Below, piece by piece: positions 1 to 64,000 of a DNA stretch of 64,000 nucleotides. The stretch is taken from sequence record NC_052652.1, one strand, 5' to 3'. Both the position numbers and the translations under genes were made by a program. Within the stretch, counting starts at the first letter, position 1, and the number at the start of each line of letters is the position of its first letter. The notes beneath the pieces were generated by a model. The model was not told the DNA's origin and ran no database searches. It saw only the letters and a list, made by a program, of their open reading frames with translations. This stretch comes from Escherichia phage vB_EcoM_PHB05.

Positions 1-71
1 AGCCTACTTTCTTAAAAGCGCAATAAATTAGAATTATCTTGATTTTTAGGACGTTTTATAGTATAGAAAAT

Positions 72-280
72 ATGCAAATGATAATCATTATCAACTATCT
101 TCCACGGGTGGCACTATTTCACGCAGGATCATTTCATTTGGCAAGGTGTATATAGATGTTTAGAAATGCCAAGCCATTGATTTACTTAGAATTTATCTTT
201 TTTGTTGTGAGTAATGCCTTTCTTGCTCAGAAAATAATCAAAAGTCTTATAAGTCATTGAATGATAATGCAAATGATAAT
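72..280. repeat. 14-bp direct repeat ATGCAAATGATAAT (72-85 and 267-280) in 5' noncoding region
   Basis: Exact 14-mer seen twice about 195 bp apart in ORF-free region. Confidence 0.5.
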
Positions 281-406
281 AATTCTCATTGATATTTGAG
301 GGGGACGGTCAGCAGAAATCGGGGGGCGCTGAAAATCGCGTTAAGCACCTCTCGCAAGCGAGCAGTATTTTGCGGCAAGTTATTGATATTATTGACTTTA
401 CGCTTA

Positions 407-520
407 TGAAAAGGGGGTGTGTCGAAATAAATAGGGTATACCGGAAAATTTTTGTGGCATAGATATTTATTTGTCTATATTATGTACAAAGGGGTGTGTT
501 AAAAATATTAGGTATATATA
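407..520. repeat. Two copies of about 33-bp motif AAAGGGGTGTGT-N-AAATA-N-TAGGTATA (about 408-443 and 487-520)
   Basis: Near-identical G-rich/AT motif repeated about 80 bp apart upstream of first CDS; possible regulatory or protein-binding sites. Confidence 0.45.
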
Positions 521-696
521 GAATAATTGATAGGGAAATCCTATACTAAATCCTTCATTATTGCAGCGGGTGAAAGACAGAATCGAAGATGCAAATAATG
601 CTTGCATTGGATAGAAATGTCTGTATAGTGGTTTGCATACCGCGCACGACGCGTTTCCATTTTCAATAAAATGTTAGCATTATGGGGAGGTAGAAA

Positions 697-1158
697 ATGA
701 GACAACTATTTATACTGGAAGCATATGTGCAATGTGTTGCAGATTATGTCAAAGAACACTCAAGTTTGTTAGATGTAACCTGTGCAGTGCAAAATGATGT
801 AGGTATTGTCTGTGTGCGACATATCTTATCTGAAACTCGTTATGAAGTATTTCGTGCCAAGTTGTTTGGATGTGATCAAGTGCATGTAAACTTCTTGGAT
901 TCCAATTTTCGTTATGCTTTAGAAAATATTGATGATTATCTTCCTTGCTCTCCGACCGGATATGTGATGATGGCAGCAAATGAAGTAACACCAAGCAACA
1001 ATGAGCGGGAAACTTTGTTACGGAAGAAAATACGCCAACTGCAAGTGTTGAATGAAATGAAAGAAGAGATTGAAAAAGAACTGAAAGAAGATTTTGGTAC
1101 GCTTCCAAAAGACGCTTTGAAATGGTATGATGAACTAGGAGAGGAAAGTTATGAATAA
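697..1158 (+). CDS. hypothetical protein (paralog of 6911-7162 product)
   Basis: 153-aa ORF; N-terminal 80 aa share conserved blocks with the 6911 ORF (AYV..V..H.SLL.V, HxLS.T.Y.VF, NF....LEN). Confidence 0.55.
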   Translation: MRQLFILEAYVQCVADYVKEHSSLLDVTCAVQNDVGIVCVRHILSETRYEVFRAKLFGCDQVHVNFLDSNFRYALENIDDYLPCSPTGYVMMAANEVTPSNNERETLLRKKIRQLQVLNEMKEEIEKELKEDFGTLPKDALKWYDELGEESYE

Positions 1159-1327
1159 AGAAACTACTGTGTACTTAGTAACAAAGAATACCCCAGGCTG
1201 GAGCCAATGCAGCACTGTTCCTTACAAGATCTGTGCAACATTAGAACTAGCACAACGTGCAGAAGCAGAAGTGAATGCCATGCAATACAGCTATGGTGAG
1301 ATCATTCCTTTTACTCTTGAACAATAA
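1151..1327 (+). CDS. small hypothetical protein (58 aa)
   Basis: ATG 1151 preceded by GGAGAGGAAAG RBS-like run; overlaps stop of upstream gene. Confidence 0.3.
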   Translation: MNKETTVYLVTKNTPGWSQCSTVPYKICATLELAQRAEAEVNAMQYSYGEIIPFTLEQ

Positions 1328-1338
1328 GGATTTGTGTA

Positions 1339-1791
1339 ATGTTTGAAATTGGTAAAGTGTATCGTTTTAAGAACGCATCTTATATCCGCAAGTTTGCTAA
1401 TGTGTCTGAGTGCAATAGCAAGATTGCTTCTTTCTTAGGTGATTCCTATTTTCGTGTATTAGATGTGGATGACTGGTATGGTGTCACTGCTTTGCAATCC
1501 TTAGCAGGAGAACAAGAAATTATCGCTCAAAATGAAGGAGACTTTCTTCAGTGTTACACGTTGCTTGCAAAAAGTGAGTTTGAATACTTTGTAGAAGTAT
1601 TAGAAGAAGCACCAAAAAGTAAACACGAAGAGAAATACTTGCTTGTAGTGGACGGAGTTCCGATCATGGAAACCATCTCCCGTGAGGAAGTTGAAAAAGA
1701 GGCGAAACGTTACAAGCTGGATCGTACACAGAGTGTAGTTGAAATCTATTCTCTTGTTGGTGTTGCAGATATTAGTGTGAACATCGTATAA
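1339..1791 (+). CDS. hypothetical protein
   Basis: 150-aa ORF in tandem + strand early block; no recognisable motif. Confidence 0.55.
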   Translation: MFEIGKVYRFKNASYIRKFANVSECNSKIASFLGDSYFRVLDVDDWYGVTALQSLAGEQEIIAQNEGDFLQCYTLLAKSEFEYFVEVLEEAPKSKHEEKYLLVVDGVPIMETISREEVEKEAKRYKLDRTQSVVEIYSLVGVADISVNIV

Positions 1792-1794
1792 TAT

Positions 1795-2007
1795 ATGTGT
1801 AATGACAGATACATTCTTCGTGTATCTGATAAGTCTCCAATGTTTGACTGGCGGGGTTGGTGGCTACTAGCTCCGATGCAAGGTCTGACAGACGTGGAAA
1901 AGGAGGCTTATGTGTATACAAAAGAAGAGATAGAAGATAGCCTTTATTTGACAGATAGTATTAAGAATGGTATCTTTGAGTGTAAATTGAAAGGAGAGGA
2001 AGAATGA
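1795..2007 (+). CDS. hypothetical protein
   Basis: 70-aa ORF tightly packed after previous gene. Confidence 0.4.
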   Translation: MCNDRYILRVSDKSPMFDWRGWWLLAPMQGLTDVEKEAYVYTKEEIEDSLYLTDSIKNGIFECKLKGEEE

Positions 2008-2303
2008 CTGTTACAGAAAAACTGCGCTGTATTGCAAAGCAAAGTGGAGAAGGCTTGTGGTTTCCTATTGATGAAGTTATTCAGGACTGTTATGATCAGG
2101 CAAAAACTGGCAAATACTCCAAAGCATTTAAACCATCTGTTTTCGGTTTGGATGACTACCCGACAAATGAACAAGCAAAGAAACGCCAAGTTGATTTGAT
2201 TGATCTTGCTATGGAAGCACTACGAGAACGTGGACTTAGTAAGGTGTATGCTTTAAACACCAAAGAGGGTTTTGTAGATTCAGTGATCGTAGACTGGCAT
2301 TAA
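2004..2303 (+). CDS. hypothetical protein
   Basis: 99-aa ORF, 4-nt overlap with upstream gene. Confidence 0.5.
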   Translation: MTVTEKLRCIAKQSGEGLWFPIDEVIQDCYDQAKTGKYSKAFKPSVFGLDDYPTNEQAKKRQVDLIDLAMEALRERGLSKVYALNTKEGFVDSVIVDWH

Positions 2304-2312
2304 GGAGAAGCC

Positions 2313-2681
2313 ATGCAAGAGAATAATAAAGTGTGTAACATGAAAAGCAGCCCCTATTTGCTACAATTTTATGAGTGGTGGTTGGAACAAGAAGATACAA
2401 ACTTTAGCAAAAAGCATTATGGTCTTTGCACGTGTCTTGTAGACTTCTTATACAACATTGCTTGGATAAAAGATGTTGAGAATGTAGCAAACCTTCAAGC
2501 CTCTGTACGAGAGGAAATGAAGGAACAGTTTAAGAAAGCAGGTTTGAACCATTTACATCCATTTAATACAGATTTCTCACATTACTTTACAGAAACAGAG
2601 TTAGGCATTGCACACCTTAACAAAGAACGTGTACAATGGGTGATTGATCGTATTCGTGATATGGAGAAATACAATGGTTAA
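2313..2681 (+). CDS. hypothetical protein (paralog of 3305-3889 product)
   Basis: Shares LLQFY..W, HPFN, HLN.(E/K)R(V/I).WV..R blocks with the 3305 ORF. Confidence 0.55.
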   Translation: MQENNKVCNMKSSPYLLQFYEWWLEQEDTNFSKKHYGLCTCLVDFLYNIAWIKDVENVANLQASVREEMKEQFKKAGLNHLHPFNTDFSHYFTETELGIAHLNKERVQWVIDRIRDMEKYNG

Positions 2682-2892
2682 GTTTAAAACTTTCTGTGCA
2701 ATCTCTGTTTGTCTTATTCTTGCATACGTGTTATTCTCTGGTATCATTCGTTTAGGTGATCATATGGCAAGAGAAGCTCGTGAAAGTGAAGCTAAAAAAG
2801 AACAGTGTATTGTGTTCAAGCATCAAAGAGATGCTGAAAAGTTTCTCGCACTTGATTGCAATCGTTATGTATCTTATCAAATGTATGAGTAA
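2674..2892 (+). CDS. small membrane protein
   Basis: Start refined to ATG 2674 (MVKFKTF...); hydrophobic helix FCAISVCLILAYVLFSGII. Confidence 0.45.
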   Translation: MVKFKTFCAISVCLILAYVLFSGIIRLGDHMAREARESEAKKEQCIVFKHQRDAEKFLALDCNRYVSYQMYE

Positions 2893-2901
2893 GGAGGATT
2901 T

Positions 2902-3126
2902 ATGGTAAAACGTCTGGAATGGGATGCGTGTACTGCTCACGCTTGTCACTGTGATATTGTGGAAGATCCTAATGGAGAAATGGTGTATTATGAAGATTAC
3001 GAAGCATTGCACAATGCTGTGATTGCTTTACTGGATGATATTAGCTCACGCTACCCAGGACAACAATTCACGTGTCCACATATTCAACTGTTAGCCAAAC
3101 TTACGGAGTATCCAAGTGTTCCATAA
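2902..3126 (+). CDS. hypothetical protein
   Basis: 74-aa ORF, RBS-like AAGGAGGA upstream. Confidence 0.45.
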   Translation: MVKRLEWDACTAHACHCDIVEDPNGEMVYYEDYEALHNAVIALLDDISSRYPGQQFTCPHIQLLAKLTEYPSVP

Positions 3127-3127
3127 T

Positions 3128-3295
3128 ATGGGTGTCCCTGAACAACTGCTCTTTATTGTAGGACTAGTAGGCTTATTGGCGGCTGGAGCTAAAGCCGCTT
3201 CTCACACACGTCACATAATGTTAAGATTTCTATTCCTGCTCCCTTCTATCCTCGTACTACTAGTCATACTGATCGATAACATTTTTCACAATTAA
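3128..3295 (+). CDS. small two-helix membrane peptide (55 aa)
   Basis: ATG 3128 overlapping upstream stop; translation is strongly hydrophobic (LLFIVGLVGLLAAGA ... FLFLLPSILVLLVILI); below the ORF-track cutoff. Confidence 0.3.
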   Translation: MGVPEQLLFIVGLVGLLAAGAKAASHTRHIMLRFLFLLPSILVLLVILIDNIFHN

Positions 3296-3304
3296 GGAGA
3301 GGTT

Positions 3305-3889
3305 ATGAGTAAAATTATACCAAGCAGTTATGAATTATTGCAGTTTTATGTATATTATATAGACTGGGTTACTAGATCGAATGTTAAAGACAATGCGATG
3401 TTTAGTAAAAACATTTGTTTAACAGAAAGTATCTTCCGTTACTGGCACACAGGTAGAAAGTGTACACACAGTGAAGCTATGCGCATTGTAGGTGAATACC
3501 TGGAGCAATTGCAAAAAGCAGAACTTCCTGTCCTTCACCCATTCAATGAATCTAAAGAAGAATTAGAACAAGAGTGTAAGGAAGGTAAGTGCCATTTGAA
3601 TGAAAAACGTATTGAATGGGTAAGGCAACGTTTAGCCGATGCAGGAAAGCCTCCTAGTAACTCTGACTATACGTGGTACGATGTAGAGGGTTTAGTTCAG
3701 GGTTTTGAGGCTTGTGCTATAGATAATACCAATTTTGCCAAAGTTTTATGCGAGGTTTATGATCTGGCAGATAAAATCCGAAATCAAGGATGGAAACAAG
3801 AGCATAAAGAATCATATGAACGTCTTGACAAGATTTTCAAACAGATCTATTCTAACCACAAAGAGATGTTCCAAATGGAGGATGTGTAA
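3305..3889 (+). CDS. hypothetical protein (paralog of 2313-2681 product)
   Basis: 194-aa ORF with AAGGAGAGG RBS; shared blocks with the 2313 ORF. Confidence 0.55.
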   Translation: MSKIIPSSYELLQFYVYYIDWVTRSNVKDNAMFSKNICLTESIFRYWHTGRKCTHSEAMRIVGEYLEQLQKAELPVLHPFNESKEELEQECKEGKCHLNEKRIEWVRQRLADAGKPPSNSDYTWYDVEGLVQGFEACAIDNTNFAKVLCEVYDLADKIRNQGWKQEHKESYERLDKIFKQIYSNHKEMFQMEDV

Positions 3890-4575
3890 TGAAAGAGATT
3901 ATGTTTGAAGGTCATCGTTACGAAGTTCCAGACAATGCAAATTTTATGGCTCGTGATATCACTGGAGATGTGTTCTGGTTTGAAGATGAACCTGTATTTT
4001 CTTCGAACAAACACTGGTTTTCACAACAATCTTCTTCGGAAAATATGACTTTTGGCTACGTAGAACCTAAAGTCCGTTGCAGAGCAGCTTCTTCTTTGGT
4101 AAAAATTGCGCAGGATGATCAAGAAAATACTCCAGATGTTGTTAGTGCACTACTGAAGTACATTGCAGAACTTGAAAATAAAATTAAAGAAGCAGAAACT
4201 AAGGTGAAAGCACGATCAGCAATCATTGAATCTATGTCTGAACGTATTTTAGAATTAGAAGATTTGTGTGGAGAGGCTTATCAAGTGGTTGGTGCACTGG
4301 CTTGTGAAGCAGAAATGTTTGAAACTTCAGAACAAGTTTCACATATGTTAGATAATTTGAGTGAATGTAAAATGATTCATGATGATGTATTGCCATTTTG
4401 TTGCAATGTTAACAAAACAGAGCAAACAGAAGATTCAGAAACAGTTTATGTTCCGCTAATGTGTGTTCCAGATCATCTAAAAGGTGTATTCTCTTGTAAA
4501 TGGTCACTGTTGAGCGTTAATAATTGTGGTGAAAACTATTCTGCTAACATTGAATTGCTAAAACACGTTAAATAA
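3889..4575 (+). CDS. hypothetical protein
   Basis: 228-aa ORF; ATGA start/stop overlap with upstream gene. Confidence 0.55.
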   Translation: MKEIMFEGHRYEVPDNANFMARDITGDVFWFEDEPVFSSNKHWFSQQSSSENMTFGYVEPKVRCRAASSLVKIAQDDQENTPDVVSALLKYIAELENKIKEAETKVKARSAIIESMSERILELEDLCGEAYQVVGALACEAEMFETSEQVSHMLDNLSECKMIHDDVLPFCCNVNKTEQTEDSETVYVPLMCVPDHLKGVFSCKWSLLSVNNCGENYSANIELLKHVK

Positions 4576-4585
4576 GGAGAGTGAT

Positions 4586-4990
4586 ATGTGGTCTGTTAAA
4601 ATCAAATATAATGCGCAGTATTATGGTGGAAAACCTTACGAAGTTGTTATTTGTGATTGTATCTCTAAAGAAGTTGCACAGCTTTGTGGCGCTGGTGTTA
4701 GTGAAGCTATGAACAAAATGCATAACTCCACTGTGCGTTTCCTGGGTCGGGATATTCCAGAAGATGTAAATGACTATGATTACGAAGTTATTTACAATGA
4801 AGGTAAGAAGCTCTCTATTGAAGATGCACTTAAAGCACTACCTGCTATCTGCAATCCGACACCAGAAGCAGTTAAAGAGATTTTACCAGAATCCAACCCC
4901 GATGAATATGCCTCTATGGTTGCTTCAGATATGTGGAATCTCTGTCGAGAAACTATGATTAAAAATCTTGTGGAAATGGCACATGAGTAA
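4586..4990 (+). CDS. hypothetical protein
   Basis: 134-aa ORF with AAGGAGAG RBS. Confidence 0.5.
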   Translation: MWSVKIKYNAQYYGGKPYEVVICDCISKEVAQLCGAGVSEAMNKMHNSTVRFLGRDIPEDVNDYDYEVIYNEGKKLSIEDALKALPAICNPTPEAVKEILPESNPDEYASMVASDMWNLCRETMIKNLVEMAHE

Positions 4991-5201
4991 AACGCACTTT
5001 ATACATCCGTTTGATCCAAAGAACAAGGCGGTTATACACCGCCGTTGGACTGAAACGCGCATTACAAAATGTCCTGTGCCAGCAGCACAGGAATATAACA
5101 AAACATATAAAGCAGAATTTGTGGAGTACACCTTTGTGAATAACAAAGGGAAGGAGGTTTATGTTCCAGAATACTGCCTTTGGATAAAATGGGAGGAATA
5201 A
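4968..5201 (+). CDS. hypothetical protein
   Basis: 77-aa ORF overlapping end of upstream gene. Confidence 0.4.
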   Translation: MWKWHMSKTHFIHPFDPKNKAVIHRRWTETRITKCPVPAAQEYNKTYKAEFVEYTFVNNKGKEVYVPEYCLWIKWEE

Positions 5202-5368
5202 TGCAAACATTTTTTATCGACAAATTCAACAAAAATATGAACACGTGGATGGCAACATTCACTATGCAATTTGCGTCATTTAAAGAGGCTCAAGAATGGT
5301 GCGATCAGCACAAGGATTTTGATTTTTACTATCAAATTAATACAAATCTTTCTCCAGAGGATAAATAA
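5180..5368 (+). CDS. hypothetical protein
   Basis: 62-aa ORF. Confidence 0.35.
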   Translation: MDKMGGIMQTFFIDKFNKNMNTWMATFTMQFASFKEAQEWCDQHKDFDFYYQINTNLSPEDK

Positions 5369-5369
5369 T

Positions 5370-5720
5370 ATGTTGGCTGATATTGAAATCCTTATGTACC
5401 GACAAGGTATGATCAAAATGTGGCTGGATTCTTTTAGCAACATATACTGCACAGTGCGATCAGCAGAGGAGCGTAAAACGCTTATTTTATCTGCTATTGT
5501 TGATAAACAACGTTTCTTCAAAGAAGTTTTGCAAACAGGCTTCTCCGATGCAGGAGTAGAGATTGCAACTCTTAGTCTTGGGGTGCTGTCTTACTTGGAG
5601 TCCGTTGTTTTATATGTCTTCTCTTTAGAAGAAGACTTGCAATTGGAAGCATTAAAACTTATTCTAGATGCTGCAATTGACATAGAACAAAATCGAATTG
5701 ATTCTTTTGAAGAAAAATAA
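5370..5720 (+). CDS. hypothetical protein
   Basis: Start refined to internal ATG 5370 (MLADIEIL...) immediately after upstream stop. Confidence 0.4.
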   Translation: MLADIEILMYRQGMIKMWLDSFSNIYCTVRSAEERKTLILSAIVDKQRFFKEVLQTGFSDAGVEIATLSLGVLSYLESVVLYVFSLEEDLQLEALKLILDAAIDIEQNRIDSFEEK

Positions 5721-5730
5721 GGAGAAAACT

Positions 5731-6189
5731 ATGCAAGAGGTTAAACATTATCCACATGGTCGTAGTTTTGTAGCTGTATGGCATGTTCCTGCTCGTAATG
5801 AACTGTTTTGCGCATCTTTTCATTATAAAGATGGACAATATTTCACCTATGACGAGACGATGGATGACTTTATCCCAGAATGCGATCATGGTTATACACC
5901 AATGTTCTTTAAACGTATGAAAGCTCGTTTCTTCGTTACAGATGTTGATGGTGAACCTACTTGGCACATCGAAGAAGATTGGCAAGATTCTGTGGATATT
6001 AAAGAAGCCCCAGAATGGGCTACACTACTGGTACACGTCAAAACCCCTACCCTTGACGTTATGGCGTGGGTTAATCATGATGATACCCATTTCCAATACA
6101 TAAACAGTAGCACAGAGATTTCTGGTGAGATTATTGGTCGTTGGAAGCCTACGAATCAGGTTGCTATTGTCGGGTATAAGACGGTATAA
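5731..6189 (+). CDS. hypothetical protein
   Basis: Start refined to ATG 5731 with AAGGAGAAAA RBS. Confidence 0.5.
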   Translation: MQEVKHYPHGRSFVAVWHVPARNELFCASFHYKDGQYFTYDETMDDFIPECDHGYTPMFFKRMKARFFVTDVDGEPTWHIEEDWQDSVDIKEAPEWATLLVHVKTPTLDVMAWVNHDDTHFQYINSSTEISGEIIGRWKPTNQVAIVGYKTV

Positions 6190-6190
6190 T

Positions 6191-6385
6191 ATGAAAAATA
6201 GCGTAGACTGGGATGATTTATCCGATTTTGAAAAATGGTTCTTAGGTAGTGGTTGTTATGCAGACGGGGATCTCGAAAGAGATCCTTCTGGAAACTACAC
6301 TATGCCATTAACCCAAGGTTTTTATGAGTGCTGGTGCGCAGCACAAAACAACGTACTGAATAAGGAGACAACACAATGCAATTAA
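6191..6385 (+). CDS. hypothetical protein
   Basis: Start refined to ATG 6191 (MKNSVDWDD...). Confidence 0.4.
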   Translation: MKNSVDWDDLSDFEKWFLGSGCYADGDLERDPSGNYTMPLTQGFYECWCAAQNNVLNKETTQCN

Positions 6386-6615
6386 ACATCGGACAACCAA
6401 TTTTTGATGCAGATACTGGTCAATATGCAGTGATTGTTGCTCGTATGAGTGGGGATGATTTTATTGTTTCAGAACTACTCGGATCAGATCCGCAACTGCG
6501 CGTAGTTTGTGACCTATATCTTCGAGACGAAAGTGATCGCATTGCACTGAAAGAAGATGGTATGCTCTACTACACCTGGACTAGAGATCCTGGGGTAACG
6601 GAGGTAGAGGTATAA
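6376..6615 (+). CDS. hypothetical protein
   Basis: 79-aa ORF with AAGGAGA RBS. Confidence 0.45.
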   Translation: MQLNIGQPIFDADTGQYAVIVARMSGDDFIVSELLGSDPQLRVVCDLYLRDESDRIALKEDGMLYYTWTRDPGVTEVEV

Positions 6616-6914
6616 TGGTAAGGAATAGGGGCTTACATAAAAGAAGACATCTCACTTACTGGCATCGTAAAGTACATGAACCTGTATCAAAGAAAGAATG
6701 GCAATACCTGCCTTATGGAAAGGAGCGAAGAAAGTATTTGTTAGCTCATTTAAGGGTACATGGTTCGCTTCCTGTTAACAGTAAGTGGCAATTGCAAACA
6801 GCTTATGACGAGGATATGAAATATCTGTTAAAGAGGGGCATTATTTGCCTTGTTAAGATAGGACGATGGAAATCTCGTCAATCTTATATCGTACTTAAAC
6901 AGGAGAAACCATGA
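6615..6914 (+). CDS. hypothetical protein
   Basis: 99-aa basic ORF; start/stop overlap with upstream gene. Confidence 0.45.
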   Translation: MVRNRGLHKRRHLTYWHRKVHEPVSKKEWQYLPYGKERRKYLLAHLRVHGSLPVNSKWQLQTAYDEDMKYLLKRGIICLVKIGRWKSRQSYIVLKQEKP

Positions 6915-7162
6915 ATATCAAAGATGTTGTCGCATACGTGGAAGATGAAGTTAAAAACCATACAAGTTTACTGAAAGTAATGGTTGTGGTTAAAAATGGT
7001 ATTGGACAAGTAAACGTACAACATGTCTTATCTGACACTGTATACAATGTGTTTGAATGTAAAGAAACACCTCATGGAGTACGTGTGGTTTATATTGATA
7101 ACAATTTCAAAGAATGTGTGAGACATACCTTAGAAAATGAACTAAGGATCACAATCCTATGA
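6911..7162 (+). CDS. hypothetical protein (paralog of 697-1158 product)
   Basis: 83-aa ORF similar to N-terminal region of the 697 ORF. Confidence 0.5.
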   Translation: MNIKDVVAYVEDEVKNHTSLLKVMVVVKNGIGQVNVQHVLSDTVYNVFECKETPHGVRVVYIDNNFKECVRHTLENELRITIL

Positions 7163-7332
7163 GTTATTATGTTGTACCTTATGCCAATAAGTGGAGAGTA
7201 AGAGAAACTTGTTTTCTATTCTCCTGGTGGGCTACATTCGGAGATGGTTGTGGAAATGATACAGGAAAGCCTGTAGAGTATGACACGAAAGAAGAATGTG
7301 AACAGTGGATAAAATTAACACAAAGATGTTGA
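7159..7332 (+). CDS. small Cys-rich hypothetical protein (57 aa)
   Basis: ATGA overlap with upstream stop; below ORF-track cutoff. Confidence 0.3.
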   Translation: MSYYVVPYANKWRVRETCFLFSWWATFGDGCGNDTGKPVEYDTKEECEQWIKLTQRC

Positions 7333-7385
7333 CACGATCTTAACTTCTTGTTAGTATCAATGTGTACTAACGATAAGGAGGGTTC

Positions 7386-7610
7386 ATGAAGTCTGTAAAC
7401 AAGTTGCAACAATTTTTGTTATCAACAGCAATCTTTTTGCTTTTGTTAATTGGTATTCTGTATGGTGCAGCTAACTTATACAAGCTACACAAAAATGTAG
7501 AACATAACACAGAGAAGTGCACTATTCTAAAACAAAATAAACAAGCAGAAGATTTCTTAAAGAATAAATGTTACAACTACATTGATTATGAGGAGACAAA
7601 CAATGATTAA
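7386..7610 (+). CDS. small membrane protein
   Basis: AAGGAGG RBS; hydrophobic helix LLSTAIFLLLLIGILYGAANL. Confidence 0.45.
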   Translation: MKSVNKLQQFLLSTAIFLLLLIGILYGAANLYKLHKNVEHNTEKCTILKQNKQAEDFLKNKCYNYIDYEETNND

Positions 7611-7845
7611 AGAATTAGGCATGCGAGTATACAGTGAGTGGACTCCAAGCAATGGCCCAGGAATTGTTGCAGCTAAGTGTATCAATGGTCGTATTGAGTA
7701 CCTGGAAGGTTATGAAGATAATGAAGAGTTAGTAGATTATGCTAAATCTTTTATTGAAGATGATACAGACTTTATTGTATTATATGATACAGGAGAGTTA
7801 GAGTATGGATATGATGGAGATGGGGATATCTTTGAACTTCAATAA
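7603..7845 (+). CDS. hypothetical acidic protein
   Basis: Start refined to ATG 7603. Confidence 0.4.
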   Translation: MIKELGMRVYSEWTPSNGPGIVAAKCINGRIEYLEGYEDNEELVDYAKSFIEDDTDFIVLYDTGELEYGYDGDGDIFELQ

Positions 7846-8052
7846 GAGTAGTAAGTAAGATATAAAGAGTATATAGTTAGTTATAGAGTTAGTAACATTA
7901 CATATACTCTTTCCATGTGTAACATGGAATATTCTCTACCTCGCTATCGCTCGGTATATAAGATTAGGGTAGCATGTTTTTTACGAAAAGTAAAACTGTT
8001 TGTACCGATTGATAGCAGGTTTTTAATAGATTTTATCTATGAGGAGTAGAAA

Positions 8053-8271
8053 GTGTACAAATTATATAAAGCAAAAGATAAGTTTACGGGTAATACATCT
8101 GGTTTCTATGTAACACCTCGTGGTGTTGCTGTGTTCGATTGGATCTCTGGTACTCCAGATCGTGAAATAATCTCTCTTGTAAAACTGTCAGAACAAGATT
8201 ATACTTACGGTGACATTACAACGTTCTATTCTCGTGCAGAAAATCCAAAACTAATTGCGGAGTGGGAATAA
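8053..8271 (+). CDS. hypothetical protein
   Basis: 72-aa ORF, GTG start with GAGGAG RBS. Confidence 0.4.
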   Translation: MYKLYKAKDKFTGNTSGFYVTPRGVAVFDWISGTPDREIISLVKLSEQDYTYGDITTFYSRAENPKLIAEWE

Positions 8272-8534
8272 TGGTTACACGATATGGCTTAGAGGTGTAC
8301 AGCCAAGGTGCTGCTGGTCAATGTGATATTGTACCAGATCCAGAAGGGGATTATGTTCTTCTTGCTAATTACAATAAGCTAGAAGAAAGACTTCTGGCTG
8401 TGTATGCTAAAGAGAACAAAACAATCTGCCCTTATTGCAGTGGAATGGGTTGGGTGGTTGCAGATGTTGGACAAATGTACGAATGTGTGCCTTGTAAAAC
8501 CACAGGATTTATTGAAAAGGATACTGACAAATGA
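8271..8534 (+). CDS. hypothetical protein (CxxC...CxxC)
   Basis: Start refined to ATG 8271; CPYC...CVPC pattern suggests zinc ribbon. Confidence 0.4.
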   Translation: MVTRYGLEVYSQGAAGQCDIVPDPEGDYVLLANYNKLEERLLAVYAKENKTICPYCSGMGWVVADVGQMYECVPCKTTGFIEKDTDK

Positions 8535-8779
8535 CTGTAGCAGATAAAATGAGAGAACTGGCAGAAAACGCAGAACTTAACAAAGCAAAGGATAGTCTAC
8601 AAAATATCTACTCGTATATTGAGAGAGCAGCTAAAGATGGAGACAGAGAAGTTGCTATCTACACGCTTTATCCAACTTTTGTAAAAGTTAACTTGGATGC
8701 TGAAGGTTTTTCAACTTTTATTGATACAGAAACATCTCATTACGACGAAAACTTTACTCGAATAGTTATTCGATGGTAA
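8531..8779 (+). CDS. hypothetical protein
   Basis: 82-aa ORF overlapping upstream stop. Confidence 0.45.
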   Translation: MTVADKMRELAENAELNKAKDSLQNIYSYIERAAKDGDREVAIYTLYPTFVKVNLDAEGFSTFIDTETSHYDENFTRIVIRW

Positions 8780-8884
8780 ATTTCTGACATTTATACGCCC
8801 TGGCTACCTGGGCGTAATAAATTCAGCTTATATTTGATCCGCGCCTTCGGCGCTTAGGCAAAGCCACGCCACACAGGAGGGTTT

Positions 8885-9295
8885 ATGTTCAAATGGTTAA
8901 AAGGGTTTCTAACATCTTTGGCAGAACCTAAGCAAGATGTTATTAAAAGCTCTATCACAGGGAAACCGCTTGTTATAGTTACAGGCGGCTTTGGTCATGG
9001 GTTTTCTCTTAAACAAACAGATATAGGTTTACAGGGGTGTCTGATTAGTTTTAGAATCACTCAATTAGGAGATAATAGACAAACAATCTTAGATCTTTTC
9101 AATGGGGAGTTTGATGATTATTTATCTAAGAGTGATAAAGAACGTCTGATCGAGCATATAAAACACCGCTATGAGCGTGGTGATTACTATCTAGACACAA
9201 AACGTAATTCACAAGGTGATCTTGACATAGTTAGCATAGCGTGGGATAATGAATTTAAAACTAAACTTGGTAAACTTCTGGAGGAGTTATGGTAA
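8885..9295 (+). CDS. hypothetical protein
   Basis: 136-aa ORF with AGGAGG RBS. Confidence 0.5.
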   Translation: MFKWLKGFLTSLAEPKQDVIKSSITGKPLVIVTGGFGHGFSLKQTDIGLQGCLISFRITQLGDNRQTILDLFNGEFDDYLSKSDKERLIEHIKHRYERGDYYLDTKRNSQGDLDIVSIAWDNEFKTKLGKLLEELW

Positions 9296-9468
9296 ATATT
9301 AAAACAGGTGATATTGTACGTCTTGCCAGCGAAGAAATGTTAATGACTGTAATGGTATCTACTTACGATACTTGCGAAGTGGTGTGGTTTGATGTTAATG
9401 AGCAACTACAGAAAGCTACATTTGATAAACGTATGCTTCGTAAAGTTGAAGAAGTGAAGGAGGAATAA
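9289..9468 (+). CDS. small hypothetical protein (59 aa)
   Basis: ATG 9289 after GGAGGAG; below ORF-track cutoff. Confidence 0.3.
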   Translation: MVNIKTGDIVRLASEEMLMTVMVSTYDTCEVVWFDVNEQLQKATFDKRMLRKVEEVKEE

Positions 9469-9472
9469 TAGT

Positions 9473-9685
9473 ATGGGAATGTTGCTTCGTGTTTTTGTGT
9501 TTCTTATGTTCTGGATTATCGTTGGTAACGGTATTGTATTTTTGATTTTTCCTGAAGTGATGACAGGTAATGAAAATAAGGCAGTGCCTTACATTATGCT
9601 TATCGGTTACGGTATTGGTACACTTGGACTACTGTTTGCTGATTGGTTAATCAATACTTTGTTCTCTAAGTACAGGAACAAGTGA
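9473..9685 (+). CDS. small membrane protein (two predicted helices)
   Basis: 70-aa ORF; two hydrophobic segments (VFVFLMFWIIVGNGIVFLIF; IMLIGYGIGTLGLLFADWLI). Confidence 0.45.
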   Translation: MGMLLRVFVFLMFWIIVGNGIVFLIFPEVMTGNENKAVPYIMLIGYGIGTLGLLFADWLINTLFSKYRNK

Positions 9686-9686
9686 T

Positions 9687-9959
9687 ATGTCGGAAAACTT
9701 ACCTAATGTTTTCTTTTGTTTTGTAGATTGTGTTACACAAGAAATTATAGTTGACGAAGAAGGTATGTTTACTTATTTTGCATCTGAAGAAGAGGCAAAA
9801 CTATCAGCTATGAAATGTATAAGCCAATTGTCAGTACCTGCTGTCAACAGGTTCGGTATTGCCCAGGTGTATAAAACAGTAACAGAGTTTACACCAGATC
9901 GAAAACTAACTTTTCTTAACGTTCACTTTGTTTGTAAGTTTAGTGAACTACGACATTAA
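9687..9959 (+). CDS. hypothetical protein
   Basis: 90-aa ORF. Confidence 0.45.
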   Translation: MSENLPNVFFCFVDCVTQEIIVDEEGMFTYFASEEEAKLSAMKCISQLSVPAVNRFGIAQVYKTVTEFTPDRKLTFLNVHFVCKFSELRH

Positions 9960-9973
9960 AATCAGGAGTAAAA

Positions 9974-10573
9974 ATGAAAGAATATTGGAGTGGTGAGAAG
10001 GGCTTGCTAAAGCCAGGAATGCTTTTGCGAGTAAAGAACATGTTGATCACACAAGATTACATAATGCCTAATCCTGGAGCATTAGTAGAATTCCTTACTG
10101 CGCGAGATCAACCTGGGGTTGGTGAAATGTGGATTGTAACGTGGATATCTCTCGATAGTAAATTGCGCGTTGCTCCTATTGACCCAAAACACTTGGAATC
10201 TCCTTACGCCAGCATTGATTCTCGGATCATAGATTTAGCTAGAGTTTATAAGGCTAGGACTGGTGTAGAATTAGATGTAGAAATTTTAAATCAATGTATT
10301 GACTTCTTACCTGAAAAAGTGCATAATGCACAACAAGAAGATAGCGGTTTAGAAGTTATTCTTCTGAATGATGGGATGTTCTCTGGTTTGGCATCTGTAG
10401 ATTTTCCAATAACATTAAGATTGTTACCTGGGGAATACGTACTGGATGAAGATACTATTGCTATATCCTCTAAAATTTTAGAACTCATTCCAGGTGCAAG
10501 GTGTGTTGGTGATACATCTTCCTTGCTGTTTACTCTGAATGAAGAAGCCATTATAGTTAAAAAGGAGAAGTAA
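9974..10573 (+). CDS. hypothetical protein
   Basis: 199-aa ORF with AGGAG RBS. Confidence 0.55.
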   Translation: MKEYWSGEKGLLKPGMLLRVKNMLITQDYIMPNPGALVEFLTARDQPGVGEMWIVTWISLDSKLRVAPIDPKHLESPYASIDSRIIDLARVYKARTGVELDVEILNQCIDFLPEKVHNAQQEDSGLEVILLNDGMFSGLASVDFPITLRLLPGEYVLDEDTIAISSKILELIPGARCVGDTSSLLFTLNEEAIIVKKEK

Positions 10574-10729
10574 ATGATGACGTTTATTGTTGGTGTTGTT
10601 GTTGGTTATTTTGGTCACAAGTATCAGGATGTTATCATCGCTAAAGTTGACGAAGTAATCGAAAAATTTAAACACTAATTTTCTAAAAGGCTGTACTATT
10701 GTGCAGCCTATCTTTCAAAGGAGAGTAAA

Positions 10730-10903
10730 ATGTTCAAAGATACCAATTATAAATGTGTACATTGTGGTAAATCTTTTGGTGATCACCAAGCTAAGACGTT
10801 CAATTGTCCACGAAAAGGGCGAGGTAGCTTTAAAGGTTTTAATCCATCCCACGTTTATTCTCCCAACTACGAGAAACCAGAAGAAGAAAAATTTGTAATC
10901 TGA
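10730..10903 (+). CDS. small zinc-ribbon protein (57 aa)
   Basis: ATG 10730 with AAGGAGAG RBS 7 nt upstream; CVHCG...NCPRKG pattern; preferred over the overlapping 10701-10898 ORF. Confidence 0.35.
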   Translation: MFKDTNYKCVHCGKSFGDHQAKTFNCPRKGRGSFKGFNPSHVYSPNYEKPEEEKFVI

Positions 10904-10912
10904 GGAGGCAAT

Positions 10913-11200
10913 ATGGAACTAGTACAAGAAGTTTATGAAAAACTAAAAGAAGAGAATCTTGATTGGCCTGAACATGCTCTTATTGTCGTCAAAGATACTA
11001 ATGGTGAAATAAAATTCTCAAGTGTAAGTGAAGATGATGTTGTTTTAAGTCCTACAGGATATTATATGAGAGGTGTTACGTGTCTATTCAACACCAAAGT
11101 GTATCCTGAAGTTAAACTTAGTTACGGTGAACCTGATCATCCAGAAATCGTTACACGTAATGAATATGAAAATTATTATTTTGCTCGTGAAAGCAAATAA
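10913..11200 (+). CDS. hypothetical protein
   Basis: 95-aa ORF with GAGGAGG RBS. Confidence 0.5.
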   Translation: MELVQEVYEKLKEENLDWPEHALIVVKDTNGEIKFSSVSEDDVVLSPTGYYMRGVTCLFNTKVYPEVKLSYGEPDHPEIVTRNEYENYYFARESK

Positions 11201-11208
11201 GGAAAACT

Positions 11209-11532
11209 ATGCAAAAAATAAATACTGGTTCTCGTCCTAAACAGAAGCAAACAAAAGCAAGGGTATCTTATGTTGATAACTCTTGTTATAATTTCAAAAA
11301 TGTTAAAGAAGTTATCATTGATGAAAAAGAAGGTTTGATTCACATTTCATCTGAACGTTTGAAAGGTAGTGTTACTATTCGTGAGAATGTATCTGTACCT
11401 ATGAAAGTCGTGGCTACACTCTGTGTTGATAAACCAGATGTTGTTAACTACTATGTGTTCCGTGATAACTGTATTGCATTACATAATAAGATTTTTAAAT
11501 CTTCGCACGTTAAAACAAAACACATTGTATAA
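11209..11532 (+). CDS. hypothetical protein
   Basis: 107-aa ORF with AAGGAAA RBS; followed by a terminator. Confidence 0.5.
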   Translation: MQKINTGSRPKQKQTKARVSYVDNSCYNFKNVKEVIIDEKEGLIHISSERLKGSVTIRENVSVPMKVVATLCVDKPDVVNYYVFRDNCIALHNKIFKSSHVKTKHIV

Positions 11533-11537
11533 CACAT

Positions 11538-11560
11538 AAACCCGCTTCGGCGGGTTTTCT
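11538..11560 (+). terminator. rho-independent terminator
   Basis: Hairpin AAACCCGC-TTCG-GCGGGTTT followed by TTCTTG. Confidence 0.6.
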
Positions 11561-11617
11561 TGTATATACGCTCTTTATCTGTTATAAACACTTTTACCAT
11601 AAACAATAGGAGGTATT

Positions 11618-11839
11618 ATGTCTGTAGTTGTAGAAGGTAGTATTGGTTTCTTAGTAGATAACCCTCACCCTTTCGTGGTTAAGGTTCATATTCAAGAAAA
11701 GGTAAGCAACAATACGTGGCTGTGTTTGTTAGATAGTAAGATACACTCTTATACAGAGGTTTATCTTCACACTTGGCAAATTGGTACGATAACAGCAGAG
11801 GATGAATTGATAATTGAACTATATGAACGAGATCTATAG
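11618..11839 (+). CDS. hypothetical protein
   Basis: 73-aa ORF with AGGAGG RBS. Confidence 0.45.
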   Translation: MSVVVEGSIGFLVDNPHPFVVKVHIQEKVSNNTWLCLLDSKIHSYTEVYLHTWQIGTITAEDELIIELYERDL

Positions 11840-11917
11840 ATGACTTTACTAGAGAGTATCGTAGTGTTAATCATCTTTATCATTATTGTCATAGGATATT
11901 TTACAGAAGACTAAAAT

Positions 11918-11951
11918 AAAGCCCCTAGAATCGCTTCTAGGGGCTTTTGTT
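11918..11951. terminator. bidirectional terminator between convergent blocks
   Basis: Hairpin GCCCCTAGAA-TCGC-TTCTAGGGGC flanked by A-run upstream and TTTTGTTTG downstream. Confidence 0.6.
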
Positions 11952-12014
11952 TGCATTAGGTAGGAAAACGTATTACTAAAATAAAAAGTGCGTTAGAATG
12001 CGTTACAGGAGGTT

Positions 12015-12272
12015 TTAGGAATGCATAAAATCTTCTTCAGGGCAGGTTGAGAGATAAGAGATGCACGTTGGGACAACAACAACATTGTCTTTAAGGTTTT
12101 CAACCAAGCCTTTTGTAATCCCAGCTACTGCCCCGTTAATATCTGCTTGACGGATACCAAAACCTTGTTGTGCGGATAGATAACAAAATCCCTCACCTTT
12201 CTGTTGATTGTTATTGAAGTAATAAACGTAGTGCATCATAAAATGGTCTTTAACGATTTGTTCTGTGGTCAT
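12015..12272 (-). CDS. hypothetical protein
   Basis: 85-aa ORF with AGGAG RBS on - strand. Confidence 0.45.
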   Translation of the reverse strand: MTTEQIVKDHFMMHYVYYFNNNQQKGEGFCYLSAQQGFGIRQADINGAVAGITKGLVENLKDNVVVVPTCISYLSTCPEEDFMHS

Positions 12273-12285
12273 AATATTCTCCTAT

Positions 12286-12308
12286 AAGAAAAGGGGCTTT
12301 CGCCCCCT
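12286..12308 (-). terminator. terminator/attenuator hairpin (GGGGCTTTCGCCCC family)
   Basis: GC hairpin followed on - strand by TTTTCTT; same motif recurs at about 23575 and 36665. Confidence 0.5.
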
Positions 12309-12316
12309 TGGTTAAG

Positions 12317-13129
12317 TTATTTAGTCAAATGATCTTCTATCATTTTTATGAAAGCAGGATTGCTAAAAGCATCTGCGGCCTTTTCTCGATAAACAAAGAC
12401 TCCTCTATCTTCGTAAAGAAGAGTTTCTTCGTAATTAATTCCTGGGTTAACAACAATCATTTTTGTACCCATACTAAGTGCAGGGAATAATTCCCAATTA
12501 AAATTGATAACTTGGTTTGAACATCCTACTACAACAACCAAATCTTGCATGGTCAAAGTATCAAACAAGTGAGCCATATCTGCATACAAAGGTGCAGCCT
12601 CACCAAAAAATACAACATTAGGCTTCACCCAGTTATAATCATCTATGTTTATGCTGTTGTAACCAATATCTACCAGTGTTTTGTAATCCCCAGGGTGCAT
12701 ACGGTAAACTACTTCAGGAAGATATCCGTGCACGTGAATAACCGAATCTCTGTCTACACCTGCTCGCTCTAGTAGATCATCAACGTTTGTTGTCAAGTTT
12801 ACTACTTGGTTAGGATATTCCTTAAACCACTTTGCTATTTGAATATGTGCAGCATTAGGTTGTACATCTTTAAGCTCAACACGTCTTTTGTTATAAAATT
12901 CGTGTGTTTTGGCATACAAATCCATACCGTTTTCGTCTACACCACCAACCACTGGAAGATCTGGAGATGTTCTAACACGATAACCTGCTTGGAAAGCTCC
13001 AATATCGCAGACCTCTTCTAAATCATATTCTTGCCATAAAGCACGACCACTATCTGTGTCTGTTCGGAATGTTCGAATCCCACTGTCTGCACTTAAACCT
13101 GCGCCACTGACAAAAATTACTCTTCGCAT
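12317..13129 (-). CDS. Sir2-like (sirtuin-fold) NAD-binding protein, apparently lacking zinc ribbon
   Basis: GAGLSADSGIRTFR matches sirtuin GAGIS.ESGIP.FR; TTNVDDL..AG, HVHG, KPNVVFFGE blocks present; no CxxC pairs seen. Confidence 0.6.
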   Translation of the reverse strand: MRRVIFVSGAGLSADSGIRTFRTDTDSGRALWQEYDLEEVCDIGAFQAGYRVRTSPDLPVVGGVDENGMDLYAKTHEFYNKRRVELKDVQPNAAHIQIAKWFKEYPNQVVNLTTNVDDLLERAGVDRDSVIHVHGYLPEVVYRMHPGDYKTLVDIGYNSINIDDYNWVKPNVVFFGEAAPLYADMAHLFDTLTMQDLVVVVGCSNQVINFNWELFPALSMGTKMIVVNPGINYEETLLYEDRGVFVYREKAADAFSNPAFIKMIEDHLTK

Positions 13130-13686
13130 TCAATATCCTCTTCGTAATCATCATCCCAAGAAGATGCGTCGTAACGCTCTTCCTCTTCGAAATCCCAATT
13201 AATTTCTACTCCAAAATCTAAAAATAATTTAACAATATTTTCTGTAGAGTAGTATTTATCATAAGCGTTAGTTAGTTCCCAATACTTGTCACTCAATTTT
13301 TTATAAGTAGGATCATTATAGTCATAATCTACTTTATAACCATAGTCATACATCTCTTGTTCAGCTTTAAGCATAGCTTCTGGTGTAAGAAGATTAGGGA
13401 ACGGACGATTTCTTTCTTTTAACTTAGAAGCAATCCAGTTTGCAACATTCGCCACTTCACCATCTCGATTATCACCTAAACAACTTGCATAATCTCCATC
13501 TTCGTAAGTGCCTAAATCACCAATGACTTCATGTACAATAGACGAATACGATCCACACGTTTCACAATCTGAAAAAGTGTCTACTGTTGTAATATCAATA
13601 GATAAAACTGGTAAAGCCATAGCTTCTTTCACACAAGCCTCCTCATATAATAACATGTCATCAAAACCCATATATCCTCCAGACAA
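13117..13686 (-). CDS. hypothetical acidic protein
   Basis: 189-aa D/E-rich ORF. Confidence 0.5.
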   Translation of the reverse strand: MSGGYMGFDDMLLYEEACVKEAMALPVLSIDITTVDTFSDCETCGSYSSIVHEVIGDLGTYEDGDYASCLGDNRDGEVANVANWIASKLKERNRPFPNLLTPEAMLKAEQEMYDYGYKVDYDYNDPTYKKLSDKYWELTNAYDKYYSTENIVKLFLDFGVEINWDFEEEERYDASSWDDDYEEDIECEE

Positions 13687-13687
13687 A

Positions 13688-13712
13688 TAAAGCCCCTGTT
13701 TGGGGCTTTGGT
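13688..13712 (-). terminator. intergenic hairpin (possible attenuator)
   Basis: AAGCCCC-TGTTT-GGGGCTT hairpin between two - strand genes. Confidence 0.35.
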
Positions 13713-13725
13713 TAAGTTTTACGGA

Positions 13726-14337
13726 TTATACCAGACTTTTAAGGTACTTGTCAAGGGCTTCTTGATCACCTTGACAAACATAGCAACGGAAGTCTTGAGC
13801 AGAAGGTTCTTTGTCCTCGTCCCAATCCCAGTAGACAGTACCTTTATAGCGTGAGCCTGGGAACTTGAAGTATGCTACATGAGTAATATGGTGTGGGCCA
13901 CCACAAAACTCTGTAAAAGTAAATTGAGGATACGCTGCTTTAACTGTATTTTCAAACCAAGTTTTACGATCTAATGCTTCGTTTATAAAATAAGCATGGC
14001 GTTCCATTTCATCCCAATCTTTCCAAACGCATTTTTCATCCAGAGAGAAAACAAAATTTTCACTGTTAAACTCGTCTGTATCTGATTCCAAAATATCATA
14101 GTCATGTGCACTAGGTATCCACCATCCAGCTTCTAATAGTGCTTTTGCAGGTACAAAACCTTTTTCAGCGTATTGATCAAATTCTTTTACTCTACGTACA
14201 GTGCAGTATTCATCTTCACCACCAATGTCCAATAGACAAGCGCCTCTGCGTCTTGCTGCAAGACCATGTGTATCAAAAACTACAACGCTACCTTCACCAT
14301 CTTCACGATCTACTTGATATGCAACTTTTTGAGTCAT
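13726..14337 (-). CDS. hypothetical protein
   Basis: 203-aa ORF. Confidence 0.5.
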   Translation of the reverse strand: MTQKVAYQVDREDGEGSVVVFDTHGLAARRRGACLLDIGGEDEYCTVRRVKEFDQYAEKGFVPAKALLEAGWWIPSAHDYDILESDTDEFNSENFVFSLDEKCVWKDWDEMERHAYFINEALDRKTWFENTVKAAYPQFTFTEFCGGPHHITHVAYFKFPGSRYKGTVYWDWDEDKEPSAQDFRCYVCQGDQEALDKYLKSLV

Positions 14338-14460
14338 ATTACCCCCAATGTATATGGGAAATTAACCAAAAGATAAATTCCCAAAAACACCAACCAAGAA
14401 AAGTTAATGGAATTATAAAAGCTATCAGAGCAGTCTTCCAGCCTTTCCACAATGTTTCCA

Positions 14461-15450
14461 TCATTCCTCCATACACTTAAGAATATGTGCAATGACAGGT
14501 ATAGTCCAACCATTACCTAACATCTTATATGCTTGTGTGTTACTACTCACTTTAAAGTAATCATCTGGAACACCTTGTAAGCGGCAACACTCTTTAACCG
14601 TTAACTTCCTATAATGCACACCTTCACTCAATTTTTCAAAGGCATCCCGATATCTTCCAGGTGGAATGTAAGCTAATAGTACGTCTTTCGGCACAGTTGT
14701 GAGGCAACGAGTTTTTTCACTGTCCTGAACTTCCAAGCAATGTACCAAACGATCAGTTTTAGATGTACTACGTTTGCCATTTTCATTAATTCTACGCCCA
14801 TATATTGCTGCTGGATAAAAAACCAGTTGTCTGCGACTCTTTTCAAAATACTGTTCTATATTACCACCTTTGGCATAATTTGCATCTATGCAATACGCCT
14901 TGTCCCTGTCTACAATACTATCATCTTCAATAATATCTTGCAACACTTCATTGGTAATATCCCAAGGCTTTATTTCCCAATTGCACCAGTATAAACGTTG
15001 TCTATTCTGTGCCGTGAAATCTGCGGAGTTAATGAATACGGGATCAACACCTAAGTAACTTGTGATCACGTTTTCCCACTCCACCTTCATCTTAACGTTT
15101 TCAAGCATGAACTTAACATTAGGGTTAAACTTTTTAATATGTTCAAGAATTTCAACATATTCAAAGAACAGTTTAGATCGCGGATCTTGAAAGTTCAAAC
15201 CCTTACCAGAAGAAGAGAAGCCTTGGCACGGACTACCGCCTAGCAAAAGATCAATTTCTCCCCACGGGATATCCCATTCTCTCCATTTTGTAACATCACC
15301 TAATTGAATAATATCTGGAAAATTAGCTTGGCTTTCAGCTATGGCAAATTTGTCCAATTCTGAGGCATAATACTTATCTACTTCAATACCTGCACTTTTT
15401 AGTGCAAGCATTCCTCCCGACATACCATCAAAAAGACTTAAAACTTTCAT
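14461..15450 (-). CDS. DNA (cytosine-5)-methyltransferase
   Basis: Motif I LSLFDGMSGG (FxGxGG), motif IV GGSPCQGFS (PCQ), ENV motif. Confidence 0.85.
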   Translation of the reverse strand: MKVLSLFDGMSGGMLALKSAGIEVDKYYASELDKFAIAESQANFPDIIQLGDVTKWREWDIPWGEIDLLLGGSPCQGFSSSGKGLNFQDPRSKLFFEYVEILEHIKKFNPNVKFMLENVKMKVEWENVITSYLGVDPVFINSADFTAQNRQRLYWCNWEIKPWDITNEVLQDIIEDDSIVDRDKAYCIDANYAKGGNIEQYFEKSRRQLVFYPAAIYGRRINENGKRSTSKTDRLVHCLEVQDSEKTRCLTTVPKDVLLAYIPPGRYRDAFEKLSEGVHYRKLTVKECCRLQGVPDDYFKVSSNTQAYKMLGNGWTIPVIAHILKCMEE

Positions 15451-15863
15451 TATTGCTTCTTCTCCTTAACACTAGCTGGTAATTCTGCCTTCAGGCAGAA
15501 GTTTAAACGGTAAGCCTCATTTTCATTTAAAAGTACAGATTCACACGATAACCAGAACAAGAGATCCTCAATACTAGGACTGTGAAGCCAACAGTGCAGA
15601 AGAGAATGTTGTTCTATATCAATGTAATTTAGCAACAAGCCTTGTAAGGCGTAACTAGTTCCTGTCGTTTTTGCTTTTTCAAGGATGATATTGTGTTTAC
15701 TAACAACTTTCTTTCTAAGACCAAACCATTTACTAACAACAACAGTCTCTTCTTGTAGTTGTTTTCTTATTTTCTCACATTCTTTAACTACAATCTGCAT
15801 CTTATCTACTGCTGATTGAAGTTGTTCTTTTGTTGGGTTTACAAAATAGTCACTATAATACAT
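15450..15863 (-). CDS. hypothetical protein
   Basis: 137-aa ORF overlapping the methyltransferase start. Confidence 0.5.
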   Translation of the reverse strand: MYYSDYFVNPTKEQLQSAVDKMQIVVKECEKIRKQLQEETVVVSKWFGLRKKVVSKHNIILEKAKTTGTSYALQGLLLNYIDIEQHSLLHCWLHSPSIEDLLFWLSCESVLLNENEAYRLNFCLKAELPASVKEKKQ

Positions 15864-15917
15864 GCTAATCTCCTCTTCTGTTTTTGTGTAGTTTATTCGA
15901 AAAAACTGGTGTTGTCA

Positions 15918-15942
15918 ACAAAAAACCCGCCGAAGCGGGTTT
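15918..15942 (-). terminator. rho-independent terminator
   Basis: Hairpin AAACCCGC-CGAA-GCGGGTTT with T-run on - strand. Confidence 0.55.
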
Positions 15943-15945
15943 ATA

Positions 15946-16203
15946 TCATTCTACAGGTATTTCTTCACCAAGAGAAACTTCCAAACGGAATGCTTTACTT
16001 TCAATACATTCACTACCTTTTAAGAAATCGAATTGCACTATAGACTGACTTAATAGAATAGATAGAATCACATCGCAATCTTCACTAGGAGCCAGATGTT
16101 TGTATTCTTCCTTCAAGGTAACATCATAAAAACATAAATCCCCTACTCCTAGTTCATCCCATCCTTCCCACGCATCTACAAAGTTAAACTCTAAACCTTT
16201 CAT
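15946..16203 (-). CDS. hypothetical protein
   Basis: 85-aa ORF. Confidence 0.45.
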   Translation of the reverse strand: MKGLEFNFVDAWEGWDELGVGDLCFYDVTLKEEYKHLAPSEDCDVILSILLSQSIVQFDFLKGSECIESKAFRLEVSLGEEIPVE

Positions 16204-16724
16204 ACAACCTCCTCGTAATTGTTATTGTGTTTTACTGTCTCAACATACAATAAAGATTCCATCTGTAATACATTACCAGAAATAATAAACCCATAAGCCA
16301 TTTCAGATGTGTCTATATCGTATGCCCCATCTTCCGGTTTAGCAAAGTGTAAAACTATTTCATCTGGGTTTTCTTCATCCCATATTTTAGAAATTTTCCG
16401 AACCAGAATATTAGCTAAAATAGTTGACATTCGGGATAAAACCGTATCCTCGTATCTTTTAAAACCTAACCAATAGAGGTTAAGAATTTCTACTTCTTCT
16501 TGTGTTAAGTTTTTGTCTAAAGTAATCAGATCTGTAGTGCACGGCGTTTTTGTTGAACCTACTGTTACAAAACCTGGAGTGTTATGAAAAACAATCTTAA
16601 CTTTATCACGTATGAAGTTTAAACCTTGTGCCTCCACTATATATTGTATTGTAGGTACAATATCGTTTGTTACATCAATAAAGCTATCTTTGATGACGCT
16701 TATATTATTTCTGGACAAGACCAT
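16200..16724 (-). CDS. hypothetical protein
   Basis: 174-aa ORF. Confidence 0.5.
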   Translation of the reverse strand: MVLSRNNISVIKDSFIDVTNDIVPTIQYIVEAQGLNFIRDKVKIVFHNTPGFVTVGSTKTPCTTDLITLDKNLTQEEVEILNLYWLGFKRYEDTVLSRMSTILANILVRKISKIWDEENPDEIVLHFAKPEDGAYDIDTSEMAYGFIISGNVLQMESLLYVETVKHNNNYEEVV

Positions 16725-17283
16725 TCTCCTCTAAAATAGGTTTAATAAATTCGAAGATTTGTTTTTTACTTTTACCTCGAATATTAAAACAAGGAACATT
16801 AAACTTTTTAGCCAACATCCAAGCTGTTCTTGTACCACCCAAAGGATCTCCATTTTTATCTGTATTTGCACAAGCTAAAAGAAAACAAGACGGTTTTGGA
16901 TTCTCAAGATCTTTGCCAAGAACTTGGTGGATATTCCTTTGATGTAATTTTTTAGCACCTTGAGATAATCTGTCCCAAGCCGGATGCAATTCTTTTGCAT
17001 ATTGCAAGGTTAGAGCATAGTTTACACTATCTGGTCTGTCAAGAACAATAACCTCTCCCTCTATCTCATTACCTTTAAACGAAGGCCAAGGAATGTATAT
17101 TTCTTTCTTTGTATTGTTTCCACTATCATATACCCCGCATTCAAATGCGGAATCTGCACCTTCTGCTTTACCAGATCGCAAAATGAACCATGTAGATAAC
17201 CATTTTGCAACAGCTACCATAGTGTCCCATTCTTCGTCTGTAATATCTCTGCTACCAACACCTGTGTAGAATAAATCGCTCAT
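16705..17283 (-). CDS. DprA/SLOG-like Rossmann-fold protein
   Basis: Start refined to ATG 17283 (AAGGAGAA RBS); motif GVGSRDIT ... SGKAEGADSAFE resembles DprA/SLOG GSR...SGGA.G.D signature. Confidence 0.45.
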   Translation of the reverse strand: MSDLFYTGVGSRDITDEEWDTMVAVAKWLSTWFILRSGKAEGADSAFECGVYDSGNNTKKEIYIPWPSFKGNEIEGEVIVLDRPDSVNYALTLQYAKELHPAWDRLSQGAKKLHQRNIHQVLGKDLENPKPSCFLLACANTDKNGDPLGGTRTAWMLAKKFNVPCFNIRGKSKKQIFEFIKPILEENGLVQK

Positions 17284-17293
17284 GGTTTTCTCC

Positions 17294-17614
17294 TTAACAA
17301 GTAATATTGGGAATAATACTGGGAGTAACAATTGGATTAATAGGATACGTATACCAAGGGCTTCCAATTTCCCAAGGATTATAAGGTGTACGAGGATCAA
17401 ATGGAGGCGTTACTTGAGGCTTTTTCCAAATCTCCGCTAGTTGTTTCTTCCATTTATCCCTTGCTGTCTCGTTATCTTCATCCAACTGTTCATCATTATC
17501 TTTTATTTCTGTTTTTGGAAATAAAAGCTCTTTGACTAACTCAACATCTTCCGTTTCAAGAGTAGTCTCTTTCGTAATATTCCCTACTGTCTCTTTAATT
17601 GTGATTTTATACAT
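17294..17614 (-). CDS. hypothetical protein
   Basis: 106-aa ORF. Confidence 0.45.
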   Translation of the reverse strand: MYKITIKETVGNITKETTLETEDVELVKELLFPKTEIKDNDEQLDEDNETARDKWKKQLAEIWKKPQVTPPFDPRTPYNPWEIGSPWYTYPINPIVTPSIIPNITC

Positions 17615-18360
17615 TAGTCCTCCTCTAAAGTAGAATAAAATTGTAACGTATTTGAATCATCAAAATATGCAAAGGTTAAATTGCCATTGAACACAGACCC
17701 AGTATCCATATATACCCTATTACTGCTAATTACAGGTTTAGGAACATAAGAATGCCCGTGAAATACATAATCTACTCCTGAAACTCTAGGAAGAAGAATC
17801 CCTTCAAGTGCGCAATCTATCATATCACGATCCCACATTAAAGATTCTGTGAATCGAGAAACTTGCTCTTTATCCATATTCAAACAAAATGGCAAAACTT
17901 CTGTCACTGGTAAATGTTCCAAAACTGAAGGATATCCACCGTGAATAAAGCCTAGTTTCATATTACGATAGTTGACAACAAGTACAACAGGTAAATCTTC
18001 TAGCATCAAAGCAAGAGCAGTTGCACCTTCTTCTCCACACTCATTTAGAACTGTATGGCCTCCGTTCTGAAACCAACATTCGTAATATCGCCTATCACCT
18101 TCTAGCAACCCTTTAATCATCATATCTTCGTGATTTCCACGAATAGCATAGCGATTTAGCTTTCTGGTGAATTCAACGGTACAACGAAAATTCTGCTTGC
18201 CGCGATCTGTAAGATCTCCTAAAGATACAACAACATCTTGATCTCGGATACCTAAAGTATTAACACCTTTCTGGTACAAATCAAAGCAGCCATGTAAATC
18301 ACCAATAATAAACAGGTCTTGATCATCTTTTACACTAATTTCTTGATATACTAGCATCAA
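17614..18360 (-). CDS. Ser/Thr protein phosphatase (calcineurin-like metallophosphoesterase)
   Basis: GDLHG, GDLTDRG, GNHE motifs in lambda-phosphatase order. Confidence 0.8.
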   Translation of the reverse strand: MMLVYQEISVKDDQDLFIIGDLHGCFDLYQKGVNTLGIRDQDVVVSLGDLTDRGKQNFRCTVEFTRKLNRYAIRGNHEDMMIKGLLEGDRRYYECWFQNGGHTVLNECGEEGATALALMLEDLPVVLVVNYRNMKLGFIHGGYPSVLEHLPVTEVLPFCLNMDKEQVSRFTESLMWDRDMIDCALEGILLPRVSGVDYVFHGHSYVPKPVISSNRVYMDTGSVFNGNLTFAYFDDSNTLQFYSTLEED

Positions 18361-18683
18361 CTCTCCTCAAAATCCATAAGTATAAAGATATTAACTTTAC
18401 CTTCTATATTATGTTCTACAACAAGATCTGCAAATTCTTTGTAGGCTTTTTCTTCTATTTGTTCAATGTGAGACGCTACATCTTTGTATATAGCGTCACC
18501 ATCTACTTTAACAAGGAGGAATAGAGATCTTACCTCAATCTCTTTATTTTTGCGGGGTAGAAAATCGACGGCTTCTTGTATACGCCAGCCGAGATACCCT
18601 GGAGTCCTTTGAATATCCTCCAAATGACTTTCTAAGATTTCCCTTCCTTTGTCTATTAAAGCCTGTTCTGTCGTTATTTTCAT
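18357..18683 (-). CDS. hypothetical protein
   Basis: 108-aa ORF. Confidence 0.45.
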   Translation of the reverse strand: MKITTEQALIDKGREILESHLEDIQRTPGYLGWRIQEAVDFLPRKNKEIEVRSLFLLVKVDGDAIYKDVASHIEQIEEKAYKEFADLVVEHNIEGKVNIFILMDFEES

Positions 18684-18693
18684 CCCCTTCTCC

Positions 18694-19266
18694 TTAATGT
18701 GTTAATGAAACTGCGTAACTAAACACAGGTTCAGATATTACATCGGCTACAGTAATAAAAACGTCCTCATCTTGCGTTGTTTCTACACGACATACAGTTA
18801 CACCATTTACTACAAATTCAACGCAATGTGGAATATCTTCACAAACGAATGTAGTGTAAGTAACACCCAAAGCATCATACAAAGATTTAACAGTATTTGC
18901 AAGTGCCGCAGTTTCTTCTTTTTCTGAGACAATGAATGCTGTAACAACAAGATTGTTTGCATAGTTTAGACTGTCCTCTATAGCCAATGATTTACAAGGT
19001 AGTAATGCAAAATATTTACCTGGTTTAATCAGACCTGCTTCCCATTGATTCAAAATTGCTTGGGATGGTTTAGTAATATAAAACAGATTTTCACTTGGGT
19101 TATCAATATTACTTCTGGCGATACAACGTGAAGGATTATTAATATCAAACACATGATCAAAATCTACACAAACTGGTAAACTGAAAGGTGTGAATTTTTT
19201 ACCTAATAATCCTACTGCTGACAATATGTTTGCTGTGCTTATCTTCCCGTTAAAAGCTAAACGCAT
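18694..19266 (-). CDS. hypothetical protein
   Basis: 190-aa ORF. Confidence 0.5.
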   Translation of the reverse strand: MRLAFNGKISTANILSAVGLLGKKFTPFSLPVCVDFDHVFDINNPSRCIARSNIDNPSENLFYITKPSQAILNQWEAGLIKPGKYFALLPCKSLAIEDSLNYANNLVVTAFIVSEKEETAALANTVKSLYDALGVTYTTFVCEDIPHCVEFVVNGVTVCRVETTQDEDVFITVADVISEPVFSYAVSLTH

Positions 19267-19277
19267 ATTTAACTCCT

Positions 19278-19481
19278 TTAACTAGCAACCGTAACTTCCG
19301 AACTTTCTTCTTTCGTACTGTCTACGATATGCCTGGTGGCAATATACGAGACTTGCCAGTTACCATCTGGTGTAGTCTCAATAAGTACCCTATCTACTTC
19401 GAGAAAATGCAAAAATTCAACCATCGCTCGCTTCGATAGGAATTGTTTTTTAACAGTCTCCTCAAAAGATTGAACTGCCAT
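19278..19481 (-). CDS. hypothetical protein
   Basis: 67-aa ORF. Confidence 0.4.
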   Translation of the reverse strand: MAVQSFEETVKKQFLSKRAMVEFLHFLEVDRVLIETTPDGNWQVSYIATRHIVDSTKEESSEVTVAS

Positions 19482-19490
19482 GTTTCCTCC

Positions 19491-20153
19491 TTATTTAATA
19501 TTCAATTTTGCACAAAGACGTTGTACCGCTTTGGCATCGAACAAACTCCCACGAATAGTTCTCTTTCCTGATTCATTCAGATGCTTTGCAATCGTCATAT
19601 ATGGCGTTTTACAAGCTCTGTATGCAACTAAAGAATCTTTTAAAGAAAGTGCAAACTCTTTTGAGCGTTTTGCTTCTTCCGTTTTCGTATAATCTGTTCT
19701 TTTGTATTTAGGGTTTGCTGCACCAAGAAGCGTTCCCTTCGCTTTTGCTACCTTAAGGCTCTTCTTAACACGATCAGATATTGCACGAGCCTCTTCTTCT
19801 GCCAGAACTGCTAAAATATTTATTATCATATTTTCAGCGGAGGGCATAGTTGCTATCCGTACATTAATCATCTCTAACAAGGTTGCAACAGAAGCTGTGT
19901 TACGTCCAAGACGGTCAACCTTAGCAACAACAAGTGTAGCACCTGTTTCTTTGCAAAGATTAACAGCTTTTACAAGCTCTCTACGTTGCTTCCAATCGCC
20001 TTTACCAGAATAAAACTCTGCAAAGCTACCTACAATAGTATAATTTTCTTGTGAATCCAGGAAGCGTTGGATATCTGCTTCCTGTGATTCTATACCATAC
20101 TGGTTGCCTTGTTGTTTCTTCTTAGAAAGTCGATGATACAGTACAAACTTCAT
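19491..20153 (-). CDS. serine recombinase (resolvase/invertase family)
   Basis: N-terminal YHRLSKKKQQ...ESQ...IQ and VAKVDRLGRNTASVATLL match resolvase catalytic domain blocks; C-terminal HTH-like region. Confidence 0.75.
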   Translation of the reverse strand: MKFVLYHRLSKKKQQGNQYGIESQEADIQRFLDSQENYTIVGSFAEFYSGKGDWKQRRELVKAVNLCKETGATLVVAKVDRLGRNTASVATLLEMINVRIATMPSAENMIINILAVLAEEEARAISDRVKKSLKVAKAKGTLLGAANPKYKRTDYTKTEEAKRSKEFALSLKDSLVAYRACKTPYMTIAKHLNESGKRTIRGSLFDAKAVQRLCAKLNIK

Positions 20154-20210
20154 AATACCCTCCTGTTCTGTTGCAGGAAGTATGCACTACCTTAATGTTA
20201 AAGTCAACAG

Positions 20211-20426
20211 TTAAGTAGTGGTAATATCATCCTCTTGAATAGCAGGGTCAACTTCTGCAAAGATAGCCTCTACAGGAATTTCTTCACCTGCTATTCTAGA
20301 AAGAAGCACTGAACCAATAGCTTTTGCGTGTTCTTCGGATTCCGCATAAACATTAGTTCCTGTGTCTTTTTTCTTAGTTTCGTTAAAATATACCAGATAG
20401 TAATTGTATGCCATTATTCTTCCCAA
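20211..20426 (-). CDS. hypothetical protein
   Basis: 71-aa ORF. Confidence 0.4.
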   Translation of the reverse strand: MGRIMAYNYYLVYFNETKKKDTGTNVYAESEEHAKAIGSVLLSRIAGEEIPVEAIFAEVDPAIQEDDITTT

Positions 20427-20665
20427 TCGTTGTTACGAGCACTTTCAAGAACCTTGACAACTTCTGCATACTCTACAGCTAAACCAGCACACACTTCAGC
20501 TTGTTTTGCAATTGCTTGTTTAAAGAACATAGCGATTGCAACACTCTGTGTTGTGTGAATGTTATCTGCTTTAGTTGATACATGAAGATCAAAATCTTCT
20601 TCATCAAAGGTGAGTTCCATAGTAACAATAAATTTCTCGGTCATAAAAATGCTCCTCTTAAACAA
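20414..20665 (-). CDS. hypothetical protein
   Basis: 83-aa ORF. Confidence 0.4.
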   Translation of the reverse strand: MFKRSIFMTEKFIVTMELTFDEEDFDLHVSTKADNIHTTQSVAIAMFFKQAIAKQAEVCAGLAVEYAEVVKVLESARNNDWEE

Positions 20666-21167
20666 AATAGAAAGGTTGAGTTAAACCCAGCCTGTTTTTT
20701 GGGTCGTAGACGTACCAAGCATATGCTGTCTTATCAGTACCACCTGCAACAAAAGATGGTCGTTCAGAAAGAACAATCAAATTTGTTGGTGGATTCTGTT
20801 TATGGAATTCCCTTCGTTTAATAGACTCTAGGAACCCAAGACGCAACAAGTATATGCAAACGTCTGCTTCTTTTAAGCTCTTTTGCAAGAACTCAAGTGC
20901 AAGTCTGAATGGTGGATTTGTGATTATAATATCCGGCTTAGTATGCCATTCGTGGTTAAAATAATCCTTCCCTTCTTCTAACTCACAATATTCTGATCCT
21001 TCTGGAAAATGTTGATAAATTGCAGCAGCAGCGCCTTTACACGGTTCTGCAAAAATAAAACCTTCTTCTTTAAGGTTATTAAAATCTATTACACTAAATA
21101 ATGCATTTATACATTTTTGTGGAGTAGGATAGTAATCAGTTGGTGGACGATCATACTTATTTGCCAC
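20658..21167 (-). CDS. small DNA N6-adenine methyltransferase (phage Dam-like)
   Basis: IITNPPF motif IV of amino-methyltransferases; size about 170 aa typical of phage Dam family. Confidence 0.6.
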   Translation of the reverse strand: MANKYDRPPTDYYPTPQKCINALFSVIDFNNLKEEGFIFAEPCKGAAAAIYQHFPEGSEYCELEEGKDYFNHEWHTKPDIIITNPPFRLALEFLQKSLKEADVCIYLLRLGFLESIKRREFHKQNPPTNLIVLSERPSFVAGGTDKTAYAWYVYDPKNRLGLTQPFYFV

Positions 21168-21585
21168 TACTTAAAATCTCCTCTTTTGTGATTTCAGGGT
21201 TTTCTTCAAAAACCATAATATCTCTTAAGAACGTTAATTCTTCCATAGATACTGGTATTGTATCTTCTTCTGTTTTTCGTTTACATAAATCGTCAAGAAA
21301 GTTTTTAACGCTTTCTGACACATCGTAAAATTTCAACAATTGATAATCACAGGAGGAGATCCTATCTAGTTCTAACATTCTTTCTAAGATATTTTCTGTG
21401 TTGCCGTACAACACACGAACCTCTCCGAAAGGGTTGACTAAATATTGTGAATTTCTGAACCATCCCTTTTTAGATACAGTGTAACGCTGTTCTGCTAAAC
21501 TTTCAATAAAATTTTTAGCCCTTTTACAGTTTTGTTCTAAAGAGTAGTAGGCTTTTTCTACAAAGATTACAGGTACTGGTAACAT
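21157..21585 (-). CDS. hypothetical protein
   Basis: 142-aa ORF. Confidence 0.5.
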   Translation of the reverse strand: MLPVPVIFVEKAYYSLEQNCKRAKNFIESLAEQRYTVSKKGWFRNSQYLVNPFGEVRVLYGNTENILERMLELDRISSCDYQLLKFYDVSESVKNFLDDLCKRKTEEDTIPVSMEELTFLRDIMVFEENPEITKEEILSSGK

Positions 21586-21625
21586 ATCTCCTCCTAATAA
21601 CCCCCGTGAGGGGGTTTATGTTAGA

Positions 21626-22279
21626 TTAATTATCAGAGGACACTTTATCAAGTTTTTCAGAGACTGTCAATACTTTTTCTTGTGATTCTTTCATTTCTGC
21701 TAAAATACTTTCAGCTTCATCACTATCAGGATCACCAGTCAACAGCATACTAATTAGTTGCTCCTTGCTGAAGTTCAGAATATCTTCCGCTGTTAGCTCC
21801 AGTTGTTCTTCGATCTCTTCAACAAAAGTTTCACCGCCTGAAAAAGCATCTCGTAGTTTTGCAACTTCCATCGCTTCTTCTGGGGTTGCCCCAGCGTCTA
21901 AAGCTGCTAAAGCAAAATCTGCCCCACTACCAACAGCATAGTAATCTTCAGTTAAAGGGTATGCTCGCGTTGGATTATTACCCTCGTGCATATAAATTTT
22001 ACCGTCTGGGTGAACAACCAATGCCACAAACTCTTCATCTTCTTTATCAGGATCTGACTGGATCACCAAACCTGGGATTGTCTCTTGTGCTGCCTGGCAC
22101 TGTAAGTTTTGTTCGAACCAAGAAAAGAAAGTCAGGATAGAAGACAGACGTCCTGCACCACCAACAAGGTAATCCCCAATTTTACGCACTTTCTTGAAAT
22201 TTAAAGTGTCTACTCGATTACCTACTGTTACTTTACCGTCAGATAGAATTTTGTTATGTGTTGCAATAATTGTTGTCAT
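21626..22279 (-). CDS. HslV-like Ntn-hydrolase peptidase
   Basis: N-terminal M-TTIIAT (Thr right after Met) and blocks GDGKVTVGN...KKVRKI, GGAGRLSSILTFF, YAVGSGADFALAA parallel E. coli HslV. Confidence 0.65.
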   Translation of the reverse strand: MTTIIATHNKILSDGKVTVGNRVDTLNFKKVRKIGDYLVGGAGRLSSILTFFSWFEQNLQCQAAQETIPGLVIQSDPDKEDEEFVALVVHPDGKIYMHEGNNPTRAYPLTEDYYAVGSGADFALAALDAGATPEEAMEVAKLRDAFSGGETFVEEIEEQLELTAEDILNFSKEQLISMLLTGDPDSDEAESILAEMKESQEKVLTVSEKLDKVSSDN

Positions 22280-22770
22280 TGTACTTCCTCCTGTAGTGTT
22301 TTAAGGACTGCTTTACCACCGCTTACATACTTACGTAGGTAATCAATAGCTCTTAGTGTTTCTTTATCCACAAGAATTTTATTAGTTCTTGTTAGTGGAT
22401 GATTTAGTAAATCACTGCAATTTCTTACTAACATAGACTTCTTGTGAAAGATACTGCTAAGAAAAAGAAGTTTAGAATCTTCTTCATCAATCAGGAGTAA
22501 TTCTGAATTAGATCCAGCTACATTTATTATACACTCAAACAAGCCTTCTTGACTATCAGATAATTCCTGGTAATATTTAGTTAGCCAATCCTCTCCTTTT
22601 AACCAACTAAAAAACATCTGAACTTTTTGCAAAGTTGTCATGTTCTCTAAACGAAGAGATATTTCTTTTTCAATCTTGTCAATATAAATCTGTCTAAACT
22701 CATTCGGCTTAACTAAGCCAGCTTGATAGCATTCATCAATACCATTGCGATCAATCTCAATTAGCGTCAT
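22276..22770 (-). CDS. hypothetical protein
   Basis: 164-aa ORF. Confidence 0.5.
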   Translation of the reverse strand: MTLIEIDRNGIDECYQAGLVKPNEFRQIYIDKIEKEISLRLENMTTLQKVQMFFSWLKGEDWLTKYYQELSDSQEGLFECIINVAGSNSELLLIDEEDSKLLFLSSIFHKKSMLVRNCSDLLNHPLTRTNKILVDKETLRAIDYLRKYVSGGKAVLKTLQEEVQ

Positions 22771-22806
22771 TTAACCTCCATAACAGGCATCCTTGCCTTG
22801 TAATTA

Positions 22807-23559
22807 TTAATATACTTCCGTGATGAACTGAGACAAACGGGAACGTTGGTTATCAGCAGTTGTCATTTCAACATAACCAATAAAATCTACAATAGCTTCC
22901 CTTTCTCCTTCTTCGTTAATAGGAACAACACGATCTAACAAATCACCTAACCCGTTAGCTCTTCGTTTAATTGCATATGTTTGATTAACATCACCCATAA
23001 TGACAATACGTGTATTAAGACCTGCTCGCTCAAGGAGAAGTTTTACTGTGTTTGGTGACATAAGTTGAACTTCATCAATAAGAATAATGCTGTTATCCCA
23101 CGTAGCACCTAGTGCATAGTTTGGAATATTAAGTTCAATTTTGCCACTTGCAATATCGTTTTCCAATTTATTTGCAGTCATAAACTGTTGGAAAATTCTT
23201 TTAGTTGACTCGTAGTGTGCTGCTAGTTTATCAGTCTTATCTCCAGATAAGAAACCGATTTGGTCATCACCTACTTCTGTCGGGTTTTTAAGGAAAATCA
23301 ACTTTCTGAAATCACCAGCTTTAAGCATTTGCAATGCTTTCCATAGTGCTGTTGTCGTTTTTCCTGTTCCTGCTGGGGCATTAACAATGGTTAAATCATT
23401 CCAAACCATGCTTCTTACAATAGCTTCTTGATTCCCAACAGGGGTAAATTCATCAAGACGGTAATCATCATTTCCTACTGCTTTAGCCGCATAACGACTG
23501 GCACGTTTGTCATCATTGGCTGCTGATTGACGACGAGCCTTTGCGGTTTTATTTCCCAT
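22807..23559 (-). CDS. phoH: PhoH-like ATPase
   Basis: Walker A APAGTGKTT, Walker B IILIDEVQ, PhoH-like overall blocks. Confidence 0.85.
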   Translation of the reverse strand: MGNKTAKARRQSAANDDKRASRYAAKAVGNDDYRLDEFTPVGNQEAIVRSMVWNDLTIVNAPAGTGKTTTALWKALQMLKAGDFRKLIFLKNPTEVGDDQIGFLSGDKTDKLAAHYESTKRIFQQFMTANKLENDIASGKIELNIPNYALGATWDNSIILIDEVQLMSPNTVKLLLERAGLNTRIVIMGDVNQTYAIKRRANGLGDLLDRVVPINEEGEREAIVDFIGYVEMTTADNQRSRLSQFITEVY

Positions 23560-23574
23560 GTTTGCACTCCTTAT

Positions 23575-23596
23575 AAAAGGGGCTTTCGCCCCTTTG
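23575..23596 (-). terminator. rho-independent terminator (GGGGCTTTCGCCCC family)
   Basis: AAAAGGGGCTTTCGCCCCTTT hairpin with T-run downstream of endolysin gene on - strand. Confidence 0.6.
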
Positions 23597-23597
23597 T

Positions 23598-24098
23598 TTA
23601 GTTATAAGCGTCTAATGTTCCAGTTTTAAGCACCTGAATTACACGCTCTGCGCGATTAGGCGTTTGGCGATACCATTTACTTTTACGTAAATTTATAGAG
23701 GCTTGAGTATAATATGAATTACTCACTAAAGTCAAGCTATTTTTGAAAGATTCTGCACCTTTCAACCCCATTTGAAATACCATATTGATAATAGCCATTT
23801 TACGATTAGGACTTACTTTATCGTAAATAGGAGATAATATGGTACTTGAATGGATTTGTTGTATCGCTTTCTTTACGTCACCCTCAAAGATTTTTCTAGC
23901 TTCCGCTTCAGTAATAACCCCATTAGTTTTTCTACCTACTAAGTTATCAAGAATGCGTATAGCTTCTGCTTTATCTTTGAGTTTTGTCAGAAGGTGTCCA
24001 ATACCAACCGTCCAATACCCTTCGGTATCAGTGTATACAGTTAGCTTTAGTCCTTCATCAAAACGTAACATATCAAACACATCAACTACTTTAGCCAT
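23598..24098 (-). CDS. endolysin, T4 lysozyme (gpe)-like glycoside hydrolase
   Basis: Near-collinear match to T4 lysozyme: DMLRFDEGL, DTEGYWTVGIGHLLTK, NGVIT, INMVFQMG, SKWYRQTPNRAERVI, TGTLDAY. Confidence 0.9.
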   Translation of the reverse strand: MAKVVDVFDMLRFDEGLKLTVYTDTEGYWTVGIGHLLTKLKDKAEAIRILDNLVGRKTNGVITEAEARKIFEGDVKKAIQQIHSSTILSPIYDKVSPNRKMAIINMVFQMGLKGAESFKNSLTLVSNSYYTQASINLRKSKWYRQTPNRAERVIQVLKTGTLDAYN

Positions 24099-24258
24099 GT
24101 TTTCCTTATATTAGTCGCCCTCCCCATGATCTAGCTCTTGAAACAGTAGGTGTTCAGGAGACATTTCACGTTTAGGCTTCGTCTTTTTAGTTTGGGACTT
24201 AAGCTCTGTTGCCAAAGCACGAGAAAAGATCTTACGTTTCTGTTTACCTTTCATATTG

Positions 24259-24525
24259 TTACTCCGCAATCTGAGCCATGAATTCACGTAGTTCAGAAAA
24301 ACCTCCTACGTGGGTTAGATGTTCACCATCTTCCACAAAAATTTGAGGAAAGGTACGTGGCAGAACACCTGTTTTCTCTAAAACCAGATTCTGAATCTGA
24401 TCTAAAGAATAGTCTTCATCTAAGGTAAGATATTTAAAATCCTGTTCACGCTGTTCCAGTAGAATCTTAGCGTTAGTGCAGAAAGGACAATTTGGTTTAC
24501 CGTAGATAATAAAATTCATTTTCAC
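24259..24525 (-). CDS. glutaredoxin (NrdH/Grx-like)
   Basis: CPFC active site near N-terminus, about 88 aa. Confidence 0.8.
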   Translation of the reverse strand: MKMNFIIYGKPNCPFCTNAKILLEQREQDFKYLTLDEDYSLDQIQNLVLEKTGVLPRTFPQIFVEDGEHLTHVGGFSELREFMAQIAE

Positions 24526-25352
24526 TCCTTGTTTAAAAGTATAGTTAAAGTTCTTACAATACCGCTATCAACACTTCGCGGAGTTAAAGTAGGATCTGTT
24601 TTTAAATAAGATGTTGCTGGTCTGACTGCTTTAGAATTATAGGTTGAAGCAGATACAGGATTAACTGTAACAGATAAATCTATAACAAGAAATATCTTAC
24701 GTGCAAAATCATACCAAGAAATATAATCTGCACCTGCATAGTGTACAATTTTACTATTTACACCATCTTTTACAAGTTTAAAAATTGTTTCTGCAAGATC
24801 AGGTGCATAAGTAGGACATGATAAATGATCACATACTACATTAAATTCTTTTTGACCACCGTTGTAGCGTTCCAACATAGTTTTCAAAAAGTTATGTCCA
24901 AATTCACTATAAACAGAAGCTGTTCTGATAATAAGTGCTGTAGGACAAACTGCTTGTACTAAAGTTTCACCTAATTGTTTACTGTAACCGTAGGTGTTCA
25001 AGGGGTTTGTTTTACTATCTTCTGTGCCAGCAACATTCCCATCAAAAACATAGTCTGTTGAAATATGTACAAACTGTATCAGTAAATCATTACATGCTTT
25101 GGCAATGTTTGTTGCACCGTATGCATTAACATTTATACAAGTGTTAACATCTTCTTCAGCTTTATCTACTGCCGTGTAAGCTGCACAATTCACAACAACA
25201 TCAGGCACGTGCTGTACAAGACTATTCATAACATCTTTAAAGTTGGTAATGTCTATATCACTTGCTTCAATCAAAATAACATCTTCGGGCGCAACTTTTG
25301 CCAAAGACTGTCCTAATTGACCTTTTGAACCAAAGATTAAAAATTTTGTCAA
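24522..25352 (-). CDS. rmlD: dTDP-4-dehydrorhamnose reductase
   Basis: N-terminal Rossmann FGSKGQLG, STDYVFDG, YGYSK catalytic motif; last gene of rml block. Confidence 0.8.
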   Translation of the reverse strand: MTKFLIFGSKGQLGQSLAKVAPEDVILIEASDIDITNFKDVMNSLVQHVPDVVVNCAAYTAVDKAEEDVNTCINVNAYGATNIAKACNDLLIQFVHISTDYVFDGNVAGTEDSKTNPLNTYGYSKQLGETLVQAVCPTALIIRTASVYSEFGHNFLKTMLERYNGGQKEFNVVCDHLSCPTYAPDLAETIFKLVKDGVNSKIVHYAGADYISWYDFARKIFLVIDLSVTVNPVSASTYNSKAVRPATSYLKTDPTLTPRSVDSGIVRTLTILLNKE

Positions 25353-25903
25353 AATATGATCTCCTTTAGTGTTTTGGCTTGCTGATCTTTTTGTGACAAG
25401 ATAGGTTTAAAATTAATATCATTAAAGATTAAATCAAAACCCCAATCTATATTGATATCTGGATCATTCCACGCAAGACTACACTCTGAAGTCGGATCGT
25501 AATATTCTGTACATTTATATTCAAAATCAGCAATGTCGCTAATCACAACAAAGCCATGAGCGAAACCAGGAGGAATCCAAAATTGTGTTTTATTCTTTTC
25601 AGATAAGAGAACACCTACCCATTCTCCAAATGTTGGACTACCAACCCTAATATCTACAGCAACATCATAAACTTCACCACGAACACAACGTACTAACTTC
25701 CCTTGTGGGTTTTTCTTTTGAAAATGAAGTCCACGTAGAACTCCTCTGATAGAACGTGAATGGTTATCTTGGACAAAGTTTTGTTTACCTATGTATTGAT
25801 CATATAAAGCCTGATTAAAACTTTCTAAGAAAAAACCACGTTCATCTCCGTAAACGTCAGGTTGAATGATCAACAAATCTTCGATTTTTGTTGCTTGAAT
25901 CAT
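25349..25903 (-). CDS. rmlC: dTDP-4-dehydrorhamnose 3,5-epimerase
   Basis: 184-aa cupin with DERGFF and RGLHFQ motifs. Confidence 0.8.
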   Translation of the reverse strand: MIQATKIEDLLIIQPDVYGDERGFFLESFNQALYDQYIGKQNFVQDNHSRSIRGVLRGLHFQKKNPQGKLVRCVRGEVYDVAVDIRVGSPTFGEWVGVLLSEKNKTQFWIPPGFAHGFVVISDIADFEYKCTEYYDPTSECSLAWNDPDINIDWGFDLIFNDINFKPILSQKDQQAKTLKEIIF

Positions 25904-25918
25904 TTAACTCCCCCTTTT

Positions 25919-26788
25919 TTATTTTAATTTAAGTAAATACTTACCGTAGTCTGTTTTACTTAAAACCTCTCCAGAACTTTTTACAGAGTCTAAAGTAATC
26001 CATTCATTTTTAAAAGCAATCTCTTCTAGGCATGCAACCTTCATACCTTGTTGCTTTTCTATTGCATGAACAAATTGAGATGCTTCCATAAGACTTTCAT
26101 GTGTTCCTGTATCCAGCCAAGTGAAACCTCTTCCTAGTTTACAGACACGTAAAGCCTTTTCTTTCCAGTACATCTCATTTATATCTGTAATCTCTAACTC
26201 CCCTCTAGCAGAAGGTTTAACACTCTTAGCTTTCTGTATAACAGAATTATCGTAAAAGTACAAGCCTGTAATTGCATAGTTGCTTTTTGGTGCTTTTGGT
26301 TTTTCTTCAATACTCACCACTGTACCTTCAGAATCAAACTCAACAACACCAAATCTTTCAGGATCATTTACGTGATACCCAAAAATATTAGCTCCACCAT
26401 TCTTTTCAATATGTTCTTTAGCAGAATCTAAAATGCTACCAAAACTCTGACCAAAGAATAAATTATCACCTAGCACAAGTGCTACAGAATCTTCACCAAT
26501 AAAGTTCTCACCAATAATAAAGGCTTCTGCTAAACCTTTTGGGCTGTTCTGTACTGCATACTGTAGGGAAATACCAAAAGAAGAACCATCACCTAAAAGA
26601 TTTACAAAATTAATTTGATCTTCTGGTGTTGTAATTATTAGTATTTCCCTAATTCCAGAAAGCATTAGGACAGAGAGTGGATAATAAATCATAGGCTTAT
26701 CGTAAATTGGTAATAGTTGTTTACTAACCCCTTTAGTAACTGGGTAAAGTCTTGTTCCGCTACCACCTGCTAAGATAATACCTTTCAT
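25919..26788 (-). CDS. rmlA: glucose-1-phosphate thymidylyltransferase
   Basis: [18 protein letters not shown] nucleotidyltransferase signature, about 289 aa. Confidence 0.9.
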
Positions 26789-26796
26789 ACTCCTCC

Positions 26797-27786
26797 TTAA
26801 ACTTTATTTTCCCACCACTCTTTGTTATCTACATACCAATCAATGGTTGAATAAAGTTTTTCTTCAAATGTGCCTTTAGCTTTCCACCCTAATTCCTTTT
26901 CAATTTTATAAGGATTCACTTCATATCTTAAATCATGTCCAGGTCTATCTGTAACCATTTCAATGAGGCTACAAGCATCTGTTTCAGATGGATATACCGC
27001 ATCCATATAATCACAAATCATATAGATTACATCAATATTAGTTCTAGGGTTTCTTCTTCCAATATTATATGTCTCTCCAGATTTGCCTTTAGTTACTACT
27101 AGGTGTAATGCTTCTGCGTGATCGTCAACGTATAACCAGTCTCTTACTTGAAGACCATTGCCATAAACAGGGATTGGTTTATTCATCAAGATATTTGTTA
27201 TCGTTTTAGGTATTAGTTTTTCTGGATGATGATATGCTCCAAAATTATTTGAACAATTTGTTATAACTGTCGGAATACCATAAGTACGATGCCACGCTCT
27301 TACCAAATGATCGCTTGCTGCCTTAGATGCAGCATATGGACTACTTGGCTTATAAGGATTCTGTTCTGTAAACGGATAATCCCCTTCTTCCATATCACCA
27401 TATACTTCATCTGTTGAAATATGATGGAACATTTTAAGATTTGATTTATCTCCCATTAAACGAACAGCTTCTAGAAGATTAAATGTCCCAACAATATTTG
27501 AATTTATAAAAACACTCGGTGATGCTATTGAATTATCTACGTGACTTTCTGCTGCAAGATGCATTATATAATCTGGATTAACATCTGCCACAATCTTAGC
27601 AGTTAACTGCGCATTTGTCAAGTCAACACGACAAAACTTTACATTGGGTGTTTCTGATAAATTTCTAGGGTCTGAAGCGTAACCCCATTTATCTATAACG
27701 TAAATATCATTTTTAGTATTTTTAGCCAGGAAACGAACTACCGCACTTCCAATAAAGCCTAAACCACCTGTTACTAAGTATTTCAT
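26797..27786 (-). CDS. rmlB: dTDP-glucose 4,6-dehydratase
   Basis: TGGLGFIGS Rossmann motif, YAASKAASD (YxxxK), DRPGHDLRY. Confidence 0.9.
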
Positions 27787-27980
27787 TTAGTCTCCTTCCA
27801 ATTATTCCCTTCAGTAAAAATAATACCTTCATAAAACAACCATCTGGAACCTTTTTCAACAGGAACAGGAAGCTCTTCTTCAGTAAAGTTATAAACCTCT
27901 CTAGCATCTTCTAAAAGTGATGCAAATGTTTTTGGACTTACTGTTACGCGAGGAGCATTGATCAGTTGATCTAGCATCAT
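27783..27980 (-). CDS. hypothetical protein
   Basis: Start refined to ATG 27980 (AAGGAGG RBS). Confidence 0.4.
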   Translation of the reverse strand: MMLDQLINAPRVTVSPKTFASLLEDAREVYNFTEEELPVPVEKGSRWLFYEGIIFTEGNNWKETK

Positions 27981-27993
27981 TCTACTATCCTCC

Positions 27994-28320
27994 TTACCAA
28001 ACGTGTTGAGAAATAATAGTTTCCGTTTCAATGTTATATTTTTCAAGAAGTTGTGCATAGGCTTCTTTTGCATTCTTATTTAGTTGCTCAAGATCTACAG
28101 CTACACTTCCTTCGCCACCTTCTAAATAAATGCCATATATGCAATAAGATTCATCAGCGTCATAGAAAGGAGAGATACGACTTAAATCAAGACCTTCTTG
28201 TAAGAACCAGTTAAAATCTCCATCAAATTCTTCTTCAATTCTAGGATCTTCTCCTACAGCCTCTTCCCATTTATTAAAAGGCGCACCCTGTAACATACGC
28301 CATTCAATATTAGTTCCCAT
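27994..28320 (-). CDS. hypothetical protein
   Basis: 108-aa acidic ORF. Confidence 0.5.
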   Translation of the reverse strand: MGTNIEWRMLQGAPFNKWEEAVGEDPRIEEEFDGDFNWFLQEGLDLSRISPFYDADESYCIYGIYLEGGEGSVAVDLEQLNKNAKEAYAQLLEKYNIETETIISQHVW

Positions 28321-28456
28321 TATCTTCCTCCTCTTCTTTTTCTTCCGTATGAACGAAACCTAAACCGTTACAATTCCAACAAGGAATAAATTGTTCCATA
28401 CTAACAATAAAATTCCCAGTGCCACCACAGACAGGACAAATACTTACATCATCCAT
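28310..28456 (-). CDS. small zinc-ribbon protein (48 aa)
   Basis: CPVCGG...CWNCNG pattern; overlaps start of downstream gene; below ORF-track cutoff. Confidence 0.3.
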   Translation of the reverse strand: MDDVSICPVCGGTGNFIVSMEQFIPCWNCNGLGFVHTEEKEEEEDNGN

Positions 28457-28458
28457 TA

Positions 28459-28665
28459 TTAAAGCTCCTCAATCTTTTCTAACATCTGTTTTAACTCATT
28501 CTCTGTTAACAGAATTTCTGTGATACCATCATAAGTTTCTACCATCAGAGTAAAACATTTTTCTCCATCCGAACACACAAAAGCGCCACCTTCATCTTCT
28601 GTTAAGTCAGAATTAATATCCACATCAACAAAATCAATCATCTTTTTCTCCTTTGATAATTTCAA
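28459..28665 (-). CDS. hypothetical protein
   Basis: 68-aa ORF. Confidence 0.4.
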   Translation of the reverse strand: MKLSKEKKMIDFVDVDINSDLTEDEGGAFVCSDGEKCFTLMVETYDGITEILLTENELKQMLEKIEEL

Positions 28666-28852
28666 ACTTGGCTACACCATTAACTATGATATGACCGCAA
28701 GACATAACTCCTAGCCAATGATCACCATTCTTTTTTAAACGTTTGCCGTAAACATCACAGAAACCATTCTGTAATTCGGAAGCCTCGTAAGAGGCTCCCT
28801 TTTCGAAAACGTCTTTGAAGTCAGAAATTAATCCAACACAAAGTAGTTTCAT
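28634..28852 (-). CDS. hypothetical protein
   Basis: 72-aa ORF. Confidence 0.4.
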   Translation of the reverse strand: MKLLCVGLISDFKDVFEKGASYEASELQNGFCDVYGKRLKKNGDHWLGVMSCGHIIVNGVAKFEIIKGEKDD

Positions 28853-29937
28853 TAAAAGTCTAACTCCTCGTCATCACTTACATCTTTATTTGCTGAATTC
28901 AGTTTGTAAGCTGTAATTTGGATCTCCTGTGCTGCTGCTTGAATTTGATCTGGGTTTAACCAAACATCCATCCAAGGCAGTGGACTTTTCTTCGGTGCAC
29001 GGAATTTGTGTTTCATTTTCAGTCTGCGATAGATAGGCGCAGCATTGAAGTAAACCCAAAGTTTGAACAACTCTGCGTTACCACCAACGATAACCCTTCC
29101 TTCACTAAACAGATAGTCACACCAATCTTCCTCTTGTCCAACTACCGTGTCAAGAATTTCTGTCAGAACGTCGATATTATCTTCGTATACTTTTCTCCAA
29201 ACAGGATCTTTCAGCAGTGCATCAATAATAGCATAATCCATTTTAACGTGCAATAGTTCATCCAACATAATTTTTTGAATGAGTTTAGCTGCACCTACAA
29301 ACAGTTGCTGCTCTGCTAAGGCAAATGTTGCAGCAAAAGAGGATATGAATTGAATGCCTTCCAGACCGATAAGTGCAATCATTCCTTTCAGGATCAGTAG
29401 ACGAAGGTTATCATCCTTCTCGATCAGACCTAGAGCATATTTATGTCCTGCCTCTGCCAGATCACTCATTACCTCTTCAACTATACCCATCCTCTGGAAG
29501 ATTCTTTCGTTCTCCATAATCTGATCGATAACTTCATTTGGATTAGGGATACACTGACGAATAATTTCAGAATATGTCAAAGCGTGTAAAACTTCCATTT
29601 CTGATTGCTTCATCATCATTGCACATGCTTCGTTGTTGCTTAAAAATGGTGCAAACAAAGTGATAATTGATTTAGCAAGTGAATCATTTTCCCATTGGAA
29701 AGATAGGTTTTTGATCATAACATCGTAGTTGCTTTTAGAACAAGCTACGAAATCTTTTCGTGTCTGATCTAAGTCTACTTCGTTTTCATCCCAATCTTGC
29801 TGTTTTTGTAGTTTGTACAGACGATGCATTTCTGGGTATGTTACATTAATAGAATCAAAAATACCTAACTGTTCTCCCAAAAATACAGGATAGAAACCTT
29901 CTTTGTAAGTGTCGTTGTATAAATTAATCGCTGCCAT
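28852..29937 (-). CDS. nrdB: ribonucleotide reductase small subunit (class Ia beta)
   Basis: Iron-ligand-type blocks EVLHALTYSE, GLEGIQFISSFAATFALAEQ, DELLHV; 361 aa. Confidence 0.85.
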   Translation of the reverse strand: MAAINLYNDTYKEGFYPVFLGEQLGIFDSINVTYPEMHRLYKLQKQQDWDENEVDLDQTRKDFVACSKSNYDVMIKNLSFQWENDSLAKSIITLFAPFLSNNEACAMMMKQSEMEVLHALTYSEIIRQCIPNPNEVIDQIMENERIFQRMGIVEEVMSDLAEAGHKYALGLIEKDDNLRLLILKGMIALIGLEGIQFISSFAATFALAEQQLFVGAAKLIQKIMLDELLHVKMDYAIIDALLKDPVWRKVYEDNIDVLTEILDTVVGQEEDWCDYLFSEGRVIVGGNAELFKLWVYFNAAPIYRRLKMKHKFRAPKKSPLPWMDVWLNPDQIQAAAQEIQITAYKLNSANKDVSDDEELDF

Positions 29938-30259
29938 TTAAATCCTCCACAATATCACACATTGCTTTTATTGTATCAATGTGTTTTCTCTCCATACCAT
30001 TCTCTATGTAAGCCTTCTCTAATGCGTTCCATACACTCTTTGTGAGTAGTACAGTAACCTCTCCATCATATCTTGCCCTGGTTAAAGCATACCAGGTAGC
30101 TTCTGGATCATTGGAAGCCCATATTTCAACACTGGAAAATTGAAAACCTGCAATATAATGACAACACCAATCGAATGTAAAATCTTTACTATCTACCAGT
30201 GTATAATTTCCCCAACGTCTTTGTGGGGTTGCCCCAGGTAATACAACTAATGTAGGCAT
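29924..30259 (-). CDS. hypothetical protein between nrdA and nrdB
   Basis: Start refined to ATG 30259 with AAGGAGGAAT RBS. Confidence 0.45.
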   Translation of the reverse strand: MPTLVVLPGATPQRRWGNYTLVDSKDFTFDWCCHYIAGFQFSSVEIWASNDPEATWYALTRARYDGEVTVLLTKSVWNALEKAYIENGMERKHIDTIKAMCDIVEDLNGSD

Positions 30260-30275
30260 ATTCCTCCTTAAGAAA

Positions 30276-30296
30276 GGGGGACAAAGCCCCCTAGTT
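30276..30296 (-). terminator. hairpin terminator/attenuator after nrdA
   Basis: GGGGGACAAAGCCCCC hairpin followed on - strand by TTTCTT. Confidence 0.5.
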
Positions 30297-30299
30297 TCA

Positions 30300-32561
30300 T
30301 TACATCTTACAAGCCTCACAACCAGATTCTTCATCTTCTTGAGCGAGTGAGGTTGCCGATTTTGTTCTACTATTTAGATAGTACAAAGATTTACCACCAA
30401 GTTTTGCAAACTGAAGGATATATTGCATTTCTGATTTAATGGATAAACGACCACCTTCCATCTTAGAATAGTCAATCCACTTATCACATGATGCACCTTG
30501 ATCTAAGAATTTAGTCAATAATCCATATGCTTCAGCCATATCTTTATCTGGCGTATCCCAAGCCGATTGGTAAATATCTTTTAGTTTATCATAGTCTGGC
30601 ACAATAAATAGGACATTACCTTTTTGGCTTTGTTTATAAACTATAGTATCACGTACAGGATACACAGAGTTAGTCGTATTACTTACGAGACTACTGGACT
30701 CATTCGGAGCAATAGCTGCTAATACACTATTTCGGATACCGCCTTGTGCAATGATATCTTGTCGTAAACCTTCCCAATCCATTTTAAGTTTAAAATTGCC
30801 AATATCGTCTACAGCTTTAGCGTAGGTATCAATAGGCAACCATCCTTCAGGCCATTTGGTTTTATGCATCCATTCTGCATTACCCTTCTCTTTTGCCAAA
30901 CGAAGAGAAGCTCTTGCTAACCAGTAATAATGCCTTTCTGCTAATTCGTGAATTAGTTTTTTGCCGTAAGGATCTGAATAAGTAACAAAATTACTTGCCA
31001 GATAATGTGCAAGGTTTGTAATACCTACACCGATAGACCTACGTGCTTTAGCAGTGATTTCGTTATGTTTAAACGGATACTGCATTGTTTCAATAACATT
31101 ATCAATAGTTAGAACTGTATAATATGCAACATCTTCATATTCTTCTGGTGTAACACGACCAGCTACAATAGAAGACAGGAAGCATAATGCCAATTCTTGA
31201 TCTTCTGTATTCTCACCTGTGAAAAGATCAGTCATATTGTGAAATGCTTTCGTAGGTAAGAAAATTTCTTGGCACAAGTTTGACTGATAAATAACATCCT
31301 TAAACGGAGTATGCCTATTAGCATTATCCGCAAAGAACATATAAATACGTCCTGTCTCTGCTCTTTGTGTAATAATTTCTGCCAGAAGATCTCGTGCTTT
31401 TACAAACTTCTTCTTAATACGTTTGCGACTAACTTTTTCATATACTTCTTCAAACTCTTCCTCGCTTTTATAAAGCGCCTCATAGAGTTCTGGTGCTTCG
31501 TCATAACTAACTAGCATCCAATCTTTACCTTTTGCTGCACGGCGCAGGAAAGCATTGTTTACTACGATAGAGTAATCAAGTTTATCTACTCGTTTTTCAC
31601 TAACAGTAGTTGGGTTTTTCAAACGTACCAGATCTTCAAAATCAGGTTCTAATATTGTAAACGTTACTGTTGCACTTCCACCACGACTTGCTTGTTTTGA
31701 TGCTCCAACACTTGTCTCCATCCATTTCAGATATGGTAAAAGACCACCGTGAACAATACGGTTGTTCTTAACACCTTGTCCTGTAGCACGGGTTTGGAGG
31801 TTAACACCAATACCTGCATTATTCAATGTATATTCATGCGCAAGATAGTTAGCAATTGCTAAAGATTCTGCTGTATCATCTGCTCTAAACAGACAACAAG
31901 AAGCACTACCTTTAATCTTAGTACGCAAAGTTGTTAAATAAGGCGATGGTAAATTAATCTTAAGATCACTTACGTAGGTATATAGACGTTTAATGTCTTC
32001 TACTCTGCGATCTTTTGGTTGGATTTCCATTACCTTCATTGCTACACCAATGAATAAAAACTGTGGTGATTCAAAAACAACATCATTGATCGCATCTTTC
32101 ACAAGATACTTATCAACCATCTGGCGCAGTACGGAATAACCATAAGTTAGGTTTTTATCGTGATTGACAATTTTACCAATCTCAATAATTTCTTCTTCTG
32201 TATAATCCATTTTTCCCCAATAGCCTTTACTTACAGACATATTGTAGAAATCCAGGAGGGAGGGGATATTGTGATATCCCCCATGAGCCTGTTTATAAAT
32301 CATACCAAGAAGTAACCGACCTGCCATATCACTATATGCCTGATCTTTCTTATCAATACATGCTGCTATCATAGCTTTATGTAAATCACGAGTAGGCACA
32401 CCGTCGTAACAACGTTTAACAGCTTCAAGTTCAATTTCAGACCAATTTAATTTACCAGCAGCAAACTCTGACCATTTACGAAGTTTTTCTGGATTAAATT
32501 CTTCTTTCTTGCCGTTTGTTTTTGTTACATAACGGATAGATTTGCTTAGATACTGAGTCAC
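30300..32561 (-). CDS. nrdA: ribonucleotide reductase large subunit (class Ia alpha)
   Basis: 753 aa, N-terminal ATP-cone-like region, C-terminal CEAC redox tail, adjacent nrdB. Confidence 0.9.
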   Translation of the reverse strand: MTQYLSKSIRYVTKTNGKKEEFNPEKLRKWSEFAAGKLNWSEIELEAVKRCYDGVPTRDLHKAMIAACIDKKDQAYSDMAGRLLLGMIYKQAHGGYHNIPSLLDFYNMSVSKGYWGKMDYTEEEIIEIGKIVNHDKNLTYGYSVLRQMVDKYLVKDAINDVVFESPQFLFIGVAMKVMEIQPKDRRVEDIKRLYTYVSDLKINLPSPYLTTLRTKIKGSASCCLFRADDTAESLAIANYLAHEYTLNNAGIGVNLQTRATGQGVKNNRIVHGGLLPYLKWMETSVGASKQASRGGSATVTFTILEPDFEDLVRLKNPTTVSEKRVDKLDYSIVVNNAFLRRAAKGKDWMLVSYDEAPELYEALYKSEEEFEEVYEKVSRKRIKKKFVKARDLLAEIITQRAETGRIYMFFADNANRHTPFKDVIYQSNLCQEIFLPTKAFHNMTDLFTGENTEDQELALCFLSSIVAGRVTPEEYEDVAYYTVLTIDNVIETMQYPFKHNEITAKARRSIGVGITNLAHYLASNFVTYSDPYGKKLIHELAERHYYWLARASLRLAKEKGNAEWMHKTKWPEGWLPIDTYAKAVDDIGNFKLKMDWEGLRQDIIAQGGIRNSVLAAIAPNESSSLVSNTTNSVYPVRDTIVYKQSQKGNVLFIVPDYDKLKDIYQSAWDTPDKDMAEAYGLLTKFLDQGASCDKWIDYSKMEGGRLSIKSEMQYILQFAKLGGKSLYYLNSRTKSATSLAQEDEESGCEACKM

Positions 32562-32572
32562 TTCCTCTCCTA

Positions 32573-32833
32573 TTAATTGTGCATGTTTAGAACATCTACA
32601 TCATAACCGCCACGCATCTCATTATATAAGCCATTTGCGTATAGAAAACCTTCAAAATGATCTATACCTTCAAAACCTTTTGCCTTTGCTTTGCGGTCTG
32701 CTTCTTGTCTTTTTGGGGATAATCTTTTAGATGTATCAAGGATAACTGTTACATTGCAACCTAATGTTTCATCAAAATAGACTTCAATTTCACAGCCTTC
32801 ATATTTATTACTTTCTGTCATTTGGCCTCTCAA
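32573..32833 (-). CDS. hypothetical protein
   Basis: 86-aa ORF. Confidence 0.45.
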   Translation of the reverse strand: MRGQMTESNKYEGCEIEVYFDETLGCNVTVILDTSKRLSPKRQEADRKAKAKGFEGIDHFEGFLYANGLYNEMRGGYDVDVLNMHN

Positions 32834-33244
32834 TTAGAATTCAGAATCATCATCTCGTGATGGATCATGTTCATTTCCGAAGTCTTCCATTTTGATATGA
32901 GAGCTACCCCAACCTGTAAAATCTTCTTCTCCAAAGTGCAAAATATCTACACCTTGATAGATTCGCTTATATTTATAGTCTTGTCGAACTGGGAAAGTAT
33001 ACAATGTAGTATTTGCAAACACCACACGTCGATTGTTGTTACTACGAATATTAACACCACGTTCTACTGTATAATGTCCATCGGTAGACATACCAAGCAT
33101 TACTAATGCTGCTCGCAATGTGGTGTTATGATACTCGTGAGGAATTTTTCCTCCGTGTTTTTTAGCCATTTCTTTCCAGATCGGTGTAGCCTTAATGGTA
33201 GACATACTTACGGTCGCCCAAATGGTTGTATTAATTAGTGACAT
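32834..33244 (-). CDS. hypothetical protein
   Basis: 136-aa ORF. Confidence 0.5.
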   Translation of the reverse strand: MSLINTTIWATVSMSTIKATPIWKEMAKKHGGKIPHEYHNTTLRAALVMLGMSTDGHYTVERGVNIRSNNNRRVVFANTTLYTFPVRQDYKYKRIYQGVDILHFGEEDFTGWGSSHIKMEDFGNEHDPSRDDDSEF

Positions 33245-33341
33245 AAATTCTCCTTCTCTCTTTTAAGGAGAGCATAGCTCTCCTAACGTTAGCCTATACT
33301 ACACGAATCTCAATTAAAAGTCAACTATAATTTTAAGTTGA

Positions 33342-34313
33342 TCACCATTTTGTATGGTTCGTCAAAAGTTGACGATGTTGAATCCAACCACAGAAGTTTC
33401 CACTCCACAAACGATGTTTACGATCCATATGTGTAATACCTTCTTCCCAAGAGGAAGGGAACGGAGGAATATTAATACCACCTTTCTGTTGTTTTAATCC
33501 TGACAAATCCATTTCTTTCATTGGCGTTGCCTGGTGTTCAAACGGAGATGCATGTACCTTTTGTCCAGACAGCAAACGAGAATAGATATCCAATGCTTTA
33601 TCTTTAGTATCATTCAACTTACGATAACTTACCTGAGCGCAACAAGAAGCTGAAATAGCTTTTGCTTCATCTTCTGTCAACATTTTCTCGTTGGAGAAGG
33701 TTTCACCCAAGAAATAACGGATCATACCAGTTTCTGGATCTCGATCACGATTAACGTAAGGTGTATGCCATTCTCCTGGGAAAAGAAGATATGGTTCAGA
33801 AGATTCATACAGCTTTTTAATTTCTTTAGCAAGAGCCTCAATAGTAGGATCTGCATCAGCATCTACGCGCAACCACAAGAAGTTTTCTAGCTCTGTAGTG
33901 GTTACTACAGTCTTCATACGCTGAAATGGTTCTAGTAGGCGGTTTGCAACCTGTTTATGATAACCAGCAAGGGCAAACTCTTCTGCAAAACGTGCAGCAC
34001 TTAGTGCAGCCAAGTCCCACCATTCTTTTGCAGTATAACCTGCATCAATCAGGGCATCGTGATCTGTGCCTTTATCTTGCATACCTGGTTGGTTAGCACC
34101 AAAACGATAAGGACGTGCTGGAGATTGCCGTACCATTTCAATTAGAGTTTTAACAGGGATAGCTCGACTTGATGCAGCATTACGAGAAAACAAACGATGC
34201 GTCATCAATTCAGAGTGAATGATTCGAGGATATTCAAGTTCAAAGGTAACAATATCCTTACCTTCGGATGTTTGAGAGTGTGCAATAATTTTTGCTGAAA
34301 TAGAATTCGTCAT
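33342..34313 (-). CDS. thyX: flavin-dependent thymidylate synthase
   Basis: ThyX signature HSELMTHRLFSRNAASSRAIP (RHR-x7-S). Confidence 0.85.
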   Translation of the reverse strand: MTNSISAKIIAHSQTSEGKDIVTFELEYPRIIHSELMTHRLFSRNAASSRAIPVKTLIEMVRQSPARPYRFGANQPGMQDKGTDHDALIDAGYTAKEWWDLAALSAARFAEEFALAGYHKQVANRLLEPFQRMKTVVTTTELENFLWLRVDADADPTIEALAKEIKKLYESSEPYLLFPGEWHTPYVNRDRDPETGMIRYFLGETFSNEKMLTEDEAKAISASCCAQVSYRKLNDTKDKALDIYSRLLSGQKVHASPFEHQATPMKEMDLSGLKQQKGGINIPPFPSSWEEGITHMDRKHRLWSGNFCGWIQHRQLLTNHTKW

Positions 34314-34322
34314 TATTTCTCC

Positions 34323-34913
34323 TTAAGGTAGTAAAATACTTTCAATTTCTTCCCACTGATTATCTAAACCAGTGATAATTACATTAGGAAGTTTCTTTAA
34401 CTCTTCCAAATATGGATCTTCGTAAATAGTGTTGAAATATATTTTCAACGTTTCATCTGGAAACAGAACAAGATTTTCAGCCCTATCGTCAATAGTTACA
34501 TCGCAAGGTAATAAGTATTTTTCTTTTGTTGCGAAAAAACCATTACCAGATGTTCTACTAAAATCCACTTTATCTAAAGATCGTGTTACGTGTCTATATT
34601 TAGAACTAAGGTGTCCACCCTTAGTGTGACTCGCTATAGATATATTAGCTCCATTTGCAATTATACGATGAACAACATCTGTACTATTAGGTACTACTCC
34701 CATAGTATCATATAGATGTTGGTTATCCCAAAAAGAGTAAGGATCTACACCAAATTGCTTTTTAAAATCAGGGAAATATTTCGTAATATCATAGTGCACA
34801 GTTTTATGTGTCTTATCAAATTTGATATTAGATCTACTTACCGCATTTAACCAATTTAACCATTCTATATCCGCTGGAGCTATTACTAAATCCCAATCAC
34901 ATACTAGACGCAT
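34323..34913 (-). CDS. hypothetical protein (possible HAD-like phosphatase)
   Basis: Start refined to ATG 34913 with AGGAG RBS; N-terminal LVCDWDLVI weakly resembles HAD motif I. Confidence 0.4.
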   Translation of the reverse strand: MRLVCDWDLVIAPADIEWLNWLNAVSRSNIKFDKTHKTVHYDITKYFPDFKKQFGVDPYSFWDNQHLYDTMGVVPNSTDVVHRIIANGANISIASHTKGGHLSSKYRHVTRSLDKVDFSRTSGNGFFATKEKYLLPCDVTIDDRAENLVLFPDETLKIYFNTIYEDPYLEELKKLPNVIITGLDNQWEEIESILLP

Positions 34914-35460
34914 TATTTCTCCTGTTATAACATTTTCTACACATTGTTTCGTAAATGTCTTCTCCTCCAATAACAATCTGTTCTTTAGAGTCGATAAGTC
35001 TAGCATTGAAAATAGCTTTTCTTCCACATTTACAAATGCTTTTCAATTCTGTAATTGAATCTGCTATGGCTAATAACCGTTCAGAACCTTCAAACAATTC
35101 TGTAGCAAAATCTGTTTTAAGTCCATAGCAGAATACAGGAATATCGTAATTATCTACCACATCTCCAAGAATGTCAACCATATCTTTAGTTAGGAATTGT
35201 GATTCATCCACAAATACTGCATCTACTGGATTTTCTTTAAGTTGTGTATAAATTTCCAGCATATCTTCTTTTGTTTTAACTGGTTTTGCTTCCTCTTTAA
35301 TACCTATCCTGGAAGCAATAGCACCACCAGATCTGGTATCTAAAGCTGAAGTTAAAAGAAGAACTTTCATATTTCTTTCTTTATAGTTCCAAGCTGTTTG
35401 TAGAAGATGTGTGCTTTTACCACTGTTCATCGGACTATATCGGAAATAAAGTTTAGCCAT
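34897..35460 (-). CDS. tdk: thymidine kinase
   Basis: P-loop SPMNSGKST, VDESQF, C-terminal Cys cluster CKCG...CRKCY. Confidence 0.85.
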   Translation of the reverse strand: MAKLYFRYSPMNSGKSTHLLQTAWNYKERNMKVLLLTSALDTRSGGAIASRIGIKEEAKPVKTKEDMLEIYTQLKENPVDAVFVDESQFLTKDMVDILGDVVDNYDIPVFCYGLKTDFATELFEGSERLLAIADSITELKSICKCGRKAIFNARLIDSKEQIVIGGEDIYETMCRKCYNRRNNASSM

Positions 35461-35505
35461 ATTTTCTCCTCTAACGCTCCCATTTGTGGGAGCGATAATA
35501 CTTTA

Positions 35506-36081
35506 TTATTTCTCTTCGTCAAGAAGAATTTTTACTATTTGTTTTCTTCGCTTACTTACTGTACTTTCTGGTGAAATTCCGCGCTTCGTTAGCCAATTTT
35601 TATCCTTTTTAGACTGGCATAAAGCTATCGCTTCCTTCTCCGCTTTTGCTTCCCTGAATGTCATATCGTGCTTGTCAGCATAAGCTAGGATAGCGTTACA
35701 CTGCTTACAAACTACACGCAGGTCGTCTTCTGTTACATACAATAGGCGTAAAACAAAACTTGGGATATCTTCATAACAGGTTAATGTACCTGCTGCATTA
35801 ATATGGTCTACTTGAAAGTCTTTCATACCTCCTGTATGTCCACACAATTCACATTTACAATTCCAAACCTGTTTAGGTTTGCCTGTTTTCTTATCTAAAA
35901 CTACATTGCCATCTTTGTCCAACCTATCGGCTTTAAATCGTACAGATTGGATCTTTTTTATCTTATTCGGGTGTCTCACCCATGCTTTCCTTAAGCAGCC
36001 CCTTAAATATGTATAAAAGGCTGCTTGAGTTTTCCAAGGTGTTCCATCTCCCCAAATAACTTTAGGTTCTTTATTTTCCAA
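35506..36081 (-). CDS. HNH endonuclease
   Basis: CELCGHTGG...DHINAAG...CKQCNAILAYADKH pattern (C..C..H..N..H). Confidence 0.65.
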   Translation of the reverse strand: MENKEPKVIWGDGTPWKTQAAFYTYLRGCLRKAWVRHPNKIKKIQSVRFKADRLDKDGNVVLDKKTGKPKQVWNCKCELCGHTGGMKDFQVDHINAAGTLTCYEDIPSFVLRLLYVTEDDLRVVCKQCNAILAYADKHDMTFREAKAEKEAIALCQSKKDKNWLTKRGISPESTVSKRRKQIVKILLDEEK

Positions 36082-36265
36082 TAGTGCTCACCTTTTTAGC
36101 TACATAATCTCCAGGTGGAATGTTATATTTAAAGAAAAGCATACGGTCTAAACCAGCCTTACACATGTTTTCTGGGATTGTGATTGTATATAGGAGTTTA
36201 TCTCCACGTTTATTGTATATTTTATATACTTCACCCTCTCCGTATTGTTTACCGTGAGAAGCCAT
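36071..36265 (-). CDS. hypothetical protein
   Basis: 64-aa ORF. Confidence 0.35.
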   Translation of the reverse strand: MASHGKQYGEGEVYKIYNKRGDKLLYTITIPENMCKAGLDRMLFFKYNIPPGDYVAKKVSTIGK

Positions 36266-36650
36266 CTACACTCTCCTTCAATTGTTCAATAGCATCTGCT
36301 GCTTCAATATACTTACCTTTATACATTGCTTTTAAAGCCTTACGAACAAGATCATCGTCCGTGTATAAATCAATTAGCTGATTAGCTAACTCAATTTTTA
36401 CAGGATTTTTTAAGTTAGGGTAGGCTTCATACAACATATTGTAATATTTATCACTCAATTCTTTTTCAATATGAATAACGTGAATCGCTTTGTTTAGGTT
36501 GATCACACGATCACCTTTGTTTCGACAAGCATACTTAGCTAACTTAGTGAAACAAGGAGTTGCACCAATTAGATATGCAAGTTCCAAAGGTTGCATACGC
36601 ATACGTTTGTAGTGATCACCATCAATTTGAATATCCAGTGCTGTAGTCAT
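36249..36650 (-). CDS. hypothetical protein
   Basis: 133-aa ORF. Confidence 0.5.
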   Translation of the reverse strand: MTTALDIQIDGDHYKRMRMQPLELAYLIGATPCFTKLAKYACRNKGDRVINLNKAIHVIHIEKELSDKYYNMLYEAYPNLKNPVKIELANQLIDLYTDDDLVRKALKAMYKGKYIEAADAIEQLKESVDGFSR

Positions 36651-36664
36651 AAATCCTCCAAAAA

Positions 36665-36688
36665 TAAAGGGGCTTTCGCCCCTTTTTA
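36665..36688 (-). terminator. rho-independent terminator (GGGGCTTTCGCCCC family)
   Basis: AAAGGGGCTTTCGCCCCTTTTTATT hairpin with T-runs both sides. Confidence 0.6.
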
Positions 36689-37651
36689 TTAAATTCCAAT
36701 AACAGTGTTTACACGCTTCTCTTTGCTACGCAAATTAACACGTCCACGAGACAGGCTATTACATGATGTGCATCTTAGCACTTGGAATGTACTAACCGCT
36801 GTTGTGTAAACCTTACCAGGAACAACTTCAAGGTGCTCTTTACCGCAACGAGGACAACGAAGTTTTTCATCGTCATAGAATGCAGATACGTTAGGATGTT
36901 GTGGAATCCACGCACGAAGTTTGATGTAAAGATCTCTAAGAGAAACAACATCACCATCGTTGTATGTTTGCATACGGAAGAAGGCGTGTCTGTCTCCTTC
37001 ACAACATGCTTTCCACAAAGGAAAACCTTCATTATCAAGTTTAAAGTTTTCTGTATCAAAATACAAACACATTTCTTTAAGCGCATTAGAAGGTAGTGCA
37101 AACTGCTTCTTAGCTGCCTTGAGTGTATCAATTACAACATAGTGTGATGGTGGCTCCATACCGTGAAAAGCAAAACGTTGGTTAATATAAGCCTTATCAA
37201 ACTTAATACCGTTGTGCGCGATCACAATATCTGCATCGTCAAGCAAGTGCCACAGATCTTGACATAATTCCCAATCATCTGTATGATCTATGTCAAACAG
37301 AGGGTAATTGCTAAGGTTCTTACCTTCTACTTCTCCTGTTTCTAAATCAGCAGATGAATAGGAAAGCAAGTAACCTCGACGAATAACTTGTTCAGGTGCA
37401 ATAAAGGCTTTGAAACGTGAGAAGCTATACACAATCTCCGGTGCTGTCTCTACGTCAATAATTTTAATTACTGGCCCACCTTTATCTTGCGGAGCACCGC
37501 GATGTGGTGAATTTACACGAGCTAAGTAATCATTTACTGTGCTCTTCTTAGTAGAACTTCCCAACACCTCTTGTGCAATCTTACGCGAAGAATAACCTTG
37601 TGCTTTCATAGATACAATCAAGGCTTTCTGTTCGTCTGTTAATTTACTCAA
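36689..37651 (-). CDS. DnaQ-like 3'-5' exonuclease (DEDD) with N-terminal HTH and C-terminal zinc finger
   Basis: Exo I IIDVETAP, Exo II IVIAHNGIKFD, Exo III YNDGDVV; CPRCG...CTSCN. Confidence 0.7.
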   Translation of the reverse strand: MSKLTDEQKALIVSMKAQGYSSRKIAQEVLGSSTKKSTVNDYLARVNSPHRGAPQDKGGPVIKIIDVETAPEIVYSFSRFKAFIAPEQVIRRGYLLSYSSADLETGEVEGKNLSNYPLFDIDHTDDWELCQDLWHLLDDADIVIAHNGIKFDKAYINQRFAFHGMEPPSHYVVIDTLKAAKKQFALPSNALKEMCLYFDTENFKLDNEGFPLWKACCEGDRHAFFRMQTYNDGDVVSLRDLYIKLRAWIPQHPNVSAFYDDEKLRCPRCGKEHLEVVPGKVYTTAVSTFQVLRCTSCNSLSRGRVNLRSKEKRVNTVIGI

Positions 37652-38682
37652 TGTTCCTCCTGCTCTGAAATATATGCTTGTAGCATACTTTCAAAAGTTG
37701 TTTCATCATTCGCCCAACGTTTCATATATACCAACTGAAAAATTGTCTCTATCCATTCGTCAGTTGTCATCTCTACTTCTTCACCATCCCAAGAAGTAAA
37801 TTTAACGCCATCTGGGAACCATTCATAATACTGATCTTTAACTGTCTGAAAAAGTTCAGCCTGTGTTTTACATTTGGAAATAAGATTAAAGCAAGTAATA
37901 TCTCCAAACTTAACATCGAAATCTTGGTAAGGTCGAATACTATCTGTCTTATCGCCCATTAACATTTGATAAGCTAACCAGTAACTACCCCAACCCTTAA
38001 TTTCTTTTTTCTTACCTTTTTCTACGATCCAGATATCACCGATAGATTCATCAATCAGAATAATGCAAGGATTTTTATAAACACCATCCTCTTTATAAAA
38101 GTTAAAGAGTAAACTTGGTGTGTGCAAGCTATCTTTGTCGATAGATGCTACAATATGAGAAAACTTACCAGTTTCCTTGTAGGCTTTATACCCTGCATAT
38201 CCATAGATTTCTAAAGCATCATCTGCCTCAATACCAGTAACAACGTCACCGTTATGTTTTTCAACTAGATAATCTTTAGTATCTGATAAATGGATTGGTC
38301 TTAAATCTGATCGTTCTGATTTATATTCTTTTGGCATTTTGAAAGAATGCCGGAAGGTTTTTCCTACCCCGATGACACCGCAATACTTTTGAAGTTTTAG
38401 GTGATCCATCATCTGGGTTATTTTTGTCTTTGCAGCTTGAAACGTAAAAGAAATATTATCTGGAACTATTTGAACGTCTTTTATTTCAAAATCTTCTCTA
38501 GAGAACAACTTCTTACCAGCAGCTTCGCGTTGCGCGTTAAGTGCTCCTAGCCATCCTCCAATATTTTTTGAAGATTTACCCCAAAAGTCTGTTCTTGTTT
38601 CAAACTCTTTTACATTACCGGAAGCCTTATGTACAGCGTGGATTTTTCTTTGTTCTAAAGCTGAAGATGCTTGGAACGCCAC
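37648..38682 (-). CDS. putative 5'-3' exonuclease / flap endonuclease-like
   Basis: GIEADDALEIYG matches G(Y/I)EADD motif of 5' nucleases; assignment tentative. Confidence 0.5.
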   Translation of the reverse strand: MAFQASSALEQRKIHAVHKASGNVKEFETRTDFWGKSSKNIGGWLGALNAQREAAGKKLFSREDFEIKDVQIVPDNISFTFQAAKTKITQMMDHLKLQKYCGVIGVGKTFRHSFKMPKEYKSERSDLRPIHLSDTKDYLVEKHNGDVVTGIEADDALEIYGYAGYKAYKETGKFSHIVASIDKDSLHTPSLLFNFYKEDGVYKNPCIILIDESIGDIWIVEKGKKKEIKGWGSYWLAYQMLMGDKTDSIRPYQDFDVKFGDITCFNLISKCKTQAELFQTVKDQYYEWFPDGVKFTSWDGEEVEMTTDEWIETIFQLVYMKRWANDETTFESMLQAYISEQEEH

Positions 38683-38774
38683 TTGATCGTAGTCTATTGC
38701 AAGAATTGTGTTCTCGTCAACATATTTGTGCAGGTCTTCCGGTTGGATTAAAATGTAACCGCTAATATTACCTC

Positions 38775-38987
38775 CTATTCATCATCTGAACTCTCTGTTG
38801 AGAATGTTCGTGTGTAGGGACACTGACGACTTGCAGAAACCTCTATAACCTTGTCGTACATACCGTTAGAGTAAAAACAGTATTTTGTACTTCCAGAAAC
38901 TTGTTCTCCAGAATTAATTAAAGTTATTTGACCAGCATAAGAATAAGAACTGATTACTAAAAGTAAACCGACAAGAAGTTTTTTCAT
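38775..38987 (-). CDS. small secreted protein
   Basis: N-terminal signal peptide MKKLLVGLLLVISSYSYA. Confidence 0.5.
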   Translation of the reverse strand: MKKLLVGLLLVISSYSYAGQITLINSGEQVSGSTKYCFYSNGMYDKVIEVSASRQCPYTRTFSTESSDDE

Positions 38988-39061
38988 GGTGTGTCTCCTT
39001 AAAAGCCCACCTAACTAAGTAGGTAGGCATATTAACACATATTAAATTAGTAAGTCAAGTA

Positions 39062-39967
39062 TTATTTTTGAATAGTTGACTTGATAAGGTCTTGCATAAT
39101 ACCACGGATTTCGTTAAAGCACAGAAGGACAGATGCTTCAAAAGATCCTTCTTCATCATTAAAGTATTTAGGGAATTTAATACCACTCAACTTAAATTCT
39201 TTATCAACAATAAAGTTAACGAAACCGTCATATTCCAGGCCAATGGCAACAACGTGCTTACCATCTTCCATAAGTTCTACTGCACGAGATTCATAAAGGG
39301 ACTCTTTACTCCATACAACCACACCTTCCGAATCTTCAAGTTTAATATAATTACCCAGGGTCAGTCGTTCAGCCTCATGTTCTTCTAAGATGGTATCAAA
39401 ACCTTTAATAATGGCTTCTTCGTGTACACTAAACGGCAGAACTGGGAAAGTACCCAACACCTCACGAAGAAATACAGCAATATCTTCACTAATTTTCTTA
39501 GTACCATTAAGAACATAGGTAATACTGTTTTCAGTGTCTACAACAACATAGTTATAGAAATCATCTGCCTCTGTTTCTGGGAGCAGAGAAAACACAATAT
39601 CAGCCTCAATTGCTTTTTTGCTTTCTTTGTCCAAGAAGAACTCTTTAGTAGGATTTGCAGCAATAAACTCTTGTTCCATCTCCTGGAGTTTTTCATTAAG
39701 AATGCGTTTAACTTTCTTCTTATTAACTTTCTTAACAGACTGCCCTACTTTAATAACCTCTAAACCAGAGAACACTTTTACATAGGAACCATCATCTTCA
39801 AAACGAACAAGACCAATGGTATGTGCTTGTTGCCCCTGTGCCACAACAAAATCCAGCGGTTTGTCTGTTACTGTGTTCAGTGCTGAAATAGACAGACCAT
39901 CACCAGAAATCAGGGTTACGCAAGATTTGAAATTTTTAGCAAACATAGTTTTCTCCTCAAATAACAA
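39062..39967 (-). CDS. RdgC-like recombination-associated protein
   Basis: About 300 aa; blocks LLP, VVVDTEN, G.FPVLPF and basic-linker region parallel E. coli RdgC. Confidence 0.55.
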   Translation of the reverse strand: MLFEEKTMFAKNFKSCVTLISGDGLSISALNTVTDKPLDFVVAQGQQAHTIGLVRFEDDGSYVKVFSGLEVIKVGQSVKKVNKKKVKRILNEKLQEMEQEFIAANPTKEFFLDKESKKAIEADIVFSLLPETEADDFYNYVVVDTENSITYVLNGTKKISEDIAVFLREVLGTFPVLPFSVHEEAIIKGFDTILEEHEAERLTLGNYIKLEDSEGVVVWSKESLYESRAVELMEDGKHVVAIGLEYDGFVNFIVDKEFKLSGIKFPKYFNDEEGSFEASVLLCFNEIRGIMQDLIKSTIQK

Positions 39968-40235
39968 CTACAAAATATTTTACACCATCATATTCGACAA
40001 TATGATCAGGATATTTAAATCCTTTATAAGATTTACCAAACAGACTAACAGCTTCATTAGCTTTGTTTTGCGGATTACTCAACCACTGTTCTTCTGTGTA
40101 AAACTTAAATTCTGTTCTCTTACCTTCTTTTTCTAAACCAACAATTTCCTGTGTGATATCTTCAATACCTGCATTCTTCAAGGATTTGATCACCTGACGC
40201 AAACCGTGTTTAAAGATATCTTCTGCTGTTAACAT
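39957..40235 (-). CDS. hypothetical protein
   Basis: 92-aa ORF. Confidence 0.45.
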   Translation of the reverse strand: MLTAEDIFKHGLRQVIKSLKNAGIEDITQEIVGLEKEGKRTEFKFYTEEQWLSNPQNKANEAVSLFGKSYKGFKYPDHIVEYDGVKYFVVVI

Positions 40236-40245
40236 AATACCTCCA

Positions 40246-40268
40246 ATAAGCCCCCGAAGGGGCTTTAT
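40246..40268 (-). terminator. intergenic hairpin
   Basis: AAGCCCC-CGAA-GGGGCTT hairpin between - strand genes. Confidence 0.4.
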
Positions 40269-40271
40269 TTC

Positions 40272-40994
40272 TTAAGCAATGATTGCTGCGATATTAGGTT
40301 TAACAAAGGTAGATGGCTTCATAATTTTACCTTTGTCATCAAAGAATACGTATACCTTTTGAACTTCGTTATATACAGCATGTACTCCAGTATAAGAACC
40401 TTCTGCACGATCTTTGCTTCGCATCTCGATAGCATCACACTCTTTTTCAAGAGCTTCAACAATATCCTTAGTTTCCCAAATAGCCAGGAGTTGCTTCTTG
40501 GTAGGATACTTGGACTCATTGCTATTCAACACTTCACGCATAACCTTCTTCTCGTTATAAACAGAACGCACCAAAGTATCTCGTGCCATACGTGTAAGTG
40601 TAAGAGACATTAGGGCAAATTGCAAGTCATTTTCTACCATTTTATCAAATTCAATGATAACATCGTAAATGTTTTCTGCCAGAACATCTCCTGTCGGCAT
40701 TTCCAGAGCTTTATCAACACCTTCTTTACCAAAGAACATAAACGCCAAGTAGGATGCTACCACAAAAATATCTGCTGCTGCATCAAGTAATTCAACGTGA
40801 TCATTTTCCTGCGCTGCTGCTTGGAACTCTTTTAGTTCTTCTCGTACAAAAGAAAGTTGAGCTTCAAACATCTCTTGAGTAAATTCTGGAGTCACTCCAC
40901 CACGTGCCTTAGCATTCCAAGCAACAATTTGATCGGCAGCTTTGATAAAGAAGCTATTGTCCACTTTTACTTGTTTGAAAAAATTCTCGATCAT
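40272..40994 (-). CDS. MazG-like nucleotide pyrophosphohydrolase (tentative)
   Basis: EELKE ... ELLDAAAD spacing resembles MazG E..E...E..D metal-binding motif. Confidence 0.4.
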   Translation of the reverse strand: MIENFFKQVKVDNSFFIKAADQIVAWNAKARGGVTPEFTQEMFEAQLSFVREELKEFQAAAQENDHVELLDAAADIFVVASYLAFMFFGKEGVDKALEMPTGDVLAENIYDVIIEFDKMVENDLQFALMSLTLTRMARDTLVRSVYNEKKVMREVLNSNESKYPTKKQLLAIWETKDIVEALEKECDAIEMRSKDRAEGSYTGVHAVYNEVQKVYVFFDDKGKIMKPSTFVKPNIAAIIA

Positions 40995-41192
40995 TGTTTC
41001 TCCTTATTTAAAATATTGTTCTAACAAAACACTAATGCGAACTACCGATTCGCCCATATACGCCCCAGCACAGAGGAAAACAACAAATCTACAAAAATTG
41101 CAGTACCATTTGTTCACTGGAAACGAGGCTAACATTATAATTGCAATAGCAATTAACATCATAAGAAATGTTACTAATACCATATTTACCTC

Positions 41193-42308
41193 TTACTCTG
41201 CTGGTTCCCAAGTACCTGGAATCATCTTACGTACACGTACACCTGTTGGTTTAGTAGGTATTCCACCATCGGAAAACTCTTCATACTCAATCTCAACAAA
41301 TTTACCAATTAACATTTCGGCATTTTCTGCTTTACGATAGTTAATGGTTTCATCTGAATCCTTACGCATCAGGAATTCGACTACTTTACCATTTTCCATC
41401 TCGCCTGTCAATACCCCGTCACCATTTTTATCACGTTTTGCACTTACCACCTTAACTTCAAGCGTCTGCCGTGGTTTACGTTTAATAACATCATAAGAAC
41501 GTTTATCAAACTCGTAAACACCTTGTGCATTACGATAAACAACACCTTCAGCTTTCTCACGCAGAGCTTTTGCATAGAACGCATCAAACTGCTCTTGGTT
41601 TTCAATGTACTCTGTATGCACTACACAAATAAGTTCATCTAAACCTTTATCTTCAACAACTTCTTTTAGAGCAGCCAAAACTTCAACCCTCTTCTCAAAT
41701 GGTACAGATGGTACAGGAACATCATATACATAGTATTTAAGAAGCGGAGTGTTAGCATTATGCTTTTTCCACGCACTATTAATTTGTTGAAGGCTAAGGA
41801 CACCCAAACCAGCAAAAACTTCACCGTCAAGAGGATGACCAACTACTTCTTTAATGAAGGTTGGAATTTCTTTCCAGTGAGGTGGAAGTTTATATACTTC
41901 CCCAGCTTTAGATAAGCATTCACCTTGCATGTTAATCATTGAACGTAGACCATTCAATTTATACTGTGCATAACCTGGGAACAAAACACGATCAGCATAA
42001 TCTTTATAATCCTGACATTTCATGGGCGTGGAAGGAACATGGTTTTCAGCTTCCTCTTTTGTTTTATAGTACCCATTCTTAAGTTGTTTTGTCCATTTGG
42101 CAAGAGCTTCTATTTCAGCTTGTTCTTCTGCTGTTGTTTCATTTGAGCGACCAATATTTTTAGGTTCTGCCGTATAAGATTTGCTAGTAATCTTTCCACC
42201 TAATTGACCATGAGCAACAGTTACAACACTACCTTCGGTATAGACTGACCACTGTTTAATTTTACCTGTAGAAGTTTTACCATATAGTGTAGGATTAGTT
42301 TGTTTCAT
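41193..42308 (-). CDS. ATP-dependent DNA ligase
   Basis: Start refined to ATG 42308 (GGAGG RBS); motif I KLNGLR, EGVVYR, KxK blocks. Confidence 0.8.
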   Translation of the reverse strand: MKQTNPTLYGKTSTGKIKQWSVYTEGSVVTVAHGQLGGKITSKSYTAEPKNIGRSNETTAEEQAEIEALAKWTKQLKNGYYKTKEEAENHVPSTPMKCQDYKDYADRVLFPGYAQYKLNGLRSMINMQGECLSKAGEVYKLPPHWKEIPTFIKEVVGHPLDGEVFAGLGVLSLQQINSAWKKHNANTPLLKYYVYDVPVPSVPFEKRVEVLAALKEVVEDKGLDELICVVHTEYIENQEQFDAFYAKALREKAEGVVYRNAQGVYEFDKRSYDVIKRKPRQTLEVKVVSAKRDKNGDGVLTGEMENGKVVEFLMRKDSDETINYRKAENAEMLIGKFVEIEYEEFSDGGIPTKPTGVRVRKMIPGTWEPAE

Positions 42309-42498
42309 CTTTAACCTCCAGTTGCGAAAGAACCCATTTAGCCATTTCAATTTCACCGTGTAGTCTGCCTAGTTCATAGGCATCATCAATATTACCACCA
42401 GTGTAATCATCCACCATAAAGTAAGGATCTTCACTACTGTTAGGTGCGTTTGCAATTCTCGTTAGTTCTTCAATAAATGTCATAGTTACCCTTACCAA
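42295..42498 (-). CDS. hypothetical protein
   Basis: 67-aa ORF. Confidence 0.4.
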   Translation of the reverse strand: MVRVTMTFIEELTRIANAPNSSEDPYFMVDDYTGGNIDDAYELGRLHGEIEMAKWVLSQLEVKDETN

Positions 42499-42716
42499 TT
42501 ATACACAAGAGTTTGAATCTCTTCCATCAAGTCTTCAAGATCTGTATCAACGTATTCAGAAGATGTTGCCATAAAGTATGTAATCATTGTGAACCCTTCC
42601 GAAGAAAGGGCATCAAGGATATCATTAAACATATCTTCCATTTCAGTATTCTCACCAAATGAGAATAACATTTGTTGATCTTCGCTTACACCTTTAACAT
42701 AGATAGCTGTACTCAT
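42492..42716 (-). CDS. hypothetical acidic protein
   Basis: 74-aa ORF. Confidence 0.4.
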   Translation of the reverse strand: MSTAIYVKGVSEDQQMLFSFGENTEMEDMFNDILDALSSEGFTMITYFMATSSEYVDTDLEDLMEEIQTLVYNW

Positions 42717-42719
42717 ATA

Positions 42720-43040
42720 TTAATCCTTAAGACGTTCATTTAAATCTGCAATAACATCACCTAAATCTTCACATTCCAGTGTTAACTCTGAAACTTGTCC
42801 ACTCAAATAACAAACTTCTTCATTTAAATCTGAAATAATGTTTTCTAATGAATCTACTTGGTCATCATACGAACGTTTTGTTTCTTCAAGTTCTTCCGTA
42901 AGATCATTAATCAAACGGAGCAAAGATAAGATATAGCCGTCTCCTGTCTCGTTCCTCCACTCACTTCCGTAGCGATAAATAATAATTTCACCATTATCGA
43001 CTACTGTAAAATACTTACCTTCACCAGAATAAATTTCCAT
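42720..43040 (-). CDS. hypothetical protein
   Basis: 106-aa ORF. Confidence 0.45.
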   Translation of the reverse strand: MEIYSGEGKYFTVVDNGEIIIYRYGSEWRNETGDGYILSLLRLINDLTEELEETKRSYDDQVDSLENIISDLNEEVCYLSGQVSELTLECEDLGDVIADLNERLKD

Positions 43041-43049
43041 ACACTCTCC

Positions 43050-43454
43050 TTATTGTAGCTTAAGTGAACTGCGAAGACGTTTCTCTTGCTGATCACGAAT
43101 ATGTTGTGGAACCTCATGAATTGAGTCGTTACCGTGCCTATTTTCAACAACTAAGGAGATAACTTGATAACCAAACTCTTCAGCAAGAGTTAAATAAGGT
43201 TTAAGTTCTTTCTCTGTGGTTGAAGTGTTAGAGACAATAATCTTTTTAATATTAGATGCCATAGCATCACGAACAATACTCTGACACCATGCGTGTGCTT
43301 TACCTACATTCTCTGGCTTCCAATCGTAAACACCACTTTCTGTGTAATGATATTGATCTGCCTCACAGATAGGCCAATAACCTTCAGAAATAATTTCTGC
43401 TACTGTAGATTTACCTGCACCTGAAACACCACGTAAAATGATAAGTTGTTTCAT
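43050..43454 (-). CDS. P-loop kinase, polynucleotide 5'-kinase-like
   Basis: MKQLIILRGVSGAGKST Walker A at N-terminus, about 134 aa like T4 Pnk kinase domain. Confidence 0.6.
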   Translation of the reverse strand: MKQLIILRGVSGAGKSTVAEIISEGYWPICEADQYHYTESGVYDWKPENVGKAHAWCQSIVRDAMASNIKKIIVSNTSTTEKELKPYLTLAEEFGYQVISLVVENRHGNDSIHEVPQHIRDQQEKRLRSSLKLQ

Positions 43455-44387
43455 TTAGCCTCCAAAGAAGTTTTCTATTTCTTTACGTCGCTCTTGTGGA
43501 TCTAAAGCAGCCCATTGAGTCTTAGTAAAGTTGTTTCGAAGCCATTCTAGCAAAGTATAATATTCTTCGTCAACAATTTGTTTAGCATTTTTTGGGTTGT
43601 CCCAAATCATATCCCACTTCTTATTGCCACCACGCATAAGGAATTTCTTAGCAAGATAATATGGTGACTTAATCTTTAACAGCAAGTTAAACGGATAGTT
43701 TGTTTCCCGAACAACAAACCCTTCGTGCTTACAATGTTTAGACATTTCAACAACATCTGAAAATTTAATCATCGGATAAACTTCAGGACGTTTAAATTTT
43801 GTAATAGATGCAATCCCATCAAGCACACCTTCGGGTAGCATGAAACTTGTCCCATCAAGATTTTGAATTCTTGCTCCAATTAAGTATGCGCCTGGTTCTT
43901 CTTCGACAATATGTGGATCAGAAGGATCACAGATTTCAAAAAGGAAAGTTGCTTTTGCACTTTCTGTCCACTTAATGAAATATTCTATGTCATCACACTC
44001 GGAAACAATATGGTTCTTGGCAAGAGTTGCAAAATCTGACTCTAGGCTCCCTGTTGTTGATACAATAAGTTGCCCTTTGTACACACCTACAGATGCCATA
44101 AAACCGTTTACTTTACGGACAGCATCTACAAGCTGGTCTGCTGGAAGATCTGTACCATTCTCAAAACGATTAAAGATTTTAGTAAAAGGCCAGATAACAA
44201 CATTGTCTTCTGAGTCAACAACCAACCCACGACAATCTAGGAGTCGTTTGTCAACGTTCCACAAGTTATCCCAGAATACATTGTTTTTGTATTTAAGTAC
44301 AGCAAGACCAGCATACTCTCCAGATTTAACTTCTTTTTTATGCACTAAACCTTTTGCAATCAGGTCATCACAATTGAACTTAGCCAC
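43455..44387 (-). CDS. covalent nucleotidyltransferase ligase (RNA-ligase-like)
   Basis: Motif I KVNGF, motif III FLFEI, motif IV EGFVVRE, motif V LLLKIK in canonical order. Confidence 0.6.
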   Translation of the reverse strand: MAKFNCDDLIAKGLVHKKEVKSGEYAGLAVLKYKNNVFWDNLWNVDKRLLDCRGLVVDSEDNVVIWPFTKIFNRFENGTDLPADQLVDAVRKVNGFMASVGVYKGQLIVSTTGSLESDFATLAKNHIVSECDDIEYFIKWTESAKATFLFEICDPSDPHIVEEEPGAYLIGARIQNLDGTSFMLPEGVLDGIASITKFKRPEVYPMIKFSDVVEMSKHCKHEGFVVRETNYPFNLLLKIKSPYYLAKKFLMRGGNKKWDMIWDNPKNAKQIVDEEYYTLLEWLRNNFTKTQWAALDPQERRKEIENFFGG

Positions 44388-44388
44388 C

Positions 44389-44940
44389 TTAATCTCCTTT
44401 GATTATCTTATGATGGTCTACAACAACAATATCACGCTTATCCATAATAGAGATGATTTCGTCAAAATGCAAGATTTTTCCGTGTGCATCCCAACCAACA
44501 TCCAACATTTTCCCATACAAATGATCAGGGAATGATCCGTGAGAGTGCCCGTGTAGCATGATTGATCCATGCCCTTGTTTATTCCAAGCAGCCATAGGGT
44601 AATGACTTAAGACGAAGAACAGTTTCTGATATTTCACTTCGTCATAATACACCACCTCGCCATATTCTGCAAGCACTTCTCGGTGTTTGCTGTAATCATG
44701 GTTCCCAACACAGTAAGTGATATCACCTTGAAGACGTGAAGCAATTTTACGGGTATCTTCTTCAGTCCCGAAACAGAAGTCGCCCAAATGCCACATCTTG
44801 ACACCAGGACTCGTAGCACATTTATTCCATGCTTCAATCAGTGCTTCTGTCATATGCTCCATATCTTCCCACGGGCGATATTCAGGAGCAAACTCTCGAA
44901 TACGTTTGTGCATAAAATGCAAATCACTTGTAATAAACAT
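44389..44940 (-). CDS. calcineurin-like metallophosphoesterase
   Basis: SDLHF, GDF, GNHD, GHSH motifs. Confidence 0.8.
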   Translation of the reverse strand: MFITSDLHFMHKRIREFAPEYRPWEDMEHMTEALIEAWNKCATSPGVKMWHLGDFCFGTEEDTRKIASRLQGDITYCVGNHDYSKHREVLAEYGEVVYYDEVKYQKLFFVLSHYPMAAWNKQGHGSIMLHGHSHGSFPDHLYGKMLDVGWDAHGKILHFDEIISIMDKRDIVVVDHHKIIKGD

Positions 44941-45344
44941 TAGTATAATCCCTCGCTGAATAGTTCACTGTCGTGACCATTTCTTTCATAGTTAATTTGT
45001 TTGGCGTTATCTGCAATGATATAAGCATCTTTGCGACTCCACCAATTATAATATTGATCAATAAACCCTTGATTATCAGGTAAGCAAAACAGTTTATCGA
45101 TCAATCCTGCATCTTTTAAAACATTAAGTTGTGCAGATAGTACAGGATTTGCATGCCTAACACAAGGAATAATTAACTCTTCGCCATTGTTGAGAATATA
45201 CTTATTCGCAGCGCAGACTATAACACGTTGAGCATAGTGATCCTCACCAATCCAAGTAAGAGGTTGGTAACAAATATCATGTTGATTAGTAGCGCACATC
45301 AATTTTCTACATACTCTTCGTCTGTATGTATATCGTAAAAGCAA
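44940..45344 (-). CDS. hypothetical protein
   Basis: 134-aa ORF; start uncertain. Confidence 0.45.
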   Translation of the reverse strand: MLLRYTYRRRVCRKLMCATNQHDICYQPLTWIGEDHYAQRVIVCAANKYILNNGEELIIPCVRHANPVLSAQLNVLKDAGLIDKLFCLPDNQGFIDQYYNWWSRKDAYIIADNAKQINYERNGHDSELFSEGLY

Positions 45345-45454
45345 TCTTCAAAAGTTGCAAGTGCTTTTTCTACATCGGGCCAATGGTTAGTGTGTTTGTA
45401 TATATAAAACCCATCCCCTTCATCTACCCAAATAACATAAAGCATAACACCTCC

Positions 45455-45829
45455 TTAATAGTTAACACGTTTAATTTCAACACCATAGGATGAAATAAAA
45501 TTTTCCTTGGCTAACATATATTTACCAGCAGCAGAAGGATTTGATGTATGAACATAGATAGTTTTAAGAGCATCCCATTCACCCGCGTACAACATACATT
45601 CTACGTCTAAGAACGCATGATATCCTTCTTGATCTTCTCCAAGATCATTATCGAAGTGTATCTCTGAGATATTATTGAAATTATCTTCATCTGAAACAAA
45701 AGATAACCAATCCTCAAAAGATTTTAACCAAATGGCATCCTCATAACCATAATCTTTAGGATCTCTTAAATCGTCTAACCAAAGAATTTTAGCCACTATC
45801 AACCCCCTTCCTGTTTCTCTTCTTTCCAA
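45455..45829 (-). CDS. hypothetical protein (receiver-domain-like residue spacing)
   Basis: ILWLDD ... HFDNDLG ... VHTSNP ... K spacing loosely resembles CheY-like fold. Confidence 0.4.
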   Translation of the reverse strand: MERRETGRGLIVAKILWLDDLRDPKDYGYEDAIWLKSFEDWLSFVSDEDNFNNISEIHFDNDLGEDQEGYHAFLDVECMLYAGEWDALKTIYVHTSNPSAAGKYMLAKENFISSYGVEIKRVNY

Positions 45830-45990
45830 GTTTTACCATTATCTACCAACTTCTTAGAAACAGCAAATCTTTCTCCATTGATATAAAACAAATAAAGAAT
45901 AAAGGATTTTCCTATAGTTACAGTATCTACTACTTTTACACGCTTCACACCTTGCATGTATTTGGCTTTACCTGAATAAATAAGGAACAT
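45799..45990 (-). CDS. hypothetical protein
   Basis: 63-aa ORF. Confidence 0.35.
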   Translation of the reverse strand: MFLIYSGKAKYMQGVKRVKVVDTVTIGKSFILYLFYINGERFAVSKKLVDNGKTWKEEKQEGG

Positions 45991-46268
45991 TACTTATTCC
46001 TTTTGTTGTTGATCACATCTAAAGCTGTGTAAGGTTTGTTTGTACCGCTGTATTCAAGAATAATTGGTACATATTCATAGACCAACTCAAAAGTACCATA
46101 CATAGAATCTGCAACTGAAATAAGCATTTCAGTGCCTTTGTCGTTCTTAATTAATGAAAATCTTGCCCCTGGTTTATTGAGCACTTCATATTTCTTACCT
46201 GCTGTCAGCAAACCTGAATACCATTCATTTTGCACAACAGACAAACACTTCAGATAAGTTTTTCTCAT
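45990..46268 (-). CDS. hypothetical protein
   Basis: 92-aa ORF. Confidence 0.45.
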   Translation of the reverse strand: MRKTYLKCLSVVQNEWYSGLLTAGKKYEVLNKPGARFSLIKNDKGTEMLISVADSMYGTFELVYEYVPIILEYSGTNKPYTALDVINNKRNK

Positions 46269-46606
46269 TTCTTTTTGCTCCTTCTTTTAGGCTTCTCGTA
46301 TAAACCTAACACAGCCGATTCTTTTGCGCAAATAGGAACTGACTTCATTCCTCGTTTTTTAGCTTCTGGTAGATTCAAAACCCACCAGCCAAACCAGTAC
46401 AATTCATCTTCTGTGAAAGGATCTGCCATAGGATCTGCATCCCGTTCTTCAAATTTAGCAAGAGCTTCTTCTATCTTTTCTATTGGAGTATCAAAGACAA
46501 AAGCCTCTGTGTCAAATTTTTGTTTCTTAGGAGCGGCTTTTGCCGCCCCATCTTTAGATGCGCGCTTTGTTACGGATCGCTTCTTCGGTGTTTTCGCCAT
46601 CAACAA
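46265..46606 (-). CDS. hypothetical protein with basic N- and C-terminal tails
   Basis: Lys/Arg/Ala-rich N-terminus (AKTPKKRSVTKRASKDGAAKAAPKK), possible DNA binding. Confidence 0.45.
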   Translation of the reverse strand: MLMAKTPKKRSVTKRASKDGAAKAAPKKQKFDTEAFVFDTPIEKIEEALAKFEERDADPMADPFTEDELYWFGWWVLNLPEAKKRGMKSVPICAKESAVLGLYEKPKRRSKKK

Positions 46607-46793
46607 CCTCCATGCGGTGTAAGAAATCTTGCTGGAATCGCCAATACTGTTGACCAGTCCTTACATCTTCGTAGATCACAACAGGATCAAATACTTTAGA
46701 TACACCCGCTGGTTTAGGAAAGCCAACTACACGATATAAACCGCCTTTGCTAATACAAGAATATGTTACATCAGTTAAAATTTCTTTTTTCAT
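46554..46793 (-). CDS. hypothetical protein
   Basis: 79-aa ORF. Confidence 0.4.
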   Translation of the reverse strand: MKKEILTDVTYSCISKGGLYRVVGFPKPAGVSKVFDPVVIYEDVRTGQQYWRFQQDFLHRMEVVDGENTEEAIRNKARI

Positions 46794-46987
46794 TTCTTAA
46801 TAAACTCCAATACAGGTACGTGATCAGCAGTTAAAGTTACACAATTGTAACTTACCTTTTCAACTTCAGAGAATGCTTCAACCCATAGCAAGAAATTCTC
46901 TTTAGCTTCTTCATAATTCAATGTTGACTTAACAACATGGAACTCACCAAGGATTACTCTATAGATTGTTTGCATAGTTTGATTCAT
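46790..46987 (-). CDS. hypothetical protein
   Basis: 65-aa ORF. Confidence 0.4.
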   Translation of the reverse strand: MNQTMQTIYRVILGEFHVVKSTLNYEEAKENFLLWVEAFSEVEKVSYNCVTLTADHVPVLEFIKK

Positions 46988-47053
46988 TTATTTTTCCTTT
47001 GTTTAAAATGTGTTAAACAATCGCAAATGCTTGTTACGCACTTTGTGATCCCA

Positions 47054-47461
47054 CTAATTAACGTCAGCACTATGATTGTTGAGAGTATAGGATACTCCAT
47101 CGCCCAAGTCAACATGAATCTCAACTCCTAACTGTCTTTCTAATGGTAAACGTTTTGAGAATTGATAATTACAAAGTTTACAGTCTAAGTCAAGCAACTC
47201 ATGTTTGCTTAAACCTGCAACGATAACTTTGCTTCCGACTGTCCACTCAATGCCTTCAAAGTTATCTTTTCTTTTCAAAATGTCAAGTAAGAAGATGATT
47301 TGTTGCCATTCCGTAGATAAGTCTTCTTCATAGAAGGCAGAACAAAAAGTTTTATCATCGTAGAAAGCATACATTATGCCTCCATCTATTGTTTCACTTC
47401 TAACGTAACGTGTGACCCTCATTATTCCCTCCTGTATAGCTCTGTAACGAGCTAATAGCAC
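47054..47461 (-). CDS. hypothetical protein (first gene of - strand block)
   Basis: 135-aa ORF adjacent to divergent intergenic region. Confidence 0.5.
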   Translation of the reverse strand: MLLARYRAIQEGIMRVTRYVRSETIDGGIMYAFYDDKTFCSAFYEEDLSTEWQQIIFLLDILKRKDNFEGIEWTVGSKVIVAGLSKHELLDLDCKLCNYQFSKRLPLERQLGVEIHVDLGDGVSYTLNNHSADVN

Positions 47462-63833: not shown

Positions 63834-64000
63834 TGAAATGTGAGATCAAACGTGGCGATGATATGTCGTTAGATGAATATTTTAGTAAAATGCTGGCTCT
63901 GGATAATATAGAAATAGATGCTGGTTTTCTTACTGCTGTTCGCCATCCAGAATCAGATCTCACTATCCCTGCAATTGCTGCCATACAACAGTTTGGTAAT
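63834..64000 (+). CDS. hypothetical protein (partial, runs off window end)
   Basis: ATG 63834 directly after upstream stop; open to end of window. Confidence 0.35.

Follow-up and report, generated by a model that had tools for sequence, protein, structure and literature searches.

The gene at 12317..13129 on the minus strand of the window analyzed here (the whole 64-kb stretch from Escherichia phage vB_EcoM_PHB05, record NC_052652.1) encodes a zinc-less member of the Sir2 family and is the orthologue of phi92 gp038. The gene is real and its product probably catalytically competent, judging from the conserved residues of the predicted protein. This product is very likely intact as an NAD+-using sirtuin, as opposed to a defense-type NADase. 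The role preferred for it, tentatively and at somewhat less than an even chance, is that of an NAD+-dependent lysine deacylase acting on proteins of the host or the phage.

A single open reading frame of 270 amino acids with an ATG start exactly fills these coordinates. Its translation includes GAGLSADSGIRTFR and TTNVDDLLERAG, as well as the HVHG and KPNVVFFGE motifs. The preliminary description of this DNA had reported a Sir2-like protein with these motifs at this position, and the reading frame and family matches agree with it; the coding strand, which that description left unstated, is the minus strand. The protein matches the Pfam SIR2 family (PF02146) at E=1.3e-22, with 81 bits against a cutoff of 24, and the PHROG family phrog_2162, “Sir2 (NAD-dependent deacetylase),” at E=5.7e-105, with residues 1-269 corresponding to profile positions 10-270 of 277. 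At these values the sirtuin match is far beyond chance. A Foldseek search with the predicted structure retrieves 279 PDB sirtuin chains at E≤1e-3. The preliminary description named as its refutation a Rossmann protein outside the sirtuins whose N-terminus matched by coincidence; this alternative is ruled out by the full-length PHROG match together with the Pfam and fold matches. The 3 kb around the gene share 97.5-98.3% identity with E. coli myoviruses of the phi92-like group (Justusliebigvirus, Stephanstirmvirinae), and the gene lies at nearly the same position in the phi92 genome, where gp038 carries the RefSeq annotation “Sir2 (NAD-dependent deacetylase).” Identity of the protein is 47-60% to its rV5- and T5-type counterparts and 36% to that of Vibrio phage nt-1. 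All seven NCBIfam CobB-type models score below their own cutoffs (best 106 bits versus 243, NF001753), and by a wide margin; the protein is of CobB ancestry without being a CobB equivalog.

By sequence, the nearest proteins of solved structure are E. coli CobB (E=3e-18), followed by Sir2Af2, Sir2Tm, Sir2Af1, and SIRT5. The AlphaFold2 (AF2) model, built from a 42-sequence alignment, has a mean pLDDT of 91.8 and a pTM of 0.88; its best fold matches are CobB and Sir2Af1, and all of the top folds are sirtuins. The preliminary description had called for a comparison with the deacylase and NADase clades, and this comparison places the model closer to the deacylases. In the fold ranking, deacylase sirtuins score highest (Sir2Af1 21.6, PfSir2A 19.1, SIRT4 18.6, SIRT1 and SIRT2 17.9, Hst2 17.6), ADP-ribosylating SirTM reaches 14.8 and SIRT6 14.5, and the defense NADases range downward from PsSIR2 (13.4) through KomC and SIR2-HerA (both 12.3), ThsA (11.6), and FAM118B (9.7) to Avs5 (9.5).

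Many of the defense Sir2 NADases and SirTM enzymes lack a canonical zinc ribbon, and SirTM operons include a macrodomain gene plus GcvH-L/LplA2. The preliminary description, following the rule of thumb that zinc-less Sir2 domains are NADases or ADP-ribosyltransferases, suggested that the phage protein could modify host proteins or modulate NAD+ signaling; an effector of this kind might also deplete NAD+. Some sirtuins (SirTM) do ADP-ribosylate and defense Sir2 domains are NADases (PMC9503650), the NAD pocket of the phage protein is intact, and the replacement of Gln by Thr in its TQNxD motif could change ribose handling. Such an effector is nevertheless quite improbable. The protein is closer in both fold and sequence to deacylases than to SirTM or any defense NADase, and the PADLOC profiles give only one insignificant partial match (E=0.0066, 37 residues). 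The rule of thumb is inapplicable here because the fold ranking favors deacylases and the PADLOC match is insignificant. Among the neighboring genes scanned there is no macrodomain, HerA, SLOG fusion, pAgo, or STAND partner; the protein has neither a profile match to defense systems such as Thoeris ThsA, DSR, SIR2-HerA, SPARSA, Avs5, and Kongming nor a fusion or operon with a sensor or partner of the SLOG, HerA, pAgo, STAND, or KomB kind, and neither the macrodomain operon nor the class M fold of SirTM is found. The acyl-lysine tunnel and the FGE and NP loops, which would be superfluous in an NADase, are conserved; an exact-motif scan of 185,579 species genomes returned no relative; and a free-running NADase would presumably oppose the NAD+-rebuilding genes of the phage itself, described below. 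A defense or toxin identity is rejected on the insignificant PADLOC match, the lower ranking of the NADase and SirTM folds, and the lack of a relative in the bacterial genomes scanned.

The catalytic apparatus of the family appears complete. Across the 42 clade members aligned, no variation is seen in the NAD loop (G9, A10, G11, S13, S16, G17, F21, R22), in the catalytic H134-G135, at N115, D117, and G202/S204, or in the substrate loops with F175/E177 and N228-P229. A wider representative set consists of the nearest 140 full-length cluster representatives out of 1.84 billion proteins; the catalytic histidine is present in 140 of these 140, and the Tyr/Arg pair discussed below in 105. Residues were mapped by alignment to CobB (offset 39), with Y92, I131, and V187 serving as control positions. 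By this mapping, CobB A76, Y92, I131, and V187 correspond to C41, Y79, V116, and V172 in the phage protein, and CobB R95, H147, and F190 correspond to R82, H134, and F175; all seven phage residues are invariant in the clade. The first four CobB positions are the acyl-pocket residues mutated in CobB variants, according to PDB entry titles. Y79 and R82, which align to CobB Y92/R95, constitute the Tyr-x-x-Arg pair of class III sirtuins, and the pair that recognizes acidic acyl groups in SIRT5 is Y102/R105. In work by Du et al. in 2011 and Colak et al. in 2013, the Tyr/Arg pair of SIRT5 and CobB reportedly binds the carboxylate of succinyl- and malonyl-lysine; PDB entry titles agree with this role. 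Conservation of the pair suggests an acidic acyl (succinyl, malonyl) or a short acyl (acetyl) substrate.

As the preliminary description had stated, the protein has no CxxC zinc-ribbon pairs: it contains two cysteines (C41 and C203), CxxC is absent throughout, and residues 135-168, which align with the zinc ribbon of CobB, include no cysteine and a single unconserved histidine. None of the zinc-ribbon cysteine columns is conserved across the 42 clade members, whose total cysteine content is one to five per protein. In place of the ribbon, the AF2 model has three beta-strands (135-143, 151-154, and 167-172; pLDDT ≥95). Zinc-less relatives are common, since 53 of the 140 nearest representatives lack the zinc cysteines. 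Thr replaces Gln in TQNxD in 32 of these 53 zinc-less representatives versus 6 of the 83 with four cysteines; this substitution, tracking zinc loss, hints at a functional shift. Two jumbo-phage sirtuins keep TQND and four to six cysteines, and because they lie outside the zinc-less group, zinc loss looks like a derived state within phages. A neighbor-joining tree of Sir2 from 62 loci was built to polarize the relocation of the gene described below; it is rough, and the types of gene context are not cleanly monophyletic in it, so it is used only to place the zinc-containing versions from jumbo phages outside the zinc-less group. The zinc ion of sirtuins has a structural and not a catalytic role (PMC8556138), and the missing zinc site of phage Sir2/CobB was published in 2016 for Vibrio phages phiSt2 and KVP40 (PMC5107563). 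A literature statement on zinc in Sir2La, a possible precedent for a zinc-less deacylase, was looked for and not found in the texts searched.

The lysine deacylase reading is preferred because the CobB-type tunnel, the substrate loops, the beta-ribbon, the deacylase-type fold, and the acidic surface concur. Under this reading, the protein would descend from CobB/SIRT5-type class III deacylases, with the cysteine-zinc ribbon swapped for a cysteine-free beta-ribbon of the same length. NAD+ would be bound in the canonical pocket, and one NAD+ would be spent per turnover as Sir2 removes acyl groups from lysines of host or phage proteins, yielding nicotinamide and O-acyl-ADP-ribose. The gene would be co-transcribed with its gp039-like neighbor from its own sigma70-type promoter, ending at its own terminator. 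We infer the enzymatic activity, the substrate class, and the timing of expression in this scheme. Several observations tell against a deacylase: in at least two phage lineages the close genomic partners of Sir2 are genes for the healing and sealing of RNA ends and not for any protein modification, and the protein misses the NCBIfam CobB cutoffs (106 versus 243 bits) and has Thr in TQNxD.

The immediate surroundings of the gene resemble a compact transcription unit on the minus strand. Upstream lies a gene for a very acidic gp039-like protein (phrog_9509; 13117..13686, minus strand), whose last 13 nucleotides overlap the Sir2 start; the two genes are therefore probably translationally coupled. 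The gp039 proteins are 185-189 amino acids long and, among the loci surveyed, are seen in phi92-like loci only. Farther upstream, a sigma70-type promoter consensus (13725..13754, minus strand) has TTGACA, an 18-nt spacer with TG, and TATAAT. This 12/12 site, reading from 13754 to 13725, is the only one in the 64 kb, and it is suggestive only, because such sites arise on average 0.083 times per window in simulation. A terminator-like hairpin (12291..12309, minus strand; GGGGC-GAAA-GCCCC followed by a T-run) begins 8 nt past the Sir2 stop codon. From these elements, predicted by consensus, we infer that the host polymerase transcribes gp039 and Sir2 together as one small unit. The upstream neighbor of the unit encodes a gp041-like protein (phrog_8514; 13726..14337, minus strand), which accompanies Sir2 in eight phi92/phAPEC8-type loci, distant ones included; its AF2 model (pLDDT 84.7) has no informative fold match. 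Downstream of Sir2 is a gene for a small gp037-like protein (phrog_15991; 12015..12272, minus strand), the last gene before a bidirectional terminator at 11918-11947 that closes the convergent region. No Pfam domains are found in gp037, gp039, or gp041.

Three gene arrangements recur around related sirtuins. A survey with a partner-gene panel covered 59 IMG/VR Sir2 loci, with 10 kb on each side; T5-like phages dominate this sample. In type A (phi92/phAPEC8; eight loci), gp041 and sometimes gp039 precede Sir2; genes for a NinI-like phosphatase and a DprA-like protein are found no more than 7 kb away, and RNA ligase is absent. Type B (rV5/Mydo/PVP-SE1; about 14 loci plus Murica) has a metallophosphoesterase, a T4 Rnl1-like RNA ligase, cREC, AAA_33, Sir2, an ATP DNA ligase, and MazG; cREC is the cyclic-phosphate-processing family PF20274, and AAA_33 is a kinase-like P-loop protein. 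Nine type B loci also have Adps and Namat genes within 10 kb, which in eight of the nine are divergent and 2-3 kb upstream of the phosphoesterase. Type C (T5; about 33 loci) consists of NrdD, Sir2, a small ORF, a HAD_SAK_2 phosphatase, and two DUF7415 proteins; this phosphatase, of the “Swiss Army Knife RNA repair” type (PF18143, E=2e-20), is encoded by the second gene after Sir2 in 28 of the about 33 loci. In addition, a T4-like contig (L064) encodes a zinc-less Sir2 whose immediate upstream neighbor is a gene of NAMPT type (NAMPT_N plus NAPRTase); RlaP, a nucleotidyltransferase of RNA repair, is encoded about 4.5 kb upstream of this Sir2.

The window contains all of the other type B genes at 40.2-45.8 kb, with the Adps and Namat genes divergent at 47.8 kb and Sir2 30 kb off. 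This RNA-repair-type cluster (40272..45829, minus strand), which flanks Sir2 in rV5-type relatives, was recognized by Pfam matches and by synteny with Murica and 13 IMG/VR loci. It comprises genes, all on the minus strand and identified by Pfam, for a MazG-like protein (40272-40994), an ATP DNA ligase (41193-42356), an AAA_33 kinase-like protein (43050-43454), a T4 Rnl1-like RNA ligase (43455-44387), a metallophosphoesterase (44389-44940), and cREC (45455-45829). Sir2 thus lies apart from RNA end-processing and ligation genes in the window, and is adjacent to them in rV5- and T5-type relatives. The phi92 annotation notes list PVP-SE1 homologues in the order gp096-097 (Nampt, Prs), gp103, gp106-gp108, gp109 (Sir2), gp110, and gp113. 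Because these homologues run together in PVP-SE1 and Sir2 is 30 kb away here, the gene is taken to have been relocated in the phi92 lineage.

These neighborhoods are the basis of the main rival reading, in which Sir2 would be a Tpt1/KptA-like RNA-repair enzyme that removes a 2'-phosphate, or processes an RNA end in another way, once tRNAs cut by host anticodon nucleases have been healed and sealed, with phage Rnl1, the kinase-like P-loop protein, cREC, and the phosphoesterases acting before or after it. Iyer et al. (2022) described the phage sirtuin clade with its RNA-repair neighborhoods and assigned to “the majority of viral sirtuins” a predicted RNA-repair function resembling that of KptA/Tpt1 (PMC9503650); the neighborhoods behind this published prediction are reproduced in the 59-locus survey. 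The order MPE-Rnl1-cREC-AAA_33-Sir2-DNA ligase-MazG occurs in Murica and 11-13 IMG/VR loci, and HAD_SAK_2 recurs near Sir2 in the T5-like loci and RlaP in L064; the linkage is recurrent and in part independent. The whole Rnl1/cREC/kinase/MPE set is present in the window, sirtuin and Tpt1 chemistry run parallel, and the Tyr/Arg pair could conceivably hold a phosphate. This reading is rather unlikely, and several features of the protein and its locus oppose it. Sir2 is 30 kb from the repair cluster with what seem to be its own promoter and terminator, and phage auxiliary genes also cluster for reasons other than a common pathway. The acyl-lysine tunnel residues and beta-ribbon of CobB are kept, so a backbone 2'-phosphate would probably be hard-pressed to reach C1'' in this narrow, lysine-type pocket. 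The whole clade is acidic (median pI 4.97, net charge -6 to -19), and the Tyr/Arg pair is ancestral to zinc-containing relatives, hence no novelty of the clade. Sir2 has no Tpt1 homology: SIR2 is the only Pfam domain detected in the protein, and a Tpt1/KptA domain is absent. As a speculation, a deacylase could be reconciled with the RNA-repair linkage if Sir2 keeps the catalytic lysines of the neighboring RNA and DNA ligases acyl-free.

The preliminary description had also pointed to a Prs-like/NAMPT-like pair and named it NAD+ salvage. The pair is present at 47832..50530 (plus strand); the label of salvage gives way to that of a NARP1-type operon, assigned by Pfam matches and homology to phage Bas63. 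The Adps-like gene (Prs fold; 47832-48725, plus strand) matches Pfam and is 36% identical to Bas63 gp79 (E=3e-43), and the Namat-like gene (NAPRTase family; 48797-50530, plus strand) matches Pfam and is 39% identical over its full length to Bas63 gp80 (E=3e-135). The two are adjacent and co-oriented, with 72 nt between them, as is expected of NARP1 genes homologous to Bas63 79/80, and are predicted from this homology to have the same activities. Naming the pair by near-identity to Bas63 was tried and set aside, as Bas63 (Felixounavirus) is not among the near-identical matches; the protein comparison was used instead. In Bas63, genes 79/80 (Adps and Namat) constitute NARP1, which rebuilds NAD+ from ADP-ribose and nicotinamide and has been shown experimentally to let phages escape NAD+-depleting defenses such as SIR2-HerA (bioRxiv 10.1101/2024.02.11.579819). 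Because its members are Adps/Namat homologues, the pair is best read as a putative anti-defense NAD+ reconstitution pathway and not as classical salvage.

Whether Sir2 and NARP1 act together bears on the coordinated NAD+ economy that the preliminary description proposed. Coupling between them is possible but rather improbable, and would be compatible with either the deacylase or the RNA-repair reading, the proposals not being exclusive. Whatever its target, Sir2 would then be the main NAD+ consumer of the phage, and NARP1/NAMPT would recycle nicotinamide and ADP-ribose derivatives, relieving nicotinamide inhibition. Linkage in relatives agrees with such an economy: NARP1 is 5-8 kb from Sir2 in eight rV5-type loci and about 1.6 kb away in another locus (L062), and the NAMPT-type gene of L064 is directly upstream of Sir2. 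In this genome, 35 kb separate Sir2 from NARP1, which is encoded on the other strand and belongs to another transcription unit. Sir2 and the NARP1 pair are each found at ≥95% identity in 54 Justusliebigvirus-type records, the two sets being counted separately. KVP40-type Vibrio phages carry Sir2, NAMPT, and NMNAT, and a tie of phage Sir2 to NAMPT and NMNAT was proposed in 2016 for phiSt2 and KVP40 (PMC5107563). The Namat reaction consumes nicotinamide, yet what has been demonstrated for NARP1 is that it counters NADase defenses of the host (bioRxiv 10.1101/2024.02.11.579819). Moreover, homologues of Namat are found in 2,042 phage records, most of them from lineages that lack this Sir2 (Staphylococcus, Pseudomonas, Mycobacterium, Bacillus, Listeria), Namat lies within 10 kb in none of the about 33 T5-like Sir2 loci, NARP3 is present in 124 phages only, and the linkage amounts to only two or three independent events.

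A broader scheme, which is a long shot, joins these elements. Sir2 would be the NAD+-consuming step of a self-contained tRNA-repair module, through either Tpt1-like chemistry or ligase-lysine deacylation; cREC and the phosphoesterases would yield ADPR, from which NARP1 would rebuild NAD+. The genes of such a module form one block of about 12 kb in rV5-type phages and are dispersed yet all kept in the phi92 lineage. If the scheme is true, the products would be nicotinamide and ADPR 1'',2''-cyclic phosphate or O-acyl-ADPR, and repair would be NAD+-neutral.

Homologues of this Sir2 were found by tblastn in 982 of 50,697 phage records (about 2%). The carriers include phi92-, phAPEC8-, rV5-, and T5-like phages, Klebsiella and Salmonella relatives, KVP40-like Vibrio phages, and some jumbo phages. 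A large protein search returned 779 relatives, of which the best 120 are all full-length and from phage-sized contigs or metagenomes. Clade-specific motifs searched in 185,579 bacterial and archaeal species (one genome each) gave no relatives, in a scan by exact patterns that divergent copies could escape; the clade therefore appears confined to virulent phages. Its members constitute PHROG 2162, including the T5 “Sir2-like” protein, the rV5 protein, PVP-SE1 gp109, and the Sir2/CobB of KVP40 and phiSt2. A literature search for a biochemical or genetic test of any phage sirtuin returned two in silico proposals only. The Sir2 gene is annotated in phi92 and dozens of relatives, and its family, the absence of the zinc site, and the genes of the NAD+ pathway are likewise already on record; the window by itself reveals nothing new about them.

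The T5-, rV5-, phi92-, and KVP40-like phages among the carriers of Sir2 serve as models and in therapy, and each reading would have a different consequence. If Sir2 is a deacylase, virulent phages may rewrite the acyl-proteome of the host; if it repairs RNA, they may run an NAD+-dependent step against anticodon-nuclease defenses; and if it is coupled to NARP1, they may balance their own use of NAD+ against NARP-type resynthesis. NAD+ depletion is a major bacterial defense.

Among known systems, the phage protein is set apart from CobB and other class III sirtuins (SIRT5, Sir2Af1) by the absence of zinc-binding cysteines and by Thr in place of Gln in TQNxD. It has Cys where CobB has Ala76, and an extra 20-25 residues (at about 50-72) that are missing in many clade members; its clade is apparently encoded by virulent phages only. 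With SirTM and the defense Sir2 NADases (ThsA, DSR1/2, SIR2-HerA/Nezha, KomC, Avs5) it has in common the Sir2 Rossmann core and the catalytic Asn/His region. Tpt1/KptA has a PTS_2-RNA fold with a catalytic Arg-His-Arg-Arg tetrad. Its likeness to the phage sirtuin is a functional analogy only, in that NAD+ is consumed and nicotinamide released in transfer chemistry, and an association with RNA ligase and end-healing genes is also seen for Sir2 in related phages; the folds are unrelated, there is no sequence similarity, and the phage protein is acidic. Within the phage sirtuin clade (PHROG 2162), this Sir2 is a full-length member that shares the zinc-less state with KVP40 and phiSt2, whereas the phi92-like gene has left the Rnl1/cREC/kinase/ligase cluster and lies 30 kb from it, in the lineage-specific company of gp041, gp039, and gp037 and with an apparent promoter and terminator of its own.

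The only perfect match to the sigma70 consensus promoter within the 64 kb (TTGACA, an 18-nt spacer with TG, and TATAAT; 13725-13754, minus strand) lies immediately 5' of gp039 and the zinc-less sirtuin gene, Sir2. A hairpin (13689-13709) is positioned between this putative promoter and the start of gp039. The gp039 gene (13117-13686, minus strand) overlaps the start of Sir2 by 13 nt, is confined to phi92-like phages, and encodes an extremely acidic protein with a C-E-T-C motif. Farther upstream are a DprA-like gene (phrog_768; 16705-17400) and a gene for a NinI-like calcineurin-type phosphatase (17614-18360), both on the minus strand. The two are found 3-7 kb from Sir2 in all eight loci of the phi92/phAPEC8-type arrangement, with inverted orientation in two distant ones.

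By the phi92 annotation, the minus strand at about 21600-27800 also includes an HslV-like peptidase gene and a four-gene set for dTDP-rhamnose biosynthesis. These unusual auxiliary genes were placed in the window by correspondence with phi92 gp058 and gp064-067, and their identities are those of the annotation. The GC skew changes sign at about 12000 and about 48000, and both flips coincide with switches of the coding strand, from plus to minus and back to plus.

The family phrog_18062 bears the name "Sir2 (NAD-dependent deacetylase)" and matches the C-terminal half of the HAD_SAK_2 phosphatase that adjoins Sir2 in the T5-type arrangement (6985-7491 of the T5-type locus L003); the name was probably carried over from the neighboring gene. 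Four records of "Campylobacter phages" (MG065639, MG065645, MG065656, and MG065689; phages A150, A145, C3, and A110a) are about 97.5% identical to this phi92-like E. coli phage in both regions tested, and a mislabeled host or contamination is likely.

In two jumbo-phage contigs (L065, 279 kb, and L066, 608 kb), the sirtuins still have TQND as well as four to six cysteines in the zinc ribbon, and they lie outside the zinc-less TTND group, so the loss of zinc seems to date from within phage evolution. In the T4-like contig L064 (4490-13758), the genes run in the order RlaP (a nucleotidyltransferase of RNA repair), SPFH, a pair of uncharacterized ORFs, NAMPT, Sir2, endonuclease VII, NrdD, and NrdG. 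This is an independent instance of Sir2 beside both NAD+-synthesis and RNA-repair genes.

The window itself has a complete RNA-repair-type gene set (40272-45829, minus strand), which comprises genes for a MazG-like protein, an ATP DNA ligase, an AAA_33 kinase-like P-loop protein, a T4 Rnl1-like RNA ligase, a metallophosphoesterase, and cREC, a cyclic-phosphate-processing domain. This set is syntenic with a cluster of rV5-type phages that there includes Sir2. An array of 16 tRNA genes (51277-54158, plus strand), including three tRNA-Met genes and those for tRNA-Lys(UUU), Tyr, Asn, and Gln, has a bearing on the RNA-repair theme, since anticodon nucleases classically target some isoacceptors of the types present.

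A short distance 5' of the array is a NARP1-type (Adps/Namat) operon for NAD+ reconstitution (47832-50530, plus strand), in which a Prs-fold gene adjoins an NAPRTase-family gene. Within the Namat coding sequence, the phi92 RefSeq record lists a "hypothetical tRNA" (phi92 49736-49886, or 10237-10387 of the phi92 locus L007), corresponding to about 49390-49540 of the window. This feature is probably an annotation artifact, because ARAGORN, run on the window, predicts no tRNA at the equivalent site. Public records annotate the pair as ribose-phosphate pyrophosphokinase and nicotinamide phosphoribosyltransferase; the Prs-fold and NAPRTase-family proteins share 36% and 39% identity, respectively, with the products of the experimentally characterized Bas63 genes 79 and 80.

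Follow-up and report, generated by a model that had tools for sequence, protein, structure and literature searches.

The window, by which we mean the whole 64,000-nucleotide stretch of DNA analysed, covers the left-hand 64 kb of a genome belonging to Justusliebigvirus (phi92-like, Stephanstirmvirinae). It aligns end to end with positions 1-64,387 of phi92 at 95-98.6% identity per segment, and it opens with the 343-bp left direct terminal repeat (DTR). On the minus strand at 19491-20153, stop codon included, lies an open reading frame of 220 amino acids running from ATG to TAA, preceded by a ribosome-binding site AGGAGG at 20159-20164 (-) that is also annotated in phi92. The product is a small serine recombinase, identified by its reading frame, its Pfam match and its orthology with phi92 gp053, to which it is 100% identical. 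The public name of gp053 is 'putative recombinase, resolvase family protein / DNA invertase'; databases already list the gene under this generic name, and its superfamily is well known.

The Pfam profile PF00239 (Resolvase, N-terminal domain) matches residues 4-141 with E = 8.4e-22, scoring 78.3 bits against a cutoff of 23.3 and covering positions 2-144 of the 145 in the profile. The protein matches PHROG 125, 'DNA invertase', at 1e-31, and PHROG 95, 'integrase', at 1e-25, the latter by way of the common catalytic domain. A first-pass annotation of this DNA had placed a resolvase/invertase-family protein here, and these matches bear this out, as do those of the modelled fold described below. 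Both of the motifs that it quoted are present, YHRLSKKKQQ at residues 6-15 and VDRLGRNTA at residues 79-87.

The catalytic set is complete, comprising Y6, R8, S10, D80, R81, R84, E121 and R128. In an alignment of 26 relatives having 31-88% identity to the window protein, D80, R81, R84, E121, R128 and G140 are invariant, and Y6, R8 and S10 nearly so. The nucleophile Ser10 is encoded by the TCT codon at 20124-20126 (-) and aligns with S10 of gamma-delta resolvase; in what we take to be the sequence of that enzyme, Y6, R8, S10, D67, R68 and R71 align with the catalytic residues of the window protein. The first-pass annotation had named an inactive catalytic serine among the findings that would tell against it; the serine is present, aligned and nearly invariant in the family. 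As judged by these alignments, the open reading frame encodes a catalytically complete small serine recombinase.

Domain architecture and relation to known recombinases

We modelled the protein using AlphaFold2 (pLDDT 88), and compared the model with the PDB using Foldseek. The modelled chain comprises a catalytic alpha/beta domain, the long helix E, a flexible linker and four C-terminal helices lying within residues 155-216. The catalytic domain (residues 1-100, encoded at 19854-20153, -) carries Y6, R8, S10, D80, R81 and R84, and is delimited by the model, the alignment and structural matches to Sin and gamma-delta resolvase. From the model and alignments helix E (residues 108-138, 19740-19832, -) would provide the dimer or tetramer interface, and it includes the invariant E121 and R128. 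The four C-terminal helices (155-170, 172-180, 185-194 and 207-216) form a predicted DNA-binding domain encoded at 19506-19691 (-), assigned from the model, from the Pfam family PF07508 in relatives and from a match to Bxb1 integrase.

Bxb1 integrase (9iu2_A) is the top Foldseek match, with E = 2e-7 over 257 columns that span the C-terminal region, and further matches are made with Sin, gamma-delta resolvase and PhiC31 integrase. The start of PF07508 ('Recombinase') is matched by 19 of the 26 family members, the best at 3e-7, within positions ~14-51 of 102. For the window protein itself a Pfam search returned PF00239 alone, with neither HTH_7 nor any second domain. The best NCBIfam match is CcrB, with residues 4-212 falling on positions 10-225 of 542; this is sub-threshold, as are the other matches in that collection (Mpi and YneB). 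Thus the AlphaFold2, Foldseek, PF07508 and NCBIfam matches point to a compact recombinase, in which a catalytic domain like that of the large serine recombinases (LSR) is followed by the first LSR helical module, with zinc ribbon and coiled coil absent. The predicted fold is closest to that of the large serine integrases, with the first helical part alone of the 'recombinase domain'. When the C-terminal 80 residues were used as the sole query they found 6 proteins among 1.84 billion representatives, and the DNA-binding module is therefore narrow and fast-evolving.

The resolvases (Tn3, gamma-delta, Sin and the beta recombinase) have in common with the window protein the catalytic domain and its residues, the long helix E and a length of ~200 amino acids. 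They also provide the top PDB sequence matches, led by the Tn552 Bin3/Sin-like protein 2r0q (1e-5) and followed by Tn3 and gamma-delta resolvase, and their reaction, deletion between direct repeats, is the one that we propose below. However, the identity to them is ~25%, and their HTH_7-type C-terminal domain is absent here. Unlike the resolvases, the window protein has an extra G-x-[SY]-G-x-x-S-Q segment past the catalytic serine that is LSR-like, while its region past helix D is shorter. Moreover, resolvases sit on transposons or plasmids, whereas the window gene lies in the operon of a virulent phage.

With the large serine recombinases Bxb1, PhiC31, TP901-1 and CcrB the protein shares its modelled structure, the start of PF07508 in its relatives and the CcrB match. 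Those of the integrase type have 450-600 amino acids (>400), compared with 220 here. The remainder of the recombinase domain, the zinc ribbon and the coiled coil, all missing here, are the parts that select attP and attB and control direction in the large enzymes. The statement in the first-pass annotation that no large integrase C-terminal domain is present therefore stands. The Hin/Gin/Cin/Pin invertases, of which Mu Gin and P1 Cin are phage-borne, share the serine recombinase catalytic domain, but they possess an HTH_7 domain, inverted crossover sites and an invertible segment, none of which was found for the window gene, and similarity to Gin (3uj3) is very weak (E = 8e-4). In the IS607-type serine transposases a MerR-like HTH precedes the catalytic domain, whereas the window protein starts with its catalytic domain and has its DNA-binding domain at the C-terminus.

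Conservation and genomic setting

The gene region is found at the same locus in all 54 of 54 Justusliebigvirus records, encoding proteins that are at least 99% identical. The differences between genomes in the gene are almost entirely synonymous, and between the window and phi92 there are eight synonymous and no non-synonymous differences. Full-length relatives occur in Klebsiella phages (78% identity), Phapecoctavirus (57%) and Vibrio and Shewanella phages (35-49%), and on metagenomic contigs of 135-157 kb. Outside phages the closest relatives, at 35% identity, are full-length 'recombinase family' genes carried by small plasmids of 6-20 kb, and a distant relative in IMG/VR (L094) lies on a 5.3-kb contig with a 104-nt repeat at its ends, consistent with a small circular element. 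From these comparisons the gene is intact, fixed, under purifying selection and long conserved within a virulent phage lineage. The first-pass annotation had suggested that it might be the remnant of a mobile element; an intact gene under purifying selection and conserved across genera argues against this.

Two variants depart from the common pattern. The gene at the syntenic position in Klebsiella phage 05F01 is chimeric, its catalytic domain deriving from a different clade of recombinases. That domain has 40 of 132 residues identical to those of the window protein (30%) and a better Pfam score, while the C-terminal domain has 53 of 88 identical (60%), as close as in an ordinary orthologue. 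We argue from this swap that catalysis and C-terminal DNA specificity are both being retained. The copy in Schickermooser carries several frameshifts, and is either a pseudogene or affected by sequencing error. The gene looks dispensable in that lineage, unless the frameshifts are errors of sequencing.

In every lineage the gene is co-directional with its neighbours in a tightly packed early/middle operon of the kind typical of lytic phages, where its companions include DNA ligase, a DprA-like protein, NAMPT, PRPP synthase, rIIB and Dam. The first-pass annotation was thus correct in describing a virulent-type genome with early/middle minus-strand surroundings, which form a co-directional DNA-metabolism operon. 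One Klebsiella relative shows complete synteny with phi92. In Phapecoctavirus ESCO13 the recombinase gene stands alone among homologues of the phi92 left-end early genes and shares no neighbour with its phi92 counterpart, and it has therefore been relocated without a partner gene. The recombinase is likewise the only gene that the neighbourhoods of the distant relatives have in common with phi92. A conserved partner gene was considered and rejected: gp051, gp052, gp054, gp055 and gp047 do not travel with the recombinase. No Pfam or PADLOC matches were obtained for these five neighbours.

A consensus scan places a predicted sigma-70-like promoter, TTGACT-N17-CATACT, at 20179-20207 (-), within the 57-nt gap upstream of the gene. 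A promoter-like site of the form TTGAC[AT]-N16/17 is found just upstream of the gene in five lineages, including the Klebsiella, Phapecoctavirus, Vibrio and Shewanella phages. In the scan the region contains no more such sites than chance would give, and for this reason we infer early expression rather than assert it.

As judged by gene order, the gene behaves as a self-contained single-gene cassette, placed in different early regions in different genera. This raises the possibility that promoter and gene together are an accessory cassette spreading horizontally among large virulent phages, conferring a benefit unrelated to genome topology or being largely selfish. The relocated copy in ESCO13, the sharing of this gene alone by distant relatives and the promoter-like site of its own are all as expected for such a cassette, as is the frameshifted copy in Schickermooser, and the domain swap in 05F01 indicates recombination with other recombinase genes. 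Yet self-mobilisation by a serine recombinase requires flanking sites, and no flanking repeats are conserved across the lineages. Moreover, throughout the genus the gene occupies one fixed locus, and purifying selection on it is strong. We regard the accessory cassette as rather unlikely, though as the foremost of the rival readings.

Inversion, lysogeny and the search for a site

The name 'DNA invertase' carried by database entries and by PHROG 125 suggests an enzyme that inverts part of the phage genome, for instance a switch of tail fibres or of a promoter, in the manner of Gin in Mu and Cin in P1, and an invertase serving a switch elsewhere was one proposal of the first-pass annotation. 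A search for inverted repeats through the window and the complete 148.6-kb genome of phi92 gave no pair that brackets a cassette, and no candidate invertible segment in phi92, tail fibre genes included. The inverted matches that were found there are short palindromic terminators, promoter-like motifs of genes on opposite strands and one match of 143 nt with 72% identity (phi92 117690/134092), which corresponds to the AAA-ATPase genes gp190 and gp221. We also compared phi92 with the complete genomes of alia, A150 and VEcB, and with the partial sequences of the window, PD06, J-01 and arall. All proved collinear with it throughout, and no inverted match was above 30 nt in length. A search-level comparison of about 54 records shows the 25-kb tail-fibre module to be collinear as well. 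Alongside 80 related genes in IMG/VR we found no recurring architecture of inverted or direct repeats.

Two features in individual records were set aside. A two-place match to the tail-fibre region of J-01 looked like a rearrangement, as did that of cardinal, but the J-01 sequence itself proved collinear. The 'repeat_region' annotated in arall was considered as a recombination feature, and is only a 24-nt feature within a gene.

The comparison of genome records, in which a rare or minority orientation would not show, thus does not support the reading of the gene as a DNA invertase. The NCBIfam family of the Mpi master invertase matches the protein weakly, at 33 bits compared with a cutoff of 272, whereas the lack of bracketing repeats, the lack of inversion among four complete and four partial genomes, the collinear tail-fibre module, the missing HTH_7 domain, the slight similarity to Gin and the inconsistent surroundings of the 80 related genes all argue the other way. 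One report (PMC11984140) describes phi92-type phages as showing several receptor-binding proteins simultaneously, and on that account there would be no need for a switch. Overall we consider inversion of a phage segment to be highly unlikely.

Could the protein be the integrase of a hidden lysogenic or plasmid-prophage state? Its match to PHROG 95 might suggest so, although this arises through the common catalytic domain. The Phapecoctavirus/Justusliebigvirus cluster has been retained among 'persistent virulent phages' in a study of 267,000 Escherichia assemblies, in which BACPHLIP called 19 of 55 phages of the cluster temperate (bioRxiv 10.1101/2024.12.31.630880). The recombinase gene may be the cause of these temperate calls. 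In the same study plasmid replication or partition functions were not convincingly found in the 373 retained phages (bioRxiv 10.1101/2024.12.31.630880). When we compared the 6-kb region of the gene with 5,426 complete E. coli genomes there was no phi92-like DNA, and hence no prophage copy. The annotation of phi92 contains no integrase, repressor, excisionase, partition or replication-initiator gene, in agreement with the first-pass annotation, which had recognised no repressor. A 220-residue protein from which zinc ribbon and coiled coil are absent also speaks against an integrase. The lysogeny reading is not supported, and we regard an integrase function as the least probable of the explanations discussed here. 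With no integrase domains and no prophage copies in the 5,426 genomes, a false alarm over lysogeny is removed. Some papers on phi92-like and phAPEC8-like phages state that a recombinase is absent, and another merely lists an 'invertase'.

The first-pass annotation had recognised no att-like repeats. This holds insofar as no attP was found in a repeat search of the phi92 genome, but a 20-nt direct repeat does bracket the region of the gene, and we return to this below. No clear res site with subsites was found adjoining the gene, where two imperfect dyads, described below, are the candidates. A sliding window of identity around the gene, comparing the window with the Klebsiella relative, revealed nothing conserved above the coding level. 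Comparison of the phi92 intergenic regions with those of Klebsiella phage 05F01 gave terminator hairpins only, the non-coding DNA not being alignable. An Rfam scan of the window returned tRNAs only, and the models of defence and anti-defence systems gave no match. We rejected the palindromic clusters of the DTR and of the 137-kb region as recombinase sites, since they are exact matches to the 7-1-7 consensus of Fur and their centre is odd.

Upstream of the gene are two imperfect dyads of 32 bp, one at -49 with 11 of 16 pairs matched and the other at -125 with 10 of 16, and neither is conserved in relatives. The former, revealed by a dyad scan at 20187-20218 (-), overlies the -35 element and spacer of the predicted promoter and is a weak candidate for an operator or binding site. 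It scores above the 99.5th percentile of a 12-kb background, but ~0.16 such sites would be expected in the 330 positions examined.

The second dyad, at 20263-20294 (-), has a central AT and is centred on the right copy of the 20-nt direct repeat. This copy, at 20269-20288, reads GGTGAAGAAATTCCTGTAGA on the minus strand and is located 116-135 nt upstream of the start codon of the recombinase gene. The left copy (15950-15969, -) matches at 19 of 20 positions in the window and falls in the last codons of the gp045-like reading frame. The two are in direct orientation, 4,319 nt apart, and bracket 4.3 kb that includes the recombinase gene. The boundaries of the repeat are sharp, and in five genomes the identity is 19-20 of 20 nucleotides. 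In A150 it is one of two perfect direct repeats of at least 16 nt with a spacing of at most 10 kb outside motif clusters (repeated hairpins, Fur boxes and tandem repeats); under a Markov-3 null about 0.6 would be expected per genome.

We have considered whether the recombinase excises this 4.3-kb segment as a circle, in a programmed or occasional manner, or whether an old insertion of the block left the repeats as its scar. The sharp boundaries, the scarcity of other such repeats and the disposition of the copies around the gene, with the right one upstream within a dyad having a central AT, would suit such a pair of sites. However, relatives with the same gene order, at 87% and 78% protein identity, lack the repeat, and a sequence specific to one genus cannot be the conserved target. 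In addition the left copy drifts at its centre, being ATA in the window and GTT in phi92, and the segment is retained in all 54 records. Excision would generate a deletion junction GAATAGCA-[20-mer]-ATGATATAAACC and a circle junction GTTTCTCTT-[20-mer]-GGCTATCTTTGC. Neither was found in public collections, a comparison of almost no power, with only two and one wild-type contigs in these collections. Excision or an old scar thus seems improbable to us, and on sequence grounds we view the 20-nt repeat as an unexplained candidate site and not the conserved target.

A possible role in resolving repeated genome copies

The reading that we favour, to which we would give a probability of roughly 0.3, is that the gene encodes an early resolvase-type enzyme acting at one site per genome copy, either in the resolution of multimers or concatemers or in cyclisation through the genome ends. 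The gene would be transcribed early from its own sigma-70-type promoter, and a dimer of the recombinase would bind the single cognate site in each genome copy. Directly repeated copies of that site would arise in replication intermediates, whether in multimeric circles, in head-to-tail concatemers or at both ends of DTR-bounded virion DNA, and deletion-type (resolvase-type) recombination between them would produce monomers or circles that serve as templates in replication, packaging or persistence. As to chemistry, the standard scheme would apply. Ser10 would attack the DNA to create double-strand breaks with 2-nt overhangs and covalent 5'-phosphoserine links, after which the subunits would rotate through 180 degrees and the ends be religated.

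Several results are consistent with a resolvase-type role. The catalytic set is kept in the 26 relatives, and the Pfam and fold assignments agree. The gene is under purifying selection, is present in 54 of 54 records and has relatives in other large phages. The domain swap in 05F01, the early DNA-metabolism operons and the promoter-like site upstream all point the same way. The first-pass annotation had named a lack of paired recombination sites anywhere in the genome among the findings that would refute its reading. This is invalid for a resolvase, because a resolvase needs one site per genome copy, and the lack of paired sites therefore fits the proposal. Further support comes from the relatives on small plasmids, where multimer resolution is expected, and from the L094 contig, which may be circular. 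The 343-bp DTRs of phi92 mean that the genome ends are directly repeated, which lends support to resolution or cyclisation. Lastly, the placement of the cluster among 'persistent virulent phages' (bioRxiv 10.1101/2024.12.31.630880) supports such a role.

Against this, the repeat, dyad and conservation searches found no recombination site near the gene, and the literature searches returned no functional study of, or experiment on, this protein. Furthermore, we know of no need of DTR phages for a site-specific resolvase. Two observations made above also run counter to it, namely the frameshifted copy in Schickermooser and the restriction to one genus of the 20-nt repeat, which is the sole repeat pair around the gene. 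A functional analogue is provided by Cre-lox of phage P1, where a phage recombinase cyclises terminally redundant DNA and resolves multimers of the plasmid prophage. The analogy extends to function alone, since Cre belongs to the tyrosine recombinases and P1 is a temperate phage, both unlike the situation here. No lox-like site was identified in the DTR of the phi92 type, where the recognisable motifs are Fur boxes and a promoter.

The substrate might alternatively be DNA that does not belong to the phage, such as the host chromosome, a resident prophage, a plasmid or a satellite, with the recombinase contributing to host takeover or competition. No target was found in the phage genome, expression is probably early and the C-terminal DNA-binding domain is kept through the swap of catalytic domains, all of which would be compatible with a target of this kind. 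On the other hand the family spans very different hosts (Escherichia, Klebsiella, Vibrio and Shewanella), the C-terminal domain evolves fast, and there is no match to defence or anti-defence models. We consider a non-phage target unlikely.

To return to the resolvase-type enzyme, an intact recombinase under purifying selection across virulent lineages implies a real DNA transaction in lytic or persistent infection. The stronger proposition, that nominally virulent large myoviruses employ an unrecognised step of site-specific recombination, be it cyclisation or multimer resolution of DTR genomes or a programmed excision of 4.3 kb, is one that we would advance only as an outside possibility. If it were true, the persistent infections of carrier type that have been reported for these phages might also have their basis in rapid cyclisation or multimer resolution.

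The phages of the Stephanstirmvirinae (phi92-like and phAPEC8-like) are popular candidates for therapy and biocontrol, and a gene named 'recombinase' or 'invertase' triggers classifiers of lifestyle. What is new here is modest, comprising the miniature LSR-like architecture, the wide conservation of the gene among virulent phages, a variant with a swapped domain, and negative findings on inversion and lysogeny. These findings are neither surprising enough nor near enough to mechanism to be ranked highly. An LSR-like enzyme of 220 amino acids with a minimal DNA-binding domain could nevertheless interest those who engineer recombinases.

The recombinase gene and the direct repeat around it

Within Klebsiella phage 05F01 the syntenic position (LC483177.1 129776-130447, corresponding to 1108-1779 of locus L024) is occupied by a chimeric recombinase. 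The C-terminal DNA-binding domain is orthologous to that of the window recombinase, with 60% identity, while the catalytic domain derives from another clade of serine recombinases, with 30% identity. In phage Schickermooser (NC_048196.1) the orthologue lies at about 1080-1746 of locus L023, where several frameshifts break the reading frame, and the annotation of the record covers only the C-terminal 128 codons. These frameshifts reflect either a pseudogene or sequencing errors. Two 77-aa proteins from the representative library, P0084 and P0085, comprise the C-terminal DNA-binding module of the recombinase and nothing else, with 62% and 47% identity respectively. They could be encoded by stand-alone genes, or could be pieces of broken recombinase genes.

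A 20-nt direct repeat with sharp boundaries is found at window 15950-15969 and 20269-20288. The two copies are carried by unrelated small ORFs, in each of which the repeat encodes G-E-E-I-P-V-E. The 4.3-kb block lying between them contains gp046, the DprA-like gp047, a Ser/Thr phosphatase, gp050-052 and the recombinase. The repeat is a Justusliebigvirus-specific feature.

The terminal repeat and Fur boxes

Position 1 of the window is the exact start of the phage genome's left direct terminal repeat (window 1-343), which is 95% identical to that of phi92 and is followed by approximately 350 nt of further non-coding DNA before the first gene. Inside the 343-bp repeat there are near-consensus Fur boxes at window 79-93 and 274-288, the former an exact match to the 7-1-7 motif TGATAATnATTATCA. 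Further near-consensus boxes are located in phi92 at 136993-137083 and 147409/147467. The clusters occupy the non-coding terminal repeat and two other gene-free regions. In total phi92 has 13 Fur-box hits, against about 2.6 expected, and the clusters are kept in three genomes besides phi92. They suggest iron/Fur-responsive control of early promoters, or alternatively titration of the host Fur.

Hairpins and repeat arrays

Palindromic GC-rich hairpins are present as identical copies at window 12289-12309, 23575-23595 and 36665-36685, and also at 11536-11558 and 15922-15944. They fall into two families, AAAAGGGGCTTTCGCCCCTTT and ATAAACCCGCTTCGGCGGGTTTT, found repeatedly at operon boundaries, where they probably serve as shared terminators acting in both directions. 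Conservation of the first family extends to Klebsiella phage 05F01.

Beyond the window, phi92 138.3-146.5 kb is a run of small + strand genes. Upstream of each there are repeated 20-40-nt modules containing hairpins, such as GGCGGGAAATGGTTTCCCGCC, and a 65-nt tandem repeat lies in a gene-free region at 136765-136896. The modules and the tandem repeat may represent an early-promoter/terminator array and an origin-like region.

Other genes in the window

Between the nrdB- and nrdA-like genes lies a 136-aa ORF (window 29924-30334), where phi92 instead carries gp074, a 219-aa HNH endonuclease. Presence/absence polymorphism of this kind is typical of homing endonucleases. On the + strand, 14 tRNA genes are clustered at window 51384-54155.

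Follow-up and report, generated by a model that had tools for sequence, protein, structure and literature searches.

A proteasome-like peptidase of a phi92-like Escherichia phage: predicted loss of HslV helix H2, a conserved acidic loop and tail motif, and no identified unfoldase partner

Introduction

The locus described here raises the question of what a phage may gain from a proteasome-like peptidase of its own when no gene for an unfoldase of the HslU type lies beside it, and whether such a peptidase is a genuine HslV that works with the HslU of the host or a different member of the proteasome superfamily. The question is not confined to one phage, as peptidases of the proteasome type that lack an unfoldase partner are common among large lytic phages: homologues of the protein studied here occur in 165 phage records (Escherichia, Klebsiella, Aeromonas, Vibrio and Shewanella phages), and a Ntn/proteasome-like fold is carried by 47 viral structure clusters, ranging from Caulobacter phages to jumbo phages. 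Phages of the phi92/Bas60 type are genetically tractable and therefore offer a convenient entry to the problem.

The DNA analysed, referred to below as the window, is a stretch of 64,000 nucleotides from a Justusliebigvirus, a genus of phi92/alia-like E. coli myoviruses within the Stephanstirmvirinae. More than 12 Justusliebigvirus genomes match the region at 99.0-99.3% identity. The whole window is colinear with the genome of Escherichia phage PaulScherrer (Bas60), from 95,282 to 150,000 and then from 1 to 8,718, and the two are 97-99% identical.

The proteasome/HslV-like assignment made by an initial annotation of this DNA is correct, and it was already known at the levels of annotation and family in GenBank, PHROGs and UniRef. 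Numerous GenBank and UniRef accessions hold the identical peptidase sequence (100%), which they name “peptidase HslV family” or “20S proteasome”, and gp058 of phi92 belongs to the same UniRef 90% cluster, with related records also carrying the labels “putative proteasome component”, “putative 20S proteasome” and “HslV family peptidase”. The occurrence of an HslV-like gene without HslU alongside was remarked upon earlier in a phage genome paper (PMC7823757), and literature searches returned no functional study of such phage peptidases. What the present analysis adds to annotation is the non-orthology to HslV, the placement in a clade that appears to lack helix H2 and with it part of the HslU docking pocket, the description of a conserved acidic loop and tail motif, and a search for partners in which no dedicated one was identified.

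The gene and its surroundings

The open reading frame of 217 codons beginning M-TTIIAT is present exactly where the initial annotation had placed it, on the minus strand, a detail that had not been given (Table 1). Its translation (217 aa followed by a stop codon) starts with MTTIIATHNKILSDGKVTVGNRVDTLNFKKVRKIGDYLVGGAGRLSS, and the HslV-like blocks that had been picked out are all found, GN.V...KKVRKI at residues 20-34, GGAG at residues 40-43 and GSG at residues 117-119. The gene is preceded by a strong ribosome-binding site and belongs to a block of minus-strand genes concerned with nucleotide metabolism and DNA modification. The open reading frame that follows it (phrog_15078) is conserved among close relatives only.

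Table 1. Features of the peptidase locus, with positions counted along the window
Feature	Position	Strand	Basis or remark
Peptidase CDS (217-aa proteasome/HslV-like Ntn peptidase)	21626..22279	minus	ORF list and sequence; stop codon 21626-21628
Shine-Dalgarno AGGAGG	22287..22292	minus	7 nt 5' of the peptidase ATG; read from the sequence
Start/stop overlap ATGA	22276-22279	minus	peptidase ATG shares letters with the stop codon TGA of the preceding 164-aa ORF
Thr2 codon, predicted N-terminal nucleophile after removal of the initiator Met	22274..22276	minus	conservation in relatives
Catalytic core, residues 1-155	21815..22279	minus	alignments, AlphaFold2 model, Foldseek
Acidic Pro/Gly-containing loop, residues 66-84	22028..22084	minus	AlphaFold2 secondary structure; predicted to replace HslV helix H2
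C-terminal extension, residues 156-217	21629..21814	minus	no counterpart in HslV or in ~145-aa relatives
Conserved tail motif, residues 162-180	21740..21796	minus	conservation among tailed relatives
Upstream 164-aa ORF, phrog_14834	22276..22770	minus	stop codon overlaps peptidase start; context only
PhoH-like P-loop ATPase, 250 aa	22807..23559	minus	Pfam PhoH E 1.4e-35; two genes upstream of the peptidase
Downstream 142-aa ORF, phrog_15078, unknown function	21157..21585	minus	context only
GC-rich stem-loop ACCCCC-UCAC-GGGGGU	21598..21617	minus	within the 40-nt spacer that follows the peptidase stop codon

Family membership and fold

The window peptidase is a member of the proteasome-beta/HslV superfamily of Ntn-hydrolases. 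It matched families of the proteasome/HslV type, namely phrog_1040 (“peptidase HslV family” in PHROGs, E 1.5e-62) and the Pfam Proteasome family PF00227, where the score of 24.4 bits (E 2.6e-5) exceeded the gathering score of 22.4 by a narrow margin that is backed by the phrog_1040 result. When the protein was compared with PDB sequences by phmmer, the HslV proteins of T. maritima, E. coli and other organisms came first (E 2.4e-7 to 1e-4), followed by 20S beta5 subunits.

The AlphaFold2 model, built from 23 homologues, has a mean pLDDT of 80.3, with most core blocks between 85 and 97. Foldseek matched it in the PDB to HslV, to archaeal and eukaryotic beta subunits and to the beta-proteobacterial proteasome homologue (BPH), all with probability 1.00, the best match being HslV 6kui (E 4.6e-10), with TM scores of 0.64-0.66 on the target. 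The model and these matches support the alpha-beta-beta-alpha sandwich of Ntn-hydrolases, and by sequence as by structure the closest proteins are HslV and 20S beta subunits rather than a non-protease Ntn family.

The family is large. An exhaustive profile search retrieved 7048 relatives at E<=1e-3, with 1482 of them at <=1e-10. Together with the phrog_1040 match and the 165 phage records, these numbers put the resemblance well outside coincidence.

Catalytic residues

The initial annotation had drawn attention to the threonine placed directly after the initiator methionine, as in HslV, and in proper alignments the Thr/Asp/Lys and Gly-Ser-Gly positions are indeed retained. Conservation was followed in an alignment of 226 family members, drawn from 82 hits of a word index and the top 150 of the 7048 profile-search relatives. 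The column of Thr2 contains threonine in 95% of the sequences, the remainder being mostly truncated N-termini, and 197 of the 225 relatives begin with MTT. Asp14 and Lys30 are each found in 96%, Gly40 in 85% (mostly Ala in the rest) and Gly43 in 98%, while the block Gly117-Ser118-Gly119 shows 100% Gly, 92% Ser plus 7% Thr, and 99% Gly, respectively. Towards the end of the core, Asp144 is kept in 95%, Ser or Thr at position 147 in 94% and Gly148 in 94%.

By alignment, these candidate active-site residues correspond to positions of HslV and proteasomes: T2 to T1, D14 to D17, K30 to K33, G40/G43 to G45-48/G47, G117-S118-G119 to S124/S129, and D144/S147/G148 to D166/S169/G170. The equivalence of D144/S147 with D166/S169 rests on the pattern of the alignment, and a search of the motif fragment against the PDB, intended to anchor it, gave no match. 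The HslV row of the alignment is what we take to be the sequence of E. coli HslV, which presumably reads D-I-C-I-Y-T-N where the window peptidase has its R-D-x-x-S-G-G block. The numbering of this row agrees with that of the HslV residues named in PMC6429459.

Exposure of Thr2 would require removal of Met1, which is to be expected from the specificity of methionine aminopeptidase, and the conservation of the catalytic positions suggests that the window peptidase is catalytically competent. Such an active site could nevertheless serve a different chemistry. In connectase, an intact proteasome-like active site reportedly acts as a ligase and not as a protease, so that fold and triad are compatible with a specific ligase. 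By this reasoning the phage protein might not be degradative at all: it could be a processing enzyme with a specific target, a ligase or transpeptidase like connectase, or an amidohydrolase whose substrate is a non-protein amide, with its tail and acidic loop (see below) providing the specificity; unprecedented quaternary structures and functions are in fact expected in the newer groups of proteasome homologues (Fuchs et al., PMC8665760). We regard such a role as unlikely. The window peptidase does not have the two-helix insertion that connectase carries between S3 and S4 and keeps helices H1, H3 and H4, its best matches are all self-compartmentalising proteases, and no candidate substrate gene is conserved near the peptidase gene across the loci compared. 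An active threonine peptidase, cleaving its substrates as proteasomes do, is the reading that we prefer.

Relationship to HslV and docking to HslU

The host, E. coli, encodes HslU, and the phage protein could in principle replace HslV, docking onto the host HslU and redirecting this unfoldase to substrates chosen by the phage. Two observations speak for this possibility: among families with solved structures HslV is the nearest, and the peptidase gene has no phage unfoldase linked to it. The term “HslV-like” used in the initial annotation holds, however, for the fold and the catalytic site only, and fails for orthology. Both curated HslV equivalog models of NCBI were missed by more than 100 bits (NF003964, 34.5 vs 137; TIGR03692, 32.2 vs 157.75), and the window peptidase is not an orthologue of HslV. 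With the profile of its own family, scores reach 36-49 bits for solved HslV sequences and about 25 bits for beta5, as against 82-110 bits for many proteins of 137-160 aa that align from residue 1.

The second line of evidence concerns helix H2. The AlphaFold2 model contains one long helix at residues 45-67, followed by helices at 120-128 and 133-143, with none between 68 and 119. Residues 68-84, where HslV carries H2, are modelled as coil containing two prolines and one glycine, with moderate confidence for this H2-replacing loop (pLDDT 73-85). Helix H2 is thus predicted to be absent, an acidic, Pro/Gly-containing coil taking its place. An apparent deletion of ~18 residues relative to HslV in the H2 region turned out to be an alignment artefact; the segment from H1 to the following strand falls short of its E. 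coli HslV counterpart by just 4 residues, and for this reason the case for a missing H2 is built on the predicted coil and on the Pro/Gly content.

In HslV, the pocket that receives the C-terminal tail of HslU is formed by F54 and F57 of H1, A79 and K80 of H2, and Q114 (PMC6429459). F57 aligns with the invariant F52 of the window peptidase and F54 with L49, meaning that the hydrophobic residues contributed by H1 are partly kept, which favours docking. If H2 is missing, however, A79 and K80 go with it and part of the docking pocket would be missing too. Given an incomplete pocket and the failure of the HslV orthologue models, canonical docking to host HslU appears unlikely, though HslU might still bind through a non-canonical surface. 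The idea of an HslV replacement is further weakened by the existence of ~140-aa forms of the same family in very diverse phages and in metagenomes, and by the lack of AAA+ co-occurrence reported for the PPH and RPC groups (PMC8665760), and we accord it a low probability. The preferred reading is still that of a peptidase acting without a dedicated unfoldase, and its nearest counterparts are to be sought among proteasome homologues described as H2-less.

Comparison with known systems

Fuchs, Alva and Lupas defined 22 new proteasome homologues in 2021, and among those described, H2 is missing only in PPH/RPC and in connectase, no co-occurring AAA+ partner having been found for the PPH/RPC groups (PMC8665760). 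The reference sequences of the two groups are WP_042125023.1 for PPH and WP_140207863 for RPC. Judged by the published descriptions, the window peptidase seems to fit the compact H2-less phage clade of PPH/RPC type. Like PPH, it comes from a tailed phage of Proteobacteria, begins directly with Met-Thr without any propeptide, keeps the equivalents of Thr1, Asp17, Lys33 and Gly47, and has no linked AAA+ partner; in its AlphaFold2 model H2 is missing and H1, H3 and H4 are kept, as in PPH. It differs from PPH in size, since PPH proteins have ~140 residues and the window peptidase has 217, made up of a core of ~155 aa and a 62-aa tail with a conserved motif. Its loop at the H2 position is also longer and more acidic (19 aa with a net charge of -6; the compact clade has medians of 12 aa and -2).

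The arrangement of a PPH-like, H2-less core followed by a C-terminal extension is shared with RPC, whose extension is of unknown fold. RPC proteins have, however, been reported from proteobacterial genomes only (79 sequences) and are more divergent than PPH, whereas the clade of the window peptidase is carried by phages and has tails of variable kind, the whole proteins measuring 173-379 aa.

The similarities with HslV/ClpQ of E. coli, H. influenzae and T. maritima (1e94, 1g3i, 1m4y) comprise the Ntn fold, the Met-Thr-Thr start, the D17/K33/G-S-G equivalents and a similar core size, HslV being the best-scoring family with solved structures. In contrast to these proteins, the window peptidase appears to be devoid of the pocket residues of H2, has no linked hslU, carries a C-terminal tail and stays far below the orthologue cut-offs.

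BPH (5ovs/5ovt) offers a precedent of another kind, being a stand-alone enzyme with an acidic pore loop and without known unfoldase, and a structural match to the window peptidase with probability 1.00. It nonetheless keeps H1-H4 and forms a tetradecamer, and the family profile misses it at E 1e-3. Finally, Caulobacter phage CcrColossus (K4K619, 131 aa) and phage CcrBL9 (“Proteasome subunit beta”) encode proteins of the same fold, likewise in large lytic phages, with TM scores of 0.82-0.88 to the window peptidase when normalised to the targets; these proteins are, however, compact and tail-less, and only 25-28% identical to it.

Acidic loop and C-terminal tail

The loop predicted to replace H2, residues 66-84, reads ETIPGLVIQSDPDKEDEEF. 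Its length and charge are typical of the tail-bearing clade, where the median values are likewise 19 aa and -6 and where the loop is net negative in 99% of the members. The position is that of the “pore loop” site of Fuchs, Alva and Lupas (PMC8665760).

The C-terminal tail is acidic as well, with 17 D/E against 5 K/R over its 62 residues. Helices are predicted in it at residues 164-169, 172-181 and 188-212, with AlphaFold2 confidence dropping along the tail and low at the end. The best-conserved part is the motif at residues 162-180, LTAEDILNFSKEQLISMLL, an instance of the family pattern [ST]-x-[ED]-x(3-7)-[ST]-K-E-[EQ]-[LI]-[LIV], which is preceded by an acidic linker and after which the tails diverge. 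Of 225 relatives, 91 contain the motif, each of them tail-bearing, and E173 and L175 are conserved in at least 90% of alignment A1. Tailed relatives measure 173-379 aa in total, with tails of up to ~220 aa, and the nearest non-tailed relatives 137-160 aa.

Ten tails scanned with Pfam at E <= 1 yielded no significant domain. In many of the longer relatives the C-terminal end resembles a HeH/Rho_N-type module, for which one long relative gave a match to Rho_N below threshold (13.9 bits vs 24.9); the window peptidase has no HeH-like module. By analogy, and following a general comment of Fuchs et al. on the C-termini of proteasome homologues (PMC8665760), the tail is probably an interaction or regulatory module that projects outwards.

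Search for a partner

The absence of an HslU-like ATPase in the vicinity, pointed out in the initial annotation, was borne out, the sole nearby ATPase being the PhoH-like P-loop protein listed in Table 1. Neither HslU nor Clp proteins are found in the full annotation of the PaulScherrer genome. Synteny, annotation and the distribution of AAA proteins were all considered, and no dedicated partner of the window peptidase was identified by any of them, in agreement with Fuchs et al. (PMC8665760). PADLOC returned no defence-model matches for the peptidase or for its two small neighbours.

The PhoH-like ATPase was the candidate with the most regular association. In a synteny test of 36 loci, phoH lies 1.2-1.6 kb upstream of the peptidase gene in all those among L001-L023 that extend far enough, which are Stephanstirmvirinae-like loci together with L023 (47% identity), and also in the Vibrio phage locus L003 (38%). 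In L025 (36% identity) phoH is found downstream instead, in the order peptidase, 89-aa ORF, PhoH, among otherwise unrelated neighbours, which indicates that the adjacency survived a rearrangement. These data could be taken to mean that peptidase and PhoH-like ATPase form a new ATP-dependent degradation module, possibly with the 164-aa protein, whose reading frame overlaps the peptidase start, as an adaptor; were this true, an RNA-helicase-like ATPase would be linked to a proteasome-like chamber.

Such a module is nevertheless very unlikely. Nearly all cases of adjacency, including those of divergent relatives, come from one inherited block (RNR, glutaredoxin (Grx), lysozyme, PhoH, orfX, peptidase) and so are not independent. 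The 278-aa relative of Vibrio phage 1.121.O has no phoH within +-20 kb of its gene, none was found in flanks of up to 8 kb at the distant loci L026-L036 (where readable matches span <=160 residues), and the 164-aa protein gave no informative fold match. Moreover, PhoH proteins are SF1-like RNA helicases and not unfoldases (PMC7824862). On account of the single inherited block, of the loci without phoH and of the helicase-like nature of PhoH, the linkage is mostly attributed to phylogenetic inertia: one block, a single independent rearrangement in L025 and one tail-bearing relative without phoH do not suffice to make PhoH a partner. A narrower version, in which the tail-bearing subclade would be the proteolytic part of a module with the PhoH-like ATPase and the translationally coupled, all-alpha 164-aa protein, the tail motif [ST]-x-E...[ST]-K-E-E-L-L docking or activating in the manner of the HslU C-terminal peptide for HslV, is granted even less credence.

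Another candidate, bas60_0109, is labelled an FtsH-like protease; it is an AAA protein of 375 aa (PF00004, 38.9 bits) with a 42%-identical paralogue, both encoded outside the window. It occurs in 378 records, among them Enterococcus, Bacillus, Staphylococcus and Lactococcus phages, and was rejected as a specific partner because many of these phages of Firmicutes do not encode the peptidase, meaning that the two distributions do not track each other.

That the phage protein is a catalytically dead decoy or scaffold, poisoning host HslVU or some other host complex, is the least credible alternative, for although its strong acidity (41 D/E vs 18 K/R in the whole protein) recalls some phage inhibitor proteins and no partner was found, every catalytic position is strongly conserved down to ~30% identity, which would be unexpected for a decoy.

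Proposed mode of action

With these alternatives weighed, it appears rather probable that the window peptidase is an active Ntn-threonine peptidase of the H2-less phage clade, probably ring-forming, and operating without a dedicated unfoldase. In this scenario, the host methionine aminopeptidase would remove Met1 from the protein, which has no propeptide, exposing the threonine that would act both as nucleophile and as general base. Lys30 and Asp14 would complete the triad with this threonine, while the backbone at G40-G43, together with G117-S118-G119 and D144/S147, would shape the oxyanion hole and the active-site scaffold in the way that proteasomes do.

Following the pattern of its homologues, the peptidase would probably self-assemble into a ring-shaped homo-oligomer. 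Its substrates would presumably be peptides or unfolded proteins, cleaved independently of ATP and of any dedicated unfoldase, and the acidic loop and the tail may modulate access or recruit partners. That the enzyme processes phage or host proteins during infection, as the initial annotation had suggested, is speculative. The location of the gene in the nucleotide-metabolism and DNA-modification block suggests an intracellular role, and the enzyme would thus probably work within the infected cell and not as a part of the virion.

A minor feature of the locus is the stem-loop found just 3' of the peptidase gene (Table 1). Its centroid structure has an energy of -12.6 kcal/mol (z -1.6), no U-tract follows the stem, and the element is present in a single copy within the 64,000-nt window.

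Genes and stem-loops around the peptidase

The gene immediately upstream of the proteasome/HslV-like peptidase gene encodes a 164-aa protein whose motifs VKPNEF, VRxCSD and VDKETLRAIxYL are strongly conserved. Its AF2 model is all-alpha and confident (pLDDT 92.8), and structural and family comparison of the product returned no informative match. Two of the gene gaps carry stem-loops (see table), that on the minus strand after the peptidase gene having a folding energy of -12.6 kcal/mol (z -1.6). Both may act as processing or stability elements, or as weak terminators.

Coordinates of the features discussed
Feature	Position	Strand	Remarks
GC-rich stem-loop, no U-tract	window 21598-21617	(-)	short gap after peptidase gene
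164-aa ORF, phrog_14834	window 22276-22770	(-)	stop codon overlaps peptidase start as ATGA
GC-rich stem-loop, no U-tract	window 23576-23595		short gap between lysozyme and PhoH genes
tRNA cluster, 16 genes	window 51277-54158	(+)	
Peptidase / 89-aa ORF / PhoH, in that order	L025 7959-9614		IMGVR_UViG_3300030100_000755
AAA protein pair bas60_0109 / bas60_0075	L041 29408-30535 and 12912-13667	(+) and (-)	PaulScherrer, outside window

The adjacency of the peptidase gene to that of the PhoH-like ATPase is kept in an independent arrangement only in L025, the locus of a distant peptidase relative, where PhoH lies downstream of the peptidase gene and not upstream, and where the neighbours are a sigma-factor-like and a tail-fibre-like gene.

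C-termini of the longer peptidase relatives

The longer members of the peptidase family P0073-P0076, P0086, P0092, P0093, P0103 and P0121 are closed by a module of the form '...LGvxYxxxxSKxxLixxi...', which resembles an HeH/Rho_N motif; the Pfam match to Rho_N in this module is a single one and sub-threshold. A different, Cys-containing C-terminal domain, ending in W-[KR]-L, is found in P0061, P0069 and P0084.

Wider genomic context

The near-identical Justusliebigvirus PaulScherrer (Bas60) is colinear with the window, apart from a break at window 41020-41230 (PaulScherrer record positions 135,703-136,538). The window crosses the ends of the PaulScherrer record (~150,000 to 1) at ~54858-55283, and the source genome therefore has a different permutation. 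The tRNA cluster includes three tRNA-Met(CAT)-type genes, and the same region is annotated with 14 tRNA genes in PaulScherrer, versus 16 here.

This lytic myovirus encodes a site-specific recombinase of the resolvase type as well as a glutaredoxin, in a minus-strand block that takes in window 19491-20153 and 24259-25352 and continues to the rml genes. Judging by the annotation of PaulScherrer, that block also holds a full dTDP-rhamnose pathway (rmlABCD-like) together with sirtuin and NAD-salvage genes.

The PaulScherrer AAA proteins bas60_0109 and bas60_0075 are paralogues of ~375 aa each, 42% identical, with homologues widespread among Herelleviridae-type phages of Firmicutes. One of them is labelled 'FtsH-like protease', yet lacks a protease domain.

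Three GenBank records (MG065689, MG065656 and MG065650) are labelled 'Campylobacter phage' (A110a, C3 and B15). Their similarity to this region, or to the proteins it encodes, is about the same as that of the E. coli Justusliebigviruses and Phapecoctaviruses, and their host labels look doubtful.

Follow-up and report, generated by a model that had tools for sequence, protein, structure and literature searches.

A dTDP-L-rhamnose pathway in phi92-like phages and its possible role in virion protein glycosylation

Escherichia phage vB_EcoM_PHB05 carries four consecutive genes, rmlB, rmlA, rmlC and rmlD, that very probably make up a complete dTDP-L-rhamnose pathway. RmlA would convert glucose-1-phosphate and dTTP into dTDP-glucose, which RmlB would dehydrate, RmlC would then epimerise and RmlD would reduce to dTDP-L-rhamnose. 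We propose that the block provides the phage, which has a very broad host range, with its own activated 6-deoxyhexose, independent of the O-antigen genes of the infected strain. A conserved cluster of four soluble phage glycosyltransferases would consume the dTDP-rhamnose, and the acceptor would be a phage virion protein, yielding a glycan coat as in mycobacteriophages Che8 and Corndog. To this proposal as a whole, comprising the pathway, the four glycosyltransferases and the virion acceptor, we assign a probability of about 0.5; the use of dTDP-rhamnose by the glycosyltransferases and the identity of the acceptor are the steps that we infer.

The rml pathway of phi92-like phages is already annotated and published, and is not new in itself. 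More than 50 phage records in GenBank annotate the block and match it at 98–99% identity; it was discussed as possible DNA-glycosylation machinery by Olsen 2020 (PMC7552041) and Maffei 2021 (PMC8594841), and was taken up again in 2024 (PMC10844046). A preliminary description of this DNA had called the pathway unexpected in a virulent-type phage, which is overstated in view of the dozens of annotated records and the discussion in print from 2020 to 2024. The present work adds the affiliation of the neighbouring glutaredoxin with ribonucleotide reductase, the old insertion site of the block, the glycosyltransferase cluster that co-occurs with it and the distant phage relatives of that cluster.

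The rml block and its insertion site

We analysed a stretch of 64,000 nucleotides of record NC_052652.1, referred to here as the window. Its origin from a Justusliebigvirus (phi92-like) phage is certain: it is 98–99% identical at the nucleotide level to more than 50 genomes of this genus, and also contains 16 tRNAs as well as genes for terminase, portal and capsid. On the minus strand, five consecutive ORFs, rmlB, rmlA, rmlC, rmlD and the glutaredoxin gene grx, fill positions 24259–27786 exactly.

The NCBIfam equivalog cut-offs served as the membership test for each whole Rml protein. RmlB (dTDP-glucose 4,6-dehydratase, 26797–27786, 329 aa) scores 441.4 bits against TIGR01181 (cut-off 365.1), RmlA (glucose-1-phosphate thymidylyltransferase, 25919–26788, 289 aa) 473.3 bits against TIGR01207 (360.65), RmlC (dTDP-4-dehydrorhamnose 3,5-epimerase, 25349–25903, 184 aa) 260.4 bits against TIGR01221 (155.75), and RmlD (dTDP-4-dehydrorhamnose reductase, 24522–25352, 276 aa) 254.5 bits against TIGR01214 (224.05). 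Alignments with solved structures agree with these assignments. Phage RmlB is 57% identical to Salmonella RmlB (1g1a) and retains the NAD-binding GxxGxxG, the T-D-E motif (STDEVYG) and the YxxxK motif, with a 16-residue segment and YAASK lining up with the Salmonella enzyme. RmlA is 66% identical to Salmonella 1iim, keeps a 17-residue stretch and WLDTGT, and has the GGxGTRL signature and the sugar- and dTTP-binding motifs. RmlC is 62% identical to Salmonella 1dzr and matches it at the His of RGLHFQ, the Lys of GKLV (GKLVRC) and the Tyr of FEYK; the C-terminal Asp of LSQKD was read directly from the sequence, as it lies beyond the end of the printed alignment. The closest solved relative of RmlD is 1vl0 (40% identity), Salmonella 1kbz being a weaker match, and its GxxGxxG (GSKGQLG), ISTDYVF and YGYSK align with both 1vl0 and 3sc6, so that the Thr/Tyr/Lys triad is kept. 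We infer that all four enzymes are active. Given the divergence of RmlD, the C4 stereochemistry of its product, L-rhamnose rather than 6-deoxy-L-talose, is assumed from the equivalog score.

The genes are also intact. Inspection of the ORFs of the block revealed no internal stops or frameshifts, a Shine-Dalgarno sequence precedes each rml gene, and the TTG start of rmlD overlaps the rmlC stop by 4 nt (junction ATTTTGA). Between this block and that of the related phage alia there are 31 nucleotide differences and just 8 amino-acid differences, and the genes are under purifying selection. Their GC3 of about 0.2 is like that of the rest of the phage. The idea that the block is a decaying remnant of a captured host operon, or that the window is bacterial chromosome, is therefore extremely improbable: nothing in its favour emerged, every catalytic residue is in place, about 130 genomes from two genera carry the block, as do more distant members, and the window is that of a phage with its own terminase, portal and capsid genes. 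These two outcomes had been named as what would overturn the preliminary description, whose four Rml identities, gene order, quoted motifs and CPFC glutaredoxin are all borne out by the ORFs, equivalog scores and alignments.

The flanking genes are likewise as first described, endolysin and PhoH downstream and NrdB/NrdA and ThyX upstream, according to ORFs, profiles and the annotation of alia. All upstream genes named here lie on the minus strand. The small subunit of class Ia ribonucleotide reductase, nrdB (28852–29937), was identified by tblastn against the phage collection and by the annotation of relatives, and the large subunit, nrdA (30300–32561), by its ORF and the annotation of the collinear alia gene gp200. 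Further upstream are a divergent ThyX-type thymidylate synthase (33342–34313; PF02511, 37 bits against a cut-off of 24.8) and a thymidine kinase (34897–35460; PF00265, 185 bits). ThyX and thymidine kinase supply dTMP and dTTP.

The glutaredoxin, which had been listed alongside the sugar pathway, is better placed elsewhere. It spans 24259–24525 or 24259–24519 (88 or 86 aa), and the ATG at 24519, which sits behind AAGGAG, is the likely start. The protein matches PF00462 with 47.3 bits (cut-off 22.9), its CPFC being the CxxC active site, and reaches no NCBIfam equivalog cut-off (best 53 against 90). In Vequintavirus APCEc02, a small ORF directly after nrdB is 38% identical to it (E 1e-17). Because this homologue directly follows nrdB, the glutaredoxin is assigned to the ribonucleotide reductase module and not to the rml pathway.

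The adjacency of nrdB and grx in Vequintavirus also indicates that rmlBACD is an old insertion between the two. Synteny with APCEc02 and with the divergent Klebsiella phage 05F01 places nrdB at the upstream edge of the slot, and 05F01 has the same rml order and synteny at 39–69% amino-acid identity. The insertion would have taken place in an ancestor of the Stephanstirmvirinae, with the block retained since. As the block has been kept across this subfamily down to such identities, recent capture from a host rml operon, for which the preliminary description had suggested a comparison of gene order, is ruled out; the phage-like GC3, the identities of only 57–66% to Salmonella RmlB, RmlA and RmlC and the 40% of RmlD to its best solved homologue point the same way.

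Glycosyltransferases beyond the window

No glycosyltransferase gene was found within the 64-kb window, in agreement with the preliminary description, but the statement does not hold for the genome. In the close relative alia, four consecutive glycosyltransferase genes (gp044, gp045, gp046 and gp047; alia positions 43544–46720) adjoin primase/helicase and DNA polymerase genes, about 67 kb from rml. They comprise two GT4-like GT-B paralogues and two small GT-A enzymes. High-confidence models predict a GT4-type GT-B fold for gp044 and a GT2-like GT-A fold for gp047, the latter with fold matches that include the Listeria rhamnosyltransferase RmlT and SpsA. The nearest solved folds of the two are PglA, WlaC, HepE, PimA, WbnH, chondroitin polymerase and the teichoic-acid rhamnosyltransferase RmlT, fold matches from which neither donor nor acceptor can be read. 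None of the four proteins has a transmembrane-like segment (maximum Kyte-Doolittle 19-residue mean ≤1.21), and we take them to be soluble.

The rml genes and the glycosyltransferases co-occur in about 130 genomes of two genera, with counts in the phage collection of 53 + 77 records for RmlC and for gp047, 52 + 74 for gp044, 54 + 71 for gp046 and 53–54 + 77 for NrdB. No Vequintavirinae record appeared among the RmlC and glycosyltransferase matches in the hit summaries and sampled rows. Because this co-occurrence is essentially a single phylogenetic event, it is weak evidence of coupling. The glycosyltransferases probably use the sugar of the pathway as donor. Both gene sets belong to DNA-metabolism modules encoded on the same strand as the replication genes, and a distant metagenomic relative keeps this synteny. 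Their placement, away from the late structural genes, counts against a virion acceptor.

Candidate acceptors of the sugar

Three acceptors had been offered for the sugar: virion protein, phage DNA and host surface polysaccharide. Comparative context supports the first, which we tentatively regard as the best-supported one, at somewhat less than even odds. The gp046 family aligns with gp103 of the mycobacteriophage Shauna1 (hhalign probability 99.3%, E 6e-20), which, itself uncharacterised, is the second gene upstream of an orthologue of Che8 gp110 (87% identity). PMC12363180 and PMC11256854 report Che8 gp110 as a glycosyltransferase essential for capsid glycosylation. For the gp047 family, the match is to gp39 of Cellulophaga phage phi18:2, in its C-terminal half (E 1e-39); the gp39 gene is located within the head module together with a Methyltransf_24 gene, and Che8 gp108 is a fusion of GT2 and Methyltransf_24. 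The gp044 family matches gp6 of Streptomyces phage KimJongPhill (E 5e-30), whose gene is preceded by those for an NDP-sugar dehydratase/epimerase and a methyltransferase, with the terminase, portal and capsid genes coming directly after it. Since distant relatives of three of the four glycosyltransferases thus lie in a probable virion-glycosylation locus or beside head genes, a virion acceptor appears the best supported. Che8 gp108–110 themselves gave no match in the pairs compared, which covered the gp046 family and part of the gp044 and gp047 combinations.

The same distant relatives bear on the possibility that the phage uses dTDP-rhamnose and its glycosyltransferases to modify LPS, O-antigen, ECA or capsule intermediates in the infected cell. 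Surface polysaccharide synthesis is the canonical role of rml, gp044 and gp047 have their nearest solved folds among glycosyltransferases for polysaccharides and glycolipids, and phages of this group recognise a wide range of host glycans, with ECA, the NGR glycan, LPS core and capsules among them (PMC8594841, PMC11984140). Such remodelling would mask the glycan receptors of these phages and so limit superinfection or the number of progeny lost to cell debris. However, the distant relatives of the three glycosyltransferases accompany head genes and not lysogenic-conversion modules, and a strictly lytic phage has little time for the export and display of glycans. Moreover, neither the hydropathy of the four enzymes nor the annotation of alia revealed membrane components of the GtrABC, Oac or Wzy type, and that annotation lists neither a priming phosphotransferase nor a flippase, a polymerase or a GtrA/B-like membrane protein. 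We consider this role unlikely.

Glycosylation of phage DNA has already been put forward in the literature (PMC7552041, PMC10844046). In this reading the glycosyltransferases would use dTDP-rhamnose to attach rhamnose to the DNA, perhaps at a modified cytosine or thymine, and the hypermodification would serve against restriction. The position of rml between the ribonucleotide reductase genes and grx, and of the glycosyltransferases next to primase/helicase and DNA polymerase, conserved in the distant relative, is consistent with it, and the window encodes a C5-cytosine methyltransferase. In addition, gp046 weakly resembles the TET-associated glycosyltransferases (TAGT, PF20691), as do 16 of the 18 members of its family; it also has a weak similarity to the T-even beta-glucosyl-HMC alpha-glucosyltransferase (PHROG 842, E 4e-5 over 43 residues), and the T4 alpha- and beta-glucosyltransferases rank 16 and 33 among the fold matches of gp044. 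The PF20691 score of gp046, though, is 24.1 bits, below the cut-off of 27.5, so that it does not qualify as a member of this DNA-glycosyltransferase family; the match spans only the generic nucleotide-binding/DxD region (residues 16–79), and the full-length match to the mycobacteriophage glycosyltransferase is far stronger. Four glycosyltransferases also exceed the number used by known DNA systems, and we know of no case in which a dTDP-sugar is the donor in DNA modification.

An enzyme that would prepare the acceptor base was sought in the ThyX profile, the ORFs near the C5 methyltransferase and the annotation of alia, and no dCMP/dUMP hydroxymethylase or TET/JBP enzyme was found: the thymidylate synthase is of the ThyX type and not a ThyA-type hydroxymethylase, the ORFs around the methyltransferase have no Pfam match to a TET/JBP domain, and alia has no annotated hydroxymethylase or TET/JBP enzyme. 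Broad resistance to restriction enzymes is likewise not what the literature describes, phi92-like phages being "exceptionally susceptible" to restriction-modification despite their putative dTDP glycosylation machinery (PMC8594841, echoed in PMC10844046). Because of this sensitivity and the lack of a hydroxymethylase or TET enzyme, glycosylation of DNA is quite unlikely and the least supported of the three acceptors. Rhamnose or a short rhamnose-containing glycan might still be placed on phage DNA at sparse or sequence-specific sites, at a density too low to block the restriction systems tried so far. This version is doubtful, kept in consideration partly because both gene sets lie among replication genes; if true, it would be a modification chemistry new to any organism.

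Also distinctly improbable are attachment of the sugar to a host protein or a small molecule, for instance to neutralise a defence factor, and a pathway that acts mainly on nucleotide-sugar or dTTP pools and has no dedicated phage acceptor. The embedding of rml among the nucleotide-metabolism genes nrdAB, grx, thyX and tk is consistent with this, and a Burkholderia homologue of gp044 that adjoins an invasin/intimin-like gene hints at protein targets outside the virion. But a drain on dTTP would be costly for a phage of 37% GC that carries ThyX and thymidine kinase, a full four-step pathway together with four conserved glycosyltransferases implies a built glycan and not pool manipulation, and no similarity to enzymes known to counter host defences turned up.

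Comparison with known systems

The phage block shares with the bacterial rml (rfb) operons of Salmonella and E. coli the four enzyme families, identical catalytic residues and contiguous, translationally coupled genes. The order differs, being B-D-A-C in the enterobacterial operon and B-A-C-D in the phage, and the best solved relative of phage RmlD is 1vl0 and not the Salmonella enzyme. Whereas bacterial rml genes reside in the O-antigen cluster, those described here are flanked by nrdB and grx in a lytic phage, with no glycosyltransferase, wzx or wzy gene next to them.

According to PMC11256854 and PMC12363180, Freeman et al. 2023 described virion glycosylation in the mycobacteriophages Che8, Corndog and Myrna. 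Like phi92-like phages, the Che8 type has several soluble glycosyltransferases encoded away from the structural operon; in the cluster-F phage Shauna1, the first glycosyltransferase of the corresponding locus is a homologue of the gp046 family, and the relatives of gp047 and gp044 pair with methyltransferases, of the Methyltransf_24 type or other, as Che8 gp108 does. On the other hand, a glycan on phi92-like virions is so far only proposed, and the host of phi92-like phages is Gram-negative. The right ends of Che8 and Shauna1 carry glycosyltransferases without nucleotide-sugar pathway genes, while the present phage brings the full pathway.

The T-even hydroxymethylcytosine (hmC) glucosylation and TAGT systems also have phage glycosyltransferases among DNA-metabolism genes. 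They differ in that the similarity of gp046 is sub-threshold, no hydroxymethylase or TET enzyme was found here and these phages are restriction-sensitive; the donor is UDP-glucose in T-even glucosylation and would be a dTDP-sugar here. Giant viruses, such as Mimivirus with its UDP-L-rhamnose pathway and the chloroviruses, combine a virus-encoded 6-deoxyhexose pathway with glycosyltransferases to make virion glycans independently of the host. They infect eukaryotes and use the UDP-rhamnose route with other enzymes, in contrast to the bacterial dTDP route and putative acceptor proposed here. Autonomous glycosylation by giant viruses is reviewed in PMC4691112.

Phages seldom carry nucleotide-sugar genes, but the present group is not the only one that does. 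Of 50,697 phage records, 168 contain an RmlC homologue, and about 130 of these are from Stephanstirmvirinae. The other rml-like phages include cyanophages, Sphingomonas phage PAU and a 595-kb uncultured phage, at 34–57% identity, and where annotation is visible their RmlC homologues adjoin genes of the GDP-mannose-dehydratase type.

Integrity and phage origin of the rml genes

The preliminary description placed a complete dTDP-L-rhamnose pathway (rmlB-rmlA-rmlC-rmlD) plus a glutaredoxin gene at 24259-27786, and this observation is confirmed as written. Five consecutive minus-strand ORFs fill the span: rmlB (27786..26797, 329 aa), rmlA (26788..25919, 289 aa), rmlC (25903..25349, 184 aa), rmlD (25352..24522, 276 aa) and grx (24525..24259, 88 aa), which encodes a CPFC glutaredoxin. 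The four Rml proteins exceed the cut-offs of their NCBIfam equivalog models (RmlB, 441 against 365 for TIGR01181; RmlA, 473 against 361 for TIGR01207; RmlC, 260 against 156 for TIGR01221; RmlD, 254.5 against 224 for TIGR01214), and a Pfam search is consistent with these identities. Alignment to solved structures revealed that the catalytic machinery of all four enzymes is intact. RmlB keeps GxxGxxG, STDEVYG and YAASK, RmlA keeps WLDTGT and one 17-residue motif, RmlC keeps its His, Lys and Tyr together with the C-terminal LSQKD aspartate, and RmlD keeps GSKGQLG, ISTDYVF and YGYSK. No internal stops were found in the rml genes, and every one of them is preceded by a Shine-Dalgarno sequence. The rmlD start is a TTG overlapping the rmlC stop (junction ATTTTGA), and the likeliest glutaredoxin start is the ATG at 24519, which is preceded by AAGGAG. 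A promoter and terminator scan of the region 22.5-33 kb gave counts not above those of shuffled sequence and detected no terminator inside the block, and is therefore uninformative on the operon limits.

The open frames and catalytic residues, together with the 31 nucleotide but only 8 amino-acid differences that separate the four genes from those of the close relative phage alia (NC_052655), refute the possibility that they are inactive remnants. A bacterial chromosomal origin of the window is refuted as well, since the window and alia are collinear, in the latter from about 89 kb, across the genome end and into the head genes, and since the window encodes terminase, portal and capsid proteins as well as 16 tRNAs. 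Across its whole length the rml block shows 98-99% identity to more than 50 phage records, in most of which the four rml genes and the glutaredoxin are already annotated. Among them are Serratia phage KKP_3264 (99.2%), ECGD1, alia, PaulScherrer and phi92, of the genus Justusliebigvirus, subfamily Stephanstirmvirinae. Four records named 'Campylobacter phage', with Campylobacter jejuni as host (MG065639, MG065645, MG065656 and MG065689), are 98.5% identical to the block and have genome lengths like those of Justusliebigvirus; they are probably coliphage contaminants or carry mislabelled hosts.

An old insertion beside the ribonucleotide reductase genes

A comparison with host rml operons had been suggested in the preliminary description as a way of detecting recent capture. 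The gene order in the window is B-A-C-D, whereas that of the enterobacterial operons is B-D-A-C. The phage enzymes are 57% (RmlB), 66% (RmlA) and 62% (RmlC) identical to those of Salmonella, and RmlD reaches 40% identity with 1vl0, its best solved relative, the Salmonella RmlD being a weaker match. The affinity of RmlD thus seems to differ from that of the other three enzymes. The four genes have a GC content of 34-35% and a GC3 of about 0.2, which are phage-like values. The divergent Klebsiella phage 05F01, of the same subfamily, has the arrangement of the window (thyX ... nrdA-nrdB-two small ORFs-rmlB-A-C-D-grx-small ORF-endolysin-phoH), with amino-acid identities of 59% for RmlB, 69% for RmlA, 49% for RmlC, 39% for RmlD and 33% for the glutaredoxin. 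A recent capture is excluded by the identities of 57-66% and 40%, by a codon composition like that of the phage and by synteny throughout the subfamily, and we thus show that rmlBACD is an old insertion.

Of 50,697 phage records, 168 contain an RmlC homologue, and about 130 of the 168 belong to the Stephanstirmvirinae. RmlC (53 and 77), NrdB (53-54 and 77) and gp047, a glycosyltransferase of alia (53 and 77), give equal numbers of records at ≥95% and at 60-90% identity. These equal counts indicate that the rml block is universal in Justusliebigvirus and the Phapecoctavirus-like group.

The insertion site can be read from APCEc02, a Vequintavirus of the sister subfamily, whose backbone lacks rml genes and runs thyX ... 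nrdA-nrdB-(92-aa ORF)-nrdD ... nrdG ... phoH. The 92-aa ORF (gp113, 8093-8371 of L008, our APCEc02 sequence) is homologous to the glutaredoxin of the window (38% identity, E 1e-17) and carries a CPxC motif; its RefSeq label, 'putative ribonucleotide diphosphate reductase beta chain', looks like a mis-annotation. Given that this homologue directly follows nrdB, nrdB-grx is the ancestral pair, between which rmlBACD and a few small ORFs were inserted in the Stephanstirmvirinae lineage. We therefore reassign the glutaredoxin, which adjoins the rml genes and lies outside the sugar pathway, to the ribonucleotide reductase module as the presumed reductant of that enzyme. The preliminary interpretation is supported in part, the pathway being intact and phage-borne.

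The presence of rmlC and rmlD in O-antigen clusters varies among E. coli and Salmonella strains, so that a phage needing L-rhamnose across such varied hosts could not depend on the host supply. The neighboring nrdAB, grx, thyX and tk genes would secure the dTTP consumed by RmlA.

The glycosyltransferase cluster and its proposed acceptor

Our tblastn search confirmed that the window contains no glycosyltransferase, as previously described. A search of the rest of the genome, performed in alia, identified a conserved cluster of four consecutive glycosyltransferase genes, gp044-gp047 (43544-46720 of NC_052655), which directly adjoins the primase/helicase gene and lies two genes from the DNA polymerase gene and about 67 kb from rml. 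The cluster encodes two GT4-like GT-B paralogues and two small GT-A enzymes, all soluble, and none of the four has a transmembrane-like segment. The 187-aa gp047, which has no Pfam match, was modelled through the 99%-identical homologue P0060 (pLDDT 94.7) as a small GT2-like GT-A, with fold matches including B4GALNT1, chondroitin polymerase, STIV A197, the Listeria rhamnosyltransferase RmlT and SpsA. The fold searches assign gp047 to the GT2-like and gp044 to the GT4-like class only, since fold does not identify the donor or the acceptor. For the 228-aa gp046, a DxD GT-A, all Pfam matches (TAGT, Glycos_transf_2 and Glyco_transf_7C) fall below threshold. Its assignment to the TAGT family was rejected, as the match is sub-threshold and confined to the generic DxD half, and searches of PDB sequences with gp046, as a single sequence and as a family profile, returned chance-level matches only.

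The cluster is kept across the Stephanstirmvirinae, its record counts being equal to those of rml, and Vequintavirinae records were absent from the match summaries and sampled rows. A metagenomic relative (48% identity) retains the synteny hydrolase ... four genes ... primase/helicase-PolA. Between the matches to gp047 and gp044 in Citrobacter phage Tr1 there is space for just one gene, suggesting that gp046 is missing from the cluster there; a 39% identical copy lies elsewhere in the genome. A 411-aa homologue of the phage GT-B (35% identity) is encoded on Burkholderia dolosa contig JAIMDN010000082, following an invasin/intimin-like inverse autotransporter and a 571-aa uncharacterized protein. 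This group (3025-8440 of our extract L006) may be an adhesin-glycosylation set, but the invasin-like neighbor is too thin as evidence and was set aside.

Comparison with other phages points to the virion. The gp046 family matches, over its full length, the N-terminal domain of gp103 of Mycobacterium phage Shauna1 (hhalign probability 99.3%, E 6e-20), an uncharacterized protein. Two genes further downstream lies gp105, whose product shares 87% identity with gp110 of mycobacteriophage Che8. Statements in PMC12363180 and PMC11256854, both citing Freeman 2023, describe Che8 gp110 as a glycosyltransferase essential for capsid glycosylation. Since hhalign detected no similarity between the glycosyltransferase families and Che8 gp108, gp109 and gp110 in the four pairs run, we do not claim orthology with the characterized Che8 enzymes. 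For the gp047 family, the match is to the C-terminal half of gp39 of Cellulophaga phage phi18:2 (probability 100%, E 1e-39). The gene for this two-domain glycosyltransferase stands beside a Methyltransf_24 gene within the head module, with portal/minor capsid genes on one side and prohead protease/major capsid genes on the other. Che8 and phi18:2 both combine a glycosyltransferase with Methyltransf_24, in neighboring genes in phi18:2 and in Che8 as a single fusion (gp108, GT2 with Methyltransf_24/TylF). The gp044/045 family matches gp6 of Streptomyces phage KimJongPhill (probability 99.8%, E 5e-30), which is preceded by an SDR of the NDP-sugar 4,6-dehydratase/epimerase type and a methyltransferase, and followed directly by terminase, portal, scaffold and capsid genes.

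Three of the four glycosyltransferase families thus appear to have relatives in or beside virion-building modules, and the relative of one of them, gp044/045, again accompanies an NDP-deoxysugar-type enzyme, here in a phage lineage that is unrelated. Taken together, these relationships support a deoxysugar donor made by the phage and a virion protein as the acceptor. However, the rml and glycosyltransferase sets both lie among replication genes in this phage. The small methyltransferase and glycosyltransferase sets within or directly before head-morphogenesis genes, phi18:2 gp38-gp39 (5868-7540 of L011) and KimJongPhill gp4-gp6 (1199-3758 of L012), are candidate virion-glycosylation cassettes; our literature searches found no report of such a system in either phage.

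As an observation, the rml block is already known. Olsen et al. 2020 (PMC7552041) described its occurrence among DNA-metabolism genes as 'peculiar' and proposed rhamnosylation of hydroxymethylated nucleotides. Maffei et al. 2021 (PMC8594841) also discussed the rml genes in terms of a putative DNA-glycosylation machinery, and described phi92-like phages as exceptionally susceptible to restriction-modification systems; both points are restated by Vitt et al. 2024 (PMC10844046). Two genus-description papers do not mention the genes, and no experimental test of rml function was found in the literature. Glycosylation of DNA agrees with the position among replication genes and with the weak similarity of gp046 to TAGT and a T-even glucosyltransferase, but conflicts with the published restriction sensitivity, and the glycosyltransferases are more numerous than in known DNA systems. 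Moreover, the thymidylate synthase is of the ThyX type and not a ThyA-type hydroxymethylase; this very divergent protein, assumed to be active, is encoded at 33342-34313 (minus strand, 323 aa; 37 bits, covering the C-terminal two-thirds of the Pfam model only). The ORFs neighboring the C5-cytosine DNA methyltransferase (14461-15450, minus strand; PF00145, 149 bits) contain no TET/JBP domain, and neither a hydroxymethylase nor a TET protein is annotated in alia. DNA glycosylation is thus quite unlikely, and the comparative evidence favors glycosylation of the virion. Remodelling of the host envelope would fit the usual function of rml genes and the resemblance of the glycosyltransferase folds to polysaccharide-type enzymes; we consider it unlikely, as no membrane component is annotated in alia and a lytic cycle leaves little time to act. 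For another acceptor, or a pool effect, we see a slim chance.

The phi92-like group has been isolated repeatedly, has among the broadest coliphage host ranges and is present in therapeutic cocktails. Should its dTDP-rhamnose end up in a glycan coat of the virion, the group would, to the extent of our searches, be the first among coliphages to supply its own virion glycosylation. On mycobacteriophages, a glycan coat lowers antibody binding and neutralization, an effect that would be relevant to phage therapy, and the coat could also matter for virion stability in the gut. Transfer of the sugar to DNA would constitute a new DNA modification, and transfer to the host envelope a new way in which a lytic phage masks receptors. 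The comparative links provide candidate genes, namely the four-glycosyltransferase cluster and its relatives beside the head genes of Cellulophaga, Streptomyces and Mycobacterium phages.

Other genes of the window

In addition to the C5-cytosine methyltransferase, the annotation of alia lists three more DNA methyltransferases. A Sir2-family protein (12317-13129, minus strand; PF02146, 81 bits), carried here by a lytic phage, may be linked to NAD metabolism or counter-defence. The adjacent plus-strand genes for a ribose-phosphate pyrophosphokinase (47832-48725) and a nicotinamide phosphoribosyltransferase (48797-50530), both named by position against the alia annotation only, may provide NAD salvage that counters NAD-depleting host defences. 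A 220-aa serine-recombinase-like ORF (19491-20153, minus strand), borne by a strictly lytic phage, is collinear with a 'DNA invertase' of alia and a 'resolvase domain-containing protein' of 05F01. A gene for an HslV/proteasome-like peptidase (21626-22279, minus strand) is flanked by the PhoH region on one side and a methyltransferase-like ORF on the other; the peptidase matches PF00227 weakly and is labelled 'peptidase HslV family' in alia. The tRNA array (51277-54158, plus strand) comprises 16 genes, including three tRNA-Met-like (CAT), two Leu and two Ser.
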